Translations under genes and position numbers: made by a program
DNA from: an uncultured Gammaproteobacteria bacterium
GTDB taxonomy: Bacteria; Patescibacteriota; Patescibacteriia; UBA2196; GWA2-42-15
Direction: 5' to 3'
Assembly (NCBI GenBank): GCA_964573135.1
Contig: CAZNIO010000002.1
Location: 2,535 to 66,534, forward strand
DNA: 64,000 nt
Shown: positions 1 through 64,000 of the stretch, piece by piece
How the letters are laid out: the number at the start of each line of letters is the position of its first letter
How positions within the stretch are numbered: the stretch's first letter is position 1
Notes under the pieces: generated by a model
Databases searched by the model: none
What the model saw: only the letters and a program-made list of their open reading frames with translations
What the model was told of the DNA's origin: nothing

Positions 1-742
<742 letters not shown>

Positions 743-748
743 TCATAT

Positions 749-1822
749 TTATACCAATTCTAACCCCAGCTTATGATCCAATGGTTCAAAATTAGTAATT
801 TTAAAGTTGTATTCTTTGCCTACTTCCATGGCTCTCTCATCCCCTTCGCTTTTTTTCTCAGCTTCACGTGCCAATCCTTGAATTTTTGAAGCAATCTCAG
901 CAAAAGCACCAAACTCATTTAATTTGACCACTTTGCCTTTCACCTTATCTCCCACCTTGTACTTATCCTTAATCTCTTCCCATGGATCTTTCTCAAGTCT
1001 CTTTAAAGATAAAGATACTTTATGATCAGATACATCAATAATTTGAGCTTTAACGATATCACTTTCAGAAACCACTTCTCTTGGATTATCAATTCTCTGC
1101 CAACCAAGCTCTGATATATGGATCAGTCCTTCTAGTCCATCATCAAATTCAACAAAGGCTCCAAAATCAACCACGCCAGTCACCTTGCCTTCAACTATGT
1201 CCCCTTTCTTAAAATTACGTAGAGCTTTTCTGCGCTTATCCTTTTCAACGTCTCTTTCGGAAACTATTAATGAGCACTCTTGTTCATTAATATCAATAAT
1301 TACCACTCCTAATTTTTTACCTACCAATGATTTAAGCTTTTCAAGTATTTTACTCTTGCTACCACCCACTACACGTGGATAATTTTGTGGTGACAACTGA
1401 GAAACTGGTAAAAAACCAAATACTTGATCCAATTTTACGATCAAGCCACCCTTGTTAGCTTCAAGCACTGTCACTTCTACAATTTCTGTCTCGCTTTTTA
1501 GTTTATCCAGTCTATCCCAGGCTTTTTTATGTCCAGCCTGCTTAACTGACAGCTCAAGTAATCCTCTCTCGTTTTCAAGATCAATTACTGTTGCACTTAT
1601 ATGGTCTCCCACAGAAATATTACTATACTCCCCAGATTCATCATAGGCCTCATGCCCACGAATAAGCCCAGTAGTAATTCCTCCTACATCAACTAAGATT
1701 TCATTACGCCCTACATATATTACATCCCCTTCAATTAAATCTCCAGGTTTGGGTAGAGCCTTGTCTTTGACCTCGTTCATTAATTTATCCATCTCGGTCA
1801 ACTTTGTTTGTACTTTTGTCAT
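749..1822 (-). CDS. rpsA: 30S ribosomal protein S1 (multiple S1 RNA-binding domains)
   Basis: 357 aa with repeated S1-domain signatures (GxV.G.V..i..fGaFV.l..g..GLiHiSel). Confidence 0.8.
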   Translation of the reverse strand: MTKVQTKLTEMDKLMNEVKDKALPKPGDLIEGDVIYVGRNEILVDVGGITTGLIRGHEAYDESGEYSNISVGDHISATVIDLENERGLLELSVKQAGHKKAWDRLDKLKSETEIVEVTVLEANKGGLIVKLDQVFGFLPVSQLSPQNYPRVVGGSKSKILEKLKSLVGKKLGVVIIDINEQECSLIVSERDVEKDKRRKALRNFKKGDIVEGKVTGVVDFGAFVEFDDGLEGLIHISELGWQRIDNPREVVSESDIVKAQIIDVSDHKVSLSLKRLEKDPWEEIKDKYKVGDKVKGKVVKLNEFGAFAEIASKIQGLAREAEKKSEGDERAMEVGKEYNFKITNFEPLDHKLGLELV

Positions 1823-2090
1823 ATTTTTTCACCTTTTTTTACCCCTATATTTCGGGATAAAAACGACTTTAGCCAGTGGATTTTAGACCCCAAGGGGTCC
1901 AAGTAGCCAAAACCGCTAATGACATATTATATCCAAGTATATACCATAAATATAAGTTTGACAAGGGCTACCAAAATTGGTAATATTTAAGTAGAATAAT
2001 TCACTTCGAGGCTCATAAAAATAGTAATTTCAGTATAAAATAATAAAATTGTCCAGTCTTTTAATACTTAAATTTTAACTACATAAATCT

Positions 2091-2756
2091 ATGCAAATTC
2101 AATGGTTTGGTCAATCTTGCTTCAAGCTTATAGCCAAAAATGCCGATAAAACTACCACCATTATCACCGATCCATACCACAGCGAATATGGACTAAAAAA
2201 ACTACCTCGTCTATCTGCTGATATCGTGACTATTAGCCACGATCATAAAGATCATTCAAATTCAAAAGCCGTTAAGGGAACAGAAAATCACCCAGACCCC
2301 TATGTTATAAGCGGTCCTGGAGAATACGAAATAAGTAACGTCTTTATCTACGGCATCTCAAGCTGGCATGATAACAAGCAGGGCAAAGACAAGGGTGAAA
2401 ATATCATCTATCTAATGAATGTAGAAAAAATCAATATTGCTCACCTAGGTGATCTCGGGCAAACAGAACTCACCGACCAGCAGCTAGAAACCATGAACAA
2501 TGTTGATATTCTCCTAATACCAGTTGATGGTAAATACACCCTCAACGCTGAACAGGCTACTAAGATAGTAGCCCAAGTTGAACCACGCATTGTTATCCCT
2601 ATGCACTATAAAATACCAGGACTTAAACTGGATTTTGACAGTGTTGATAAATTTATTAAACAAATGGGCGGCAAAGCCGAAGAACTCGATAAACTACGTA
2701 TTAATAAAAAAGATTTACCTCAAGAAGAAACCAAGCTCATCGTTCTCAAACCATGA
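2091..2756 (+). CDS. MBL-fold metallo-hydrolase (beta-lactamase superfamily)
   Basis: HxHxDH motif (ISHDHKDHSN) and later conserved His/Asp. Its TGA stop overlaps the next start (ATGA). Confidence 0.7.
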   Translation: MQIQWFGQSCFKLIAKNADKTTTIITDPYHSEYGLKKLPRLSADIVTISHDHKDHSNSKAVKGTENHPDPYVISGPGEYEISNVFIYGISSWHDNKQGKDKGENIIYLMNVEKINIAHLGDLGQTELTDQQLETMNNVDILLIPVDGKYTLNAEQATKIVAQVEPRIVIPMHYKIPGLKLDFDSVDKFIKQMGGKAEELDKLRINKKDLPQEETKLIVLKP

Positions 2757-3085
2757 AAAAAAACAAGGACAAAACCAAAATGTATCTAGCTATCACTTTA
2801 ATTATGGTTATAGTCTTTATCGCCTGGATTCTTAATCTTAAAAATTCATGGAACTCAATCAAGCAAAAACCAAATAACAACAACCAGTGGCAAGAAATAG
2901 AAAATAATCTAAACAAAGTTATTATAGACATAAAAAGCATGGGCCAAGAATTCACCCAGCCAGCCACTACGACTGCCACTGACCTCCAAGGAGGTCCTCC
3001 AATTTCTCCTGACCAACTCGGTAAAATCATTGAAAAATTAAATTTAGACGTAGTAACGACTACCCCAACTTCCACCTTGCCATAA
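2753..3085 (+). CDS. Hypothetical membrane-anchored protein
   Basis: N-terminal TM helix and 4-nt overlap with the upstream gene (operonic). No recognisable domain. Confidence 0.4.
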   Translation: MKKNKDKTKMYLAITLIMVIVFIAWILNLKNSWNSIKQKPNNNNQWQEIENNLNKVIIDIKSMGQEFTQPATTTATDLQGGPPISPDQLGKIIEKLNLDVVTTTPTSTLP

Positions 3086-3094
3086 CATAAAAAT

Positions 3095-6000
3095 ATGCCT
3101 AAAAAAACAATTACTAAGAAAAAAATAGAAAAAGAAAAACCAGCCGCTGCCCCCAAAGCGCTGGCTTCTGTAAATCCAAGAGAAATTACAACAGAAATGA
3201 AAGAATCCTACCTGGATTACGCAATGAGCGTTATAGTTAGACGCGCCCTACCAGATGTACGTGATGGCTTAAAACCAGTTCATCGAAGAATTCTTTTTGC
3301 TATGTGGAATCTAGGACTAAAAAGCTCTGCAAAGTTTAGAAAATCAGCCACTGTAGTTGGTGAAGTACTTGGTAAGTATCATCCCCACGGAGATACTGCA
3401 GTTTATGACTCCATGGTGCGCATGGCGCAAGACTTCTCTCTTCGCTACCCGCTAGTACACGGGCAGGGCAATTTTGGTTGCTTTACTAAAGATACTAAGG
3501 TCAAATTAACTGACGGCAGAAATCTAACCTTTGGCGAATTAATTAAAGAAAACAAGTTAGGCAAAAAAAACTTTACCTATACGGTCAACTCGCTGGGGCT
3601 AATTGCAGTAGCTGAAATCAAAAAACCACGGCTCACTAAAAAAAATACTCCAATCATTAGGGTAATTCTAGACAATGGGGAAAAAATTAAATGTACTCCC
3701 AATCATAAATTCATGATGAAAGACGGTTCATATAAAGAGGCCGAAAACCTTAAACCGCAAGATTCACTAATGCCTTGTTATGAAAAAGTTTCAAAAAATA
3801 CAGATAGGCTCAACAGAAAAGGCTATACGCTAATATTTCAAAATAAAAAAAATGAGTGGATTCCAGCCCATCATTTAGCCGATAATTACAACTTAACTAA
3901 TAAAAAATATAACAAAAGTGCAGGTCGAGTAAGGCATCATTTAAATTTTGACAAACTTAACAACAATCCAAATAATATAGCAAGAATGCATTGGAAAGAG
4001 CACTGGCAAACACACTATAAAAATGCCTCTGCTCTGCATCAAGACGAAAATTATCGCAAAAAAATTGCCACAGGCAGAAAAAAATTCTGGGCAAATCCAG
4101 CCAACAGAGCCAGATACTCAAAAGCACTCTCCAAAAGAAACACGAAAAACTGGGAAGACCCAGTATACAGAGAAAAAATGACAATTTTCTTGAGCGAAAT
4201 CAATAAACAATACATCCAAGATCATCCGGAACGTCGACAAGAACTAAGCGAGCAAGCAACAAAAACTTTAAAACGCTTATGGCAAAATCCAGACTATCGC
4301 GCCATAATGCACGAAAAAATAATTAAAGGAAACAAAAATCACACCACTAACAAAACGGGGAAAGTCAAATTTATAAAAATCTGTAAAAAAGTTATTGGGA
4401 AATACTCTGTTATCAACGAAAATAATTATCTTGCAACAAGAAATAGAATTTATCCTTATGGCAAAGCGCCACTTTGGGAAACAGGATTAAGTAAATATTT
4501 TCAAAACGACTCAAATCTAATTCTTCAAGAAATTAACAAAAATCATAAGGTAATTAGAATAGAAAAAATTATCAAAAAAGAGGACGTATACGACCTAACT
4601 ATTGATAAAACACACAACTTCTGCTTAGCCGCTGGAATCTTTGTTCACAATTCCCTTGACGGAGATTCTGCTGCAGCTATGCGCTACTGCATCACTGGAG
4701 ATTCTTTGATTCTAACCGACAAAGGAATCTTACCTATCAAAAATATATCTTCAAAAAAAGAGGATAAAATAAAACTGAATATCCTCAACCATCAAGGCAA
4801 ACAAAAACCAGCTGTCAAATTTTTCAATTCCGGTAAACACAACATCTTCCATCTAAGTACAAACCTCAATTACCAAATAAAAGGATCTTCTAACCATCCG
4901 CTACTCACCTGGCAGCCAAACGAATTCGGAATACCGACCACTAAATGGAAATTACTTGAAGAAATAACTACTCAAGATCACGTATTAATCAACAGAAACT
5001 CCTCACTTTTCAGTAAAAATAACCCCAATTTGTCACAATATCATCCTCGCAATTTAAATAAAAAACATAAAACTAATATCCAGCTTCCCAAAACAATGAA
5101 TAAAGACATTGCTTTCTTGCTGGGTGCCCTAACTGCTGAGGGCAGCTTACATCAAAATCAAATCCTATTTAGCAATCAAGATCAAGTATTCTATAAAAAA
5201 GTTAGAGATATTATTCTAAAACAATTTAAAGGTACTAAGCTCTATGAGCATGATACCGTAAACGGCAACTGCAAAGAGCTTAGCCTCTATCATCAAAAAG
5301 CTGTTAAATTTCTACACAACATCGGATTATCTACTGGAAAATCTCACACAAAAGAAATTCCATTCTCTGTTCTCCTATCCCAAAAAGGAACAGTTAAATA
5401 CTTTCTGCAAGGACTTTTTGAAGGAGACGGCTCTGTGTCTTTCCAAAAAGACAAACGCCATGGGGGCAATTCAACGGAAGTCACCTATAACTCCAAAAGT
5501 GAAATCCTTATTAAACAATTAAAAACTGTTTTGCTTAATTTTGGTGTTATCACCAGCACTCCATATAAAGACAAAAGAAACGACTGCTACAAGCTCCTAG
5601 TTCATGGCCAAAATAATATTAATAATTTCTATACTCAAATCAACTTCTTCTCTAAACGCAAAAAACAAGAGCTTGCTCATGTCAAAGACTTGAACAAAAA
5701 CAGAATGAGCAAAACGGATTTTATCCCGTACCTCTCGAATTATCTAAAAAACAATTACTCAAATTCTTTTTTCAAAAAACATAACCTGGATCGCTATAAT
5801 AATTTACAAAAAAATTATGACAGAATATCAAAAATACTAAACAAAAGTGATTTAAAAATGATAGATTGGCTACTGCAAAACCACTATCTCTTTGACAAAG
5901 TCAAAACCATAACTAAGTCCAAAACCAAGGAAGAAGTATATTCAATTAAAGTTGATAGCAACTGCCACTCATTTATTGCCAACGGCTTCATAAATCACAA

Positions 6001-8089
6001 CACTGAAGCAAAACTCAAACCCCTAACCGACGAAATGCTACTTGATCTTGAAAAAAATACAGTTGATTTTGCATCTAATTATGACGACACTCAAAAAGAA
6101 CCTAAAGTCCTACCGGCTAATCTACCCAACCTGCTGGTTAACGGTACATTAGGTATTGCAGTCGGTATGGCTACCAATATCCCTCCTCATAATTTAAGTG
6201 AAATAATAGACGGAGTATGCCTCCTCATAGACAAACCCAATAGTGATACCGACGACCTCTTTCAATTTATCCAGGGACCCGACTTCCCAACTGGTGCCAT
6301 TATCTATAACAAAAACGATATCAAGCAAGCCTATGCTACTGGCAAAGGCTCTATTGTCATGCGTGCCGAAAACGAAATAGTTGAAGCCAAAGGTGGTGCA
6401 TTTCAAATAATAATATCATCCGTTCCTTACCAGGTTAATAAAGCTACTCTGCTTGAAAAAATAGCTGATTTAGTCAAAACCAAAAAAGTAGAAGGCATTA
6501 GGGATCTGCGTGACGAATCCTCAAAAGGCGACGTGCGCATAGTCATTGATCTTAAAAAAGATGCTTACCCTAAAAAAATATTAAATCAGCTATATAAACA
6601 CACTTCTCTGCAAACCTCCTTCCACGTTAATATGTTAGCTTTAGTCGACGGTATCCAACCAAGAGTCCTCACCCTAAAAATGATTCTTGAAGAATTTATC
6701 AAACACAGACAAGAAGTAGTCGAGCGTAGAACTAAATTTGAACTAGATAAAGCCAAGGCTCGTGCCCACGTACTTGAAGGCTTAATGCTGGCTTTAAATA
6801 AAATAGATGCCGTCATTAAAACAATCAAAGCCTCAAAAGACAGGGAAGAAGCCAAAAATAACCTTATAAAAAAATTCAAACTCACAGAAATCCAATCCAT
6901 CGCCATTCTAGAAATGAAACTTCAACAGCTAGCTAATTTAGAAAAACTAAAAATTGAAACTGAACTTAAAGAAAAGAAAAAAATAATCAAAGAATTAACT
7001 GAACTACTCAAAAGTCCAAAGAAAATTTTAGCACTTATCAAAAAAGAACTTCTAGCTGTCAAAGAAAAATTTGGTGATGAAAGAAAAACTAGAATTATCA
7101 AAGGCGCAGTTAATCAATTTTCACAAGAAGACCTTATCCCAGACGAAAATGTTATCATTGTCATTACAAAAGATGGATATATTAAACGTATGCCACTGGA
7201 TACATTCAAGGCCCAAGGCCGTGGCGGCAAAGGAGTAACTGGACTAGCCACAAAAGAAGAGGATACTGTTGAAGAATTCTTCACAACCTCTACTCATAAT
7301 AATCTTCTCTTCTTCACCACTCGTGGCAGAGTCTTTCAACTCAAAGCATACGAAATTCCAGTCGCATCGCGCATAGCCAAAGGCCAATCCATCGTTAATT
7401 TCCTGGAACTAGCACCAAACGAAAAAGTATCCTCTGTCTTCTCTTTAGGTCTGCTTGATAAGTATAAATATTTAGTAATGGTTACAACATCAGGTACAAT
7501 CAAAAAAGTAGAAATTTCTGCCTTCTCTAATGTGCGTCGCTCTGGACTAATTGCCCTAAAACTTAAAGGAGAAGATACCCTAGCCTGGGTAGAGCCATCA
7601 ACAGGGCAAGATGAAATAATGTTAACCACTACTCTTGGTCAAGCAATACGCTTTAAGGAAAAAGATCTACGTGCCATGGGTAGAGGAGCTGCCGGCGTAC
7701 GTGGTATCCGACTCAAAAAGGATAGCCAAGTATCAGGCATGGATATGATTAATAAAGAAAAAATAAAAGGCTATCTCTTTGCCTTATCCTCTAACGGATT
7801 TGGTAAAATAACAGCCATCAAAAACTACAAAACCCAAGGCCGTGGAGGCTCTGGTATTAAAACTCTAAAGGTTACAAATAAAACTGGCCCCCTAGCTTCA
7901 TCCTTTATAGTCGATCCTAAAAACTTACCCGAAGAAACAAAAGGTGACCTCATAATAATATCCGAAAAGGGTCAAGTCATCCGCCTACCTTTAAAATCAG
8001 TACCAACCCTGGGTCGTGACACCCAAGGCGTACGCCTCATGCGCCTAAAAAACGCAAATGACAGTGTGGCCAATGTAACCCTGGTCTAA
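3095..8089 (+). CDS. gyrA: DNA gyrase subunit A carrying two inteins. The extein is about 835 aa; the whole ORF is 1664 aa.
   Basis: N-terminus [50 protein letters not shown] (catalytic Tyr), then TEAKL...[18 protein letters not shown]. The C-terminal beta-pinwheel repeats are intact. Confidence 0.95.
3479..4651 (+). mobile_element. Intein 1 in gyrA (391 aa), inserted between GQGNFG and SLDGD. It starts with Cys and ends with HN, and the +1 residue is Ser. It has a putative HNH-like endonuclease domain (HHL...HH..N).
   Basis: The host protein is continuous when residues 129-519 are removed (HGQGNFG|[12 protein letters not shown] matches the E. coli GyrA consensus). It carries the canonical intein terminal residues C...HN/S. 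Confidence 0.8.
4688..6001 (+). mobile_element. Intein 2 in gyrA (438 aa), at the classical gyrA-a site right after the catalytic Tyr (AMRY|C...HN|TE). It contains a LAGLIDADG homing endonuclease domain.
   Basis: [13 protein letters not shown]...FINHN|TEAKL parallels the Mxe GyrA intein (CITGDALVAL...VSHN|TEARL). LAGLIDADG-like blocks [14 protein letters not shown] and [14 protein letters not shown] are present. Confidence 0.9.
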
Positions 8090-8096
8090 AACATCT

Positions 8097-8390
8097 ATGA
8101 ATATTTTCATTATTATATTAGGAATAATTATTGGCTTTTTAGTTGCCAAATTCTACTCCGGCAAAAAAGAAGGCGATCCAGGACTTTTTAGATTAAAATT
8201 TAATACCAAAAAATACACCATTCACCTTCATCACTGGCTGCTAGCCACTCTGACCCTTATAATCCTATTCCCATTTAACTTCTACAATAATATTATTTAT
8301 GGGTTTCTTATTGGTTTAATTATTCAAGGATTAACTTATAAAGATTTCTATAAAATAATATATAAACAAACACTTTATTACTCTCAATAA
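8097..8390 (+). CDS. Hypothetical small membrane protein
   Basis: 97 aa with two predicted TM helices. No recognisable domain. Confidence 0.35.
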   Translation: MNIFIIILGIIIGFLVAKFYSGKKEGDPGLFRLKFNTKKYTIHLHHWLLATLTLIILFPFNFYNNIIYGFLIGLIIQGLTYKDFYKIIYKQTLYYSQ

Positions 8391-8558
8391 CAAAAAATAT
8401 TCATACACCTTAAACCCTTCGGGTAAAGAAGTTGCTTTTGTCGAATACTCAGCCGCTAAAATTTCACAAAAATTTCTAAACGAAGACATTCCCAATTTAC
8501 TTAGTGATCTACCCAATCTAATTATTACGGAAAAAACTGCAACAAGGAACAAATAGAA

Positions 8559-8671
8559 ATGATACGTTTCCGAGTCAACCCAAAAGACAAAAAAATAATT
8601 GAAAAAAAACAAACGGAAAAGGATATCCCACGGTATCTGCCTTTTTACGCAATTTAGCACTAAATACATAA
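8559..8671 (+). pseudogene. Frameshifted remnant of a MobC-like (ribbon-helix-helix) plasmid mobilization protein
   Basis: Frame 1 reads MIRFRVNPKDKKIIEKKQTEKDIP. The next frame continues TVSAFLRNLALNT*, matching the MobC N-terminal pattern FRV.P.e...ie.kA...g.S.SeYLR..aL. It is truncated and frameshifted near 8630. Confidence 0.45.
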
Positions 8672-8677
8672 AACTCA

Positions 8678-8705
8678 TTGACTTTCCAGTTAAATTCTGT
8701 ATAAT
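8678..8705 (+). promoter_or_regulatory. Sigma70-like promoter TTGACT-N16-TATAAT upstream of tRNA-Ile
   Basis: Near-consensus -35 and -10 hexamers read directly from the sequence. Confidence 0.4.
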
Positions 8706-8754
8706 AAAACTTATTAAAACCTGCTTTTAGAAAGCTTTTTTTAATATACAATCA

Positions 8755-8831
8755 GGGCATATAGCTCAGTTGGTTAGAGCGCAACACTGATAATGTTGAG
8801 GTCCGTGGTTCAAATCCACGTATGCCCACCA
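8755..8831 (+). tRNA. tRNA-Ile (anticodon GAU), CCA encoded
   Basis: Manual cloverleaf: acceptor GGGCATA/TATGCCC, anticodon stem CAACA/TGTTG, loop CTGATAA, T-loop TTCAAAT. Confidence 0.9.
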
Positions 8832-8841
8832 TCAAAATCCT

Positions 8842-10065
8842 ATGCTCAGGAAAAAAACACACATTATAATAACAGTTATACTACTAGCCCTTTTTTTTAC
8901 GCCAATTTTTTGCCAAGCTTTTGAATATACATCCCTAGACCACTACACCCGCTATTTCTATAACCGCTACTCCAAGCACTTTGATAACTTTGGCCTAAAA
9001 TATGCAAGCCCCACCTATGGTATCCAAAAACTCAAAAATCCAGAAACCTCTCGTGAATGGATATCCCTTGCCTCATACTATAAATACAGAAGCATCCGAG
9101 GTGATATCAAGGCCAAACAAGCACTCAAAGACGCCGTCCATCAATCCTACCTAGCCAGCTTAAACAAATTGCCTCACGCTCAATCGTTTCAAGATGCTGA
9201 AAGCTATTTTCTAATACTTCAAGTATTTGAAAATGACCCAAACCTTTTTAACGAATTTGAACAAAAAAGAATAATTTACCAAATCAAAAAATATATCGAA
9301 CCAGGCATTAAGGCGAATGATACAGAAAATAGGAGCTTGGTATCAGCAGCTCATTGGCAATACATTGTCAATCTACTACATACCAAAAACATATTAAACC
9401 AAAGTCAAAAAGAATATTTTGATAAATTAATAAAAATAAAGATTGATACAGCTATTAATAGTTGCATCAACCAAGATTACTGGTATTTTGAAAATAATTG
9501 GAAAGATTTTTCACCTCACTATCATACAGTATCAGCCTTTATGCTAATGATCTATGGAGATCTAACCCAGCAAGACAAATACCTAGACATCTCCCAAGGA
9601 ATGTACTACAATATTAAAAAGGTGTCTTTCAAAAACGGTATGGTGGAAGCCCATCTTGGCAGAAGACCCCTAGGACTGGGAGCCCAGTTCTATCTTATGC
9701 AAGGACTACTTGGTAAATATTTTGATGACCCAGATTATAGTGTCTATCTGGCATATGCCAAAGGCCACAGATTCTTCTCAGATAAACAACACCCCGACCG
9801 CTTGGAATTCCACTCAACTATAGAAAATTCAGATCCTCAATTCCATGATGATTACGCATTTTCAGATAAAGCAGAGCTTGCCTTAACTATACCCAAATTA
9901 CAAAATGTAAATTTCAGTTCTAAATACTATTTTGACGACCCAATCCAACAATCAAGTGATGATAGTTATAATATAAAAAATACAGGTAATAAAATAATAT
10001 TTAATAAAATAAAAAACGTTCTTGGAAGCTATGGGAATTGGTCCCATATTTACAATTTAAAATAA
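8842..10065 (+). CDS. Hypothetical secreted protein (signal peptide)
   Basis: The N-terminus MLRKKTHIIITVILLALFFTPIFCQA resembles a signal peptide. No recognisable catalytic motif. Confidence 0.45.
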   Translation: MLRKKTHIIITVILLALFFTPIFCQAFEYTSLDHYTRYFYNRYSKHFDNFGLKYASPTYGIQKLKNPETSREWISLASYYKYRSIRGDIKAKQALKDAVHQSYLASLNKLPHAQSFQDAESYFLILQVFENDPNLFNEFEQKRIIYQIKKYIEPGIKANDTENRSLVSAAHWQYIVNLLHTKNILNQSQKEYFDKLIKIKIDTAINSCINQDYWYFENNWKDFSPHYHTVSAFMLMIYGDLTQQDKYLDISQGMYYNIKKVSFKNGMVEAHLGRRPLGLGAQFYLMQGLLGKYFDDPDYSVYLAYAKGHRFFSDKQHPDRLEFHSTIENSDPQFHDDYAFSDKAELALTIPKLQNVNFSSKYYFDDPIQQSSDDSYNIKNTGNKIIFNKIKNVLGSYGNWSHIYNLK

Positions 10066-10071
10066 TACCAT

Positions 10072-10384
10072 GCCGAGGTAGCTCAGTGGTAGAGCACAGG
10101 ACTGAATTTTCGGTCCATCACAAAGCAATTTGTGATCGCAAACTGGGTGAATTCGGGGAAACCTACGGTCATATGTATGACTATGGCAATCCCGAGCCAA
10201 GCTCTAGAGGGTATAAGTTCTAGAGAAGGTGTAGAGACTAACAGGTGAGTCCCAACAATAACCCTGTATAAGCGCCCAGCCCCTAATATTCAATTAGGGT
10301 GATGAGATAGTCCGATCCTAAAGGAAACTTTAGTTAACACACAGGAAAATCCTGGTGTCGAGAGTTCGATTCTCTCCCTCGGCA
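10072..10384 (+). tRNA. tRNA-Phe (anticodon GAA) interrupted by a group I intron. Exons are 10072..10103 and 10345..10384; no CCA is encoded.
   Basis: The exons join to GCCGAGGUAGCUCAGUGGUAGAGCACAGGACU|GAAAAUCCUGGUGUCGAGAGUUCGAUUCUCUCCCUCGGCA, a complete cloverleaf with close similarity to bacterial tRNA-Phe. The acceptor stem GCCGAGG/CCTCGGC pairs across the intron. Confidence 0.8.
10104..10344 (+). ncRNA. Group I self-splicing intron (241 nt) in the anticodon loop of tRNA-Phe, between U33 and G34
   Basis: The core closely resembles Azoarcus/cyanobacterial tRNA group I introns (GAATTCGGGGAAACCTACGG, TATGGCAATCCCGAGCCAAGC, GAAGGTGTAGAGACTAACAGGTGAG). P1 forms between exon GGACU and intron GGUCC with a U.G at the 5' splice site. 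The last intron nucleotide is G. Confidence 0.8.
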
Positions 10385-10899
10385 AATCGCGGGATGTGGT
10401 ATAATGGTAGTACGTATGCTTTGGGAGCATATAGCGGGAGTTCGATTCTCCCCATCCCGAATTTAAAACTCTGACTTTGCGTCAGGGTTTTAAAATACCC
10501 CAATAAAAAAGATGATGTACTATTTAATATACACCATCTTATAATCTTATTTCTTGCCCTCTTTTCTATCCAAGCCCAATTGCGCTCGTTATCTGCTTTA
10601 ATAATTTGTGGATAATGAGCGCAGACATCGGAATTTAATAAAACACTGGCTCGCATTTTATACTTATCCAATAAATCCATTATCCGCCAAAGTCCCACCC
10701 GCACACCATAATCTCGCCAGCCATAATTTAACGGATCTGGATCCAAATTGGCAGTGCCAGAAAAAATACTTGTGGCCGGCTTACCGAGCTCATAATCCTC
10801 AATATTCAATCCAATATAAACAGCGAACCCTTCCCCGTTCGGCCATTTAATTTTTGGCCGTTCAATGATAGGGCTATAATTAAAAAGTTCATTTTCCAT
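10330..10899 (-). pseudogene. 3'-truncated PuuE/polysaccharide-deacetylase-like gene. Only about 115 N-terminal residues are homologous; the reading frame then runs through the tRNA-Pro/Phe genes.
   Basis: ERPKIKWPNGEGFAVYIGLNIEDYE...YGVRVGLWRIMDLL...NSDVCAHYPQIIKA parallels the PuuE N-terminus (KWPG.ARIALSFVLNYEEGGE...YGSRAGVWRLL...NPEVIRA). The catalytic GHE..SHG segment is lost and the 3' part overlaps tRNAs. Confidence 0.45.
10390..10460 (+). tRNA. tRNA-Pro (anticodon UGG)
   Basis: C1-G72 acceptor (CGGGATG/CATCCCG), anticodon loop TTTGGGA with G37, T-arm GGGAG/TTCGATT/CTCCC. It starts 5 nt after tRNA-Phe. Confidence 0.85.
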
Positions 10900-10902
10900 G
10901 TC

Positions 10903-11538
10903 TTACTCCGTCTGTTTGGTTAACGATTTTAAATATTTAATTACACCAGCTGAATTAATCACATCAGCATATCTTGTTTCTAAGTTGATCAAACTTTGCC
11001 GATGTGCATTTTTATCGCGATCAACAACTGCGTCCACAACCACAATTGGCCTATAACCATAAGATATAGCATCAACGGCAGTAGCTTTAACACAGCCACT
11101 GGTTGAGCAACCAATAATAATTAAAGTATCAACCTGTTTAAAATTTAACTGCGAAGCAAGATCAGTTCCAAAAAACGCCGAAGCATAATGCTTTTTAACT
11201 GTTTTATCCCAATCCTCTTTATTAATCCGTGAATCTATCTCAACTGCCGATGTTCCTTCCATTAGAGTATTTAACCCGCTTTGTTTTAAAAACCAAATAC
11301 CCGCTTCTGAGATATTCTTATAACAAGTGAGAGAAAAATAAATTGGAACATCTTTACTGCGGGCGGCCTGAATAACTCTGTTTATTATCTCAATTTCTCT
11401 ATTCATCACCATGCCCAATGGAGAATTTGTATTACTAAAAGCATTCATCATATCAACCACTATTACAGCTGGTCTTTCTCCAAAGCCCATTTTTTGACCG
11501 AACCCTCTTTTAATATAAATTTCTTTTACTTTCTTCAT
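10903..11538 (-). CDS. Isochorismatase-family cysteine hydrolase
   Basis: Conserved GCSTSGCV catalytic-Cys region and the family-typical fold pattern (VIVVDMMN..., DxK...). Confidence 0.8.
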   Translation of the reverse strand: MKKVKEIYIKRGFGQKMGFGERPAVIVVDMMNAFSNTNSPLGMVMNREIEIINRVIQAARSKDVPIYFSLTCYKNISEAGIWFLKQSGLNTLMEGTSAVEIDSRINKEDWDKTVKKHYASAFFGTDLASQLNFKQVDTLIIIGCSTSGCVKATAVDAISYGYRPIVVVDAVVDRDKNAHRQSLINLETRYADVINSAGVIKYLKSLTKQTE

Positions 11539-11541
11539 ACT

Positions 11542-12681
11542 TCATAGATTCCTCCTTTTTCTTGAAATTATTTTTAAGTACCCTTTTAATTTATTTAATT
11601 GCTCTGTCTGTTCAATAACCATGCATCGATCTACCACCTCTCCGTAAAAATCCAACAACTCCTGTCCGTGCAATCTCTTAATATTCCCGATAAAATCCAT
11701 ACCTGTTAATGCATCATTATAAATCGCAATCGGAATATCAAAATCAGCGACCTCAGGATATAAAGATTTTATCCCAGTCTTAAATTTTGACCCACTGCGA
11801 AATATCAATTTAAATAAGTCGCCATGATACTCAATATTTAAATAAGCCTCGGCAGTATAAACAAGAAAATCAGTTGATTCACTTCGGTCAGACAACTTAA
11901 AATGCTTGACACCTATTTGCTCATATTCTCTTATATCTTCCGGCCTAATAAAGGGGCTGGCAGGGAGTCGGATAGGGTCATTCAAATATTCCAATGAGCA
12001 CTTAGCAATATATGGATCAAATCTGGTTGTTATATGCTTATCTCCACTTTGCGACGCATAACCAAAAAACTTGTAATGAGCATCTCTCCATGGACAATGG
12101 CTCAGACATGGAATATTTGCATAGAGCACCACGGGGATATCAAGAGCACCAACAATTTGCTTGATCATTTTAAAATCCCTATTGATTGTAAAAGGACTCA
12201 AATGAATAACATCAACTCCCATGTCCTCATGTTTTTTAGCCTGCTCGACTGTATCCACGCCAGCAATTAACGAGAGATAAACTCCCAATCTTGGAAATTT
12301 CTCTTTAACTAACCCAATCAAAAAAGGATGGGTGATTGTCAAACAATCAACCCCAGCTTCTTCGTCAAGCCTGGCTATAAATTCAACCACTTCTTTCACC
12401 CATGATTTGTCGGCCTCCCTACCTCCAAAATCAGGGGCATTCATCGTATAGTTAAACCTAATGCCATACTTATGAGCATCTCTTACATGCTTAATCATTT
12501 GCTTCCACGAAACATCAGGTAACCGATAAGCTGGCCGGCCACTGCCGGTAATACCTGTTTTAAGGGATCCAAAAATCTCAGTAACCCTTCTGTCTTTCTG
12601 CTTATATTGCTGATTAAGTTTATGCAACCGAACCAGCAATTCATTATCATCCCACGATGTGGCAATTGCGAACTCAGTCAT
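11542..12681 (-). CDS. Peptidase U32-family (TIM-barrel) protein
   Basis: Pattern similarity to U32 family proteins (hk.gi..y.t.N..., vD.l.i.hp.l.gl..e..P.l...lS.....N......k..G...I.LS.e.....I..I......P..L...N.PCLSHC). First gene of a three-gene minus-strand operon. Confidence 0.5.
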   Translation of the reverse strand: MTEFAIATSWDDNELLVRLHKLNQQYKQKDRRVTEIFGSLKTGITGSGRPAYRLPDVSWKQMIKHVRDAHKYGIRFNYTMNAPDFGGREADKSWVKEVVEFIARLDEEAGVDCLTITHPFLIGLVKEKFPRLGVYLSLIAGVDTVEQAKKHEDMGVDVIHLSPFTINRDFKMIKQIVGALDIPVVLYANIPCLSHCPWRDAHYKFFGYASQSGDKHITTRFDPYIAKCSLEYLNDPIRLPASPFIRPEDIREYEQIGVKHFKLSDRSESTDFLVYTAEAYLNIEYHGDLFKLIFRSGSKFKTGIKSLYPEVADFDIPIAIYNDALTGMDFIGNIKRLHGQELLDFYGEVVDRCMVIEQTEQLNKLKGYLKIISRKRRNL

Positions 12682-12762
12682 AATCGTCTCCCATTTATTG
12701 GTTTTTTAAAATTTCAGTTTATTAACCCATCTTAAGAAAAAACAAAAATATATTCAACCAGG

Positions 12763-12844
12763 CCGTCGTTTTTTAACAAATATTTGACTTTTTGCCTAGG
12801 ATAAGCTAAAATTTGAGTATTAAAAAACGACGGAAAAGCCGTCG
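12763..12844 (+). promoter_or_regulatory. Candidate operator/promoter of the TrmB-family regulator. The palindrome arms CCGTCGTTTTTTAA / TTAAAAAACGACGG flank TTGACT-N17-TAAAAT, followed by the hairpin CGACGG-AAAAG-CCGTCG.
   Basis: Read directly: three CCGTCG/CGACGG half-sites at 12763, 12828 and 12839, with the -35 at 12784..12789 and the -10 at 12807..12812. Confidence 0.4.
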
Positions 12845-12856
12845 TAAATAGAGCAT

Positions 12857-13600
12857 ATGAAAACCAACAAAATATTAGAAAAGCTAGGTCTTAACAAAAA
12901 ACAAGCTTTAATATATAGTGCTGTCCTGGAAATTAGCCGTGGTAGCGGGCAAACCATTGCCGAAAAAGCTGAATTACCCAAATCCACCACCTATGACATC
13001 TTAAAATCCCTAACTCGTCGTGGCCTAATTAGTGTTTATCTAAAAGGGAAAAAACGCTATTTCACTGCCAATAATCCCAGTATCTTTAAAGACAAAATCA
13101 AAGAACAAAATGAAATTCTAACTAAATTTCTACCAATTCTTGAATCTCTTTATATTACAAGAGACCGTAAACCAGGGGTAAGATTCTATGAAGGCAAAAA
13201 GGGGATTGACATCGTTATTAAAGAAATATTAAAAGAAGCAAGGAATATGATATCATTCGGCTCTGTCGACGATATCTTTGCAAAACTCCCTGATTATTTC
13301 CCAAAATTTTCACAAGAGAGAGCTAAAAGAAAAATTCCTATCCGCATAATTCTAAGATCATCCTCTCTGGCTATTGAAAGGCAAAAATCCGGCCCCAAAG
13401 AATTACGCCAAGTAAAAATTATTAAAACTCAAATAACTTTTCACTCTCTTGTTTGGTTATGGAATAATAAAATTGCATTAATCACATTAAAAGAAAACTT
13501 ATCAGCGACTATAATTGAAAGCCACGAACTAACCAATTCACTCAAGGCATTATTTGAGATCGCCTGGAACTGCCATTGCCAAGACGCAAATGAAGTATAA
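12857..13600 (+). CDS. TrmB-family transcriptional regulator
   Basis: N-terminal wHTH LGLNKKQALIYSAVLEISRGSGQTIAEKAELPKSTTYDILKSLTRRGLI typical of TrmB. Confidence 0.7.
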   Translation: MKTNKILEKLGLNKKQALIYSAVLEISRGSGQTIAEKAELPKSTTYDILKSLTRRGLISVYLKGKKRYFTANNPSIFKDKIKEQNEILTKFLPILESLYITRDRKPGVRFYEGKKGIDIVIKEILKEARNMISFGSVDDIFAKLPDYFPKFSQERAKRKIPIRIILRSSSLAIERQKSGPKELRQVKIIKTQITFHSLVWLWNNKIALITLKENLSATIIESHELTNSLKALFEIAWNCHCQDANEV

Positions 13601-13678
13601 AAATAACTTACCCAAAAAATACTTTACTAAACCCCATAAATTATATATCCTTAAAACATAACTAACTAACTTCAATAT

Positions 13679-14743
13679 ATGCCAACTACACTTTTTGGAT
13701 TTAATCTCACTCATTATGAACTCTGGGGTAATACTTTAGATGAATATCTCCTCACTTTAGCCGTATTTATCGGCTGTGTCATAATATTTAAAATTTTCCA
13801 AAGTATTATCATCCATCGTCTAAAAAAATTAGTTAAAAAAACCAAAACTGACATTGATGATACCCTACTCGAGATAGTACAAAGCCTGCGTCCCAAATTC
13901 TACTTCCTAATCTCCTTCTATATAGCCCTTAATTTCCTCATAGTCCACCACATTATACAAAAAACAATTGAAGTAATTCTCATCATCTGGATAATTTATC
14001 AAATTATTAAAGCAGTTCAAATCCTAATAGAATTCATTGCCCAAAAAAACACTGATGAAGAAAGCGAAGGCGAAACCAAAGCAGCTATAAATCTCATTAG
14101 TAAATTAGCCAGCATAGCTCTTTGGGCATTGGGGCTTTTGCTCGTCCTCTCCAACTTAGGCGTTAATATCACTTCGCTAATTGCTGGCCTAGGCATTGGT
14201 GGTATTGCTGTTGCTCTTGCACTTCAAAATATATTAAGTGACCTTTTCAGTTCATTTGCAATATATTTTGATAAACCATTTACCATCGGGGATTTTATCA
14301 TTGTTGGTGATAAAATGGGAGAAGTCGAAAAAATCGGTATTAAAACAACTCGCATTAAATCCATCCAAGGTGAAGAGTTAATAATTTCAAACCAAGAATT
14401 AACATCAGCTCAAATCCAAAACTTCAAAAAAATGGAAGAACGTCGCATCGTTCTTTCTCTGAGTGTTCTCTATGAAACACCAGGGGCAAAATTAGAAAAA
14501 ATTCCCAACCTCATACAAGAAACTATTCAAAGCGTCACTAAAACCCGTTTTGATCGCGCACATTTCAAGTCCTTTGGTGACTCAGCCCTCATATTTGAGG
14601 CTGTTTATTACGTTGAAAGCGGCGAATATCTAGATTACATGGATACCAACCAAGAAATCCATTTTAAGCTTAAAAACGCCCTTGATAAGGAAAAAATCGA
14701 GTTTGCCTACCCAACTCAAACCCTTTATCTCAATAAAAGCTAA
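13679..14743 (+). CDS. Mechanosensitive ion channel (MscS family)
   Basis: TM helices followed by the conserved MscS pore/beta-domain region (LGVNITSLIAGLGIGGIAVALALQN...FDKPFTIGDFI...GEVEKIGIKTTRI). Confidence 0.85.
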   Translation: MPTTLFGFNLTHYELWGNTLDEYLLTLAVFIGCVIIFKIFQSIIIHRLKKLVKKTKTDIDDTLLEIVQSLRPKFYFLISFYIALNFLIVHHIIQKTIEVILIIWIIYQIIKAVQILIEFIAQKNTDEESEGETKAAINLISKLASIALWALGLLLVLSNLGVNITSLIAGLGIGGIAVALALQNILSDLFSSFAIYFDKPFTIGDFIIVGDKMGEVEKIGIKTTRIKSIQGEELIISNQELTSAQIQNFKKMEERRIVLSLSVLYETPGAKLEKIPNLIQETIQSVTKTRFDRAHFKSFGDSALIFEAVYYVESGEYLDYMDTNQEIHFKLKNALDKEKIEFAYPTQTLYLNKS

Positions 14744-14828
14744 AACCCTTGCTTTTCTTAAGGGTTTATGATAATATGAGATAAATAAATCCTCATGTAT
14801 TCAATATAAATTAACTAGTCAAAATACA

Positions 14829-15287
14829 ATGAAAAAATACGAAATCCTGTTCTTTGTGCCTGTTACCATGGAATCTGAAAAAATAGAGCAAACCAGAAAA
14901 CAAGTCGTCGAGGCTATTGCCAAACATGAAGGCAAGGTCACTACAGAAGAAGAATTTGGCAAAAAAAAGCTTGCCTATACCGTCAAGCACACAAGGCATG
15001 GTCATTTTATTTTAGTAATCTTTGAATCAGATAAAGATAAAATAGATTTAATTAAACGAGAGCTTAATCTTATCACAGAAATTGTCCGCTACCGCTTAGT
15101 GATTAAAGAAAAAATAGACCACATACCAAGACCAGTCATCAAACAAGAAAAAGAGGAGACACCACAGGCCCCAAAACAAGAAGTAGAAATCAAAAAAGAA
15201 AAAATTGAAACAGATGAAAAAGTCGATCTCAAAGAACTTGATCTAAAAATCGACGAGTTACTTTCCGAAGACGAAGAAAACCTCTAG
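14829..15287 (+). CDS. rpsF: 30S ribosomal protein S6 with acidic C-terminal tail
   Basis: MKKYEILFFV...HEGKV...GKKKLAYTV...GHFILV; it sits in the conserved rpsF-ssb-rpsR context. Confidence 0.85.
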   Translation: MKKYEILFFVPVTMESEKIEQTRKQVVEAIAKHEGKVTTEEEFGKKKLAYTVKHTRHGHFILVIFESDKDKIDLIKRELNLITEIVRYRLVIKEKIDHIPRPVIKQEKEETPQAPKQEVEIKKEKIETDEKVDLKELDLKIDELLSEDEENL

Positions 15288-15295
15288 TTTAATAA

Positions 15296-15775
<480 letters not shown>

Positions 15776-15798
15776 AATAATTTAAAATATCTTGAACT

Positions 15799-16020
15799 AT
15801 GAACAAAAATAATCCAGTAGAAAAACATTGCCATTTCTGTGCCAATCAAATAAATAACATTGATTGGAAGGATATTCCTGCTCTTCAACGCTTTATGTCA
15901 CACTACTGCCGTATCGTACCCAGAAGAAGAACTGGTCTATGTGCCAAGCACCAAAGAAAAATATCAAAACTTATCAAAAGAGCCAGGGAAATGGGCCTCA
16001 TGCCTTTTGTTAGAAAATAG
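15799..16020 (+). CDS. rpsR: 30S ribosomal protein S18
   Basis: CHFCANQINNIDWKD...LQRFMSHYCRIVPRRRTGLCAKHQRKISKLIKRAREMGLMPF. Confidence 0.9.
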   Translation: MNKNNPVEKHCHFCANQINNIDWKDIPALQRFMSHYCRIVPRRRTGLCAKHQRKISKLIKRAREMGLMPFVRK

Positions 16021-16022
16021 TT

Positions 16023-16586
16023 ATGCTATCAATCAATGACCTTAAGGTAGGTACTACGTTTAAATACCAAGGCCAACCATACCAAATCGTCAAAGCCAGT
16101 CATCTCAAAATGGGCAGGGGAGCCGCAGTTCTTCAAGCTAAATTCAAAAACCTGCTTAATGGCAATACTCTAGAAAAAAACTTCAAACAATCAGACAAAT
16201 TAGAGGAAGCTGAAGTCGAAAAACGAAGTGCAGATTATTTATATCGCGAAAAAGATGAGTGCTATTTCATGGACGAAAATTATGAACAATTCTTTGTTAA
16301 CGCAGACGTTATTCAAGATAAATTAAAATTTATCAAAGACTCATCACCAGTCAACGTACTCTTCTTTGAAGATCGAGCCGTTGGCATAGAGCTTCCCCCA
16401 AAAGTTGACTTAAAAGTAACTGAAGCCCCTCCAGCAGTAAGAGGCGATACCGCGCAAGGCTCTGTCACAAAACTTATTAAACTTGAAACAGGTCACGAAC
16501 TTCAAGCCCCCATATTTATAAAACAAGAGGATATCGTCAGAGTCAGTACAGAAAGTGGGGAATACGTTGAAAGAGTTAATAAATAA
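16023..16586 (+). CDS. efp: Elongation factor P (Arg at the modified-loop position: KMGRGAA)
   Basis: Three-domain EF-P signature. The loop KPGKG is replaced by KMGRG. Confidence 0.9.
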   Translation: MLSINDLKVGTTFKYQGQPYQIVKASHLKMGRGAAVLQAKFKNLLNGNTLEKNFKQSDKLEEAEVEKRSADYLYREKDECYFMDENYEQFFVNADVIQDKLKFIKDSSPVNVLFFEDRAVGIELPPKVDLKVTEAPPAVRGDTAQGSVTKLIKLETGHELQAPIFIKQEDIVRVSTESGEYVERVNK

Positions 16587-16596
16587 AATCTTAATT

Positions 16597-16632
16597 AAAA
16601 AGACCTGGGAATTAAATCCCAGGTCTTTTTAA
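16597..16632. terminator. Bidirectional rho-independent terminator between efp and recA
   Basis: AAAAAGACCTGGGA-ATTAAA-TCCCAGGTCTTTTT, a perfect 10-bp stem flanked by A and T runs. Confidence 0.6.
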
Positions 16633-16650
16633 TTACATAATAATATTCTA

Positions 16651-17670
16651 TCATTCCTTCTCTTTGAGCACCTTCCATATCTTGCCGCCAATCTCTTTCA
16701 TAATCTTTCTATTCTCTCTTAAAAATTGTTTGGCATTCTCTCGGCCAACTCCAAGTTTTACCTCCCCATAGCTATATGAATGACCGGCTTTTTTAATCAC
16801 CTCACTCTCAACACCTCGGTCTAATATATCCCCTGGTAACGAGATGCCTTCATTATACATGATATCAAACTCGCAAGTTTTAAAAGGAGGCGCTACCTTA
16901 TTCTTCACAATTTTAGCCTTTACTCTATTACCAATAATCTTGTCTCCCATCTTAATTTGTGCTGACCGACGGAGCTCAATTCTCACCGATGAATAAAACT
17001 TCAAGGCCATACCACCCGTAGTGGTTTCCGGATTACCAAAAACTACACCTATTTTTAATCTAGTTTGATTTAAAAATATTACTGTTGTACCCGTCTTGCT
17101 AACAACCGCAGTCAATTTACGCAGAGCCTGGCTCATCAAGCGTGCTTGCAACCCCATATGTGACTGGCCCATCTCCCCTTCAATCTCTGCCCTAGGCGTC
17201 AAAGCCGCCACTGAATCAATTACAACCAAATCTACCCCGCCAGAACGCACCAATGTCTCCACAATTTCAAGAGCCTGCTCTCCATTATCTGGCTGTGATA
17301 TTAAAAGTTCATCTACTTTAACCCCAATTTTTTTAGCATAATCAGGATCAAGAGCATGCTCCGCATCCACAAACGCTGCCACTCCACCCAGTCTCTGTAC
17401 AGTAGCCACTGCATGCTGAGATAAGGTAGTCTTACCAGAGGCCTCAGCCCCATAAATCTCCACCACTCTACCCTTTGGTAATCCTCCAACACCAAGAGCC
17501 AAATCTATAGACAAACAACCAGTGGGTATACAAGGCACCTGTTGTTTCTTTATCTCACCAAATTTCATAATGGCCCCCTCTCCAAACCGTTGCTTTATTT
17601 CATCTATCGCCGTCTCAGCAGCCTGTATTTTCTTATCATCCCCCTTGCCCCCCTCTACTTTCTTAGGCAT
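16651..17670 (-). CDS. recA: Recombinase RecA
   Basis: [17 protein letters not shown] (Walker A), [21 protein letters not shown]2 loop and C-terminus. TGA stop. Confidence 0.95.
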
Positions 17671-17702
17671 ATATTTCTTATATTTAATTTACTAATAATA
17701 AC

Positions 17703-18350
17703 TTATTTTCTTAAATATTCAATTGCTTTCCTTATCTTACCAGAAAAATCCTTATCCATCAAAAAAACTTTCATCTTGTGCTTAACAACCTCTTTTTTAA
17801 TAATTTTTGAATAATCACATGCCATTTTGGCAATCTTTTCTAAAGTTTCCTCCTTTTTTGTCCTGCCCAATATCCAATCATTATGTGTACGACTTTTCTT
17901 AATACCTTTCAAAAATTCCTTTTGATTATTCTTAACTAAAAAAACTGCTCGTATATTGTCCTTACCATACCTGTGCATTAGCTTAGCCGCTAGTCTGGGC
18001 TCTATATGATACCCTTCAATAATATGGTCATTACCATCCGTCATTTCACCTAGAACCATCATATCAATAGCTGTATAAACAGCCTTTGCCTGGCGCCTAT
18101 AGGCGTCTATTATACGCTCTATACTATACTCCTTATACTTTAAATCATTATTCCTCTTAGTCTTAATTGTCATCTTGCTTGCAGGAAACTTCTTCAATCT
18201 CTCCTCTTTGTCCATATATGCCCAAACAATAGACTGCAATGTATCAACAGCAATCCATGGTACTTTAATTTTACGAGATAACTCCCGTGCCAAAGTTGTT
18301 TTACCGCACTTTGGCGGCCCGCCAATTAAATAAATCATATTATTCAACAA
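17703..18350 (-). CDS. P-loop NTPase / kinase-like protein (hypothetical)
   Basis: Walker A LIGGPPKCGKTTLAREL near the N-terminus. No further assignable domain. Confidence 0.45.
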   Translation of the reverse strand: MLNNMIYLIGGPPKCGKTTLARELSRKIKVPWIAVDTLQSIVWAYMDKEERLKKFPASKMTIKTKRNNDLKYKEYSIERIIDAYRRQAKAVYTAIDMMVLGEMTDGNDHIIEGYHIEPRLAAKLMHRYGKDNIRAVFLVKNNQKEFLKGIKKSRTHNDWILGRTKKEETLEKIAKMACDYSKIIKKEVVKHKMKVFLMDKDFSGKIRKAIEYLRK

Positions 18351-19005
18351 TTATTCGCCGATAAATCACTTTTGACTTACCATATCTTTTCCTGGCTTCT
18401 AGCTTAATTACATTTAAACCCGGATTCAAATCTATGTCAACCAAAAAATATCCATCTTCCCCTAATGCTATTTCATCATCATTTAAGCGCACCAAAGACT
18501 CATCTCCAACATACCCCAAAATTTTGATAAAAGATAGAGTTGTTACAAAGTTCTCCTCTGGATAAACCACCAAAAAACGGGGTGGTGAGACTAAAGACCA
18601 AATTTGTTGACCCAGATAACCAACAATTAAAAAAACAACAATTCCTATTAAAACATTTCTAATAATTCTGGGTAAAACCACAAATCTTTTTCTCCCTACC
18701 CCAAATTTTTCAGCTCCTACATTTTTACTTACCCTATTAAGCCTTAATTCTTTTTCATACTTATCCTTTATTTTTACAAAACTAATCCCTAAAAATTCAG
18801 CATATTTTTTTAAAAAATTCTTCCTATAAATCTCACCTGGAATTTCTTCCCACTCATTATTCTCTAATGCATTTAAATAATGCTGGCTAATTCCCAATTT
18901 TTTCTCAATTGCCCATAAAGACAAATTAAGCGCTTTACGCGCTTTTTGTAAATCTTCACCAAGAGAATCTGTGGTGATTATTCTTTTTTGTCGAAAAACA
19001 ACCAT
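18340..19005 (-). CDS. RodZ-like cytoskeleton protein (XRE-type HTH + TM + C-terminal domain)
   Basis: HTH LGEDLQKARKALNLSLWAIEKKLGISQHYLNALE, one TM helix (VLIGIVVFLIVGYL) and a beta-rich C-terminal domain. Confidence 0.55.
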   Translation of the reverse strand: MVVFRQKRIITTDSLGEDLQKARKALNLSLWAIEKKLGISQHYLNALENNEWEEIPGEIYRKNFLKKYAEFLGISFVKIKDKYEKELRLNRVSKNVGAEKFGVGRKRFVVLPRIIRNVLIGIVVFLIVGYLGQQIWSLVSPPRFLVVYPEENFVTTLSFIKILGYVGDESLVRLNDDEIALGEDGYFLVDIDLNPGLNVIKLEARKRYGKSKVIYRRIIVE

Positions 19006-19013
19006 AAAAAATA

Positions 19014-21263
19014 TTATCTTTCTTCTTCCTCATCAAGCTCTTCTTCTTCTGCTACTTCTTCCTCTTGAGTCTCTTCTTCTATTTTGTCTTCTGCATATTC
19101 ATCTATAATCTCATTATCACCAATTTCTTCGGAGCTAGCAACTAAAATCTCTCTCGGTTTAGATCCTTCTTGAGGACCAATTGCCCCCTCCTCTTCCAAT
19201 AAATCCAAAATTCTTGCAGCGCGTGCATAACCAATTCTTAATCTTCTCTGTAAATATGAAGCCGAAGCCTTGCCTGCTTTAATAACTAAATCTCTGGCTT
19301 CATCTAAAAACTCATCCGAATCTTCATCCTCAAAACCAGAAGATACTCTAACTCCAGTAGCACCACCAGTAGCTCTTTCAACTACTGCCTCATCATAATC
19401 AGATTCAGCTGATTTACGTAAATAACCCACCACATTCTCAATATCTTCATCACTCGCATATGCTCCCTGCAAACGCTTTGGTTTTGAAATTTCTGCTGAA
19501 GTGAAAAGCATGTCTCCTCTACCAAGCAACTTCTCAGCTCCAGACACATCAAGTATTGTACGTGAATCCGTCAAAGACGCCACCGAAAACGCAATCCTAC
19601 CAGGTATATTTGCTTTTATAAGACCAGTGATAATATCAACTGATGGTCGCTGAGTAGCCAAAACTAAGTGGATTCCTACAGCTCGAGACATTTGTGCCAA
19701 ACGTATAATCGCTGCCTCTACTTCAGCAGAGGCCACTGACATCAAATCTGCCAACTCATCGATCATAAATACCAAATAAGGCATCTTCTCCCTTGGATGA
19801 GCTGTGTTATAACTTTGAATATTTCTCTTACCAGCATTTGATAAAACATGAAAACGCCTCTCCATCTCAGAGATTGTCCATTTTAATGCATTAATTGTTT
19901 TTTTAATGTCCACAATCACCGGTGTCATCAAATGAGGAATATCATTATACCCAATCATTTCTACTCTCTTGGGATCAACCAAAATCATCTTTAATTCATC
20001 GGGCTGATTTTGATAAAGCAAAGATACAATAATGGAATTTAAACACACCGTTTTACCAGAATTAGTCGCACCCGCTACCAATAGATGAGGTAACCTACTC
20101 AAATCGGTAATCCACGGCTTACCAGCCACATCTTGCCCCAAAACAATAGTTAAATTAGATTTTCTTGTTTTAAATTCTTTCGATTCCAAAACCTGTCGCA
20201 AAGGCACCACTGCAATTTTCTTATTAGGCACCTCAATACCTACCAGCGCCTTACCAGGAATTGGCGCCTCAATACGAATCGGATGTGCTGCCAAAGCTAA
20301 AGATAAATCATTACCCAAACCCACTATACGCGATAATTTAACACCATCCATGGGACGAAAAGTATATTGAGTGACGGTTGGGCCAATAGATATCTCTCCC
20401 ATCTCAACCTCAATCCCAAAATTATTAAGTGTTTTTTTAATAATCTCTTGGCACAAGGTAGTATCTCTGGCTGTCGGCTCACCTGCTTTCGCATTTAAAA
20501 GATCAAGCGGAATATCAATCCGTGGATATTTCTTTCTTCTTTTTTTGGGGCGATCCTCATCCCCCTCTTCTTCATCTTCTTCCTCCTCTTCCTCCTCTTC
20601 TTCCTCATCACTATCAGCCAATTCTCTTCGGTCAAATTCAACTTCACCCTCTTCTTCCTCCTCATCCTCTTCTTCAGAATCTTCTCCTTTCCCCCTTACT
20701 CTCTTATTCACAAAATCTCCCATGCCTTGCCTTAAATTTTTTAAGGTAGCTCTTTCAATTAAGGATTCAAGCGTAGTATTAAACATAAGTAACACACCAA
20801 TCACCAAAAAGGCAAACATTACTACCATCGAAGCCCAACGACCCATCATCGCAAAAAATGGATAGCTTATAGCAAAACCAACATAACCCCCACCCATGCC
20901 ATCTTTTAAAATTTCCTTATACGATTCAGGATCCTGTACCAAATGAAAAAATCCAGAATAACCCAAAATTAAAAGCATCACTCCAATCCAATTAATCATT
21001 CTAAAAGAATGTTTGGTATTTTTTAAATTCAAATATCCAGCAGCTAAGAGCACCAAAGGAAATATCCAAAAACCCCAACCAAATACCAATTCCAAAACCC
21101 TATACATCCATCTACCAAATCCACCCGCCAAATCAAAAATAGACAGTAAGCTTATAAGAGCTACTGCGAAGATTATAACAATAAAAATACCTTTTTTAGT
21201 TGAATTCTCTACTTCCAAAAAATCACCAGAAAACCCAAATTTTCTCTTTTTCCTTCTTCCCAT
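19014..21263 (-). CDS. ftsK: DNA translocase FtsK/SpoIIIE with a long acidic low-complexity linker
   Basis: N-terminal TM helices, Walker A VAGATNSGKTVCLNSII, Walker B LVFMIDELADLM, C-terminal gamma wHTH (ASASYLQRRLRIGYARAARILDLLEEEG). The poly-Glu/Asp insert is coding low complexity. Confidence 0.9.
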   Translation of the reverse strand: MGRRKKRKFGFSGDFLEVENSTKKGIFIVIIFAVALISLLSIFDLAGGFGRWMYRVLELVFGWGFWIFPLVLLAAGYLNLKNTKHSFRMINWIGVMLLILGYSGFFHLVQDPESYKEILKDGMGGGYVGFAISYPFFAMMGRWASMVVMFAFLVIGVLLMFNTTLESLIERATLKNLRQGMGDFVNKRVRGKGEDSEEEDEEEEEGEVEFDRRELADSDEEEEEEEEEEDEEEGDEDRPKKRRKKYPRIDIPLDLLNAKAGEPTARDTTLCQEIIKKTLNNFGIEVEMGEISIGPTVTQYTFRPMDGVKLSRIVGLGNDLSLALAAHPIRIEAPIPGKALVGIEVPNKKIAVVPLRQVLESKEFKTRKSNLTIVLGQDVAGKPWITDLSRLPHLLVAGATNSGKTVCLNSIIVSLLYQNQPDELKMILVDPKRVEMIGYNDIPHLMTPVIVDIKKTINALKWTISEMERRFHVLSNAGKRNIQSYNTAHPREKMPYLVFMIDELADLMSVASAEVEAAIIRLAQMSRAVGIHLVLATQRPSVDIITGLIKANIPGRIAFSVASLTDSRTILDVSGAEKLLGRGDMLFTSAEISKPKRLQGAYASDEDIENVVGYLRKSAESDYDEAVVERATGGATGVRVSSGFEDEDSDEFLDEARDLVIKAGKASASYLQRRLRIGYARAARILDLLEEEGAIGPQEGSKPREILVASSEEIGDNEIIDEYAEDKIEEETQEEEVAEEEELDEEEER

Positions 21264-21584
21264 AATATTAGTGAAAAAATTAAGTATAACTGTATTTTAT
21301 CATCTTATCCCTATAGCTACAATAGCTACAACATATCCAGTAGGTTATCTAGGCTAGCGAAGTGATTACTACTAACTTTAGTATAAATTTGTATAGTTTC
21401 TAAACCTAATAATTACTAAATATATCCAATATCCTAGTTTACAGTCCGCGATAAATTTTTATTGATTTGCATATTCTAGGAATCTTCAGTTATAATAAAG
21501 ACAAGAATTAAAAATAATAACATAAAGTATAGATAACATACAAATTACAAGCATTATCAATCAAAAAGTTTAGATATACGCTAG

Positions 21585-21825
21585 TTGTCAAAAATATCGT
21601 TCGCTCCACTCCGCTACCGCTACGTTACACTCCTCAATTTTTGACAATGCCGACGAATAGGCTTGGGCCTTCTAAGAGCTCACGATTCTTCTGACAACAA
21701 CGGATAAGCGGCTCGCAACGACCCTACTGGCTTCCCTGCTCGGCCCAAACCTAACTCAGTCCTTTCCTTAGTCTGAAAGCCTTCGGCTTTCACCCTGCGG
21801 AAAGTCCTTCGTTAGGCTTCGCCTA
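21585..21825 (+). repeat. Copy A of a ~231-241-nt GC-rich structured repeat. It contains an 11-bp inverted repeat (TTGTCAAAAAT...ATTTTTGACAA), a UUCG hairpin and a 69-nt attC-like palindrome (ACCTAAC...GTTAGGC) at 21749..21817.
   Basis: ~99% identical to copy A' (3 substitutions and one 10-nt indel). It lies immediately upstream of the ORF at 21884. Confidence 0.75.
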
Positions 21826-21883
21826 TCCGTCGGCATTATTCGAAATATATTTTTATTTTTACTTACCATTTAACTAAAATTTT

Positions 21884-22321
21884 ATGTCAGATCAACTTCC
21901 AGACGAAAATTCAAAACGTTTTATTGCTGTTCTCAACAAGAAAGTTGAAACAGGCAAACTTATGAACGCACTTGGGCACATTACGGCTGGTCTTGCGGGT
22001 GGCTCTAATAAAACCGACGAAATGTGCTTTTTACAATATCAGGATAAAGAGGGCGGTAGTCATCCAAATATTTCTCACTTTCCGTTTATTGTACTCAAAG
22101 TTGACAACTCTAATAAAATTCGCAAAGTTCGCAACGAAGCCATCGACCGAAACATACCTTTCTCTGATTTCACGAGTACTATGACTGTTGGCACTTCTCA
22201 AGAACAACAGGACGCCACCCGCAAGACCTCCGAGGAAGAATTAGAATATTACGCTATTGTCTTGTTTGGTGGAACTGAAGAGCTGAAAGAATTCACAGGC
22301 AAGTTCTCTTTATACCAGTAA
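21884..22321 (+). CDS. Hypothetical protein, possibly DUF2000-like
   Basis: 145 aa, no motif I can assign with certainty. It is flanked by the A and A' repeats. Confidence 0.45.
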   Translation: MSDQLPDENSKRFIAVLNKKVETGKLMNALGHITAGLAGGSNKTDEMCFLQYQDKEGGSHPNISHFPFIVLKVDNSNKIRKVRNEAIDRNIPFSDFTSTMTVGTSQEQQDATRKTSEEELEYYAIVLFGGTEELKEFTGKFSLYQ

Positions 22322-22471
22322 AAATAAAAATAAACTCAAACCCCGCTGCGCTCTCCTCCTTGCAGTCGTCGGGTCGCACAACACCGTATATCTGGAAAAT
22401 GGCCTCAGCTCGGCATTTTCTCGAATTTACAACTCATTGCATTCATTGTAAACTCCAGATATCCCGATACA

Positions 22472-22702
22472 TTGTCAAAAATATCGTTCGCTCCACTCCG
22501 CTACCGCTACGTTACACTCCTCAATTTTTGACAACGCCGACGAATAGGCTTGGGCCTTCTAAGAGCTCACGATTCAACGGATAAGCGGCTCGCAACGACC
22601 CTACTGGCTTCCCTGCTCGGCCCAAGCCTAACTCAGTCCTTTCCTTAGTCTGAAAGCCTTCGGCTTTCACCCTGCGGAAAATCCTTCGTTAGGCTTCGCC
22701 TA
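22472..22702 (+). repeat. Copy A' of the structured repeat. The attC-like 69-nt palindrome GCCTAAC-N55-GTTAGGC lies at 22626..22694.
   Basis: Direct comparison with copy A. It ends 71 nt upstream of the HD-domain gene. Confidence 0.75.
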
Positions 22703-22772
22703 CCCATCCCATTAGCTTAAATTACCCAAAACCATTTTAATCTTTTCTATTTAATTATAATTTTTCATAAAA

Positions 22773-23417
22773 ATGAACAAAAAACAAATCATAAATCAAA
22801 CGGCTAAGCACGTCAAAATGAAACTAACCGGCGAAGGTTCTGGTCATGACTGGTGGCATGTTTATCGTGTCTGGAAAAATGCTGTCCATATTGGTAAACA
22901 TGAGAATGCAGATTTATTTGTTGTTGAACTTGCCGCCCTGCTTCACGATATCGCTGACTGGAAATTTCATAGTAATGCAGGTCCAAAATTGGCTCGCGAG
23001 TGGTTAAAAAAATTATCTGTTGATGAAAACGTAATTTCTCATGTTTGCCAAATCGTTCGAGACGCTTCATTCAAGGGCGCTAGCGTCATGACCAGAATAA
23101 AAACCAAGGAGGGTATGGTTGTTCAAGATGCCGATCGTTTAGACGCAATTGGCGCAATTGGAATCGGTAGAACCTTCGCCTACGGTGGCAGTCAAGGTCG
23201 CGAGATGTATAATCCCAATATTAAAACTAAAAAATATAAATCGCCTGATCAGTTTAAAAACAGCAGGAGTCCCACAATAAATCATTTTTATGAAAAATTA
23301 CTACTCTTGAAAGAATTAATGAATACCACGACTGCAAAAAAAATTGCCAGGAAACGACATAAATTTATGGGGAAGTTTCTAGACAAATTCTTTCAAGAGT
23401 GGGAAGGTAAAGATTAA
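22773..23417 (+). CDS. HD-domain phosphohydrolase
   Basis: H...HD motif (WWHVYRVWKNAVHIG...LAALLHDIADWKF) and downstream conserved D. Confidence 0.8.
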   Translation: MNKKQIINQTAKHVKMKLTGEGSGHDWWHVYRVWKNAVHIGKHENADLFVVELAALLHDIADWKFHSNAGPKLAREWLKKLSVDENVISHVCQIVRDASFKGASVMTRIKTKEGMVVQDADRLDAIGAIGIGRTFAYGGSQGREMYNPNIKTKKYKSPDQFKNSRSPTINHFYEKLLLLKELMNTTTAKKIARKRHKFMGKFLDKFFQEWEGKD

Positions 23418-23624
23418 AATGGTTTTGGACAACTCAAGCCACGCTGCGCTCTCACCAGCCCTTTTATTTTTTTAACAATAATGATGGCGGGCTCAGGTCA
23501 GCTAACACCGAGTATACGGTTCAGGCCTCAGCTCGGCCTTCACCCATATTTGCCTCCGCTACGCTATAACAAGCATCGTATACACGCATACATTATTCGA
23601 AATTTATTTTAAAAATTATTTTTT

Positions 23625-24011
23625 ATGAGAAAAGACATAGTCGCATTAATACTTGAAAAAGACGGATTATTTTTAATAGAAGAAAGGAAGAGTACAAATA
23701 CGTTAGATCCTGATAAGTTTGTATTTCCTGGCGGGCATCTTCATGTAGATGAAAAACTAGAGGATGCTATTAAACGTAAAACGTTTGAAGAATTACACAT
23801 TAAACTGATTAATTTCAAATTAGTATATGTGAAAAATTTTGACGGACCAGAAGAAAAACAAAAGCTTCACTGGTATTGGTGCGATAATTTTACTGGTAAA
23901 ATACAAAATAATGAAGCTGAACAATTAATTTGGATAAATGCAACTGAAATAGAAAGACTATCCTACCAAGTTAGCAAAGACGCATTCAAGGCCATGCTAA
24001 ACCAAAAATAA
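23625..24011 (+). CDS. NUDIX hydrolase
   Basis: Nudix-box-like region (GGHLHVDEKLEDAIKRKTFEELHI) in a 128-aa protein. Confidence 0.75.
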   Translation: MRKDIVALILEKDGLFLIEERKSTNTLDPDKFVFPGGHLHVDEKLEDAIKRKTFEELHIKLINFKLVYVKNFDGPEEKQKLHWYWCDNFTGKIQNNEAEQLIWINATEIERLSYQVSKDAFKAMLNQK

Positions 24012-24100
24012 CTTTTAAAATAAACATCGCCCAACAACGCGATAAGCGACTCCAGAAATTTACATTAATTTATATTTTTTATTCTTTAAACTAAAAACAT

Positions 24101-24379
24101 ATGATCAATTTAAAACGAAAAATTCCTACAAAAGTTTGGATCCCCCTCTTCGCATTCATTCTCTTGCTACCAATTATTATTGCCACTATTACAGTAGTAT
24201 TACATTGTCAAAATACTGAATTACCATTTTGGGGAGATGAACATTCAGTTGAAACTGGATACTTTATACTTTTCGCAATTACAACATACTATCTTTTCTA
24301 TATAGTCGCTCCCATACTTGTCATCTATTTTCTAATCTGGTCAATAAAATTTTGGAGAAATAAAAAGAACTCTGAATAA
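24101..24379 (+). CDS. Hypothetical small membrane protein
   Basis: Two to three predicted TM helices. No domain. Confidence 0.35.
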   Translation: MINLKRKIPTKVWIPLFAFILLLPIIIATITVVLHCQNTELPFWGDEHSVETGYFILFAITTYYLFYIVAPILVIYFLIWSIKFWRNKKNSE

Positions 24380-24529
24380 TATTGAAAATCACAAATTTGT
24401 TCTTGTCTGCTCCATCCAAATCCTGCTACTAGCATCAATATTTAATTCATTTAAACATCCGCATTCTGAATTCAACGAATGTGTCATTCGACACGGCTAG
24501 ACTTCAAACATACGGATCCGTTATTCGAA

Positions 24530-24886
24530 ATGGCCACAAATTATTATGAAAAACAAATCAATAAATTTACTGACCAATGGTCTCCCAAAATCATCACCCA
24601 AATAAACAACAATCATTTTAAATTAGCGAGAGTCGAATGAAACTTTAAGTGGCATGATCACAAAAACACCGATGAAGTATTCATGGTATTAGAGGGCCAA
24701 TTACGAATTGATTATCGAGACAGCAGTATTATTTTGAATAAAGGTGAGCTACCTGTGGTAAAAAAAGGAATTGAACATAAACCTTTCGCCACCAAAAAGT
24801 GCAAAATTTTACTTATAGAGCCAGCTGGAACAGTAAATACTGGCGATGTAGGTGGAGACCAAATAGCTCAAAATGAATGGATTTAA
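24530..24886 (+). pseudogene. Cupin-domain gene interrupted by an in-frame TGA (nonsense at 24638..24640)
   Basis: MATNYYEKQINKFTDQWSPKIITQINNNHFKLARVE-TGA-NFKWHDHKNTDEVFMVLEGQLRI... lies in one frame. The cupin motifs (wH.H...dE.f.vleG, P.G.eH) are split by the stop. TGA is a genuine stop elsewhere in this window. Confidence 0.5.
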
Positions 24887-25044
24887 TAATTTGTGAATTA
24901 TACTCAATAACACCCGACATTAAAACAACCGAATCATCAATAAATATTCTAACACCACTGCCACTCCTAAAACAAACTCTTTAATCCACTTGCCAAACCC
25001 ACACAAATACTTTAAATTAAAGATAGAGGACATTAGCCAGTTAT

Positions 25045-25968
25045 ATGCAAGAAATATTACTCTCCAACCTACCCAAAGCCCATGGCCAAGTAAAAGGCTG
25101 CTGGTTTAAGGGCTACCCCATACACAAAGGCTTCACTCAAGCCAGTCTTAACTATGCCACAATCTATGCCAATCAAAAAAAAATACTCCCCAAACAAAGT
25201 GCCCTTAAAAAAGATTTTGAATTTTTTAAAAAAACTCTACGCTCAGCTGGTTTTAAAATCCATTCTGTCCCCTTTCCCAACGAGCTAAATCAAATAGATA
25301 ATTTACGCCATGATGCCATTTTTATTAGAGACGTGGGTTTTATGTATAAAAATCTATGGATAAAATCTAACTTTAGCTGCCGTCATCGCCAGCCAGAAGC
25401 AGATGCCTATGCCCCCATCATTGCTAAAAAATTTAAAAAAAGAATAATCAACCTACCCAAAGGAGCCTACCTGGAATTTGGAGACACTCTCTATGCAAAA
25501 ACCAAGAGTGGTGTTTTTTATTTCGGTGGACTTTCAAGGTCTAATAAAAAAGGACATGACTTTGTCAAAAAAATAATAAAACCAGATTTCTATTGCCTTA
25601 TAAAATCAGAAGGTTATCACCTTGATACAATTTTTGCCCCAATTATAAACAAAGATAATCAGCTCGTCGCATTTATTGTCAACAAGAAACGCTTTAATAC
25701 CAAGTGTTTAGATAAAATAAAAAAACTGGGGATTCCAATAATTAATATAAAACCAATCGACTCCTCAGGCATTCCAGGCAAACTTGGTAATTATGCCATC
25801 AACGCCCTCGTCGCCCCAGGAATTATGGTCAGCTGTCACAAATTTGAAACTCTAGGAGTAGAAAAAAAATTAAAAGAACTGGGTATTAAACACCATGTCA
25901 CCCCTCTCACATATTTCAGATTTGCAGGAGGGTCTTGCCACTGTCTGGCCAATGAAATTAACAAATAA
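25045..25968 (+). CDS. Amidinotransferase-superfamily enzyme (DDAH / arginine deiminase-like)
   Basis: Characteristic C-terminal catalytic Cys context (FAGGSCHCLANEI) and an internal GYHLDT segment. Confidence 0.55.
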   Translation: MQEILLSNLPKAHGQVKGCWFKGYPIHKGFTQASLNYATIYANQKKILPKQSALKKDFEFFKKTLRSAGFKIHSVPFPNELNQIDNLRHDAIFIRDVGFMYKNLWIKSNFSCRHRQPEADAYAPIIAKKFKKRIINLPKGAYLEFGDTLYAKTKSGVFYFGGLSRSNKKGHDFVKKIIKPDFYCLIKSEGYHLDTIFAPIINKDNQLVAFIVNKKRFNTKCLDKIKKLGIPIINIKPIDSSGIPGKLGNYAINALVAPGIMVSCHKFETLGVEKKLKELGIKHHVTPLTYFRFAGGSCHCLANEINK

Positions 25969-25980
25969 TTAATATAATCA

Positions 25981-26011
25981 AAAATCCGGGAATCAAGATT
26001 CCCGGATTTTT
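25981..26011. terminator. Bidirectional terminator hairpin between the amidinotransferase-like gene and rpoC
   Basis: AAAATCCGGGA-ATCAAGAT-TCCCGGATTTT. Confidence 0.55.
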
Positions 26012-26029
26012 AAATTACTTTAAAACAGC

Positions 26030-29000
26030 TTATTTACTCTCTGTCTTCTTCTCTTCGCCTTCCTTTTTAAAGCCAGTTCCACTTGGAATAAGCCGACCAA
26101 TAATTACATTCTCCTTAAGTCCGCGCAAATGATCAATTTTGCCAGTCACAGCTGCATCAATTAATACCCTGGTTGTTTCCTGGAAAGACGCTGCTGACAA
26201 GAATGATTGGGTAGATAAAGATGATTTAGTAATACCCAATAAGACTGGTAGGCCATATGCTCCTTGCTTACCCTCATTTTTTGCCTTAAGATTTTCCTCA
26301 ATTAAATCGTTCCGATCAACGATCTCTCCTGGTGATAGCATTGTATCCCCGGAAAACTCAATCATAAGCTTTGAAAACATCTGTTTAACTATAATCTCAA
26401 TATGTTTATTATTCAAAGGTTGCCCTTGTGAAGAATAGACATATTGTATTTCTTGTATAACATACTCCTGTACAGCTTTTTGATCCTTCAGCTTATAAAG
26501 TTCTCCCAAATTAACTGATCCTTCAATTAATTGATCTCCTTTAGCAATCAAGTCCCCATTCTTTACCCAAACCTCTCTACCTCTTGGCACAACAGTCTCA
26601 ATTTCCGCATCTTTTTCATTAGTAACCACAATCACCTTTAAATCATCATCTATCTTCTCTACTTTTATCTTACCGTCTTGCGGAGATTTTATCTTTCTTG
26701 GTTTTTCCATTAAAAATTCACCCTTCTTTACCGAAGATCCTTCCTTTTTAAGTAAATTCTTTATATCCTTGCTTCTTATATAAATCTTTTCTTTCTTTAC
26801 TTCTTTACCAATAATTTTAAGTGTTTTCTCGCGTGTTTCCTCATCATAGCTAATCTGAATCTGCCCATCAATTGGCGCAATAAAAGCTGCTTTTTTAACT
26901 GGCCTAGATTCAAAAATCTCTTCAACCCTTGGTAAACCCTGAGTAATATCCCCGCCACCAGCTACACCACCTGTATGAAATGTTCTCATTGTCAGCTGTG
27001 TACCAGGCTCACCAATACTTTGTGCTGCTATAATACCAACGGCAACTCCTAATTTTACAAGGTCATTCCGTCCTAAATCCCAACCATAACACTTAGCACA
27101 CAAACCTCGCTTAGATAAACAAGTAAATATAGAACGAATATTGACCTGGTCAATACTCTTGTCTTTATCAATTTCTCGAGCCTCTTTGTGCCCAATAACT
27201 TCTCCTTTTTTAACTACTACTCTACCACGCTTGGTTTTAACAGCAGATAATACAACTCTGCCTTTAATTCTTTTAATAAAATCTCTTAAACCCTCACGGA
27301 ACACAACAACACCTTCCTTATCACCACAGTCCTCTTCGCTCACAATCACGTCCTGAGCCACATCAATCAAACGCCTAGTCAAATATCCAGCGTTAGCCGT
27401 TCTAAGAGCCGTATCTGATAATCCTTTCCTAGCACCATGAGTTGTAATAAAATACTCAAGCACATCCATGCCTTCTTTTAAAGATGCTTTAACTGGCAAC
27501 TCAATGGTTTCACCATTTGGGTTAGCCATCAGTCCTCTCATGCCCATCATTTGAGTAGTCTGACCCCAAGAACCACGTGCACCTGAATTCATCATTGAAA
27601 ATACAGCGCCATCTTTGGGTAATTTATCCTTACATAAATCGACAATCTTATCCTTGGCTCCTGCCCAAATTTCAATTATTTTACTATGTCGCTCATCATT
27701 GGTTAAAAATCCCTGACCGTACTGATCTTCCACTTCTTCAGCACTGGCTTCGGCCTCTTCAAAAACACTATGCTTCTCTGGCAAAGGGGGCAAATCAGCC
27801 ATACCCCAAGAAATGCCTGAGCGAGTGACATAAATCATTGATAATGATTTAATATCATTTAAAAATTGGACTGTTCTCTCTCTGCCATAAACTTCCATCA
27901 CCTCTTGAGCCAAAGATTTTAAACGACCCTTATCCACTAATTCATTTACAAAATTAATTTTCTCAGGAATAACCTCATTAAACACAATACGACCCATACT
28001 TGTATCGATAATCTTGCCATTAATCCTCACTTTAACCTTTTCTCGTAAATCAACCAAATCATTATCAAACACCTGCCTAGCTTCTTCAGTTGAAGAAAAC
28101 AGCCTTGTTTCTTCGTCCGCCTTTTCAAGAGCTATAAAAGTAAGGAAATAGCAACCTAACACAAAATCCTGTGCAGGTGTTACTGATGGATCTCCAGTTG
28201 CTGGTTTTAAAATATTTTTACTTGAAAGCATTATTTCAGCAGCTTCCTTGCGTGCCTGCTTGGTCAAAGGTACGTGTACAGCCATCTGGTCTCCATCAAA
28301 GTCAGCATTAAAAGGTGGGCACACCAAAGGATGCAATTGAATTGCCTTGCCTTCAATTAATATTGGTTTAAAAGCTTGAATACCCAAACGATGCAAGGTT
28401 GGAGCCCTATTTAGATAAACATATGAATCTTTAGTAATTTTCTCTAAAATATCCCACACCTCACCACGATCAGCCTCAATAAAACGATTAGCCGATCTCA
28501 CATTGTGGACATATTCTTTTTTAATAAGCTCTGCAATAATAAAGGGCTTAAATAACTCAAGGGCCATTCTCTTCGGTATACCACATTCATCAAATTTTAA
28601 GTGTGGACCGACTACAATTACACTTCTCCCAGAATAGTCAACTCTTTTACCGAGTAAATTCTGCCTAAACCTGCCTTGCTTACCTTTCAAAATGTCGGCC
28701 AAAGACTTAAGCATTCTTTTTTGCCCAGTTGAAGCTGTAACTGTTTTACCATGCCTGGCTGAATTATCAATCAGGGCATCAACCGCTTCCTGTAACATTC
28801 TCTTTTCATTACGACAAATAACTTCAGGAGCATTTAAATCAATCAATTTACGCAAACGATTATTTCTATTAATAACTCGTCTATATAAATCATTCAAATC
28901 AGATGTAGCAAAACGCCCACCGTCCAATTGCACCATTGGTCGCAAATCTGGTGGAATAACAGGAACAGTATCAAGGATCATCCACTCTGGTCTAATACTA

Positions 29001-29878
29001 TTTTTCTTCAAACTTTTTATAACCTTCAACCTCTTAATTAACTTGCGATAGCCACCACCGACAGTCTTTGTCATAGCAATTTCAATCTTCTTTATTTCTT
29101 CATCTAAATTAATATTTGAAAGTACATTACGGATGCTCTCTGCCCCAATACCCACCTCAAAAATATGGCCATATTTAAGTGACCAATCCTGATAAATACT
29201 TTCGGGAATAACTTTTAATTTTTTAATCTCACCCAATTCTTTCTTGGCTGTATCAAAGGCTTGAGTTAACTCTTTAAGCTCTTTTTCCTTGCCTTCATCT
29301 GCTTTTTTAATATCACTTTCTTTGCCTTTTTCATTTTTGTCCTTAACCTGTTTTACCCTATTAGCAAAATCTCCTTCAATTCTTTTTTTCTTCTGCTTAT
29401 ACTCATCTTTAATCTGCTCCAAAGTCTGCTCTTTTAATTCTTCATCTACATTTAATATTAAATAATCAGCAAAATAAATTACCTTTTCCAGCAATTGTGC
29501 TGAAATATCTAAAACCAAACCCAATTTGGAAGGGATACCGCGCAAAAACCAAATGTGTGAAACCGGCACAACTAAATCAATGTGGCCCATTCTTTCACGT
29601 CTAACCAAGGATCGAGTTACTTCAACTCCACACTTATCACAAATTATTCCCTTATACCTAACTCTTTTATACTTACCGCAATAACATTCCCAGTCTTTAG
29701 TCGGACCAAAAATCTTTTCGCAAAACAGCCCGTCTTTCTCAGGTTTTTGTGTTCTGTAGTTTATGGTTTCTGGCTTTAGTACTTCGCCATGTGACCACGC
29801 ATGCATAACATCAGGTGAAGCAACCTTCAATCTAATGCTATCAAACTCGAGTGTTGGTTTTTGAAACTCATTTTGCAT
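26030..29878 (-). CDS. rpoC: DNA-directed RNA polymerase subunit beta'
   Basis: Zn-binding CYCGKYKRVRYKGIICDKCGVEV, NADFDGDQMAVHVPL catalytic motif. 1282 aa. Confidence 0.97.
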   Translation of the reverse strand: MQNEFQKPTLEFDSIRLKVASPDVMHAWSHGEVLKPETINYRTQKPEKDGLFCEKIFGPTKDWECYCGKYKRVRYKGIICDKCGVEVTRSLVRRERMGHIDLVVPVSHIWFLRGIPSKLGLVLDISAQLLEKVIYFADYLILNVDEELKEQTLEQIKDEYKQKKKRIEGDFANRVKQVKDKNEKGKESDIKKADEGKEKELKELTQAFDTAKKELGEIKKLKVIPESIYQDWSLKYGHIFEVGIGAESIRNVLSNINLDEEIKKIEIAMTKTVGGGYRKLIKRLKVIKSLKKNSIRPEWMILDTVPVIPPDLRPMVQLDGGRFATSDLNDLYRRVINRNNRLRKLIDLNAPEVICRNEKRMLQEAVDALIDNSARHGKTVTASTGQKRMLKSLADILKGKQGRFRQNLLGKRVDYSGRSVIVVGPHLKFDECGIPKRMALELFKPFIIAELIKKEYVHNVRSANRFIEADRGEVWDILEKITKDSYVYLNRAPTLHRLGIQAFKPILIEGKAIQLHPLVCPPFNADFDGDQMAVHVPLTKQARKEAAEIMLSSKNILKPATGDPSVTPAQDFVLGCYFLTFIALEKADEETRLFSSTEEARQVFDNDLVDLREKVKVRINGKIIDTSMGRIVFNEVIPEKINFVNELVDKGRLKSLAQEVMEVYGRERTVQFLNDIKSLSMIYVTRSGISWGMADLPPLPEKHSVFEEAEASAEEVEDQYGQGFLTNDERHSKIIEIWAGAKDKIVDLCKDKLPKDGAVFSMMNSGARGSWGQTTQMMGMRGLMANPNGETIELPVKASLKEGMDVLEYFITTHGARKGLSDTALRTANAGYLTRRLIDVAQDVIVSEEDCGDKEGVVVFREGLRDFIKRIKGRVVLSAVKTKRGRVVVKKGEVIGHKEAREIDKDKSIDQVNIRSIFTCLSKRGLCAKCYGWDLGRNDLVKLGVAVGIIAAQSIGEPGTQLTMRTFHTGGVAGGGDITQGLPRVEEIFESRPVKKAAFIAPIDGQIQISYDEETREKTLKIIGKEVKKEKIYIRSKDIKNLLKKEGSSVKKGEFLMEKPRKIKSPQDGKIKVEKIDDDLKVIVVTNEKDAEIETVVPRGREVWVKNGDLIAKGDQLIEGSVNLGELYKLKDQKAVQEYVIQEIQYVYSSQGQPLNNKHIEIIVKQMFSKLMIEFSGDTMLSPGEIVDRNDLIEENLKAKNEGKQGAYGLPVLLGITKSSLSTQSFLSAASFQETTRVLIDAAVTGKIDHLRGLKENVIIGRLIPSGTGFKKEGEEKKTESK

Positions 29879-29918
29879 AAATATTTTTTAAAATTATTTC
29901 TCCTCTTTTTTAACTTCT

Positions 29919-32900
29919 TTATCTGTCTCTTCTCCTTTTAGGTTCTTGAACTGTTTCTTCTGCCTCTTTCTCATCTCGTCTTTCCTGCATTTCTTCATCC
30001 TCATCCTGATCAACCAATTTGCCATCTCGTAAAAGCTCAACATCTAAACACAAACTCTTTAATTCCCGTACCAGCACATTAAAAGATTCTGGAATATTTA
30101 ACCTAGTTATAGGTTCCCCTTTAATAATAGATTCATAGGCCTTAGATCTGCCAGGTACATCATCTGATTTAATAGTTAAAATTTCTTGTAAACTGTAAGC
30201 AGCTCCATAAGCCTCTAGTGCCCAAACTTCCATCTCGCCGAATCTCTGACCACCAAATTGTGCCTTACCACCCAACGGCTGTTGGGTTACTAAGGAGTAT
30301 GGGCCAATAGATCGCTGATGAATCTTATCTTCAACCATGTGCACTAACTTCAACATATAGATATATCCAACAGTCGTTGGCAAAGCGAAAAGATCACCAG
30401 ACCTTCCATCAACCAATTTCATCTTGCCTGTCTTATCAAATCCAAGTTCTTCAAGTTCTTCCTTAATTGTTTCCTCAGGTACACCATCCAGTGAAGGTGT
30501 CGCCACCTTAATGCCCCTCTCTTTAGCCACAAGCCCCAAATGAGTCTCTAAAATCTGACCCAAATTCATACGAGATGCAACACCCAAAGGGTTAAGCATT
30601 ATATCTACCGGACGCCCATCAGGCAGACAGGGTAAATCCTCGACTGATACAATACGCGAAATTACACCTTTATTACCATGCCGTCCAGCCATCTTATCTC
30701 CAACCTGAATCTTTCTCATATGAGCTACAGTCACTTGTACCTGCTTAATCACTCCAGCAGACAACTTATCTCCACTAACACGAGAAAAAATCTTTACATC
30801 AATTACTTTTCCATGCTCTCCATGTTCTAAATAAAGAGAGGTATCTCGAACTTCTTTAGCTTTTTCACCAAAAATAGCTCTAAGTAATCTCTCCTCTGCT
30901 GTTAATTCGGTTTCTCCTTTAGGAGTAATTTTTCCAACCAAAATATCACCTGATGATATTTCAGCTCCAATCCTTACAATTCCTTCTTCATCTAAGTCCT
31001 TTAACTTGTCTTCACCCACGTTAGGAATATCTCGAGTTACCACTTCAGGACCAAGCTTTGTTTCTCTTACATCAAGCATATAATCTTCAATATGAATTGA
31101 AGTATATTTATCGTTATGTACTAACTTTTCAGAAAGCAAAATAGCATCTTCATAATTTCCACCTTCCCAAGGCATAAAAGCTACCAGTAAATTTTGCCCC
31201 AAAGCCAATTCACCGCCATCACACGCGGAACCATCTGTTAGCACATCGCCCTTCTCTACTCTTTGACCCTTGTCTACTAATACTCTTTGGTTCAAGCAAG
31301 TCGAAGCATTTGATCTTTCAAATTTTGTTAAGTTATATGTGACTAGATCTCCATCGTCTTGGCTAATCTCAATCTTGTCAGATTGTACTGATATAATTTG
31401 CCCAGCCTGTTTGGCTAGCAATATCTGACCTGAATCAAGGGCTGCTCTTCTCTCATTGCCAGTTGCCACAACAGGAGCCTCTGGTTTAACGATTGGGACA
31501 GCTTGCCTTTGCATGTTAGTTCCCATAAGCGCTCTAACGGCATCATTGTGTTCCAAAAATGGAATCAAGGAAGTTGCCACAGAAATAATCTGACTTGGTG
31601 AAACATCCATATAGTCAATCTCCTCAACATGTCCCAAAACTGGTTCACCCTCTTTTCGAATAGCCGCTTTTTCCTCTTTAAAATATCCTTGGTCATCAAG
31701 TCGAGTAGTAGCTGCTGTAGTAATCTTCTTTTCCTCAGAAAATGCATCTAAATATTCAAGTTCTTTGGTTACTTGCATCTTACCATTCTCGTCTTTCATT
31801 ACTTTTCTGTATGGTGTTTCAATAAATCCAAAATTATTCACCTTGGCATATGAAGCCAAGTGTCCTACTAAGCCAATATTTGGACCCTCAGGTGTAGCAA
31901 TTGGACAAATCCTACCATAATGAGTTCTATGTACATCTCTTACTTCAAATCCAGCTCTTTCACGTGATAAGCCACCTGGCCCCATAGCAGAAATTCTTCT
32001 CTTATGCTCAAGCTCAGCTAAAGGATTGGTTTGATCCATGAACTGTGATAACTGCGAGGACATAAAAAACTCTTTAACTGCCCCCATAATTGGACGCGTA
32101 TTAACTAACTGTCCAGGAGTAACACCAGCTAAATCAATCGTACTCATCTTGTCAACCACCGCTCTCTCCATACGTGCCAATCCAAGTCTAAACCTATTTT
32201 GAATAAGCTCACCCACTGCTCGCACACGCCTATTCCCCAAATGGTCAATATCATCTGGTTCTTTCTGATTTATATTAAGTTTAATAATCTCCCGTAAAAT
32301 ATTGATCAAATCGCTCTTCTTCAAAACCCTATCATCCTTATCTAAAAGATGGTCTTCACCAAATCTTTGATTTAACTTATATCTTCCAACTTTACCAAAA
32401 TCATAACGATCAAAATTAAAAAACATTGAATGAATTAAAGATCTAGCATTTTCAGCTGTAGCCAAATCACCCGGTCTTATTCTTTTATATACCTCACGCA
32501 AACCATCCTCTTCGGTCTTAGCCATATCTTTCTCCAGCGTCATGTCTATGTACTTATAATCTGGCAAAGTATCTACGTCACTAAATAAATCTTTAATTTC
32601 ACTATCAATTGAATAGCCAAAAGCACGCAACAATGAAGTAATGGGCACTTTTCTTTTTCTATCAATCTTAACCGTGATTATTCCATTCTGTCCTGTCTCT
32701 ACTTCCAACCATGCCCCGCGGTTAGGAATAATCTTGGCTCCATAATATCTTTTCCCTGCAACATAATCTGAAGTAAAAAAAACACCAGCCGAACGAATCA
32801 ACTGGGAAACTACTACTCTTTCAATACCATTTATAATGAAAGTACCGCGATCTGTCATTAATGGAAAATCTGCTAAATATATTTCTTGCTCCTTGGCTTC

Positions 32901-33212
32901 ACCCGTTCTCTTATTAACAAGTTTTACCATAGCTCGAAGAGCTGCCTCATAGGTAGCATTTCTTTCTTTAGCTGTCACCTCATCAAATTTGGGTTCATCT
33001 AAACTATAATCAGTAAAATGTAATTCTAAATCACGACCAATAAAATCCTTTATTGGGTTGATTTCATCAAACAATTCTCGCAAACCTTCTTTTAAAAACC
33101 AATAATATGAATCAGTCTGCACTTCAATCAAATTAGGCAAATCTACCACCTCGTGTCTTTTGGTAAAATAGTACCTATCATCTTTCTTGTTGTAAGTAGC
33201 CGATTTAGACAT
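29919..33212 (-). CDS. rpoB: DNA-directed RNA polymerase subunit beta
   Basis: Conserved rpoB blocks ([40 protein letters not shown]). 1097 aa. Confidence 0.97.
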
Positions 33213-33502
33213 GAATTTTTTAGAGTATAATAAAAAATGAACACAAAATAACCCGGTTTTCTATTATTTCGTTCCAAAAAACCGGAAACTGTGCTAGTCT
33301 ATAATATATAAATTTGCTTTAACTGCCTCAAAATAAGCATTTTATGGTTATCTCTTAAAAAGGCAGATGTGGATAACTCTTTTTCCAATATTATTCGCTA
33401 ACCTTAGAAAAAAATACATCTTTAATACTAGGATAGCACTAAACTAAATATTTGTCAAATTTATCAATAGGGTGTATGCTTTAGTAAACTAGCCACTTTA
33501 GC

Positions 33503-33577
33503 GCCCCGGTAGTTCAATGGACAGAACGGAAGCCTTCTAAGCTTTTGATGTAGGTTCGATTCCTACCCGGGGTACCA
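33503..33577 (+). tRNA. tRNA-Arg (anticodon UCU), CCA encoded
   Basis: Acceptor GCCCCGG/CCGGGGT, D-stem GTTC/GAAC, anticodon stem GAAGC/GCTTT with loop CTTCTAA, T-arm GTAGG/TTCGATT/CCTAC. Confidence 0.8.
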
Positions 33578-33687
33578 TCTCACTACATATTCTTTGATAT
33601 ATACTCAAAAACAAATGTTGCCACAAAGGAGTAATCCACAAGCCCATGTCTTTGCATCATTAGTAGGCTAAAGTATAATTAAAGCAT

Positions 33688-34171
33688 ATGCCCCAGGTAA
33701 ATTGCAAAATTTGCAATAAAGAATTCTACATAAGACCATCCCATCAAAAAAACAGGACATGGTAAGTACTGCTCAGCAAAATGTCATCATTTCGGTTTAC
33801 GAACAGGCAAATATGTCAACTGCGACGTTTGCGGGAAAAAAGTATGGAAACAACCAAAAGCTATTAAAAACTCGAAGAGCGGTAAGCTATTTTGCAACAA
33901 AGCCTGCCATATGATTTGGAAAAATAAAAATAGTTTATCAGGCGAAAATCATCCCAATTGGGTTAACGGAGAATTTTCAGGTAGAAGAAGTTTAGAGCGC
34001 TCAAAACGACAAGTTATATGTGTTTTGTGTAGCAATAATGATAAACGACTTTTGGCCGTTCACCATAAAGACCGCAATAGACAGAATAATAAACTTAAAA
34101 ATCTAATCTGGCTTTGTCATAATTGTCATCATTTAGTACATAGATATAATGTTCCCTTAATTTTAGGGTAA
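33688..34171 (+). CDS. HNH homing-endonuclease-like protein with a frameshift in an A7 run (33746..33752). The track ORF 33911..34171 is its 3' part.
   Basis: Frame 1 reads MPQVNCKICNKEFYIRPSHQKNRTW*. Frame +1 continues ...GHGKYCSAKCHHFGLRTGKYVNCDVCGKKVWKQP...CHMIWKNKNS...HHKDRNRQNNKLKNLIWLCHNCHHLVH (HNH motif). Removing one A restores a single ~161-aa ORF. Confidence 0.55.
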
Positions 34172-34178
34172 AATTCAT

Positions 34179-34253
34179 GGTGGTAGTAGCTCAACTGGTT
34201 AGAGCACTGGTTTGTGGTACCAGAGGTAGTGGGTTCAAGTCCCATCTACCACC
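34179..34253 (+). tRNA. tRNA-His (anticodon GUG) with encoded G-1. No CCA is encoded.
   Basis: Extra 5' G opposite discriminator C73 (His hallmark), acceptor GTGGTAG/CTACCAC, anticodon loop TTGTGGT. Confidence 0.9.
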
Positions 34254-34320
34254 TTTGCCCCTGACATTTGTCGAGGCCAAAGGAGAAAACATCTCCCCTA
34301 TAAAGGGGAGGTGTTTTTTG
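34251..34320 (+). repeat. Copy 1 of a ~65-nt two-hairpin direct repeat (ACCTTTGCCCYTGACATTTGTCGAGGCCAAAGGAGAA...hairpin+T-run). It overlaps the last 3 nt of tRNA-His.
   Basis: Near-identical to 35644..35708. CCTTTG/CAAAGG and TCCCCT/AGGGGA stems followed by a T-run. Confidence 0.6.
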
Positions 34321-34608
34321 TTTATTCACTAATATTAGCCCAAAAAGTACTATTTAGGCCTATTTACTATTGACAAATTATTCAATATATGCTATACTAA
34401 TATAACAATTAAAGATATGTTCATTAACGCTTCCTTCCCGAGTTTATCAATACAATTTGGTAAATTCAGAAAGGAAAATTGCTCTTTAAAAAAACAATAT
34501 AAATAATAGTCCTCCTAGTAGAGCAGTTGATTGGTTTTTCAAATTCCTCCTTTAGGGATTTAAATAGCCAATTAACTATACTTTTCATTAATTTATTAGG
34601 AGGTAACC

Positions 34609-35004
34609 ATGTGTTATCTAATAATACCTGACAGAGAGTTAATGTTGGAAGGAACAGACCCTTCTGACCGAATTCGCGTGTTTGAATTCGAGAACAAAAA
34701 AAAAGCCATGTCTTGGTTGGAAATCCAGGAATGGTATGAGCGGAAAAAAAGAGTTCCGTTCAATAGTTTAAACGATTTCGGTTGTATGACGCACCAGTTG
34801 TTTCAACCATGGACAACTGAAAATGTTTTTTGGAACGAGTTTGTAGAAAAAACTCCCAAAAAATTAGAAAGAATCAGAGATTGGCCCAGATATTTCAGGT
34901 TTTGTAACGGACCAAGCATCTGGATGTGCGGCATCAAAGCGGCAACTGATGAAGAAGTTCACCGCATACAACAGCTTAACGGCGGGAAAAGCTACTTATT
35001 TTAG
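34609..35004 (+). CDS. Hypothetical protein (131 aa) with strong AGGAGG RBS, inside the repeat-bounded islet
   Basis: ORF preceded by TTAGGAGGTAACCATG. No recognisable domain. Confidence 0.4.
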   Translation: MCYLIIPDRELMLEGTDPSDRIRVFEFENKKKAMSWLEIQEWYERKKRVPFNSLNDFGCMTHQLFQPWTTENVFWNEFVEKTPKKLERIRDWPRYFRFCNGPSIWMCGIKAATDEEVHRIQQLNGGKSYLF

Positions 35005-35643
35005 TGGCTAAAAATTTTCAAAGGTGAGAAAAACTGCCTTGACTTCGGTCTAAAAATGCGGGTAAGTGTTAAACCCATTAACACAAATAAGGAATTATGA
35101 GTAGCGCCATAATTCAAGGGAGCCTTCCCTGGTATAAAAGAAGGCTAGAACTGCGTGGTGAAGTAGTTCCACCCGTGGCGTCCAATTATTTAATATTGGT
35201 GAACTAACAGATAACTGTTAGAATAAGGTGAAAGGCTATGGCATATAGAGCCTTATGTGACAATTAAATGCCAGAGGCTCTGCCTCATTTTTAAAAAAAG
35301 CGAGATGAAATTTATCTCGCACCCAAAACTAAAAGCACTAAATTTATTAGGAATGGAGAAATTCAAACTAAGTCAATTCCTTTTCTCTATAAATTTATCA
35401 GTATTTATTGGTAGATTTATAAAGAAATTTTCTCCCACCCACTTGGGGGTTGATAGTGATAAAATGATGAACACATTTTAGAGATATTATCTCTCCTTTG
35501 CTATCACTCCTAGATGAATGAGAGAAACAAAAGCAGCCTGTTACGGCTGTTTTTTAATTAATAAAGAATTTATGTGACACTGTGAGGATATAAATACATT
35601 CACTTTGTCGCTCTAAAATAGTCCCAACATCCTCCACTATGCG

Positions 35644-35708
35644 ACCTTTGCCCTTGACATTTGTCGAGGCCAAAGGAGAAGACCTCTCCCCTATTAGGAG
35701 ATTTTTTG
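35644..35708 (+). repeat. Copy 2 of the two-hairpin direct repeat. It is preceded by a degenerate tRNA-His 3'-end-like stretch (AGTCCCA...CCAC...CCTTTGCCC).
   Basis: Aligned by eye with copy 1. It ends 46 nt before sfsA. Confidence 0.6.
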
Positions 35709-35753
35709 ATTGTGTCTTAATTATAAATCAAACTAATATGGTATAATTTATGC

Positions 35754-36467
35754 ATGAATAAATATAAATTTAAAGATAATCTCACCGAAGGTATTATAAC
35801 CTCAAGGCCAAATCGTTTTATAATGCTGGTTAATTTTAATGGTAAAATTGAAGAAGCTCATTGTCCATCCACCGGCAAAATAGGAAACATAGAGTTTAAT
35901 AATATTCCATGCTTGGTCTCAAAAAGTAATAATAAAAATAGACGCACTAAATATACCGTGGAAGCCATCTCCTTGGATAATCCAAATAAAAAAGAAAAGT
36001 CATGGATTGGCATCAACCAAAATAGAATTAATGAATACGTAAAATTTTTTCTAAGGCAAGGAAGATTTAATAAAATTGTAGGTAACTTTAATCAGCTGAA
36101 AAGAGAAGTGAAATTAGCAAACTCCAGAATAGACTTCCTGCTGGATGATACATTCTTAGAGGTAAAAATGCCGCTCATAACCCTTGCTGGCCAGAACCCT
36201 CAAAAAAATAAATCAAAATTTAATTCCTTCGATCGTTTAATTAAACATTTTGAAGATTTATCTAAAAACACCAGGGCTATTGTTTTATTATGTTATTTAT
36301 ATAATGCCAAACCATTTGAGCCTCCTAAAACTGACAAAACAAACAAAAAAGTTAAATCAGCTGCTTCTAAAGCCATAAAGCAAGGGGTCGAAATGTGGCA
36401 AGCTAACTATTCAATAAATAAAAATAGTGTCTCTCTAGCCAAATATTTTAAACTGGATATTATATGA
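35754..36467 (+). CDS. sfsA: Sugar fermentation stimulation protein A homolog
   Basis: SRPNRFIMLV...AHCPSTGKIGNIEF...NSRIDFLL...FLEVKMP, matching conserved SfsA blocks. Confidence 0.75.
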   Translation: MNKYKFKDNLTEGIITSRPNRFIMLVNFNGKIEEAHCPSTGKIGNIEFNNIPCLVSKSNNKNRRTKYTVEAISLDNPNKKEKSWIGINQNRINEYVKFFLRQGRFNKIVGNFNQLKREVKLANSRIDFLLDDTFLEVKMPLITLAGQNPQKNKSKFNSFDRLIKHFEDLSKNTRAIVLLCYLYNAKPFEPPKTDKTNKKVKSAASKAIKQGVEMWQANYSINKNSVSLAKYFKLDII

Positions 36468-36973
36468 AAAAAATTATATTATACATTGCTCAAAGTTTAG
36501 ATGGGTATGTAGCTACCAAAGATGGTAGTGTTGCTTGGCTTGACGAATTTAATAAGGCAGATTATGGTTATGAAAAATTTATAAAAAATATTGATACTGC
36601 TGTTCAAGGAAACACAACATATGAACAATTCAAATATCTCTATCCTGGAAAGAAAAATTACGTGTTTTCTGAAAACGCTGGTACCCAGTCACAAAAAAAC
36701 GTTATTTTTGTAAAAGGAAACATAAAAAAATTTATAGACGGCCTAGACAAGAAAACACATAAAAATATCTGGCTAGTTGGCGGACCAAATTTATTATCTG
36801 GTTTTTTGAATGAAGGGCAAGTTGACGAGATGATTATCTTTACTATGCCCGTTTTATTAAAAGAAGGTATACCTCTGTTTAGTAATATTAAAAAAGCCCC
36901 CGCTCTTACATTAAAAAATATTAAAAAGCACGATAATGGTGTAGTTGTGCTTCACTATTTGATAAAAAAATAA
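36464..36973 (+). CDS. Dihydrofolate reductase-family protein (RibD C-terminal domain type)
   Basis: ILYIAQSLDGYVATKDGSVAWL...NIWLVGGPNLLSGFL...DEMIIFTMPVLLKEGIPLF. Confidence 0.7.
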   Translation: MKKIILYIAQSLDGYVATKDGSVAWLDEFNKADYGYEKFIKNIDTAVQGNTTYEQFKYLYPGKKNYVFSENAGTQSQKNVIFVKGNIKKFIDGLDKKTHKNIWLVGGPNLLSGFLNEGQVDEMIIFTMPVLLKEGIPLFSNIKKAPALTLKNIKKHDNGVVVLHYLIKK

Positions 36974-37145
36974 ATTTCAGATTAAAATAATCTTTGTATT
37001 CCCCCTAATCTTAACCATTAAATTCTCTTTTTCCACTTTATTCAACAATAAATTTATAATATAATTTCGGTTACGACCCCACAAAAAATATCCCCAAAAT
37101 TAGGGATATTTTTTATTTACCCCTAAAGGGAGTTGAACTTTAAAG

Positions 37146-37751
37146 ATGTTTTTTGCTATAATAAAATCTATGACATTTAAAGAAAAAGAATACAGCAATA
37201 AAAAATTTAATAACTTTGATTTTAAGAACCAAAATATAAAAAAAAAGTCTTTTTCTGATTGCCAATTTCAAAATTGTAATTTTACAGAAAGTAATTTTAA
37301 TAATAGTGAATTTTTTAATTGCAAATTCAAAAAATGCAATTTTAGCTTGGCTAAATTTTCAAATTTAAGTCTAAGGGATATAGAATTTGAAAACTGCAAA
37401 TTAGCTGGTATTAAATTTTATGAATGCCAAACAGAACTTCTTGAAATTAAGTTCAACAAATGCCTAATAATGTATTGTAATTTCCTTAACCTAGACTTGA
37501 GAAACACTCTCTTTGTTGAATGTGAAATCAAGGGAACTGATTTTATTGATAATAATCTAACTAAAGCTGATTTTTCAAAATCAATTTTTGATAAAAGTAT
37601 TTTTCATAATGCAAATCTTACTCACGCAAACTTTACTGGAGCAATAAATTACTGCATTAATCCAAAAGATAATATTTTAAAAAAAACAAAATTTTCTAAA
37701 CCAGAAGTTATTTCTTTGCTTCAAACATTGGATATTATTATCGAAGAATAA
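37146..37751 (+). CDS. Pentapeptide-repeat protein
   Basis: Tandem A(D/N)(L/F)xx-type pentapeptide repeats rich in N/F/C across ~200 aa. Confidence 0.8.
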   Translation: MFFAIIKSMTFKEKEYSNKKFNNFDFKNQNIKKKSFSDCQFQNCNFTESNFNNSEFFNCKFKKCNFSLAKFSNLSLRDIEFENCKLAGIKFYECQTELLEIKFNKCLIMYCNFLNLDLRNTLFVECEIKGTDFIDNNLTKADFSKSIFDKSIFHNANLTHANFTGAINYCINPKDNILKKTKFSKPEVISLLQTLDIIIEE

Positions 37752-38037
37752 AATAGTATGAAAGATCCATTCTCTTTACGCCAAGACATTTTTATTACTA
37801 TCCTAAATTTATAATAATTATAATCTATCTAATAAATTACGTGCCAATAAATCAGACTATGAATTGATCAGTAAAAAAATTATGGATGAATTAAATGGGT
37901 ACGAACTAATTGTGCACTCAAGTCTAATACAAAATGATAAAAGCTTGCCAACAGTCTCGATTAATCACCCAATCAAAAAATCTCTCAATAATTTCCGAGA
38001 GATTTTTTGTTTAACTAATTAAACTATCAAAATATTC

Positions 38038-38970
38038 TTATTCTTTATTAAGATGCTCAATAATACAATCAATAATTGCTCCGTTAAAATTCCAATAATC
38101 ATTACCCTCAGATTTTCGATGAGCTATCCCAGGCCTAGAATTTAACTCTAGCAACTTAAATCCTTTTTTGGTATTTATAAAATCAGCCCGAAATATAACA
38201 GGATAAAAACTAGAAACCTTATCTATAATTTTATTTAATATCTCTAATACTTCTTTTGGAATCTCCCCTAAAGGCAAAGAAATGCAACTACCGCCCAATT
38301 TTAGATTAGCTAAATACGACCCCTCTGCTGGCTGCCTAAGAAGTCCAGAGATTATCTTCTTGTTAACCACGATTACACTTATGTCATGCATCCCTTTAAC
38401 AATATTAGGAATGCCCATAGAAGAATCCATAAATTCCTGAATCAAAACATTAGTCCAATCATCATATAAATCTTGCTTTATCTCTTTTTTATCAATAACA
38501 AAAACCCCTCGCCCTTCTTCACCAAATCTTTCTTTCAATACAATCTTATCCCCCTTAATTTTCGCAAAAGAGTTAATAGCCTCTTGATATGAATTAACAA
38601 GTAATGTTTTAATCGCTATAGATGAAAATAATTCAAAAGTTTTCAATTTATCTCGACAGATCTCATCAAAATCTGGATGATTAATTATGGGGCAATCATT
38701 AATTTTTGGGATTGTGTTTAAATTATCTTTATTATAAATCAAGTCAACTTTGATCTTTTCATTTTTAGTAACAAATTTTTCTCCATTCCAAAATGAATAA
38801 TTTTTAAAAAGCCCATTACCTTGATAAGAATAACCTCTAACAACATAGGTATCTACACCCTTCTTTTTTAACTCCTCTATAATCTCTATATAACTTTAGT
38901 AATATTCCTTGTTGTCAAAAGGATAGTCCAGTATTCCAGAAGATGAAAAATAAACTGCTAATCTTTTCAT
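38038..38970 (-). pseudogene. RimK-like ATP-grasp ligase with an in-frame TAA at codon 25 (38896..38898). The track ORF 38038..38742 starts at an internal TTG.
   Basis: Upstream in-frame sequence MKRLAVYFSSSGILDYPFDNKEYY-TAA-SYIEIIEELKKKGVDTYVVRGYSYQGNG... forms the pre-ATP-grasp domain; the total of ~311 aa equals RimK length. ATP-grasp motifs ANLKLGGS and ELNSRPG are present. Confidence 0.55.
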
Positions 38971-38999
38971 ATATTTTTTAAATACTACCACTTTCTTTT

Positions 39000-40388
39000 T
39001 TAAAGTATTTTAATTTCAATAGCTTGTTCAGTGCGCCTAACGTCTGACAAAAGAGATGAACGACTTTTATTAAATAAAGTCAAATCAAACACACTCTTCC
39101 CTCCATTTTTGGCATACAAACATTTATCACCAACCTTTTTATGAATATCAATAGTTTCAAAAGATTTTAATTCTTGTATTTTTTTAATGCCTTTAATTTC
39201 AGTAATAACTCCTTCTTCTCTAGCAAAAAATTTCATAGTTTCTGCATAGCCTAAGCATTTCTTGGGGATAATTACCTTTTTAGGTATCCGAATTAAAATG
39301 TCATTTAATTGGTGGTCAATATTAAAGGTTAGCTTATACATCAAGTGTCTAAAGCCACCCATTCTTGGTCCTAGTTCAATTATTTTCCACCCTTCATTTG
39401 TTTTAATTAATTCAATGTGAACAGTGCTATTTCTCAAGCCCATTGCATAAACTGATTTTATAGCCACGCTCTCTGCCTCTTTAATAGCTTCTTTGGTTAA
39501 TGTCGTCGGAGTAATTGCCTTATAACTAAAAAAATCATCAAATCCGATTGAGTGCCCAGTAATAACATGTACTAATGGGCAAAAAGTTATTTCACCTTCA
39601 GCATTAACATAGGCATCAACTGAATACATATCGCCTTCAAAAAATTGCTCAATTAAAATTTCGGGGTCTGTTATTCTGTTGTTCTCTTTATATATTTTTT
39701 TAACTTTTTTGAATGTTTTCTTTAGCGTATCTTCAAGATCTTCCTCGTGAAAACAAATACTAACCAGCAAACTTTGCGCTAACCCAGCCGGCTTGATAAT
39801 TAACGGAAAACCAATATCTTCTTTAATCTGTTTTAGTATTTTTTTACCAGAATTTTTAGCAACTAGAAATTTAGGAGTAATTGTGGAATCGTATAATTTT
39901 AAATGCTGACGCATATCAATCTTATTGATAGACCATCTAAGAGATTCTGCCGTCGGAATTTTTAAATACGGAACATGTGGAATAATTTTTGCGAAGATAG
40001 GAATATTTGACTCTGGGCTTCTACTGGTGATGGCTATCAACTCCTCTTTATATGGCAACAATGCTTCTTCTATTTTTAATGAATTGGTAAAATTACATGG
40101 AATTGCGATATCAACACTTTCAAGTAACTCTTTATCTTGTTGTTTGGTCTTTTTAGAATCAAAAATAATGGCAAATCTAAATTTTTGATTTATCTCTTTG
40201 CCATATTTTTTCAGTGAGTCAATCGTCTGATACGTAACCTCAGGTTTTTCCGTATTAATAAATAAAATAATATTTTTATTTATTAATACATCATCACCAT
40301 CTTCGCCTAAAATATTTTTATCCAGCTTTTTAATTATATTTCTTGCTACTGAACTAGCAGAATTAACAATTTTTTTAGTTTTAATCAT
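39000..40388 (-). CDS. ATP-grasp domain ligase (L-amino-acid-ligase / carboxylate-amine ligase-like), 462 aa
   Basis: C-terminal ATP-grasp fold (FPLIIKPAGLAQS..., EQFFEGDMYSVDAYV, IELGPRMGG) with an N-terminal extension of ~180 aa. Confidence 0.65.
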   Translation of the reverse strand: MIKTKKIVNSASSVARNIIKKLDKNILGEDGDDVLINKNIILFINTEKPEVTYQTIDSLKKYGKEINQKFRFAIIFDSKKTKQQDKELLESVDIAIPCNFTNSLKIEEALLPYKEELIAITSRSPESNIPIFAKIIPHVPYLKIPTAESLRWSINKIDMRQHLKLYDSTITPKFLVAKNSGKKILKQIKEDIGFPLIIKPAGLAQSLLVSICFHEEDLEDTLKKTFKKVKKIYKENNRITDPEILIEQFFEGDMYSVDAYVNAEGEITFCPLVHVITGHSIGFDDFFSYKAITPTTLTKEAIKEAESVAIKSVYAMGLRNSTVHIELIKTNEGWKIIELGPRMGGFRHLMYKLTFNIDHQLNDILIRIPKKVIIPKKCLGYAETMKFFAREEGVITEIKGIKKIQELKSFETIDIHKKVGDKCLYAKNGGKSVFDLTLFNKSRSSLLSDVRRTEQAIEIKIL

Positions 40389-41094
40389 TTTATTTAGTCT
40401 TATTCTATAATAAAAAACTCAACCTCTATGCTGATGGTTGGTTCTTTGAGACACTTTGCGCCTTAATTAAAGACTTTTTAAGCTCTACCCTCTTCCCATT
40501 TTTTATTACTTTGGTCAACTTGCTAGAAATAGTCTCTTTTTTTACTTTTTTATAATTTTTAACCATAAAAAGTTATATATAAAGTGTATCATATCCGAGC
40601 AATAACTCAAGGACTTTAACATATATTTAAAAAAATCAAATTATTAAATTACACACCGATTTCATCGGCAGCTTTCTTGTTTGTTCATCTTTTTCTACCT
40701 TATTTGATAAAATATTTATAATAAAATTTCGCTTACCACCCCATTAAAAAACCAGCGCTAATGCGCTGATTTTTTAATGGGGTCTAATTAAACGGATATT
40801 GAATTATCTTTTATTCTTAAAAAAATATATTATGCTATATATAACAGAAGTTAAAAAATATATAGGAATTATTATTACTGTAATAATAAAAAAAACAGGT
40901 TCCTCTACTTTTAGTAGGCCACTTATTAAATTATGTAATAATATCGAAACAAAGCCAATCACAACAATTAACCATAACTTCTTCCAACTTAACAAAAATA
41001 TTTTTGTAGAGAGTAATGGTTTGCTCATAAGGAATGTATATTAATCAGATATTTGTAATAGGTACGTAAAGCTTTACCTGCTTAATTTATTCTA

Positions 41095-41298
41095 TCAAAT
41101 TGAAATAATAAACAAGATGACTGCAATAATTAAAAAAATAATGCCTAAAACTTTATTAGTAGATTTAGAATCTGAATGTTTGATATGCAGCTTTTTCAAA
41201 CAATAGACATGGAACTTCAATACTTTCTCTGGAAAAAGAATCAAAACCAAACCAGCCACCAGGAAAATAATTGAACGAATAAACATTTGAATGTCCAT
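41095..41298 (-). CDS. Hypothetical small membrane protein
   Basis: 67 aa with two TM helices. A similar 51-aa ORF lies at 41326..41481 (-). Confidence 0.3.
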   Translation of the reverse strand: MDIQMFIRSIIFLVAGLVLILFPEKVLKFHVYCLKKLHIKHSDSKSTNKVLGIIFLIIAVILFIISI

Positions 41299-41724
41299 AG
41301 TTTAAGTATATCAAAAAACCACTTTCTAATTTGATTTTCTGTTAAGCAACCCGATTATAATCATCACCAACCCACCAACAACCCAAATTGCTAGTTCAAT
41401 ACCAGTATGCAAGCTCAAACCAACAAAAACCCAAATAAGTCCCAAGATGATATGGATTTGATAAGGAAATTTTCTTTTCATATTTTTAATTTAATTAATT
41501 ATTAATTAATTTAATTATACCAAAAAACCACCTTAGTTGAAAGATGGGTTTGAAAGTCTATATTATTAAAGATTTGGTATATTTTATCCACACGAAAAAT
41601 GTTTTTTAAAAGTCATTTCTATTGTTTTATTTGAAGTATCTAAAAGGTAACACACTATTCACTTTAGCTTACCACCCCACTAAAAATCATTCCTATCAGA
41701 ATGATTTTTTGATATAATAAAATT

Positions 41725-41991
41725 ATGATAAAAAATATAATCAATTGGATATTTAGCATAGTTTTTCTTACAATCGGCGTATTGAATATATTTTTGGTAC
41801 ATCCTGTTCCGGGAATTTTTTACCTTCTTCTTTCTTTAGTTTACTTGCCTCCAATAAGCACTATTATCAAAAAAAGATTCGACTTCTCAATTCCTTACAT
41901 AGTTAAAATCATCTTGGGTCTTGTTATTCTTTGGGGAACGTTAGCCGTGGGTGAACTTATGGAAATATTTGAAGCCTGGTTGGGGCATTAA
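41725..41991 (+). CDS. Hypothetical membrane protein
   Basis: 88 aa with three predicted TM helices. Confidence 0.35.
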   Translation: MIKNIINWIFSIVFLTIGVLNIFLVHPVPGIFYLLLSLVYLPPISTIIKKRFDFSIPYIVKIILGLVILWGTLAVGELMEIFEAWLGH

Positions 41992-42131
41992 CCCTACTTT
42001 ATTTAATAATCAATTTATAACTAAATTTCTGTTGTGGCCCCACAAAAACGGAAATATTTTTTTGAAAATAAAAGCACACTATGATAAAATTAACCTAATA
42101 AGACAAAAAAATATTAACTATAAATATATCT

Positions 42132-43484
42132 ATGAATACAACAACAAAAATCCTAGCTTATTGCCTCCTTCTTATCTTCCTGGTATTGCCCTTCACCGTA
42201 AATTCCGAGGGTAGTAGTGATTTAATAATTAGCAATCTAAGTTATACAAATCTTCCCCCTGCGGGTGACGACCCTTACGCATATTTCAATATAACTATTA
42301 AGAATCAAGGTACACAAACAGCCAAATTAACCGGTGGAATATTAGAAGAGCATATTTTTTGTTTAACTATATATAATTCAACAGACGGGGAAACATACAC
42401 TGAAGTGGGCGGAAGTTGCCGAGGAAAAGATGAATTATTAAATCCACAAGCGGAAACCGAATTTAGTAATGTATTTACTTATCGAAAATCGAATTGGACA
42501 AATGCTAAAAAAGTTAAAATAACTCTGGACGATTCCGCCAATGTTGTTCATGAGAGTAATGAGTGTAACAACAGCATGATTCTTGATATTGCCAGCGGGC
42601 AAAAAACATCAGGTTGGGATAAGGATACATATTGCCAGCAAGACCCAATCCCTCCTGCTGATACTACACCTCCCACTATAAACAACGTCAGTATTGTCCA
42701 GGTTAGTGAAACTCAAATCGGAATCAGCTGGACAACAAACGAAGATACTGTTTTTCTAGTTGACTTTGGAAATTCGGCAGGAGACTATCATTTATTCGGA
42801 GGAGGCAATAATAAAAACTATAAAAAAACTCACAGCTACTCTCGAGATACCCTGGAGACGGATAAAAAATATCATTTTCAAATTACTGCCATCGATTCAT
42901 CTAGTAATACCACTCGAAGTAGTGATTTTAGTTTTACTCTTTCAAAAAACCAGGAGCCACCTGTAATCGTACCGACAACGATAAGTAATAAACCAAGCAA
43001 TATGGCCAAACGATTATCCGGCAGACTGCTTTTAAGCGTAGAGGATAACGGAAAAGTGTGGTATGTAGATGATAATAAATATCAAAGGCATAATATAACT
43101 TGGGATAACGCCTTAGCACTCTTTGAAAATTTTGCCTTAGGTATTACCGACGAAAATTTATTAAAAATTCCAGCTGCCGTGGATAGCATTAAACCTGATT
43201 TGGATACAGATGAAGATGGCTACACAGACAGATCAGAATTAACTCATGGCTTTAGCCCATATACACCTGGAGCATATCAAGGTAAATTTTCAATAGATAC
43301 TAATTTAGCCAATAGGCTAAAAGGCAAACTACTTCTTCAGGTTAATCAAAAAGGAGCAATTTGGTATGTTGACCAAGATGGAAAAAGACATAGCGTTAGA
43401 TGGGATAATTTAATGGATTTATTTAGAAAATTAGCTTTGGGTATTAATAATAATGACTTAGAAGAAATCGAAAAAAGTGAATGA
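42132..43484 (+). CDS. Secreted protein with an FN3-like domain, a Ca-binding D-x-D-x-D-G motif and two tandem ~58-aa C-terminal repeats
   Basis: Signal peptide. TTPPTINNVSIVQVSETQIGISWTT (FN3-like), DLDTDEDGYTDRSELTHGFSPYTPG, and the repeats RLSGRLLLSVEDNGKVWYVDD...WDNALALFENFALGI / RLKGKLLLQVNQKGAIWYVDQ...WDNLMDLFRKLALGI. Confidence 0.55.
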   Translation: MNTTTKILAYCLLLIFLVLPFTVNSEGSSDLIISNLSYTNLPPAGDDPYAYFNITIKNQGTQTAKLTGGILEEHIFCLTIYNSTDGETYTEVGGSCRGKDELLNPQAETEFSNVFTYRKSNWTNAKKVKITLDDSANVVHESNECNNSMILDIASGQKTSGWDKDTYCQQDPIPPADTTPPTINNVSIVQVSETQIGISWTTNEDTVFLVDFGNSAGDYHLFGGGNNKNYKKTHSYSRDTLETDKKYHFQITAIDSSSNTTRSSDFSFTLSKNQEPPVIVPTTISNKPSNMAKRLSGRLLLSVEDNGKVWYVDDNKYQRHNITWDNALALFENFALGITDENLLKIPAAVDSIKPDLDTDEDGYTDRSELTHGFSPYTPGAYQGKFSIDTNLANRLKGKLLLQVNQKGAIWYVDQDGKRHSVRWDNLMDLFRKLALGINNNDLEEIEKSE

Positions 43485-43532
43485 ATATTAACTCCTTCTT
43501 CTACCAAATATCCCCAATTATAATTCCTTCAA

Positions 43533-43570
43533 GCAAAAACGAAGTTTAAATCCTCGTTTTTGCTAATTTT
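43533..43570 (+). terminator. Rho-independent terminator after the secreted-protein gene
   Basis: GCAAAAACGAAG-TTTAAATC-CTCGTTTTTGC followed by a T-rich tail. Confidence 0.5.
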
Positions 43571-43581
43571 TACAATAAAAA

Positions 43582-43656
43582 TGTATAAGGTTGACAAAAT
43601 TTTGTATAAGGTTTACAATAAAAATGTATAAGGTTCAGCCGAATTTGTATAAGGTT
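43582..43656 (+). promoter_or_regulatory. Four direct repeats of TGTATAAGGTT at ~21-22-nt spacing (43582, 43603, 43625, 43646), overlapping a TTGACA-N17-TACAAT promoter and the RBS of the HTH-GHKL gene
   Basis: Read directly. The larger unit TACAATAAAAATGTATAAGGTT occurs twice. The -35 is at 43591..43596 and the -10 at 43614..43619. Confidence 0.55.
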
Positions 43657-43657
43657 T

Positions 43658-44392
43658 ATGGATATCAACTTAATTACAATTAAAAAAGCATCTGAAATAC
43701 TTGGTGTTTCAACTCAAACCTTACGTCGCTGGGATGAGAGTGGTCGCCTAGTTTCGGTTCGTGGAAAAAATAATTATCGTTATTATAAAAAAGAAGATAT
43801 CAATGAATATATAAAAAATAATTTAAAAGATATATTCAAAATGGCAAAAAATTGGACTTTGAACAAAGAAGGAACTGAACCACAATCTGATTTTTATTGC
43901 AAAGATATTTATATTTTTAAAGCTAGAGCAGATAAACTAGAAAGGGAATTAAATAAAACAAAAGCAACAAAAGAAATGTATGCTTTAGTTGGCAGCATTG
44001 TCGGCGAGATTGGTAATAATTCTTTTGATCACAACCTAGGCAATTGGCCAGATATCAGAGGAATATTTTTTGCTTATGATTTAACCAAGAGAATAGTTAT
44101 TTTGGCAGACAGAGGCCAGGGCATCTTGGCCACATTAAAAAAAGTTAAACCAGAATTAAATAATCATTTAGACGCCCTGAAAACTGCTTTTACTGAAATT
44201 ATTTCTGGTCGTGCGCCAGAAGCTCGCGGCAATGGCTTAAAATTTGTAAAAAAAATGGTAATGACATATAATTTAAATTTATTTTTTCAAACCGGCGACG
44301 CAATACTTAATATTTATAAAAAAAATAAAAAATTAGAAATTAAACAATCTACTGTTAATTTTCACGGTTGTTTAGCTTTAATCCAATATTAA
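43658..44392 (+). CDS. Fusion protein: MerR/excisionase-type HTH + GHKL (histidine-kinase-like, anti-sigma-factor-type) ATPase domain
   Basis: N-terminus IKKASEILGVSTQTLRRWDESGRL (MerR-type HTH). C-terminus EIGNNSFDHN...ILADRGQGI (G1 box)...GRAPEARGNGLKFV (G2 box). Confidence 0.6.
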   Translation: MDINLITIKKASEILGVSTQTLRRWDESGRLVSVRGKNNYRYYKKEDINEYIKNNLKDIFKMAKNWTLNKEGTEPQSDFYCKDIYIFKARADKLERELNKTKATKEMYALVGSIVGEIGNNSFDHNLGNWPDIRGIFFAYDLTKRIVILADRGQGILATLKKVKPELNNHLDALKTAFTEIISGRAPEARGNGLKFVKKMVMTYNLNLFFQTGDAILNIYKKNKKLEIKQSTVNFHGCLALIQY

Positions 44393-44393
44393 T

Positions 44394-44687
44394 ATGACTA
44401 TTTTATTTAAAAAATTTGGTACAACTTTAACTGGACGGCAATTTGGCAAAGAAGCTTTTGCTGCTTTTTTGCCTTCTTTAAAAGATGTGGGCAGTGACGA
44501 GAAAATAGAAGTGGATTTTGAGGGCGTTAATGTATTTACACCATCTTGGGGAGATGAATTTTTAAGTCTGCTGTTAGAAAAATTTGGCAATAGGGTATTT
44601 TTAAAAAATACACAAAACCCTTCTGTCAAAACAACTATCGAACTATTAGAAGAAATCCATAAAATCAAATTTAACGTGGAAAGTTAA
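44394..44687 (+). CDS. STAS-like (DUF4325-type) protein, putative partner of the GHKL ATPase
   Basis: 97 aa, LTGRQFGKEAFAAFLPSL...EKIEVDFEGVNVFTPSWGDEFLSLLLEKFG, matching the DUF4325 pattern (sR..g..l...l......v.lDF.gV...s.SF.de). It starts 1 nt after the upstream stop. Confidence 0.5.
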   Translation: MTILFKKFGTTLTGRQFGKEAFAAFLPSLKDVGSDEKIEVDFEGVNVFTPSWGDEFLSLLLEKFGNRVFLKNTQNPSVKTTIELLEEIHKIKFNVES

Positions 44688-44777
44688 TGCTTTTTTGACA
44701 TACAAAATAATATCGAAGCATCAAAAAAATCTCCCAAATATTTTGGGAAATTTTTTCTTTAGGTTAATTAAATAAAA

Positions 44778-45509
44778 CTAAGGACAATTAGTGGCTTTAC
44801 GGAACCCTGCGTCTTCAGCCTCTTTCTCTGTACAAAAATACTTTTCACCTTTGCGAATGTCTATTTTTACTCTATCATAATTATCACAACCAGGCACTAA
44901 ATATGTCATGCCAAAACCTTTTTCTGAAATATTCCCTTTTATAATACACTGCGGATCACTTGGCCCTAAGTCCTTTTCTTGCTTTGATGTATCAATTCTC
45001 TCTTCATAATCACACTCGCCCCATAATCCCCTCTCCTTTCTCCTCGCTTCTTCCTGAGCAGATGACAATAATGCTCGATAATATTTATCTGGTGGAATAG
45101 CCGTCGCTATAGCATAACCTTGTCGCACCAAATAGTCGTTAACTAAAACATTATCCCCGTCTTCAACCAACAAAACCGCATAGCGCAACCAACGATCATA
45201 TCTGTCCTTGTCGGTAATATCTTTTTCTAGTTTAACTTTTCTTTTATCAATTAAATCCGTTAGCGCAATCCTTGCTTCGTTATAATAACATTCACCTTTT
45301 TCTGGGCTATCAATACCCATTAGCCTAATCCTAATATTATCGTCTATTCTAAAAGTGTCTCCATCAATAACGCTCTTTACTAAATATATTTCCGTGCCTC
45401 CCAATTTATCAGAAAAAATCTTGGGAGCTAAAATCCGCCCACCCGCCAAAAGACCCAACAAAAAAAGTATAGCCCCTAAAATAAAACTATGTTTTTTATT
45501 ATAAGTCAT
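44778..45509 (-). CDS. Secreted thermonuclease (SNase-like) with a Cys-containing C-terminal extension
   Basis: Signal/TM N-terminus and SNase motifs DGDTFRID...IRLMGIDSPE...RYDRWLRYA. Confidence 0.8.
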   Translation of the reverse strand: MTYNKKHSFILGAILFLLGLLAGGRILAPKIFSDKLGGTEIYLVKSVIDGDTFRIDDNIRIRLMGIDSPEKGECYYNEARIALTDLIDKRKVKLEKDITDKDRYDRWLRYAVLLVEDGDNVLVNDYLVRQGYAIATAIPPDKYYRALLSSAQEEARRKERGLWGECDYEERIDTSKQEKDLGPSDPQCIIKGNISEKGFGMTYLVPGCDNYDRVKIDIRKGEKYFCTEKEAEDAGFRKATNCP

Positions 45510-45520
45510 AAAAACTACCC

Positions 45521-47203
45521 TTAATTATTAATATCAAATAAAAACATTCTCCCTATCCTTATCTCATCATAGGAAAAATCACTTGAAAGAATTTCTTTAA
45601 CTGGTGCTAGCTTTGTATCACCACTTTTTTTAAAAGCTCGACTTATTTCCTCTAAACGACTTGTCTCTGGAATTAAATATTCCAAATCAACATCAACTCC
45701 CCTAGCTATCATTTTCTCCAAATGAGATAATACAGTCCCCTGCGTCATTCCACGTATCTCAGCAATTTCCGCGATTGAAAGTTTTTGATCAACCAACTTC
45801 TTCGTTCTTTCCTGCGAAGAAACTTTCTTCTCTCTCCTTTTTCTTTTTTCTCCTTTTTCTTCTTCTGAAGGTAAAATTGAATTTAAAAATCCTCTTTGTC
45901 TGGCTTCTTTTTCTTTAATATCTAAATTTTGAATTTCCAAGGTATTATTTTCTGATATCCCAATAAATATTTTATCTAACTTTAATATATCTTCATTCAC
46001 TCGTAGCGCCAAATTATTTAAACCCATCAATCGCAAACCACTGATTGATCTCACTCGTGAAAGACCCACATAACCCATACCCTCTACAAATGATTTTGAA
46101 AGATCAATTTCTGCCCCATCTAAAGTCATCCCCTGACTCTTATGCACGGTAATCGCCCATGCCAACCGTAAAGGAATCTGTACTATTTCAGCTTTTATCT
46201 TCCCCTCTTCCTCAATCACCCAACTTTCAGGCATCGCTGTAATTTCATCACCCAAAAAAGTTTTAACAACCGGCATGCCATATTCATCAAAACCAATTAT
46301 CCTTCCCAAAGTCCCATTCACGTACCCCTCATCAAAATTATTTTTGACAAACATAACCATCGCTCCCTTTTTTAATATTAATTCCTCTGGTGCCAAGCAA
46401 TTCTTAGCCAAAATTTCTCCAAGCTTGCTAGCACCATGAACCTTCATGGCATATTTTTTTATTTCACCCGGCACCTTGCTCAACTCTCTATGATTTACCA
46501 TATCCACATCTACATTATGCGTAAACAGTTTAGTCGGTGTTATCTGGCCCTCAATGTCCCTCTTGTAACTGCCCCTTAATAACTCCAGGGTATGTTCGCC
46601 CGTGTCATTTGTGCGTATGTCATTCAAAACACTGGCTAAGGCATCATCACCGGTCTGCCTATACTGCTCACTTAGATAACACACCTTCAAATCCATTTCG
46701 TCCCAAATTTGAGATTTGTGAACAAATTCTGCCTTTCCCTCACCCTTACTAATTGGAGGTAATTGAAAAAAATCACCACACAATACTATTTGCATTCCTC
46801 CAAACGGGCGCATGTCCTGCCGAATCATTTTACAAACATAATCAACCATATCTAATCGATATGAATGCAACATAGAAATCTCATCTATAATCAACACCTT
46901 AGTTCGCGACAAGCGACTCCTGAGTCGCCCATTTTTTTGAAGCTTCCTTAAATCACTTTCTTGTAATTCATCTTTTATACCTATGCCTGCCCAAGAATGA
47001 ATGGTAATACCATTCATATGCGTAGCCGCAATACCAGTTGAAGCCGTTACTCCCACGGCCACTCCTTTTTCTTTTAAAAAACTAATATATCTATTCAACA
47101 AAAAAGTCTTCCCGCTTCCAGGAGACCCCGTCAAAAATACGTTCTTTCCCAATTTTAATATATCCAGTGCTTCTTGTTGTTTCATATTTATATAATATAG
47201 CAT
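45521..47203 (-). CDS. PIF1-family (RecD-like) helicase with C-terminal HTH domain
   Basis: Walker A GSPGSGKTF, motif II LIIDEISM, the Pif1 signature LCGDFFQLPPI, and the C-terminal HTH KLSIAEIAEIRGMTQGTVLSHLEKM. Confidence 0.8.
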   Translation of the reverse strand: MLYYINMKQQEALDILKLGKNVFLTGSPGSGKTFLLNRYISFLKEKGVAVGVTASTGIAATHMNGITIHSWAGIGIKDELQESDLRKLQKNGRLRSRLSRTKVLIIDEISMLHSYRLDMVDYVCKMIRQDMRPFGGMQIVLCGDFFQLPPISKGEGKAEFVHKSQIWDEMDLKVCYLSEQYRQTGDDALASVLNDIRTNDTGEHTLELLRGSYKRDIEGQITPTKLFTHNVDVDMVNHRELSKVPGEIKKYAMKVHGASKLGEILAKNCLAPEELILKKGAMVMFVKNNFDEGYVNGTLGRIIGFDEYGMPVVKTFLGDEITAMPESWVIEEEGKIKAEIVQIPLRLAWAITVHKSQGMTLDGAEIDLSKSFVEGMGYVGLSRVRSISGLRLMGLNNLALRVNEDILKLDKIFIGISENNTLEIQNLDIKEKEARQRGFLNSILPSEEEKGEKRKRREKKVSSQERTKKLVDQKLSIAEIAEIRGMTQGTVLSHLEKMIARGVDVDLEYLIPETSRLEEISRAFKKSGDTKLAPVKEILSSDFSYDEIRIGRMFLFDINN

Positions 47204-47269
47204 ACATTATTAATTTTCAAATAACAAAAAACAGCCCTAACGGCTGTTTTGTTAATATAATCTAAAAAA

Positions 47270-48727
47270 TTATCTATCAATATATTCTTTATACTGCGAA
47301 CTATTCTGCCAAGCCATCCAACTAATAGTTGGATGTACGGTCTTACCGCCAAATCTCATGGCTTGAGTAATGGCCACTCCAGGATATTTACCATAAATAT
47401 ATGCATTAGTTAAAATCGTCCAGTTAGAATCACTTACTCTAGTATAACCAATTTGTCTATGAATAAAAGCTTTTAACTCATTTATTTTCTGTTCCTCATA
47501 GGCACCCGATAATTTAGGCCTAAGATACCTTTCAGGTTTTAATCTACTTTCTAAAGTACTCCCGGGTATTAAGGGATCATAACCATATTTCATTTCATTA
47601 CCATCTCCATAAGAATCCCCATCGCTGTCAAACAAAAAAGGATCTGTACCAATTTCTAATTCATAATTATCTGATAACCCATCCTGATCATGATCAAAAA
47701 AATCAGCCACAGTATCTTTTCGTTCTTCAACTTGGGGGCCATAAGGCTCAGCTGAAGATGTAGTAAAAGTCATTTCATTAGTTATCTTACCTTTATTATA
47801 TAAACCCCCAAACGCCTCTATCTTGTAATAATATGTTTTATTAGATTCAATGTCAGTTAAAGTTATCTGATGATCTAAACTTCTCTTCTCAATATTAACA
47901 TCAATCCGCTTGTCATATTTACCCTGAGTAGTACCTAAGTGCAATCTGCTCTTGGCAGCTAAATTTGTTTTCCATTTTATAGTTGCGGAATTATTAGTCA
48001 CATAACCGGGATCAGAGGCCACTGGCCGAATATCATAAATTTGTAGTTCAATATTTCCCTTAATAATACCACCCGTTCTAAACTCTAAAAATGATATTTT
48101 TTTATTCCCTCCTTGATCTTCTGCAATAATTTTTACATAATATTTAGAATATGGATAAAGTTTGTATAAAAACATTTCATGGTATTTATGAAAGGCTTTA
48201 TAACTAGCTCTACCACCCAAGCTATCCTTGTAATACCCATACTGTACTGCTGCCCTAGTTAACTCATTTGTTTCCCAACTAATCACAGCTGCATCTCGGG
48301 TCGTCTGCAATACCCTCTGCCCGACAAACTCTGGATAAACAGTATCCTTCATGCCACCAGTAGAAAAAACTTGAACAAAAGACTCCGTCTTTTGCTGAAA
48401 TTTATTATACGCCACTATTTTATAATAATAAGTAGTATCCTTTTGTAATTCATACAAAAGAACCTCATGTGAAAAATCATAAGCTCCATAACCCGCAGTT
48501 CTTGTTAAATCCTCAGCTATTTCTCCAAAATAGATAAAGGCCTTTGTTGGCTCCTGTGCTGTATACCACTTAAGCTTAGCTGTACCATTTTTAACGTCTG
48601 TCACCTCAAAACGGCTAAAGTAAGTACTTTGAGAAAAAACCGGCATGCCAGCAAATATCAATACAAAAACAATTGCTGACAACAACAATTTTTTCATTAA
48701 ATTATGAGAGTATTTAAGCTTTATCAT
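47270..48727 (-). CDS. Secreted protein with three FN3-like domains and thrombospondin-type-3-like Ca-binding repeats
   Basis: Signal peptide, repeated FN3-like blocks (ISWETNEL..., IKWKTNLAAKS...YYYKI), and DHDQDGLSDNYELEIGTDPFLFDSDGDSYGDGNE. Confidence 0.55.
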   Translation of the reverse strand: MIKLKYSHNLMKKLLLSAIVFVLIFAGMPVFSQSTYFSRFEVTDVKNGTAKLKWYTAQEPTKAFIYFGEIAEDLTRTAGYGAYDFSHEVLLYELQKDTTYYYKIVAYNKFQQKTESFVQVFSTGGMKDTVYPEFVGQRVLQTTRDAAVISWETNELTRAAVQYGYYKDSLGGRASYKAFHKYHEMFLYKLYPYSKYYVKIIAEDQGGNKKISFLEFRTGGIIKGNIELQIYDIRPVASDPGYVTNNSATIKWKTNLAAKSRLHLGTTQGKYDKRIDVNIEKRSLDHQITLTDIESNKTYYYKIEAFGGLYNKGKITNEMTFTTSSAEPYGPQVEERKDTVADFFDHDQDGLSDNYELEIGTDPFLFDSDGDSYGDGNEMKYGYDPLIPGSTLESRLKPERYLRPKLSGAYEEQKINELKAFIHRQIGYTRVSDSNWTILTNAYIYGKYPGVAITQAMRFGGKTVHPTISWMAWQNSSQYKEYIDR

Positions 48728-48827
48728 ACATTAAAATTATATCATAAATAATAGATATTGTCAAATAAATCCCAATTTTCCCCCTTCTGTGGTATAATTA
48801 AAATATTATAAATAACCCCACAACCCC

Positions 48828-49868
48828 ATGTCTATCAATCACATTTTTAAAGCTGGTGTTGAAAAAGACGCCTCAGATATTCATTTAGTCGTCAACCGAC
48901 CACCCGTTATTAGAATCAATGGTGAACTCGTTGAACTAAAGGACTCCCCACTCACCAAATCTAAACTCGAAACACTGGTTCTCTCAATCCTAAGTGCGCC
49001 ACAAAAAGAAGAATATATTAAAAAAAGAGAATTAGATCTGGCCTATGAAATAGAAGGCTCCGGGCGCTTCAGAGTTAATCTCCATTTTGAAAAAGGCATG
49101 CCCAGCTTAGTCGCAAGAATTATTAAAGACGAAATACCAACCATGGAAGGCATTGAAATGCCAGAAATTGTCTACTCATTGGCTCGTCTCCATCAAGGCC
49201 TAATTCTTCTCACTGGTCCCACTGGATGTGGCAAATCAACCTCTCTTGCTGCCATGGTTGATCTGGTCAACAAAGAAAGAACTTGTAATATTGTAACTTT
49301 GGAAGATCCAATTGAATTCACATTTAAACCAAATAAAAGTATTGTCCGCCAAAGACAATACGGTTCTGATTTTCTTTCTTTCCCAGAAGCTTTAAAGCAC
49401 GTCGTTCGTCAAGACCCAAACGTGATTATGGTTGGCGAAATGAGAGACTTGGAAACCATCGGTGCCACATTAACACTGGCTGAAACAGGTCACCTGGTCT
49501 TAGCCACCCTTCACACTTCAAACGCATCACAAACCATAGACAGAATTATAGATATTTTTCCACCACATCAACAAGAACAAATAAGAATGCAATTATCCAT
49601 GTCGCTTGCCGGGGTCATATCCCAACAACTGATACCAACACCAGGCAACACCAGTCGTATAGCGTCTAGAGAAATAATGATCAATACCCCAGCTGTAGCC
49701 AACCTGATACGTAAAAATAAAATATCTCAAATTAAAACCATTATCCAAACCTCAGCTGACGACGGCATGACGTCCATGGATCAATCCTTAAAAATCATGG
49801 CTGAAAAAGGATTAATAGAAAAAGAGGTAGCACAAGCATACGCCGTTGATCCAAGCATGATAAAATAA
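48828..49868 (+). CDS. pilT: Type IV pilus retraction ATPase PilT
   Basis: GLILLTGPTGCGKSTSLAAMVD (Walker A), TLEDPIEF, the Asp box, the His box TLHTSNASQTIDRII, and the C-terminal AIRNLIRE-like ANLIRKNKISQI. Confidence 0.85.
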   Translation: MSINHIFKAGVEKDASDIHLVVNRPPVIRINGELVELKDSPLTKSKLETLVLSILSAPQKEEYIKKRELDLAYEIEGSGRFRVNLHFEKGMPSLVARIIKDEIPTMEGIEMPEIVYSLARLHQGLILLTGPTGCGKSTSLAAMVDLVNKERTCNIVTLEDPIEFTFKPNKSIVRQRQYGSDFLSFPEALKHVVRQDPNVIMVGEMRDLETIGATLTLAETGHLVLATLHTSNASQTIDRIIDIFPPHQQEQIRMQLSMSLAGVISQQLIPTPGNTSRIASREIMINTPAVANLIRKNKISQIKTIIQTSADDGMTSMDQSLKIMAEKGLIEKEVAQAYAVDPSMIK

Positions 49869-49923
49869 ATACTTCTAATAATTTAAAAACACCCCAATGG
49901 GGTGTTTTTAAATTATTAGAATT

Positions 49924-49996
49924 TACGCCCACTAGGGCTCGAACCTAGGACCTTATCCTTAAGAGGGATCTGCTCTACCAGCTGAGCTATGGGCGC
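49924..49996 (-). tRNA. tRNA-Lys (anticodon CUU)
   Basis: Minus strand GCGCCCATAGCTCAGCTGGTAGAGCAGATCCCTCTTAAGGATAAGGTCCTAGGTTCGAGCCCTAGTGGGCGTA. Anticodon loop CTCTTAA; G1.U72 acceptor pair. Confidence 0.75.
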
Positions 49997-50008
49997 ACAG
50001 TTTCTATT

Positions 50009-50082
50009 TGCGCCTGGAGGGACTCGAACCCCCAACCTTCTGGTCCGAAGCCAGACGCTCTATCCAGTTGAGCTACAAGCGC
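50009..50082 (-). tRNA. tRNA-Arg (anticodon UCG)
   Basis: Minus strand GCGCTTGTAGCTCAACTGGATAGAGCGTCTGGCTTCGGACCAGAAGGTTGGGGGTTCGAGTCCCTCCAGGCGCA. Anticodon stem TCTGG/CCAGA, loop CTTCGGA. Confidence 0.75.
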
Positions 50083-50228
50083 ACAAATAAAAAAATTTTT
50101 AGAAGGCGAGATTTTTAAATCTCGCCTTTAAATATAAACTAATGATTTAAAAAATAACGATACAAAACCCAAACTAAACTACACAAAATTAGCACCTCTT
50201 AAAAAGTACAACAATTTTTCAAGCCAGT

Positions 50229-50540
50229 CTAGCTATCTTCTCTTCTCTCTTCATCCACGTGGGAATGTTTTAAGGCATCCTTTAGCGTTTTGCCAGCACG
50301 AAACTTGGGTACAGTAACCGCTGGCACCTGAATCCTTTCACTTGGCTTCTGCGGATTAACTCCTCCCCTGGCTGACCTAAACTTTGCCAAAAATGTACCA
50401 AAGCCAGTCAAAGTAACCTCTTCTCCTTTCTTCAAATTCTCTATAACAACTTCCTCAAAACCCTCTAGGACTTGAGTTACCACTTTCTTGTCTAAAGACA
50501 CCTTGTTTGCTAGTTTTTCGATTAGCTCTACTTTGTTCAT
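50229..50540 (-). CDS. hup: DNA-binding protein HU
   Basis: MNKVELIEKLANKVSLDKKVVTQVLEGFEEVV...GFGTF...R.ARGG.NPQ. A terminator hairpin follows at 50104..50127. Confidence 0.9.
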   Translation of the reverse strand: MNKVELIEKLANKVSLDKKVVTQVLEGFEEVVIENLKKGEEVTLTGFGTFLAKFRSARGGVNPQKPSERIQVPAVTVPKFRAGKTLKDALKHSHVDEERREDS

Positions 50541-50639
50541 ATGTTTCTAATCTTTTTTAACAAATTAAGACCTTTTACTAATAAAATATAACACTTTTAT
50601 TAAATTCTAGCAAAATTATTAAAAAACAACAAGTTTAGT

Positions 50640-52154
50640 TTATCTGGCATATTCCTCAATTCTTGATTCACGTATAACTGTCACCTTAATCTCTCCTGGA
50701 TATTTCAACTCTTCTTCAATCCTATTAGCAATCTCTCTTGCCATTTTCTTGCAACCCCAATCGTCTACAATCTTTGGCTGCACAAATACACGCAACTCTC
50801 TGCCAGCTTGAATAGCATAAGTTTTTTCAACCCCTTCAACATTCTTAGCCGTTGCTTCTAGATCCTCTAATCTCTGAACATACTGCTCATAAGTGTCTTT
50901 TCTAGCGCCAGGCCTAGCACCTGAAATTGCATCAGCAGTTTTAGCTATTACACCTTCCAGACTTTCAGGATGATCCATGTGGTGTTCCAATGAAATCCTG
51001 GCAATCTCCTCTGGCAAACCAAACTTCTTCATAATATCATAACCAATCTTAGGATGCCCACCTTTCACCTCATGATCAACTGCCTTACCTATATCATGCA
51101 ACAATCCTCCTTTTTTAGCCACCATAACATCAGCCCCCAGCTCCTCTGCCAACAATCCAGATAACATTGATACCTCGATTGAATGCTGTAATACATTATG
51201 ACCATAACTTGTCCTAAATTTAAGTCTACCCAAAATCTGAGTTAATTTAGGATCAAGACCGCCAACTCCTACAGTATACATAGCGTCCTCTCCTGCTTTT
51301 TTAATTTCAAGCGCCAACTGCTTTTTAGCTTCTTCAATAGCTTCTTCAATTCTACCAGGATGAATCCTTCCATCAGCCATTAATTTTTCTAAAGCCACTC
51401 TAGCGACTTGTCTCCTAATAGGAGAAAAACCAGAAATCCAAATAGTCCCCGGTGTTTCATCTATTATAAGCTCAGTACCAGTTAACTGTTCAATCGTTTT
51501 AATATTTCTTCCCTCTTTACCAATAATTCTACCCTTCATTTCATCATCTCGTAAAATTACTGTAGTGGTGGTTGTATCAACTGAATGATTTGTAGCACAT
51601 CTCTCAATCACTCGCGATAACGCTTCCTTTGACTTTTCTTCCAATTCCTCTGTGTTCTCTTTTTCTATTTTGCGCACTCTGCTATATAACTCTTCTTTTA
51701 CCTCCGATTCCACATTATTCATCAAAGCCTCCTTGGCTTGATCTTGTGTTAAGTTAGAAATTTTTTCTAACTTTTCCATACCCTTCTCCTTGATCTTAAG
51801 TAATGAATCGCGAAGATCATCAACCCCCTTTTCCTTGTCTGTAAGCTTTTGTTGCTTCTCTTCAAACTCAAGAATCTTTTTATCGAACATGCTTTCCCTT
51901 TTCTCAATCCTTCTTTGAATACTAGTTAATTCCCCCCTTCTTTCATCCTCGTCTTTCTTAGCTTTTTCAGTCACTTCCAGAGCCTTATTTTTGGCATCAA
52001 TCACAATCTCTTTTTGCTTGTCTTTGGCTGCACTTAAAATTTTCTCAGCCTTAGCCTCTGCGTTTTCTGCTTCACGCCGTGCCAAAGTACGACGAAAATA
52101 GTATCCGGCAACAATACCGATACCAAATACAATTAAAAATATAAAAATTTCCAT
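50640..52154 (-). CDS. rny: Ribonuclease Y
   Basis: N-terminal TM, coiled coil, KH domain (GRIIGKEGRNIKTIE), HD domain (GLLHDIGKAVDHE). Confidence 0.9.
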   Translation of the reverse strand: MEIFIFLIVFGIGIVAGYYFRRTLARREAENAEAKAEKILSAAKDKQKEIVIDAKNKALEVTEKAKKDEDERRGELTSIQRRIEKRESMFDKKILEFEEKQQKLTDKEKGVDDLRDSLLKIKEKGMEKLEKISNLTQDQAKEALMNNVESEVKEELYSRVRKIEKENTEELEEKSKEALSRVIERCATNHSVDTTTTTVILRDDEMKGRIIGKEGRNIKTIEQLTGTELIIDETPGTIWISGFSPIRRQVARVALEKLMADGRIHPGRIEEAIEEAKKQLALEIKKAGEDAMYTVGVGGLDPKLTQILGRLKFRTSYGHNVLQHSIEVSMLSGLLAEELGADVMVAKKGGLLHDIGKAVDHEVKGGHPKIGYDIMKKFGLPEEIARISLEHHMDHPESLEGVIAKTADAISGARPGARKDTYEQYVQRLEDLEATAKNVEGVEKTYAIQAGRELRVFVQPKIVDDWGCKKMAREIANRIEEELKYPGEIKVTVIRESRIEEYAR

Positions 52155-52514
52155 ACACGCCTTATCTTTTCGAAGATAGAGAAAAGAGACTGCCTAACAC
52201 CTAAGTTGGCAGTAAATTAGTAACAGCAAGAAAATCCTTACTATTATCAAGAGTTGTTACCTTGTTTAAAGTAAACAAGCACAATTTTGAATCAATATGA
52301 ATTAAAAAATTCATTAAGTTATTTTGAAATATTACCAATCAATTTCTTATTTATCCTGACTGTCTAATTACTAATTTCTCTTATCTCGAAATTATTTAAA
52401 TAAGTTAAAAATTTAAAAAATCGACTAATTCTATTCTACCACAAACAAATACTTGTGGCAAGCCTTGATTTATTTCAAACAATATGATAGTATTGGAATA
52501 ATCGTAATAATTAA

Positions 52515-52558
52515 CGATATTCTTGGCTTTCGGCGCATGCCAATGACTCGGAATATCG
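52515..52558 (+). promoter_or_regulatory. Nested stem-loop in the rpsO leader (CGATATTC-[TTGGC...GCCAA]-GAATATCG), a candidate S15 autoregulatory element
   Basis: An inverted repeat 52515..52522 / 52551..52558 encloses a second hairpin at 52523..52543, ending 14 nt before the rpsO start. Confidence 0.35.
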
Positions 52559-52571
52559 CAACAAGGAATAT

Positions 52572-52928
52572 ATGATAGATAAAAAGAAAAAACAAGCCGT
52601 TATCAACAAATATAAGACACATGACGGCGACACTGGCTCAACGCAAGTCCAAATAGCTATCCTCACCGAGGAAATCAAGGAGTTAACAGAACATCTAAAG
52701 AAGCACAAAAAAGATTTCTCTTCTCGCCGTGGATTATTGCGCAAAGTTAACCTACGCAGAAAACTCTTAAAATATTTAGAAAAAGAAGAACTAAGCGCCT
52801 ATGAGGACTTAATGGGAAAACTCAAAATTAAGAAAAAATCTTTTATCAAAAGGGTTGAAATCGATGATGAAAGGTATGTTCCACAAGACCAGAAAAAAAA
52901 CGAGAAGCCAAAAGATACTTCCAAATAA
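52572..52928 (+). CDS. rpsO: 30S ribosomal protein S15 with Lys-rich C-terminal extension
   Basis: HDGDTGSTQVQIAILTEEIKELTEHLKKHKKDFSSRRGLLRKVNLRRKLLKYL. Confidence 0.9.
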   Translation: MIDKKKKQAVINKYKTHDGDTGSTQVQIAILTEEIKELTEHLKKHKKDFSSRRGLLRKVNLRRKLLKYLEKEELSAYEDLMGKLKIKKKSFIKRVEIDDERYVPQDQKKNEKPKDTSK

Positions 52929-52933
52929 TTAAC

Positions 52934-52959
52934 AAACCCCCATTTGAAATGGGGGCTTT
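52934..52959 (+). terminator. Hairpin between rpsO and pnp (terminator/processing stem)
   Basis: AAACCCCCATTTGAAATGGGGGCTTT. Confidence 0.4.
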
Positions 52960-53053
52960 GTAAACTTAATAATTAATTTGACCCTCAAACACACAGGCAT
53001 CTTCGTGAATAAATTCGCGACCTGCAGTTTGATGGTCAAAAAAGGTTAAACAA

Positions 53054-55297
53054 ATGACCACAAATACTCAGAAGTTCTCCACCCAAATCGGCGGTAAAGA
53101 ACTTACTATTGAGACTGGCAAACTTGCCAGTCAAGCCAACGGTGCTTGCACCGTCCAATATGGAGACACCGTAGTGCTTGCTACGGCTTGTTTAAGTTCT
53201 TCCATTAGAGAAGGTATTGACTATTTCCCTCTAATGGTTGACTTTGACGAAAAACTTTATGCTGCTGGAAAAATTAAGGGCTCTCGTTTTATAAAACGAG
53301 AAGGTCGTCCAGCAGACGAGGCCATTCTTTCCGGCCGTATTATCGACCGCTCAATTAGGCCTCTTTTTCCGCCAAGCATTAAAAATGATGTACAGGTTGT
53401 CAGCTCTGTGCTTTCTTTTGATAACGAAAACGATGCTGATGTTATTGGCCTTATCGCTGCTTCATGCGCTCTCTCTATTTCAGACATTCCTTTTGACGGC
53501 CCTATCGCCGCTGTCAGAGTCGGACAAATTAATGACGAGTGGGTATTAAATCCATCCTATGAAGCCAGACAGAAAAGCAATCTTGATCTTTTTGTGGCAG
53601 CTAATAAAGAAAAGGTCATTATGATCGAAGCTGGTGGTAATGAAGTCGATGAACAAACTATTTTTGACGCCATTAAATTTGGTCAAAAACATATTAATAA
53701 AATAATTACTCTCATCGAGGAAGTAATTACCAAAGCAGCCAAGGAAAAAATATCAGTTAATCCAGAATTAACCGAGGAAGAAAAAACTACTCAAGAAAAA
53801 GTTCACTCCAAAGTTAATCAATTCATGACTGAGGAAAAAATTACCAATATTTTTAACTACCAACACAAAGAAGAATTCAAAAAAAATATTGAAAAAGCCA
53901 AAGAAGAATTAGACGCCATGCTTAAAGAAGATAATGAAATATCAAAAGAAGAGCGCAAGCAAGGAATCTCTTTAGCTGATGATTTTATTGATAAAAAAAT
54001 GAGACAAATTATTCTTGAAAAAGAAGAGCGTCCTGACAAAAGAGGATTGGATGATGTGCGCGCCCTAAGTGCGGAAATAGGAGTATTACCCAGAACTCAT
54101 GGCACTGGTCTCTTTAAAAGAGGTGAAACACAGGTTCTTTCAGTCGTTACTCTGGGTGCACCTTCTGATGAACAAACTCTTGATACCATGGAAGAATCCG
54201 GTAAAAAAAGATATATGCACCACTATAACTTCCCTGCCTTCTCTGTCGGCGAAACAGCTCCCATGAGAGGTCCTGGCCGTCGTGATATTGGTCACGGAGC
54301 ATTAGCTGAAAAAGCTCTTATGCCAGTACTACCAAGTAAAGAAGACTTCCCATATACCATTCGCGTAGTTTCAGAGGTTCTCTCTTCTAACGGCTCTTCT
54401 TCCCAAGCTTCGGCCTGTGGGTCATCTTTGTCCCTAATGGACGCTGGTGTGCCCATTAAGCGCGCTGTAGCAGGTATTGCCATGGGCCTTATCGTTGATG
54501 ACAACAATCCAGACAACTATAAAATATTAACTGACATCCAAGGACTAGAAGATCACTCCGGCGACATGGATTTTAAAGTGGCTGGTACCAGCCAGGGCAT
54601 AACCGCTATTCAAATGGATACTAAGACCAAAGGATTAAATGACAACGTAATCAAAGACGCTTTAGCTAAGGCTAAACAAGCCAGACTAAAAATCCTTGAA
54701 GTCATGAATGCTACCATCAAAGAACCTAATAAGGAAATGTCTCCTTATGCTCCACGCATTACCTCAATAAAAATCAACCCAGATAAAATTAGAGATGTCA
54801 TTGGCCCTGGTGGTAAAATGATTAATAAAATAATAGATGAAACTGGCGTGGCTATAGACATAGAAGACGATGGCACAGTAATGATAACTGCTGGTCCAGG
54901 TAGTGATTCCAAAAAAGCCCAAGAGTGGATCGAGATGCTCACCGCTGAAGCAGAGGTTGGCAAAACATATAAAGGTAAAGTTACCCGTATGTTTGAATTT
55001 GGCGCTATGGTAGAATTTCTACCTAAACAAGAAGGTTTAGTCCATGTATCTGAAATGGCACCTTTCCGAGTTAATACTCCAGAAGATATTGTTAAAATAG
55101 GGGACGAAGTTCCAGTCAAGGTGGTTGGCGTTGATGAACAAGATAGAGTAAACCTTTCCCTTAAACAAACCGACTTTGACTTTTCAAATTTTAAACCACC
55201 CGTTATGCAACCATCAAAACCTTTTGGCAGTAGAGGTGGTGGAAATAACGGAAAATTTAACTCAAGAAACAGTAATCCCAGAAAACCCAGATTCTAA
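53054..55297 (+). CDS. pnp: Polynucleotide phosphorylase
   Basis: Two RNase PH domains, KH (IRDVIGPGGKMINKII) and S1 (GKVTRMFEFGAMVEF) domains. 747 aa. Confidence 0.95.
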   Translation: MTTNTQKFSTQIGGKELTIETGKLASQANGACTVQYGDTVVLATACLSSSIREGIDYFPLMVDFDEKLYAAGKIKGSRFIKREGRPADEAILSGRIIDRSIRPLFPPSIKNDVQVVSSVLSFDNENDADVIGLIAASCALSISDIPFDGPIAAVRVGQINDEWVLNPSYEARQKSNLDLFVAANKEKVIMIEAGGNEVDEQTIFDAIKFGQKHINKIITLIEEVITKAAKEKISVNPELTEEEKTTQEKVHSKVNQFMTEEKITNIFNYQHKEEFKKNIEKAKEELDAMLKEDNEISKEERKQGISLADDFIDKKMRQIILEKEERPDKRGLDDVRALSAEIGVLPRTHGTGLFKRGETQVLSVVTLGAPSDEQTLDTMEESGKKRYMHHYNFPAFSVGETAPMRGPGRRDIGHGALAEKALMPVLPSKEDFPYTIRVVSEVLSSNGSSSQASACGSSLSLMDAGVPIKRAVAGIAMGLIVDDNNPDNYKILTDIQGLEDHSGDMDFKVAGTSQGITAIQMDTKTKGLNDNVIKDALAKAKQARLKILEVMNATIKEPNKEMSPYAPRITSIKINPDKIRDVIGPGGKMINKIIDETGVAIDIEDDGTVMITAGPGSDSKKAQEWIEMLTAEAEVGKTYKGKVTRMFEFGAMVEFLPKQEGLVHVSEMAPFRVNTPEDIVKIGDEVPVKVVGVDEQDRVNLSLKQTDFDFSNFKPPVMQPSKPFGSRGGGNNGKFNSRNSNPRKPRF

Positions 55298-55324
55298 TTA
55301 ACCAACGAAAAACAGCCCAAGTAA

Positions 55325-56011
55325 TTAACCTGAGCTGTTTTTTAATTCTTTTAGTCTCAGAATTCTAGCGACAATATATTCTGCCGCCTCCCTTTTATCT
55401 GGAATCGAAACAATAAAAGGCTTACCAATAATTATATCTATTTTCTTAAATGGATTAAATAGATATTTAAGAAAATTAACCATCCCGTTCTGTACTGATG
55501 ATTTCACCAATACGGGGATAATCGGTTTCTGAGTTTCAAGGGCAAGACGTGCTGCACCTGTCCCAAGAGATCCACTCTTAAAATTCTTTAAAAAACTGGT
55601 CATATAAAGAACCACTGGATAACCCTCATCTAAATATTTCACAGCCTCCTTATACCAACGCCATTTTTCATTTTTCTCTCTTATTAAAAAATTAAATTTT
55701 TTAATAAATTGATTACCACACAAAAAATCAACAACTGTGGGTAGCCAATAAATTATTAAAAAATAAAATCCTCGGGTACCAAGACCCCTCCTAAGTATGT
55801 TAAAAACCAACATAGTTTCCATAACATCGCTATGAGGGTGAATTGCATAAACATATCCGCCTCTCTTTATATTCTTCGTCCCTATAACTCGTACTTTAAG
55901 AAAAAAAATAACCTCAATTAGATTCAATAAAAAATCCCCATTCACTCTTCCAGCTATTTTTTTAATTTTTCTTAAAATTTTTTTTGCCTTTTCCAATGGG
56001 TCTCTTTTCAT
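55325..56011 (-). CDS. Lysophospholipid acyltransferase (PlsC-like) family protein
   Basis: HxxxxD-like acyltransferase motif (IHPHSDVMET) and overall family length. Weak. Confidence 0.45.
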   Translation of the reverse strand: MKRDPLEKAKKILRKIKKIAGRVNGDFLLNLIEVIFFLKVRVIGTKNIKRGGYVYAIHPHSDVMETMLVFNILRRGLGTRGFYFLIIYWLPTVVDFLCGNQFIKKFNFLIREKNEKWRWYKEAVKYLDEGYPVVLYMTSFLKNFKSGSLGTGAARLALETQKPIIPVLVKSSVQNGMVNFLKYLFNPFKKIDIIIGKPFIVSIPDKREAAEYIVARILRLKELKNSSG

Positions 56012-56065
56012 CTTCTCTCCCTCTCTATTTTTTGTTTTATTTAATTATTTTGTTAATATATAGAT

Positions 56066-57592
56066 ATGTACCGCCAATTATTCATCATCCTATTCCTACT
56101 CATTATTCTCGGGGGCTTAGTTATTTTTATCAAAAATCAATCTATAAATCAACTAACAAATAATATGTCTCCATCACAAGACAACAACCAAATAATCCGT
56201 CAACCTACGGTTGCTGGACAATTCTATCCAGATAACCAAAAAGATCTTAATCAAATGATTGATCAATTTTTTAATAACACATCAAATAAAAAAACGAACA
56301 AACCCCATATACTCATCCTCCCCCACGCTGGTTATGTTTTCTCCGGTCAAACGGCCAGCCATGGTTTTAAAACTCTTCAAAATCATTCATATAACACAGT
56401 TATCATCCTTGGCTCAAGTCACAACCTCCCCATCACCAACCTTGCTCTATACAGTGGAGACATAATTAAAACCCCTCTTGGTAATGTGCCAGTTAATAAA
56501 GAATTAATAAAAAAACTAACACAAAATAATAATATATCAATTAATAACGACCCCCACATAGAAGAACACTCACTTGAGGTCCAGATTCCTTTTCTTCAAA
56601 AAATATTAACCAACGACTGGCAAGTTGTTCTGGGATTAATTAATAACCATGATCCACAAACCCTTGAATCAATATCGCAAACAATTCAACAAAACACAGA
56701 TGACAATACTCTAATTATTGCCAGCTCTGATCTGTCTCATTATCCCACATATAATGACGCTGTTTATAGTGATAATAAAATAATTAAAGCCATTCTAACC
56801 AAAAACGCTTCCCAACTAGAAAATACAACTAAATCAATCATCCAAGAAAACCTTCCTGGCCTTGATACCTGTGCTTGCGGAGCAAGTGCCATTAAAATAG
56901 CCATGCATTTAGCTAATAATTTAAACTTAACCGGCCAACTATTAGACTCTACAAACTCAGGTGACACCCAATTTGGCGATAAAGACAAAGTGGTTGGCTA
57001 CGCCTCTATTCTCTTTACTAAAAATCAACTAAAATATTTGAATCAACAAGAAAAACAAACAGCTCTTCAACTCGCACGTAATACTTTAGAGCAAGAATTT
57101 AAATTAACTCAAAAAAAATTTAAAGAATATAATAACTACCCTATCTTTTCTGAAAAACGAGGGGTCTTTGTTACTCTAAACATCAACCATCAACTACGTG
57201 GTTGTATTGGACTCATAGAATCGGTCCAAGCGCTCGGTCCAGGCATCATCGAAATAACTAAATCCGCTGCTTTCAATGACCCTCGCTTTCAACCACTCTC
57301 ACAAAAAGAGCTTGAAGATGTAGTCATTGAAATTTCTGTTTTAACCCCTCCCCAACCAATAAACAATATTTCTAAAATAGAGCTGGGCAAACACGGGGTA
57401 ATTATTAAAAAAGGATTAAGCTCTGGAGTTTTTCTACCCCAAGTGGCCACAGACACCAACTGGAGCTTAGAAGAATTTTTAAACCACCTTTGCCAAGATA
57501 AAACAGGCCTTCCCTCTAACTGTTACCAAGACCCAGACGTTAAAATCTATACCTTTGAGGCTCAGGTTTTTGAAGAAAAAACCAACCACTAA
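56066..57592 (+). CDS. Fusion of a Memo-like protein (AmmeMemoRadiSam system protein B) with an AMMECR1 domain (system protein A)
   Basis: N-terminal half VAGQFYPDNQKDLNQMID...ILPHAGYVFSGQTASHGF (Memo). C-terminal half with AMMECR1 motifs (GVFVTLNINHQLRGCIGLIE...GVFLPQVA). Confidence 0.75.
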   Translation: MYRQLFIILFLLIILGGLVIFIKNQSINQLTNNMSPSQDNNQIIRQPTVAGQFYPDNQKDLNQMIDQFFNNTSNKKTNKPHILILPHAGYVFSGQTASHGFKTLQNHSYNTVIILGSSHNLPITNLALYSGDIIKTPLGNVPVNKELIKKLTQNNNISINNDPHIEEHSLEVQIPFLQKILTNDWQVVLGLINNHDPQTLESISQTIQQNTDDNTLIIASSDLSHYPTYNDAVYSDNKIIKAILTKNASQLENTTKSIIQENLPGLDTCACGASAIKIAMHLANNLNLTGQLLDSTNSGDTQFGDKDKVVGYASILFTKNQLKYLNQQEKQTALQLARNTLEQEFKLTQKKFKEYNNYPIFSEKRGVFVTLNINHQLRGCIGLIESVQALGPGIIEITKSAAFNDPRFQPLSQKELEDVVIEISVLTPPQPINNISKIELGKHGVIIKKGLSSGVFLPQVATDTNWSLEEFLNHLCQDKTGLPSNCYQDPDVKIYTFEAQVFEEKTNH

Positions 57593-57719
57593 AAAACCAT
57601 TTTATTTGACTTTTGTCTTAATCCATGCTATACTAACACTAGAAGTTAAGGTCTTAGTTCTTCCCATATAAGGGAAGTTTTTTAATACCTTAATATTATT
57701 TTGACCAATACCATTTTAT

Positions 57720-58244
57720 ATGTTTTTTAATGATTCTTTCCTGGAATTAGCCAAAAAAATAATCTTCGTGGTTTGTCTTCTTTTTACTGTGCACATGATA
57801 TGTCCTCAGTTTGTTATAGCCACAGAAAATATAGATATAAATCACGGGCAAGGTCCTGCCGATCTCGCCTTCGTTAATCATCCAGATAATCCAGACCCTC
57901 CCCCGCAAGAACCCCAAATTACCTCCACCCTTCCCCAAAACGAAGACTTGCCATATTACACTATGTATACCACTGCCACGGCATACTCCTCAACAGTAGA
58001 TCAATGTGATGACGATCCATTTACCGCAGCTTGGGGTAAACACGTTTACTGGGGTATGATAGCCTCAAACTATTTCCCCCGTGGAACAAAAATTCAAATA
58101 CCAGAATACTTTGGCAATAAAATGTTTTCCATTGAAGACACTATGAATAAACGATATTACAATCGTATTGATATCTGGATGCCAGACAGGCAGCCCGCCA
58201 AAGAGTGGGGAGTAAAATATGTTCAAATAAGAGTGTTTAAATAA
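57720..58244 (+). CDS. 3D-domain (MltA/RlpA-like double-psi beta-barrel) secreted protein
   Basis: TAYSSTVDQCDDDPFTAAWGK...GMIASNYFPRGTKIQIPEYFGNKMFSIEDT...RIDIWM. Confidence 0.65.
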   Translation: MFFNDSFLELAKKIIFVVCLLFTVHMICPQFVIATENIDINHGQGPADLAFVNHPDNPDPPPQEPQITSTLPQNEDLPYYTMYTTATAYSSTVDQCDDDPFTAAWGKHVYWGMIASNYFPRGTKIQIPEYFGNKMFSIEDTMNKRYYNRIDIWMPDRQPAKEWGVKYVQIRVFK

Positions 58245-58373
58245 TATAATAACCTATGCACTGATAGTTCATTACAATAGAATATAAAAACAAAAACAAA
58301 AAAGCGCTCCCTATGGGGCGGTTTTTTATTACCAAAAAATTATATAAAATTATTTATTCTATATCCTAAAAAA

Positions 58374-59468
58374 TTACTGTCTTATGGGCATTATCAAATA
58401 TAAATAATCATCATCGCCTACTGGACGCATCACTGCGGGTGTATCAGAAGATGTCACTTCTAAATTAATCTTTCTTGTAGTTATATTCTGCAAACCATCA
58501 AGTAAATACTTATAATTAAAAACAATACTATTCTTATCCCCCGAAACCTGGGCTTCCATACTAGACCTACTCTCACCCAAATTAACATTAGCCGAAGACA
58601 CTTCTATCTTCTTGTTAATATTAATTAATATATCATTAATGCCTGCCTTGGAAAACAAGCTGGCCGCCTTAACCACTTTAATAAATTCATTTCTCTCAAT
58701 TTCAGCCTTTGTTTTATATGACTCGGGTATAATCTGTTTATAATCTGGATAATTACCCTCAATCAATCGAGAAATTATAGTCACACTATCCATTTTAAAC
58801 ACCACCTGATTATCACTAAAGAATAATTTAACATCACCACTTTCTTCAAGTATGCGCACCACCTCTTGTAAAGCCCTAAGCGGTATTATTTTAGTACCAC
58901 CATCTTTAAACTGGCTACTTTTTACACTAATACCTTTTTCCGCCAGCCGATAACTATCTGTGGCCACAAATCTCACGTTTTTATCCCCAAAAACAAACAA
59001 AACACCTGATAATTCCGGTCGGGTATCATCATACGAAGCGCTAAAAACCACTGACGACAAGGCCGCTTTAAGTTCAGCACTACCAATTATCACCCCTTCA
59101 CCACCCTCAACATCCGGCACAATTGGGTATTCTTCAGCTGCTTGACCCCGAATAACCGTCTCCTGCTTATCATCCTTAATTATCAAATCATTCTCCTTGG
59201 TCTCTAATTCTAACTTCTTATTATCCAACAAAGATACATATTCATTAAATAACTTAGCAGCTACAGTAATCTCGCCATCCGCCTCTATCTTGCCACGCAC
59301 CACCGCCTTAATACCCGTATCTAAATTAGTACTAATTAAAACCAACCGACCCTCTTTGGCTCGAATTAATATATTGTTCAAAATTGGTAGGCTAACATTT
59401 TTACCCGCAATATTTGAAACGATCCCCAACCCCTTCTTTAAATTCTCTTGTGTACAAATGACTCTCAT
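58374..59468 (-). CDS. dnaN: DNA polymerase III subunit beta (sliding clamp)
   Basis: Three-domain clamp of 364 aa, N-terminus MRVICTQENLKKGLGIVSNIAGKNVSLPILNNILI. Downstream of dnaA. Confidence 0.9.
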   Translation of the reverse strand: MRVICTQENLKKGLGIVSNIAGKNVSLPILNNILIRAKEGRLVLISTNLDTGIKAVVRGKIEADGEITVAAKLFNEYVSLLDNKKLELETKENDLIIKDDKQETVIRGQAAEEYPIVPDVEGGEGVIIGSAELKAALSSVVFSASYDDTRPELSGVLFVFGDKNVRFVATDSYRLAEKGISVKSSQFKDGGTKIIPLRALQEVVRILEESGDVKLFFSDNQVVFKMDSVTIISRLIEGNYPDYKQIIPESYKTKAEIERNEFIKVVKAASLFSKAGINDILININKKIEVSSANVNLGESRSSMEAQVSGDKNSIVFNYKYLLDGLQNITTRKINLEVTSSDTPAVMRPVGDDDYLYLIMPIRQ

Positions 59469-59750
59469 ATATTAATAGTTTCCTTATACTAAATCTAATT
59501 ATAATAATATACACACTGGATAACCTCGACTTTTATACTTTTTCACTTGTTTTAATTAGCTTTTCTATGTGTATAATATACCCTTAACACATTAATATCT
59601 CCACCCACACCTGTTTCTAAAAAAAGAATAACTTTAACACTCCTTAATAAACCCCGGGATAACTCTTTTCTTATTAACTACCTTTCTACACCCTTGTCCC
59701 AAGCAAACACAGAACTAATTAACAACTCTTTAACTACTTGTTAACACTTT

Positions 59751-61124
59751 CTATAGTGTACTATTAAATATCTTCTGTCTCAATAGGGTTATATCCTGTT
59801 TTAATTTCTCATTATCAATAATTCCATTTTTAATTTTAGCATAAGCATGCATTGCTGTGGTATGATCACGCCCGCCCAGCTCATTGCCAATATTTGGAAA
59901 AGAAAATTCAAGCTCTTCTCGTAAAAGGTACATAGTAATTTGTCTTGGATTTACTAATTCTTTTTTACGAGAGGCCCCCACCACGTCATCAATTGCCACT
60001 TCAAAGTATTGAGCCACCGTCGATAAGACTGTTTTTGGAGAAATTGCTCCACGTCTTGGCAGGTTTACTAAACTAGACACAATTCCCTTAATTGACTCCA
60101 TAGTTGGGTCTTGTTTTTGTAAACTATGATGAGCAATAATCCTATTTAATGCTCCCTCAATCTCTCTAATGTTGCTTTGAATAGCCGAAGCTATGAAATT
60201 AACAATTTCATCACTCAGCCCATAGTCCTTTTCCTCTAATTTAGCTTTAATAATAGCCGTTCTTGTCTCTAAATCAGGTTCTCCAACGTCTGCTATCATA
60301 CCGCACTCAAAACGCGACCTCAGGCGATCCTCAAGCGTAGGAATAGCCTTCGGTGGTCTATCAGAGGATATAACAATTTGCTTGTTTTTCTGGAACAATT
60401 CATTAAAAGTATGAAAAAATTGCTCTTGGGTCTGTTCTTTTCCCTCAATAAACTGAATGTCATCCATAATTAATAAATCAACATCCCGATATTTCTCCTG
60501 GAACTCCTTGGTTTTTCCAGTTCTAATTGCATTTACAAAATCATTAGTGAATTTTTCACAAGTTGTATATAGTATTTTGGGATTATCTTTTTTTGACAGC
60601 ATTGCATGCCCCACCGCCTGTAATAAATGAGTTTTACCCAAACCAACCCCGCCATATAGGAATAATGGATTATAAATAACCCCGGGCTTGTCTCCAACCG
60701 CTTGAGCAGCAGCATGTGCTAGTTCATTGTTTTTACCAACAATAAATTTCTCAAAAGTATATTTAGGATTTAATCCAAGTGGATTCGCTGTTTGAACAAA
60801 AACCATTGCCTCATCATCTCTTGCTGTTTCTTCACCAGTAGCTTCCGTTTTTTTGGCTAATATTGGGTCATCTTTCCTTGTCTCTATCTTATATATAACA
60901 TCCTTAATTCTATTCTCTGTAATTTTCTTTAATGTTTTTATAATCAACTCATGATATTTTTTTTCAAACCAAGCTTGAGTAAATAAATTAGGTACACCAA
61001 TAATAATCTGATCATTTTCTTCAGCCACAATAAAAGTATATTGAAACCATGTTACAAAGCTGGCCTTAGATAAAGACAACTCTAGCTCACCTAATACTGC
61101 CTGCCATAGTTCATCCTTGGTCAT
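59751..61124 (-). CDS. dnaA: Chromosomal replication initiator DnaA
   Basis: AAA+ Walker A LFLYGGVGLGKTHLLQAVGH, Walker B DLLIMDDIQF, C-terminal DNA-binding domain (LGGRDHTTAMHA). Confidence 0.95.
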   Translation of the reverse strand: MTKDELWQAVLGELELSLSKASFVTWFQYTFIVAEENDQIIIGVPNLFTQAWFEKKYHELIIKTLKKITENRIKDVIYKIETRKDDPILAKKTEATGEETARDDEAMVFVQTANPLGLNPKYTFEKFIVGKNNELAHAAAQAVGDKPGVIYNPLFLYGGVGLGKTHLLQAVGHAMLSKKDNPKILYTTCEKFTNDFVNAIRTGKTKEFQEKYRDVDLLIMDDIQFIEGKEQTQEQFFHTFNELFQKNKQIVISSDRPPKAIPTLEDRLRSRFECGMIADVGEPDLETRTAIIKAKLEEKDYGLSDEIVNFIASAIQSNIREIEGALNRIIAHHSLQKQDPTMESIKGIVSSLVNLPRRGAISPKTVLSTVAQYFEVAIDDVVGASRKKELVNPRQITMYLLREELEFSFPNIGNELGGRDHTTAMHAYAKIKNGIIDNEKLKQDITLLRQKIFNSTL

Positions 61125-61366
61125 AAAAATTACATATTTAAATCAAATAATCTAAGTCTAAATATATCATACAAAGACAAGATACACAACAAAACCCAAT
61201 AAAAATTGGGTTAAATTGAAAATTAATAAAAGAATGTGTATAACTAGTGGATATTTACGTGTATATGTTGATAATAAATTAACTAACCTTAAGGACCATC
61301 CCTTGTTTTATACGTATTTTTATGCTATTTTAAAATTAATCTAATTTAATATTAATTTTTAAATAC

Positions 61367-61507
61367 ATGCCGAAAAGAACATACCAACCCAAAAACAGGA
61401 AAAGAGCTAAAACCCATGGTTTTAGGTCGCGCATGAAAACCAAATCAGGTCAAAAAACAATAACCAGTCGCAGAAGAAAAAAAAGAGCCAATCTGTCAGT
61501 TGTTTAA
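61367..61507 (+). CDS. rpmH: 50S ribosomal protein L34
   Basis: Manual translation gives [46 protein letters not shown]. At 46 aa it is below the ORF-track cutoff. Confidence 0.85.
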
Positions 61508-61536
61508 TTTTTTTATTTTTTTGAGCTTTTAAGCCA

Positions 61537-61884
61537 ATGTTAGCAAAAGAATATCGATTATCTAAAGACAAAGATTTTCAGAATGTCTATAAAAAAGGCC
61601 ATATTTTATATAGCCTTTTTTTTAATCTTAAGTTTTTACCCAATAACCCTAAAAGCTCACGTTTCGGTATAGTAATTTCCACCAAGATTAGCAAAAAAGC
61701 CGTTGTGCGCAATAAAAGCAAGAGACAGATTAGAGAAGCTATACATAAAAATATAGATAATATTAATAAGGGTTTTGATGTGGTAATTTTAACTAAACCA
61801 GCCATTACCACGGCTAATCAAGAAAAAATAGAGCAAACCCTCATTTTTTTATTAGAAAAAGCTAAAATTTATCAAGGTAATTAA
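61537..61884 (+). CDS. rnpA: Ribonuclease P protein component
   Basis: Basic 115-aa protein (KKAVVRNKSKRQIREAI) immediately after rpmH. Confidence 0.8.
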   Translation: MLAKEYRLSKDKDFQNVYKKGHILYSLFFNLKFLPNNPKSSRFGIVISTKISKKAVVRNKSKRQIREAIHKNIDNINKGFDVVILTKPAITTANQEKIEQTLIFLLEKAKIYQGN

Positions 61885-61981
61885 TCTTATATTAGCCAAA
61901 AATAGCCCCAAAAAGCTATTTTTTTGTATTTAATTCTAAATTGATTTATTAAAACTCTTCTGTTACAATTAAACCAATCTT

Positions 61982-62239
61982 ATGTGGAGCATTTTAAAAA
62001 TCACCCCAAAAATTACCATTCTTTTTTTTATCAAATTTTATCAAAAAACCTTATCTTTGGACCACGGGCCATTTAAGTTTTTAAAACCCTTTGGTCAGTG
62101 TAAATACCGCCCTACCTGCTCAGATTATGCTTATCAGGCAGTTAGTCGCTACGGAGCCATTAAAGGCGGAATACTGGCCACTAAAAGGCTATTTAAATGC
62201 AACCCTCTGTCTAAAGGAGGCTTTGATCCATTAAAATAA
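61982..62239 (+). CDS. yidD: Membrane protein insertion efficiency factor YidD
   Basis: CKYRPTCSDYAYQAVSRYGAIKGGILATKRLFKCNP motif. Confidence 0.85.
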   Translation: MWSILKITPKITILFFIKFYQKTLSLDHGPFKFLKPFGQCKYRPTCSDYAYQAVSRYGAIKGGILATKRLFKCNPLSKGGFDPLK

Positions 62240-62243
62240 TATT

Positions 62244-63035
62244 ATGATTGAAATATATAATACTCTCTTGTTTCACCCACTTTTTAATCTCCTTGTTTTT
62301 TTATACAACACAGCCTCTTTTCACGATATTGGAATTGCCATTATTTTAGTTACCTTGATTATAAAAATAATTCTCTATCCCTTATCAGTTAAATCCATTA
62401 AAGGCCAAAAAGCCCTACAAGAACTTCAGCCCAAAATGGAGGAGATTAAAAGAAAGTATAAAAATAATAAAGAACAGCTTGGTCGCGCCATGATGGAGCT
62501 CTATAAAAAAGAAAAGATATCTCCCATGTCTTCATGCCTACCTCTTTTAATCCAATTCCCATTCCTTATCGCCGTCTACCATGTTTTTCGCGCTGGCTTT
62601 AAACCGGAGAGCCTTGATATGCTTTATACTTTTGTGAATAATCCTGGTACTATCGACCCCATCGCTTTCGGATTCTTAAATCTTGCAGATAAAAACATTG
62701 TTTTAGCGATTCTGGCTGGCGCTGCTCAGTTCTGGTCAAGTAAAATGCTTATCTCTAAAAAGCAACCCAAAGTACCTGGTGCCAAAGATGAAGGCATGTC
62801 TGCCATGATGAATAAACAAATGCTCTATTTTATGCCGGCTATCACTATTTTCATCGGCGCCGGCTTACCTGGCGGTTTAACCTTCTATTGGTTTTTAACT
62901 ACCCTGCTAACGGCCTTCCAGCAATTATATATCTTTAAAAAACATGGAGGGGATGATAAAACTACGCAAGCCCCAGCTGACACCAAGCCTGTACACGTTG
63001 AAGAAACCAAAAAAATTGAGCAAGAGAATAAATAG
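62244..63035 (+). CDS. yidC: Membrane protein insertase YidC (short form)
   Basis: Five-TM core with conserved blocks (PLSVKSIKGQKALQELQPKM, MSSCLPLLIQFP, QMLYFMP) and a basic C-terminus. Confidence 0.85.
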   Translation: MIEIYNTLLFHPLFNLLVFLYNTASFHDIGIAIILVTLIIKIILYPLSVKSIKGQKALQELQPKMEEIKRKYKNNKEQLGRAMMELYKKEKISPMSSCLPLLIQFPFLIAVYHVFRAGFKPESLDMLYTFVNNPGTIDPIAFGFLNLADKNIVLAILAGAAQFWSSKMLISKKQPKVPGAKDEGMSAMMNKQMLYFMPAITIFIGAGLPGGLTFYWFLTTLLTAFQQLYIFKKHGGDDKTTQAPADTKPVHVEETKKIEQENK

Positions 63036-63038
63036 TTT

Positions 63039-63344
63039 ATGTTAATTAAATACAAACAACTAAAAGGCCTGCCCATCGTTACTGAATCTGGTAAAGAAAT
63101 AGGTCGCCTTGAAGACCTTATTATTGAAACTGACTCGCAAAGCGTGCTTAACTATGTTGTCAAACCCACCCACCTATTTGAAGGCTTAATTAGAGATAGT
63201 CTTATCATAAATCGTGGCCAAGTCATTGATATTTCTGACAAGAAAATTATAGTTCAAGATAATTTCCCCAAAGTAGCAGTTTTTCAAAAGCTTAATAAGA
63301 TTATTGATAAGAAAAAACTATTATCGCTAACCAAAAACAACTAA
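63039..63344 (+). CDS. PRC-barrel domain protein (YlmC/YmxH-like)
   Basis: LKGLPIVTESGKEIGRLEDLIIETDSQSVLNYVV fits the PRC-barrel pattern. Sits where jag is usually found. Confidence 0.45.
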   Translation: MLIKYKQLKGLPIVTESGKEIGRLEDLIIETDSQSVLNYVVKPTHLFEGLIRDSLIINRGQVIDISDKKIIVQDNFPKVAVFQKLNKIIDKKKLLSLTKNN

Positions 63345-63369
63345 GACAACTATTTTATTAAAATCAAAA

Positions 63370-63398
63370 AACGCCCCAGTATACTGGGGCGTTTTTAA
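63370..63398. terminator. Bidirectional terminator hairpin
   Basis: AAAAAACGCCCCAGTATACTGGGGCGTTTTT. Confidence 0.55.
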
Positions 63399-63407
63399 CT
63401 TATATAA

Positions 63408-64000
63408 TTAATCAAACAATCTTTCTTTGCCTACAATTACTTTTAATTTTTTATGTGCTACCTCAACTTCAACAGGTGTTTTAATATTTCTTTGTTTATC
63501 AATTGATAAAAGTATTGGTTTTTTATTATGTTTAATTGATACTTTTTTAATAGGAAAAACACTTACACTTTCTTCCTCTTTATCCTTGCCGCCAAAAAAA
63601 GACGACCAGCCTGATGTTTTCCCCGGCATAAATACAGCTTCCATGACTCCATCTTTGGGACTTGATTTAAAATTATCTCCATGCGCTATATTATATATCC
63701 CCACTCCCATATTGTTCTTTCTGGGACTCACATTATATCCATCAAAACCAAATACAATTTCATTACTTGGAGACTCAAGTGATAACAGAAAGCATTGACC
63801 GTTCAGTTTGCCCACATCAATTTGTTCTATTTTTCTTTTGGATAAAATCTCTGCTGCTGTCTCCCATGAATTAATCCCAAAAGCAGAAGCAAAAATATTT
63901 TGTTCACCCAGGGGTATAATACCAATTACTAGGTCCTTACCTACCGTTAGGTTGGCCAGCTTACTGACTGTCTGGTCATTGCCTACTGCTATAATATTCT
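63408..64000 (-). CDS. Diacylglycerol-kinase-family lipid kinase (YegS/BmrU-like), 3' part. The gene continues past the window end.
   Basis: The minus-strand frame stays open to 64000: ...NIIAVGNDQTVSKLANLTVGKDLVIGIIPLGEQNIFASAFGI... (DAGK catalytic-domain motifs), joined to the track ORF 63408..63815. Confidence 0.65.
   Translation of the reverse strand, partial: NIIAVGNDQTVSKLANLTVGKDLVIGIIPLGEQNIFASAFGINSWETAAEILSKRKIEQIDVGKLNGQCFLLSLESPSNEIVFGFDGYNVSPRKNNMGVGIYNIAHGDNFKSSPKDGVMEAVFMPGKTSGWSSFFGGKDKEEESVSVFPIKKVSIKHNKKPILLSIDKQRNIKTPVEVEVAHKKLKVIVGKERLFD

Follow-up and report, generated by a model that had tools for sequence, protein, structure and literature searches.

The DNA analysed here, a 64,000-nt stretch that we call the window, has a GC content of ~30–40% and belongs to a Patescibacteria (CPR) genome near Candidatus Kuenenbacteria; its FtsK is 84% identical to the FtsK of the MAG GCA_043823865.1. 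To the right of the minus-strand ftsK gene lies a run of small plus-strand genes, comprising a DUF2000 gene, genes for an HD-domain phosphohydrolase and a NUDIX hydrolase, a frameshifted cupin gene and further genes for a 92-aa membrane protein and a 307-aa protein. Interspersed with them are two copies of a gene-less repeat (A1 and A2), each carrying a 69-nt palindrome that the original prediction took for an integron attC site, as well as two sites of another kind (B1 and B2) and several short junction motifs. R1 in the following list is the covariance model of the site family to which B1 and B2 belong, and the features, from left to right, are these:

19014-21263, minus strand: ftsK, left of the array, with the small plus-strand genes to its right
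21368..21433, minus strand: relic of a Xer/IntI-like tyrosine recombinase found by tblastn, a C-terminus including the catalytic-Tyr motif region (..LLG..TIQIYTKV..), with stop codons
21584..21595, plus strand: junction J0, GTTGTCAAAAAT, left boundary of A1
21586..21834, plus strand: repeat A1, gene-less, GC-rich (~55%) and strongly folding, delimited by repeat alignment and folding
21696..21837, plus strand: part of A1 that aligns to R1, with R''-L'' AACAACGGATAAGCGG, CCCAA, the palindrome as hairpin 2, CTTCG, L' CCTATCCGT and R' ATT
21749..21817, no strand assigned: copy 1 of the flagged palindrome
21835..21846, plus strand: junction J1, ATTATTCGAAAT, end of A1 and start of the DUF2000 cassette
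21884..22321, plus strand: cassette gene 1, DUF2000 protein of 145 aa (Pfam PF09391, E 3e-34)
22333..22477, plus strand: site B1, with 5' module AACTCAAACCCCGCTGCGCTCTC, R'' GCACAAC, L box TATATCTGG/CCAGATAT and R' ATTGTCA
22474..22710, plus strand: repeat A2, the second ORF-less copy, beginning at the crossover position of B1's R'
22626..22694, no strand assigned: copy 2 of the flagged palindrome
22711..22722, plus strand: putative junction J3, ATTAGCTTAAAT, end of A2 and start of the HD cassette, placed by alignment with J1 and by its fit to TTnnnnnAAAT
22773..23417, plus strand: cassette gene 2, HD-domain phosphohydrolase of 214 aa (Pfam PF01966)
23431..23598, plus strand: site B2, of the same family as B1, with R' ATTATTC and a weakened structure
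23625..24011, plus strand: cassette gene 3, NUDIX hydrolase of 128 aa (Pfam PF00293)
24033..24048, plus strand: possible R''-L'' half-site remnant, AACAACGCGATAAGCG, 3' of the NUDIX gene
24520..24531, plus strand: junction J5, GTTATTCGAAAT, abutting the cupin start codon, the second-best match of the window to the junction-motif PWM
24531-24886, plus strand: cupin gene, frameshifted, a pseudogene

B1 begins 11 nt past the DUF2000 stop codon and B2 13 nt past the HD stop codon, both on the plus strand as the ORFs are, and the two sites have the motifs AACTCAARCCMCGCTGCGCTCTC and GGCCTCAGCTCGGC in common. The 13-mer CATTATTCGAAAT is present twice exactly and once with one mismatch, always on the plus strand, within 2.7 kb and each time shortly 5' of an ORF. 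After its first base J0 is the same as junction J2, which by the model is the R' of B1, and it fits TTnnnnnAAAT. Of the 9 unbiased positions in the consensus of the family junctions, J1 matches 8. A PWM of the junction motif gives two matches above threshold in the AT-rich window with 3.5 expected; it is therefore unspecific here, and the junction motif counts in context only.

Related sites and recombinases in metagenomes

A scan of metagenome contigs for the conserved B motif returned at least 120 contigs. In the matches listed, the site opens with a motif of 23 nt, then a short variable hairpin, TCGGG, an R'' box whose last bases are AAC, and one spacer base; it continues with an L'' strand of 10–12 nt, a hairpin with the loop CTCGGCTCG, then CCCAAATT and a second variable hairpin, and closes with CTTCG and the L' strand, about four spacer bases and GTT followed by RYRY. 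R1 was built from an alignment of 52 sites, in which 17 of the 28 predicted pairs show compensatory double changes. At E<1e-6 it identifies 172 sites in 83 metagenome loci; wherever a locus has two or more sites these are co-oriented (52 of 52 loci), and the median spacing is 1241 nt. In about 40% of the sites the match is confined to the core of the model (positions 42–140), so that the 5' module is common, not universal.

The 3' ends of the sites coincide with a sharp break in similarity. Sites that share at least 93% identity over their last 61 nt form 63 pairs; the downstream DNA is unrelated in 55 of them, and in these 55 pairs the per-position identity is ~1.0 through G-T-T and ~0.3 beyond it; across 126 distinct junctions, ATRYGAAAT follows GTT. 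The same conserved unit of ~270 nt is also found behind unrelated ORFs. This would fit the homogeneous attC sites of sedentary integrons, and an intergenic repeat family would fit it as well; it is possible in principle that the entire site family is such a repeat and has no part in recombination. Taken together, however, the co-orientation, the AAC/GTT boxes, the break in similarity at GTT and the presence of a divergent recombinase argue, on our analysis, for an integron-like mechanism. The DUF2000 loci of Woesebacteria, Shapirobacteria and Gracilibacteria genomes hold no sites of the family, so DUF2000 is not always a cassette.

The recombinase was located by tblastn with an IntI1 sequence that reaches 799 bits on the integron-integrase model. 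If the ftsK-linked relics of L009 and L010 are counted, 14 loci have genes for tyrosine recombinases or fragments of them; 12 of these loci also hold family sites, and wherever the orientation is readable the genes are divergent from the array. Full-length proteins have 258–273 aa. In L083 the recombinase (22–834, minus strand) is followed three times over by an ORF and a site (sites at 1308, 1963 and 2471), the gap from ORF to site being at most 20 nt each time. L141 is closer to the window in content: it has a 270-aa recombinase, a divergent 207-aa gene, a DUF2000 gene whose product is 86% identical to that of the window, a NUDIX gene and three family sites. The layout of a complete integron, namely co-oriented sites, cassettes and a divergent recombinase, is thus present in related loci, and the window has the array without the gene.

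These recombinases resemble IntI only up to a point. The L083 protein is 33% identical to IntI1, with gaps of 30 and 12 residues exactly at the IntI-specific additional domain. On the integrase model TIGR02249 five of the recombinases score 193–227 bits against a cut-off of 265, the match being split into two stretches, and on the XerA model NF040815 they score 211–239 bits against a cut-off of 220 in one full-length stretch, four being above the cut-off (L029 239.2, L134 230.4, L141 221.2, L092 220.4) and L083 just below it (210.7). In MAGs of Candidatus Magasanikbacteria and of the 'Patescibacteria group', proteins that cluster with that of L083 at 90% identity carry the annotation 'tyrosine recombinase' or XerD. 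The additional domain around patch III is given as the accepted defining feature of IntI in PMC9668308 (citing Messier and Roy 2001). Since the recombinases found here are without this domain, the systems are integron-like and not integrons in the strict sense.

A probably decayed array beside ftsK

B1 and B2 are clear members of the family: B1 scores 100.1 bits against R1 over its full length (E 4e-25; nhmmer E 8e-23) and B2 88.8 bits (E 4e-22; nhmmer E 5e-22). They are 1098 nt apart with no integrase, as in a CALIN if R1 is put in the place of the attC model of IntegronFinder; CALINs are defined as two or more attC sites within 4 kb and no integrase in the IntegronFinder 2.0 paper (PMC9024848). 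The original prediction had proposed a CALIN-like array with the palindromes as its sites. Attc-like sites clustered in a CPR genome, with no integrase, are indeed what we find, but the well-supported sites are B1 and B2, which that prediction had not flagged, and the palindromes are probably not among them.

Our searches agree with the reported absence of intI from the window. Neither the 30 ORFs that were scanned (ten around the array and twenty larger ones elsewhere) nor tblastn over the whole window with IntI1 and three array-associated recombinases revealed a recombinase gene, and all that remains is a relic of 66 nt. It lies in the AT-rich spacer of ~320–337 nt between ftsK and A1, on the expected minus strand, where the translation reads DIGYI-stop-stop-LLG-LETIQIYTKVSS...LD, catalytic-tyrosine motif included. 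In tblastn it matches the last 36 residues of the L029 recombinase (aa 238–273), the E-value being 2e-4 when the spacer alone is searched and 1.7 for the window as a whole. In L009, the closest relative, an N-terminal piece of the recombinase is left as a relic at this position beside ftsK.

Other features of the array have decayed as well. The three clear junctions of the window read ATT and not GTT, as do 8% of family sites; the DNA fold of B2 is no better than that of shuffled sequences; the possible half-site remnant stands alone after the NUDIX gene, and the cupin gene is frameshifted. R1 does not detect this remnant (24033–24048), although family site L133 has an identical R''-L'' and AACAACGGATAAGCGG of repeat A differs from it by one indel. 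With ATT junctions, a poorly folding B2 and the recombinase gone, there is no sign of recent recombination in the window, and its array looks like a decayed, fossil member of the family.

Repeat A and the flagged palindrome

Several properties on which the attC claim was built hold true. The palindrome is present in two copies (21749–21817 and 22626–22694), its ends read ACCTAAC or GCCTAAC ... GTTAGGC, consistent with RYYYAAC/GTTRRRY, its length of 69 nt is inside the attC range of 57–141 nt, and the next ORFs start 66 and 78 nt downstream. It consists of two 35-nt arms, 74% complementary, on either side of 3 central nt, and as single-stranded DNA the palindrome folds with −14.6 to −19.8 kcal/mol (z −4.1 to −5.5), a value equalled by none of 200 shuffles. 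The agreement of its orientation with that of the ORFs, which had been taken as support, is uninformative: the basal helix, which is 9 bp long and contains both end boxes, is a perfect inverted repeat and displays the same 'core sites' on either strand.

We consider it very improbable, nevertheless, that the palindrome itself is a functional attC-type site with GCCTAAC as R'' and GTTAGGC as R'. In favour of such a role, both ends fit the core and inverse-core consensus exactly at a length proper to attC, GTTAGGC does occur as R' among the family sites (in 6 of the 126 junction contexts, and at the end of two of the three sites in L141), GCCTAAC serves as R'' in family site L043, and the palindrome sits inside a genuine cassette array. 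Its structure, however, is fully symmetric: DNA folds of both copies on both strands have equal arms, symmetric 2x2 internal loops and zero bulges, hence no extrahelical bases and no asymmetric spacer to confer polarity. Identity between A1 and A2 runs through GTTAGGCTTCGCCTA(Y)CC(R)TC to ~17 nt beyond the GTT, past the supposed crossover, so the copies do not part there as they would at a cassette boundary, and GTTAGGC is followed by TTCGC instead of the ..GAAAT signature of true family junctions. Taken alone, the palindrome scores only 1.0 bit on either strand against R1 (a model of the local family, not the attC model of IntegronFinder) and yields no site-like alignment. Copy 1 has no preceding ORF and copy 2 lies 305 nt past the previous stop codon, and the heptamer GTTAGGC shows no enrichment in the window (six found, 5.2 expected).

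A population variant points the same way. Contig L142, from another sample, is 99.7% identical to the window over 21769–22445, but a deletion has removed 187 nt from A1 and with them the left arm of the palindrome, nothing else being changed; the palindrome is thus dispensable. The deletion is flanked by two TAGT tetramers and its left end is J0. The best reading of GCCTAAC...GTTAGGC is that of a core-site look-alike with the crossover point elsewhere, and the 69-nt hairpin is probably the inner arm of a larger gene-less cassette and itself no recombination site. The earlier interpretation is in this way partly supported. In practical terms, for the window, the flagged hairpin is probably not a recombination site, the real sites being B1 and B2 in a local array that looks like a fossil. 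The same L142 contig also carries an IS-type transposase upstream of the locus.

The larger element is a direct repeat of ~245 nt (aligned over 21585–21831 for A1 and 22472–22708 for A2), 94–97% identical between A1 and A2 apart from one indel of 10 nt, with 55% GC against ~35% for the genome and no ORF above 43 codons. It folds strongly on both strands (z −5.3 to −7.9), the minus strand being more stable both as RNA (−111.7 vs −85.4 kcal/mol for the plus strand; z −7.9 vs −6.1) and as DNA (−55.9 vs −45.0 kcal/mol). The closing helix of A2 is weakened, with 11 pairs retained as G-U/G-T wobbles on the minus strand only. Neither the neighbouring sites nor the relic of the recombinase are nearly as well preserved as repeat A.

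A1 is the third-best match to R1 in the window, behind B1 and B2, with a weak score of 11.5 bits (E 0.17 in the window and 0.0098 in 3.6 kb); a sequence-only HMM also ranks this spot third, and R1 does not detect A2. The alignment places AACAACGGATAAGCGG onto R''-L'' (consensus AACAAGGGATATACGG) and CCCAA onto CCCAAA, the 69-nt palindrome becomes the second variable hairpin, and CTTCGCCTATCCGTCGGCATT corresponds to L'-spacer-R'. The ends of the repeat fall at junctions (crossover marked ^): A2 starts exactly at the crossover of B1's R' (..ATAC A^TTGTCAAAAAT) and A1 starts G^TTGTCAAAAAT, whereas at the other side A1 ends C^ATTATTCGAAAT, a motif that also ends B2, and A2 ends with the degenerate C^ATTAGCTTAAAT. 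The sequence upstream of A1 has no significant similarity to B (z 0.8). Among the family, sites grow to 244 nt by expansion of the second variable hairpin, back-to-back ORF-less sites occur with a spacing of 170 nt, and L015 and L049 share the layout of the 5' part of A (R'-AAAT, a loop with GCTCCACT.CGCT, ATTT-R'', then L''). These parallels give modest support to repeat A being an ORF-less cassette made of one oversized, partly duplicated family site, in which the palindrome would be the distal arm, that is, the expanded second hairpin.

Searches for homologues of repeat A gave no match by BLAST against plasmid and phage collections, by exact patterns in viral contigs, with a 20-mer in the metagenome collection (0 matches) or with a six-frame concatenated 'pseudo-protein' of A against 5.8 billion proteins. 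In 185,579 species genomes the 20-mer returned a single Acidobacteriota coding match at a contig end, which was set aside, as ~1 is expected by chance and the similarity does not extend. The ftsK neighbourhoods of the relatives L009–L013 are variable among themselves and hold no A-like or B-like sequence.

Could repeat A then be a structured RNA, either a small RNA or a cis-acting leader, probably from the minus strand, which is carried as the cargo of an ORF-less cassette or is unrelated to recombination? The very strong fold with its stronger minus strand and the GC content would suit an RNA, as would the good preservation of the repeat, the position of the indel at a hairpin tip, and the fact that all 4 helix substitutions between A1 and A2 keep pairing, as G-U, on the minus strand only. 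Yet four wobbles out of four amount only to p ~0.06, and G-T wobbles would equally favour folding of bottom-strand DNA. Over 21200–24200 there is no match to Rfam 15 at gathering thresholds and only chance-level matches up to E 10, promoter and terminator scans of the array are not above shuffles and give no convincing candidate, none of the collections searched contains a homologue, and L142 has deleted 187 nt of A1. We therefore hold the RNA explanation to be unlikely. Of the more specific candidates, a retron msr/msd was dropped because there is no reverse transcriptase, an omega or bridge RNA because there is no TnpB, IscB or IS110 gene, template and variable repeats of a DGR because the differences are not adenine-specific and the repeats are non-coding, and a riboswitch because two near-identical copies stand before unrelated genes and belong to no family.

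Repeat A might also have nothing to do with the array and have come to lie there by chance, as a MITE-like element or a local segmental duplication. It has just two copies, both local and 94–97% identical, and in contigs L006 and L007 the 3' end of B1 is joined to an A1-type copy, an arrangement compatible with tandem duplication of A-ORF1-B1 via homologous recombination; more generally this join would fit an excised circle or a tandem copy of A1-DUF2000-B1, or a repeat assembly artefact. A random duplication, however, would leave unexplained why both copies open with the same junction and why the second does so exactly at the crossover of B1, and there are no transposon-type terminal inverted repeats, no target duplication and no nearby transposase. 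Because the boundaries of repeat A fall exactly at junctions, we regard a chance repeat as decidedly improbable.

A proposed integron-like platform and its relation to known systems

The reading that we favour, and think probable, is that the window preserves a fossil integron-like cassette platform beside ftsK in a Kuenenbacteria-like genome, with repeat A as an ORF-less cassette with an oversized site and the palindrome as the second variable hairpin of this site. In intact relatives, the gene for a 270-aa Xer/IntI-like tyrosine recombinase lies divergent to a series of small genes, each of them followed by a site predicted to fold over ~100–170 nt. Such a site is composed of an R box (..AAC / GTT..), an asymmetric spacer (~1 vs ~4 nt), an L box of 10–12 bp and two variable hairpins, often with the 5' module. 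By analogy with integrons, we infer that the recombinase would act on the single strand in its folded form, swapping cassettes between the G and the TT of GTT. In the window the recombinase would have decayed to the 66-nt relic, with B1 and B2 still recognisable together with the DUF2000, HD and NUDIX genes, and repeat A would run from junction to junction, from G/A^TTGTCAAAAAT to C^ATTATTCGAAAT.

More broadly, it is conceivable, and we suggest it tentatively, that CPR bacteria carry a widespread form of integron-like cassette capture, based on a short XerA-like recombinase without the IntI domain and on sites of their own architecture (5' module, branched region and dif-like arm). This would be either an independent invention or an intermediate between Xer/dif and integrons, of which the window would be a decayed example, and the young duplication of A would hint that activity in trans has been recent. 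What defines an integron is IntI with its special domain, and integrons go back to Xer-like recombinases. CPR bacteria have tiny genomes and are thought to be poor in mobile elements; if the family is active, it would provide them with a dedicated route for swapping accessory genes, and it would be a natural comparison for establishing which features of folded-DNA recombination need the IntI domain.

The remark in the original prediction that cassette arrays are not routinely described in CPR-like genomes agrees with our literature search for integrons, attC sites or cassette arrays in CPR/Patescibacteria, which found no description. Surveys based on IntegronFinder require the IntI domain, and so these CPR arrays would at best count there as orphan clusters of sites. 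RefSeq complete genomes were the material of the IntegronFinder 2.0 survey, whose text has no mention of CPR lineages under 'Patescibacteria' or 'Candidat' (PMC9024848).

Compared with a canonical attC (R''-L''-loop-L'-R'), the flagged palindrome has the same length and the exact RYYYAAC/GTTRRRY ends, but it is without extrahelical bases or L-box asymmetry, is not a cassette boundary and is embedded in a larger conserved element. The arrays as such are much closer to sedentary chromosomal integrons and CALINs, of which the Vibrio superintegron and its attC sites of VCR type are an example. In both, small co-oriented accessory genes are each followed by an imperfect-palindrome site with AAC...GTT ends, similarity stops between G and TT, near-identical sites stand behind unrelated genes, a divergent tyrosine recombinase is found at one end, and there are ORF-less cassettes and decayed integrase-less arrays. 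The CPR systems differ in their recombinase, which has 270 aa, is without the IntI-specific domain and is below the TIGR02249 cut-off, and in their sites, where a branched two-hairpin region and a 1-nt vs ~4-nt spacer replace the unpaired central spacer and single extrahelical bases. Many CPR sites moreover have the conserved 23-nt 5' module, about nine conserved bases (ATRYGAAAT) follow GTT, and the hosts are CPR bacteria.

The other point of reference is Xer/dif recombination (archaeal XerA, bacterial XerC/D, IMEX and the pdif modules of Acinetobacter plasmids). The XerA model NF040815 fits the CPR recombinases from end to end, with scores at or near the cut-off, and in this lineage the recombinase gene adjoins ftsK; TTATRYGAAAT, the conserved arm that follows the crossover, seems similar to the XerD arm of dif in E. 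coli, which we take to be TTATGTTAAAT. In contrast to the 28-bp duplex dif, the CPR sites are folded palindromes of ~100–170 nt with covarying stems, and they stand in long co-oriented arrays behind genes instead of being single on the chromosome or alternating in orientation. What looks new here is the combination of an integron-like architecture with a Xer-type recombinase without the IntI domain and a site architecture of its own.

Cassette genes and their boundaries

The DUF2000 protein (encoded by the first cassette gene, 21884-22321, and represented elsewhere by proteins P0122-P0240) is 76-88% identical among contigs assigned to distant CPR groups, namely Woesebacteria, Gracilibacteria, Shapirobacteria, Magasanikbacteria and Peribacteraceae. 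Such identity across distant groups suggests that the gene spread horizontally. In three genomes of these groups no site of the attC-like family was found beside it. Two features lie further to the right:

24531-24886, cupin gene, broken into 24531-24640 and 24683-24886 by a frameshift or stop
25040-25051, GTTATATGCAAG, overlapping the start codon of a 307-aa ORF (25045-25968)

Junction J5 (24520-24531) abuts the start codon of the cupin gene, which is probably a pseudogene cassette. GTTATATGCAAG is the fourth-best hit of the position-weight matrix for cassette junctions, a motif that is not specific in this AT-rich window, and may represent another cassette boundary.

Site variants and rearranged contigs

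About 60% of the family sites (L015-L134) carry a 23-nt 5' module, AACTCAAGCCACGCTGCGCTCTC, upstream of R''. In the window it forms the first 23 nt of both family sites:

22333-22355, 5' module of B1
23431-23453, 5' module of B2

The commonest site variant (L042, L047, L041, L057, L134 and others) has an additional conserved stretch of ~115 nt, about 125 nt upstream of the module. It contains an AT-rich hairpin of 15 bp, for which L121 and L064 show compensatory variants. It also contains an ATG, preceded by an RBS-like GGAAAG, whose frame stays open across the whole site and closes with TAA or TGA within the L'-R' spacer. The open frame may represent an ORF of about 55 aa or may be coincidental.

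The repeat copy A1, with its palindrome, is altered in L142, a near-identical strain from a different sample. There, at 1200-1320, window positions 21532-21585 are joined to 21769 onward, so that 187 nt of A1, bounded by two TAGT tetramers, are deleted and the left arm of the palindrome is lost; upstream, a frameshifted DDE (rve-like) transposase takes the place of ftsK. In two short contigs (L006 1-280 and L007 1-316) the 3' end of B1 runs into an A1-type copy, after which come DUF2000, B1 and A once more. Such a join could stem from an excised circle, from duplication in tandem, or from misassembly at the repeat.

Other elements of the window

Elsewhere, a group I intron lies between a 407-aa ORF (8842-10065), which has no Pfam match, and tRNA-Pro (10390-10460):

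8755-8831, tRNA-Ile, directly upstream of the ORF and intron stretch
10094-10334, plus strand, group I intron (Rfam RF00028, 85 bits, E 3e-20)

Recombinase relic and crossover arm

Between ftsK and the array lies the remnant of a recombinase gene:

21368-21433, minus strand, degraded C-terminal end of a Xer/IntI-like recombinase

Its tail, ..DKIQLYLIF.., is shared with a relic ORF of the relative L009. All three clear cassette junctions of the window (21835, 22471, 23592) read ATT. In the family as a whole R' could be read in 136 sites, 120 of which have GTT and 11 ATT. Family junctions have a conserved arm, TTATRYGAAAT, which covers the first 11 positions beyond the crossover (+1 to +11). In E. 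coli dif the XerD-binding arm reads TTATGTTAAAT. The family arm appears similar to it in sequence, and this resemblance agrees with a Xer-like recombinase.

Follow-up and report, generated by a model that had tools for sequence, protein, structure and literature searches.

The locus described here lies in a 64-kb stretch of DNA, which as a whole is called the window. It consists of two genes on the forward strand, A and B (Table 1). Their reading frames are those claimed in an earlier note on this DNA, with a gap of 1 nt: B starts 1 nt past the stop codon of A, and tight co-transcription of the two, also claimed there, is supported. The promoter in front of A had been read as TTGACA-N17-TACAAT, and this is indeed what stands at 43591-43619. 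It matches 11 of the 12 consensus positions; many of the homologous loci have TTGACA-N17-TATAAT and thus match all 12. Judged by its sequence, the inverted repeat upstream of the promoter is probably the terminator of the preceding gene (42132-43484), by which the A-B operon would be isolated. No RNA family was found when 43300-44900 was searched with Rfam.

Table 1. Genes and sequence features of the A-B locus (positions within the window)
Feature	Position	Strand	Remarks
Inverted repeat, then T-run (aattttt)	43532..43564	+	arms 16 nt, 88% complementary
Operator repeat 1 (TGTATAAGGTT)	43582..43592	+	2-nt overlap with -35; offset -9 from -35 start
-35 hexamer TTGACA	43591..43596	+	
Operator repeat 2	43603..43613	+	within 17-nt promoter spacer; offset +12
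-10 hexamer TACAAT	43614..43619	+	
Operator repeat 3	43625..43635	+	around predicted transcription start; offset +34
Operator repeat 4	43646..43656	+	5' UTR, ends 1 nt short of ATG; offset +55
Gene A	43658..44392	+	244-aa protein: wHTH, helical segment, GHKL-like domain
MerR/BldC-like winged HTH, A residues 5-55	43670..43822	+	Pfam MerR, Foldseek; recognition helix 19-28
Gln20 codon, predicted specificity residue	43715..43717	+	co-varies with operator position 3
Conserved helical segment, A residues 57-104	43826..43969	+	W66, Y80-C81, F87 conserved
Divergent GHKL (Bergerat-fold) nucleotide-binding domain (supported), A residues 105-244	43970..44389	+	
N-box E117-x3-N121-x3-H125	44006..44032	+	invariant; SpoIIAB 1til_A has the same pattern
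G1 box D151-R-G153-Q-G155	44108..44122	+	D, G, G invariant
G2 box / ATP-lid end R190-G-N-G-L-K195	44225..44242	+	
Gene B	44394..44687	+	97-aa single-domain STAS protein (DUF4325)
Pro50-Ser51-Trp52 codons	44541..44549	+	caps helix alpha2 at its N-terminus; phospho-acceptor candidate
Hairpin + T-run, intrinsic-terminator-like	44732..44758	+	3' of B, in the gap towards the convergent thermonuclease gene

The promoter is interspersed with direct repeats. The four copies of TGTATAAGGTT start where the earlier note had placed them, with spacings of 21, 22 and 21 bp. They are the only exact copies in the window; if one mismatch is allowed, the window yields 7 matches, with 2.3 expected. They are instances of a motif shared throughout the family, TG[T/C]ATA[G/A], and, given the homologous loci, their occurrence is far beyond chance. 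Within the 140 bp that precede A, 80 loci together contain this motif at 166 sites on the coding strand, as opposed to 1.9 expected, and at 15 sites on the opposite strand. The spacing modes across the 80 loci are 21, 20 and 10 bp. The offsets from the start of the -35 hexamer are fixed at -9, +12, +34 and +55 in homologous loci. The exact operator dyad also precedes A-B pairs in which A is 66-69% identical to that of the window, and in close relatives the last repeat likewise abuts the ATG. It is a mere speculation that AAGG in the fourth repeat doubles as a weak ribosome-binding site. In one locus (L032), an orphan second B gene is equipped with an operator dyad of its own.

Outside the promoters of A and B, operator sites were almost absent from the approximately 810 kb of sequence that were scanned. 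A metagenome scan for the exact operator dyad, aimed at a regulon, retrieved 31 stretches, 10 of them being A promoters. Most of the others were unrelated 21-23-bp satellites in GC-rich contigs. A promoter of A-type appearance, in L100, was set aside: it drives only a 37-codon remnant on a non-CPR contig. The repeats had been introduced as iterons, which is a misnomer. Since they track gene A in all lineages and co-vary with its HTH, replication iterons are rejected; the repeats are operator sites that, by all signs, are read by this HTH.

The N-terminal domain of A is a MerR-type HTH, as had been proposed. It scores 47.9 bits with Pfam MerR (cut-off 28.2, E 1e-12) and 40.8 bits with MerR_1 (cut-off 21.6). 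Its best structural match in Foldseek is BldC (6ama_Y, TM 0.82, rmsd 2.2). With the NCBIfam model HTH_BldC it reaches 20.2 bits, far under the cut-off of 77, and it is not a small stand-alone protein; it is fused to a C-terminal part of 190 aa. The two Pfam matches could be taken to mean that A is a classical ligand-responsive activator of the MerR type, with the C-terminal domain for effector binding. MerR-target promoters typically have spacers of 19-20 nt. The spacer found here, however, has the optimal length of 17 nt, and the operator is built from direct repeats rather than as a palindrome. Nor does the model of A contain the long coiled-coil dimerisation helix, but short helices only, and the HTH is structurally nearest to BldC. 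A classical MerR activator is, therefore, extremely improbable.

How A finds its operator can be deduced from covariation. Residue 20 of A pairs with position 3 of the operator: Gln, Met or Thr go with T, Asp goes with C. The two agree in 60 of 61 taxa. Their mutual information amounts to 0.90 bits, that of the next column to 0.45, and each of them underwent about 11 Fitch changes on a tree that was built without the HTH. Of course, shared ancestry could have inflated the covariation in part. Such agreement, with about 11 independent switches, implies that A reads its own promoter. As a result of comparative sequence analysis, it can be considered as shown that A binds the direct repeats there via its BldC/MerR-like winged HTH and that residue 20 of the recognition helix reads operator position 3. 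The autoregulation postulated in the earlier note is thereby corroborated, by the family-wide operator motif as well as by the covariation. The latter also provides a testable recognition code of one residue and one base, Gln20 with T and Asp20 with C.

The HTH is followed by a segment of two helices (59-68 and 84-100 in the model), which contains no beta-alpha STAS unit and is kept in HTH-less relatives of A. The remainder of the protein had been assigned to the GHKL ATPases of the RsbW/SpoIIAB type, and the strings ILADRGQGI and GNGLKFV are present in A. Fold and motifs support a GHKL domain; the top fold matches are GyrB/Hsp90 ATPases, not SpoIIAB or Ser kinases. In 31 diverse members of the A family, E117, N121, H125, D151, G153, G155, G191, G193 and L194 are invariant; within the G2 box this also applies to R190 and K195, while N192 is conserved to at least 90%. 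These motifs align in register with those of SpoIIAB (1til_A).

Sequence searches respond poorly to this domain. In A itself, GHKL stays below significance in Pfam, NCBIfam and PDB sequence searches, and with A, A1 and A3 as queries, sequence and profile searches of the PDB yielded the HTH or noise only. Relatives of A and the family consensus produce sub-threshold matches to HATPase_c_2 or HATPase_c (12-20 bits, cut-offs 26-27, best E 5e-4). Of the profiles by which the earlier note could be checked, MerR and DUF4325 exceed their cut-offs, whereas HATPase_c_2 appears below threshold only, in relatives and the family consensus. Comparison of the A family profile with a single SpoIIAB sequence by hhalign is weak (E 0.04, probability 1.3%). 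One relative of A, P0197, bears the JGI name 'anti-sigma regulatory factor' (anti-sigma Ser/Thr kinase). The structure model of A has a pLDDT of 79. For the GHKL part, Foldseek against the PDB found GyrB, Hsp90 or TRAP1 in 36 of the 36 top matches, with E values of 3e-4 to 2e-3 and probabilities of mostly 0.9-1.0. Fold search, invariant motifs and sub-threshold profile matches together support a very divergent GHKL domain.

The top matches, the GyrB 24-kDa and Hsp90/TRAP1 N-domains, suggest yet another function. The domain could be an ATP-driven dimerising ATPase or clamp, as in GyrB, MutL, Hsp90 or MORC; ATP would then dimerise A on the phased repeats, with B as a cofactor that is not phosphorylated or as a modulator of nucleotide exchange. 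The invariant Glu117, which occupies the position of the GHKL catalytic base, fits this possibility, as does the fact that the HATPase_c_2 threshold is not reached. The N-box pattern of GyrB, MutL and Hsp90, however, is E-x3-N-x2-D, while that of A is SpoIIAB-like, E-x3-N-x3-H. Further, the GHKL domain of A comprises merely about 140 aa and is devoid of a transducer domain. Finally, A has an obligate partner from DUF4325, the characterised member of which, VapS, is a kinase substrate, and the Ser of this partner is invariant at the VapS-equivalent position. We consider a clamp unlikely and prefer to see in A a putative kinase of B.

The assignment of B as a STAS-like DUF4325 protein proved correct. 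B scores 30.4 bits with Pfam DUF4325 (PF14213), the family consensus 36 bits, the cut-off being 23, and precomputed annotation assigns PF14213 to nearly all B homologues. In the AF2 model (pLDDT 95), Ser51 lies at the beginning of a helix that extends from residue 50 to 67. By fold, B comes closest to RsbS, stressosome subunits and anti-sigma antagonists (TM 0.57-0.66). Pro50 and Ser51 are invariant, even in distant partners. VapS (PDB 9z7o) is a strong member of DUF4325 with 61.6 bits, and its S48, a validated phospho-site (PMC13373217), is one alignment column apart from Ser51 of B. By analogy to SpoIIAA, CapS and VapS, where the site also caps helix alpha2, Ser51 is likely the phospho-site of B. 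The uncharacterised DUF4325 proteins of the CPR thereby gain a concrete predicted role and a predicted phospho-site. As to VapK, a search of a plasmid collection revealed just a fragmentary DUF4325 gene in Leptotrichia.

The two genes belong together. In 81 of 83 related loci B lies directly 3' of A, mostly with gaps of -7 to +30 nt, which confirms the co-location that the earlier note had presumed. The HTH-less relatives behave alike: an overlapping downstream gene of 84-97 aa is present in 5 of the 5 examined, four of these being called DUF4325 and the fifth, without a call, aligning with B. HTH-less relatives of A and B reside within sugar-nucleotide and glycosyltransferase clusters. The A-B pair is found in at least 521 species-level genomes of many CPR lineages, with one copy of A per locus and an identity of 47-66% across CPR phyla. 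Its neighbours are not conserved. Any one family accounts for at most 3 of 139 neighbours, and most neighbours are housekeeping genes; the gene 3' of B, a convergent thermonuclease in the window, varies in other loci. The pair had been placed in an accessory region next to the thermonuclease and a PIF1 helicase. As the neighbours are unconserved, a functional tie to either gene is rejected, and the context is incidental; nor is a conserved defence or accessory context supported.

A toxin-antitoxin-like or defence module nevertheless deserves consideration, i.e., VapKSC without VapC, or something similar to HipBA. In this reading, toxicity or the sensing of damage would reside in the kinase domain, B would act as antitoxin or as a decoy substrate, and nothing but the autoregulation typical of such systems would be left to the HTH. 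The operon indeed has two tightly coupled, autorepressed genes, a near-consensus promoter and variable genomic contexts. An orphan copy of B exists, and MNT/HEPN (in L020), HicB (in L120), AbiEii and Fic are occasional neighbours. Also, CapKS and VapKSC, the characterised systems nearest to it, are tied to immunity. Yet the similarity to type II toxin-antitoxin systems is confined to the operon logic, that is two genes and autorepression. An accompanying effector gene is missing; the PADLOC models gave no match to B or to the GHKL part of A, and a scan of 2.9 million viral contigs detected no relatives of the module. The single A copy per locus, its conservation across phyla and the mostly housekeeping neighbours, with the low recurrence given above, do not fit either. 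Such a module is distinctly unlikely.

The combination of GHKL motifs and a STAS partner also conforms to the logic of SpoIIAB/SpoIIAA, and the JGI name of P0197 points in the same direction. A might accordingly be a DNA-tethered anti-sigma factor, the GHKL domain of which sequesters sigma; B would be the anti-anti-sigma factor that releases it, and the HTH would localise the exchange at promoters. Against this view, there is no sigma-factor gene among the conserved neighbours, for the simple reason that no neighbours are conserved, and the related CapK and VapK target STAS substrates, not sigma factors. We rate an anti-sigma function as very unlikely.

What we favour, with a chance a little better than even, is that A and B form an autoregulated kinase-STAS module of the partner-switching type, which is conserved across the CPR/Patescibacteria. 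According to the comparative analysis, A binds the 10-11-bp direct repeats with the core TG[T/C]ATA[G/A], phased by about 21 or 10.5 bp. The repeats bracket the -35 hexamer and the spacer, as well as the start site and 5' UTR, of a near-consensus promoter of the sigma70 type, which means that bound A should keep RNA polymerase off and thereby repress the operon. In analogy to BldC, the repeats are probably occupied by several A protomers in head-to-tail order along one face of the DNA; direct repeats in one orientation are compatible with such oligomerisation. The GHKL domain, presumably of the SpoIIAB/RsbW/CapK/VapK kind, would bind the co-translated B and phosphorylate it at Ser51, which caps helix alpha2. 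As long as B is not phosphorylated, its docking to this domain may alter the oligomerisation of A on the repeats. The expression of the operon would thus be set by the ratio of B to phospho-B, which in turn may depend on ATP/ADP or on a ligand sensed by the helical segment 57-104. Both the kinase activity of A and the gating of its DNA binding by the STAS protein, the central idea of the earlier note, are inferences.

The HTH-less relatives teach that the primary output of the pair need not be transcriptional. Since the ancestral pair of GHKL and DUF4325 proteins works without an HTH, a third protein that is not encoded next to the pair may be its true output; the HTH added in the CPR would then exert feedback control of dosage. 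A more ambitious version sees in A-B a 'one-component partner switch': the kinase itself would be the promoter-bound repressor, its occupancy would be set by STAS phosphorylation, and the module, vertically inherited across the CPR, would be a general regulator of energy or stress state in these minimal genomes, with further targets. This is a tentative proposal with odds well short of even.

The genomes of the CPR/Patescibacteria are very small, and hardly any of their regulators have been characterised. With its presence in so many species-level genomes and its strong conservation, A-B is a candidate for a main signalling device of these organisms. It would extend the newly described pairs of GHKL kinase and STAS substrate, CapKS and VapKSC, beyond phage defence and would represent a new wiring of such pairs, in which the DNA-binding domain is borne by the kinase.

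Among more distant systems, SypE-SypA of Vibrio fischeri, as far as the partial description at hand goes, is similar in combining a Ser kinase with a STAS-only protein in polysaccharide control. This is reminiscent of the HTH-less relatives of A and B in their sugar-nucleotide and glycosyltransferase clusters; the CPR version differs in being without such a genomic context. With SpoIIAB-SpoIIAA and RsbW-RsbV the module shares a small GHKL domain with E-x3-N-x3-H, DxGxG and GxG and a partner that consists of a single STAS domain, in which a Ser caps helix alpha2. In contrast to these systems, A-B is not linked to a gene for a sigma factor or a PP2C phosphatase. A motif-level search of the window, which is a weak test, found no PP2C-type phosphatase motif. 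Also, A bears a DNA-binding domain, and its sequence similarity to SpoIIAB and RsbW stays under all curated thresholds. BldC of Streptomyces resembles the HTH of A in that its wHTH is MerR-like but lacks the MerR coiled coil, and in its direct-repeat targets, which it binds with protomers arranged head-to-tail (PMC5859096). BldC, however, is a stand-alone protein of 68 residues that uses contiguous 9-bp repeats, whereas A is fused to GHKL and its sites of 10-11 bp are phased by about 21 or 10.5 bp.

Of the known systems, CapK/CapS and VapKSC, both described by Chambers et al., EMBO J 2026 (PMC13373217), come closest to A-B. B and VapS are both Pfam DUF4325 proteins with the conserved Ser of B at most one residue from VapS S48, and in both systems the GHKL gene is located immediately 5' of the STAS gene. 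Unlike VapKSC, A-B has no PIN toxin gene and lies outside defence islands. VapS has a C-terminal inhibitory tail, while B ends with the STAS fold; VapK, by its description, has a STAS domain and no HTH, A has an HTH and no STAS domain.

In CapK-CapS, too, the first gene encodes a GHKL kinase-like protein that begins with an HTH, and a STAS-domain gene follows directly. The Ser on helix alpha2 of the STAS domain is absolutely conserved, and the operon is autoregulated. The architectures differ. CapK, according to its description, is composed of HTH, STAS and GHKL, whereas in A two helices stand between HTH and GHKL. CapKS senses ssDNA via the internal STAS domain of CapK, which A lacks, and sits upstream of immune operons, while the CPR module has no conserved neighbour. 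CapS carries a DNA-binding wHTH and binds palindromes; B is a bare STAS protein of 97 aa. In the CPR module it is the putative kinase that carries the DNA-reading domain, and the sites are direct repeats. The HTH of CapK has no assigned function, whereas that of A, as judged from covariation, reads the operator. If the 'one-component partner switch' were true, it would explain what the HTH of CapK-type kinases is good for.

The genes of A, a MerR/BldC-like winged helix-turn-helix (wHTH) joined to a GHKL-like domain, and of B, a STAS protein (DUF4325), are laid out as first described from the sequence: the tight gene arrangement, the promoter and its four direct repeats are all present (see the table). 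Because hairpins flank the two genes, A-B is a discrete bicistronic unit. A scan of the whole 64-kb window revealed no further exact copy of TGTATAAGGTT, and Rfam had no family match for the A-B region. The operator region itself is a 43-bp tandem duplication (43557-43642, 77% identity) with TTACAATAAAAA and two repeats as the unit, which suggests that the four-site operator was derived from a two-site one by duplication.

Features of the A-B operon in the window and conserved motifs of protein A
Feature	Position	Strand or placement	Remarks
ORF A	43658-44392	+	244 aa
ORF B	44394-44687	+ (strand shared with A)	97 aa; 1 nt between A and B
Operator repeat TGTATAAGGTT, four exact copies	43582, 43603, 43625, 43646	upstream of A	spacing 21, 22, 21 bp
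Promoter TTGACA-N17-TACAAT	43591-43619		interleaved with the four repeats
Hairpin + T-run	43532-43564		ends the gene upstream of A
Terminator-like hairpin	44732-44748	3' of B
N-box of A	E117-x3-N121-x3-H125		invariant (31 C-terminal domains)
G1 box of A	D151-x-G153-x-G155		invariant (31 C-terminal domains)
G2 box of A	G191-x-G193-L194		invariant (31 C-terminal domains), preceded by invariant R190

The database holds 5,644 relatives of A, nearly all of about 245 aa and annotated as 'MerR family' only. At least 521 species-representative genomes encode A, every one of them from the Patescibacteria (CPR): Parcubacteria groups, Microgenomates, Peregrinibacteria, Gracilibacteria, Kerfeldbacteria and others. 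Homologous pairs are indeed co-located in other genomes. B lies immediately 3' of A in 81 of 83 loci, mostly at a distance of −7 to +30 nt; of the two unpaired loci, L013 stops at a contig edge and L026 has a partial A match only.

Related 10-11-mer direct repeats, e.g., TTGTATAGAT and TTGCATAGTT, precede A in other species. Counted on the coding strand in the 140 bp upstream of A, the core TG[T/C]ATA[G/A] is found 166 times in 80 loci, versus 1.9 expected and 15 on the opposite strand. Preferred spacings are 21 bp (36 cases), 20 bp (13) and 10 bp (13). A perfect TTGACA-N17-TATAAT promoter is seen at many A loci, and the offsets of the repeats from the −35 start (−9, +12, +34, +55/56) are fixed across loci, the window included. 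The repeats cover the −35 edge, the spacer, the start site and the 5' UTR, positions compatible with repression by occlusion. That A works as a classical MerR activator is hardly conceivable: the direct repeats and the absent coiled coil contradict it, and the 17-nt promoter spacer disfavours MerR-style activation. A metagenome-wide scan found the exact dyad directly upstream of A-B pairs with an A 66-69% identical to that of the window, and at two more A promoters at contig ends.

The base at operator position 3 varies together with residue 20 of A, which lies in the recognition helix. At TGTATA promoters this residue is Gln in 24 of 29 cases (Met 4, Thr 1), at TGCATA promoters Asp in 31 of 32; the mutual information is 0.90 bits, that of the next-best column 0.45. 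Chemically, Asp with C and Gln with a T:A pair make sensible partners. In a neighbour-joining tree for which only residues 60-244 of A were used, each trait changed about 11 times, and both agree in 60 of 61 taxa, locus L020 being the sole exception. Site positions 7-9 co-vary best with residues 19, 38-40 and 9 (wHTH and wing), which is more confounded by phylogeny. Binding of A to the repeats via its HTH is as firmly established as comparative data allow, and comparative evidence likewise upholds the autoregulation proposed in the earlier note, i.e., control of the A-B operon by A at its own promoter. BldC, the MerR-like wHTH regulator of Streptomyces, aligns head-to-tail on direct repeats (PMC5859096).

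Operator-like sequences also turn up elsewhere. Some 5 kb downstream of its A-B pair, L032 carries a second B paralogue, an orphan (12045-12382), which has an operator dyad of its own and a TTGAC −35; Cys-rich zinc-ribbon proteins that are paralogous to one another and measure about 580 aa (e.g., 10274-12037) flank this region. In L020 (709-1887), an operator-like dyad stands before an MNT-like nucleotidyltransferase (894-1481) and a HEPN gene (1465-1887), inserted directly upstream of A. Four operator-like copies in L106 (4070-4132; GCATAGTTT, GCATAGGGT and twice GTATAAGGT; spacing 21, 10, 21 bp), a contig of GC 0.31, have on one side an RtcB gene with an intein (2647-3966) and on the other a gene for 65 aa, both on the minus strand; a coding-strand gene downstream is absent, and the copies may be what is left of a promoter, or else a divergent target. 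The non-CPR contig L100 (1850-2500, minus; GC 0.41) presents AAGGTTGACA, two exact TGTATAAGGTT, GGAGG and ATG in that order, the same architecture as the promoter of A; it drives a 37-codon remnant only, and a second copy of some of the promoter segment follows about 500 bp further downstream. Metagenome contigs of GC ~0.5 (L084, L094, L110, L111) contain a 21-bp tandem satellite, GGTGTATAAGGTTCCAATTTC, which shares the 11-mer by chance and was discarded as unrelated to the module.

The MerR-family HTH of A was readily recovered: residues 5-55 match Pfam MerR, HTH_17 and MerR_1 above cut-off. Residues 60-244 have no match in Pfam, NCBIfam, PADLOC or PDB sequence searches, and the GHKL-like domain belongs to no curated family. 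A was modelled with AlphaFold2 from 48 homologues (pLDDT 79, pTM 0.69) and compared with the PDB by Foldseek. The HTH resembles BldC (6ama_Y, TM 0.82); the linker (57-104) forms two helices and no STAS domain. Ranks 1-36 are GHKL ATPases, GyrB 24-kDa and Hsp90/TRAP1 N-domains (E 3e-4 to 2e-3, probability mostly 0.9-1.0). When 31 diverse C-terminal domains are aligned, the residues that never vary are exactly the Bergerat-fold expectation, and SpoIIAB (PDB 1til_A) shares the E-x3-N-x3-H, DxGxG and GxG pattern. hhalign puts the three boxes and the lid segment of the A profile in register with SpoIIAB, with weak statistics (E 0.04). One relative is named 'anti-sigma regulatory factor (Ser/Thr protein kinase)' by JGI. 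That this domain is GHKL, though highly divergent and closest in kind to SpoIIAB/RsbW, is well supported by fold and motifs. Of the RsbW/SpoIIAB-type ATPase claimed earlier the motifs stand, whereas Foldseek puts GyrB/Hsp90 on top; HATPase_c_2 and HATPase_c match relatives and the family consensus below threshold only.

The GyrB/Hsp90 fold matches could also mean that A is an ATPase clamp and not a kinase, which is unlikely in view of its SpoIIAB-type N-box, its minimal domain and a DUF4325 partner with an invariant Ser; that A is a DNA-tethered anti-sigma factor we consider very improbable. The STAS identity of B held: it matches Pfam DUF4325 ('STAS-like') with 30.4 bits (family consensus 36 bits; cut-off 23). 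AlphaFold2 models B with very high confidence (pLDDT 95), and the closest PDB folds are RsbS, stressosome subunits and anti-sigma-factor antagonists (TM 0.57-0.66). Pro50-Ser51-Trp52 is invariant in 77 CPR sequences, Pro-Ser invariantly so in distant partners of HTH-less kinases. In the model Ser51 opens helix alpha2 (50-67).

GHKL-like proteins without HTH exist (~190-200 aa). An overlapping downstream gene of 84-97 aa follows in all five contexts examined; four partners are called DUF4325, and the fifth has no recorded Pfam match, yet aligns with B and retains Pro-Ser. Since HTH-less GHKL genes have a B-like partner, GHKL and DUF4325 appear to be the ancestral couple, to which the HTH would have been added in the CPR lineage. 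Two HTH-less pairs (L118:4001-4866, L122:4001-4851) are co-directional in sugar-nucleotide/glycosyltransferase clusters (Bac_transf, Glycos_transf_1, NTP_transferase, Polysacc_synt_2, SIS_2), and in one relative, P0157, the same GHKL-like domain is joined to a cytidylyltransferase. Such settings hint at a role in regulating envelope glycan synthesis and recall SypE/SypA.

The accessory context once assigned to A-B, next to a thermonuclease and a PIF1 helicase, was abandoned: neighbours vary between loci, and because they are not conserved, the two genes are incidental. Of 385 neighbours, at most 4 fall into one cluster of related genes, and among 139 immediate neighbours a given Pfam family is seen three times at most. 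Many of these are housekeeping genes (Mur ligase, DnaK, Ddl, Fmt, YchF, MreB); defence/TA-like genes are a small minority. The module was not found in 2.9 million viral contigs. Operon logic and kinship with CapKS and VapKSC might suggest a TA or defence module, which is quite unlikely given the absent effector, the lack of PADLOC or viral matches, the housekeeping neighbours and the strong conservation.

In the window, the membrane-anchored thermonuclease (SNase) and the PIF1-like helicase occupy 44778-47203 (minus strand); their adjacency to A-B is confined to this genome and its closest relatives (L001-L003). The former matches PADLOC model C3a212 'SNc+LTD' (E 6e-19); the latter has a C-terminal HTH_40 domain and matches several candidate-defence helicase models. 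Two large secreted-looking proteins (42132-43484, 47270-48727) with weak sub-threshold fn3, CARDB and TSP3-type repeat matches flank the region; a PilT-like ATPase gene (48828-49868) follows the second. The stretch 36000-42000 (GC 0.28-0.31 vs 0.35-0.39 in the flanks) may be an accessory segment; it contains two ATP-grasp-like ORFs (38038-38742, 39000-40388, both minus) and several small membrane-protein ORFs at 40.8-42 kb.

How the pair may work is suggested by the closest characterised systems (PMC13373217). The GHKL domain of A would bind ATP and B and phosphorylate Ser51, and the balance of B and phospho-B would feed back onto DNA binding by A. Candidate inputs are the ATP/ADP ratio and a ligand of the conserved helical segment of A (W66, Y80-C81, F87). 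As HTH-less pairs exist, a third protein may be the primary output; the HTH of A would then give dosage feedback.

We found no account of the A-B module in the literature searched, where DUF4325 is named in just three papers and there only in passing; the CapK paper mentions neither MerR nor DUF4325 nor Patescibacteria (PMC13373217). There, CapK (HTH-STAS-GHKL) phosphorylates CapS (STAS-wHTH) at Ser54 of helix alpha2, which takes CapS off the DNA, and VapK phosphorylates VapS at Ser48, which releases the VapC toxin; in both kinases the internal STAS domain contributes to a groove in which ssDNA is sensed (PMC13373217). A, unlike CapK and VapK as published, has no such domain. VapS (PDB 9z7o) is a strong DUF4325 member (61.6 bits) and matches the B profile with E 5.5e-4, its phospho-Ser one column off Ser51; VapS and B thus have a common family and a near-coincident Ser. 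The parts of the module, a GHKL kinase-like domain, a STAS substrate and a BldC-like HTH, are known. Their wiring and CPR-wide distribution are new.
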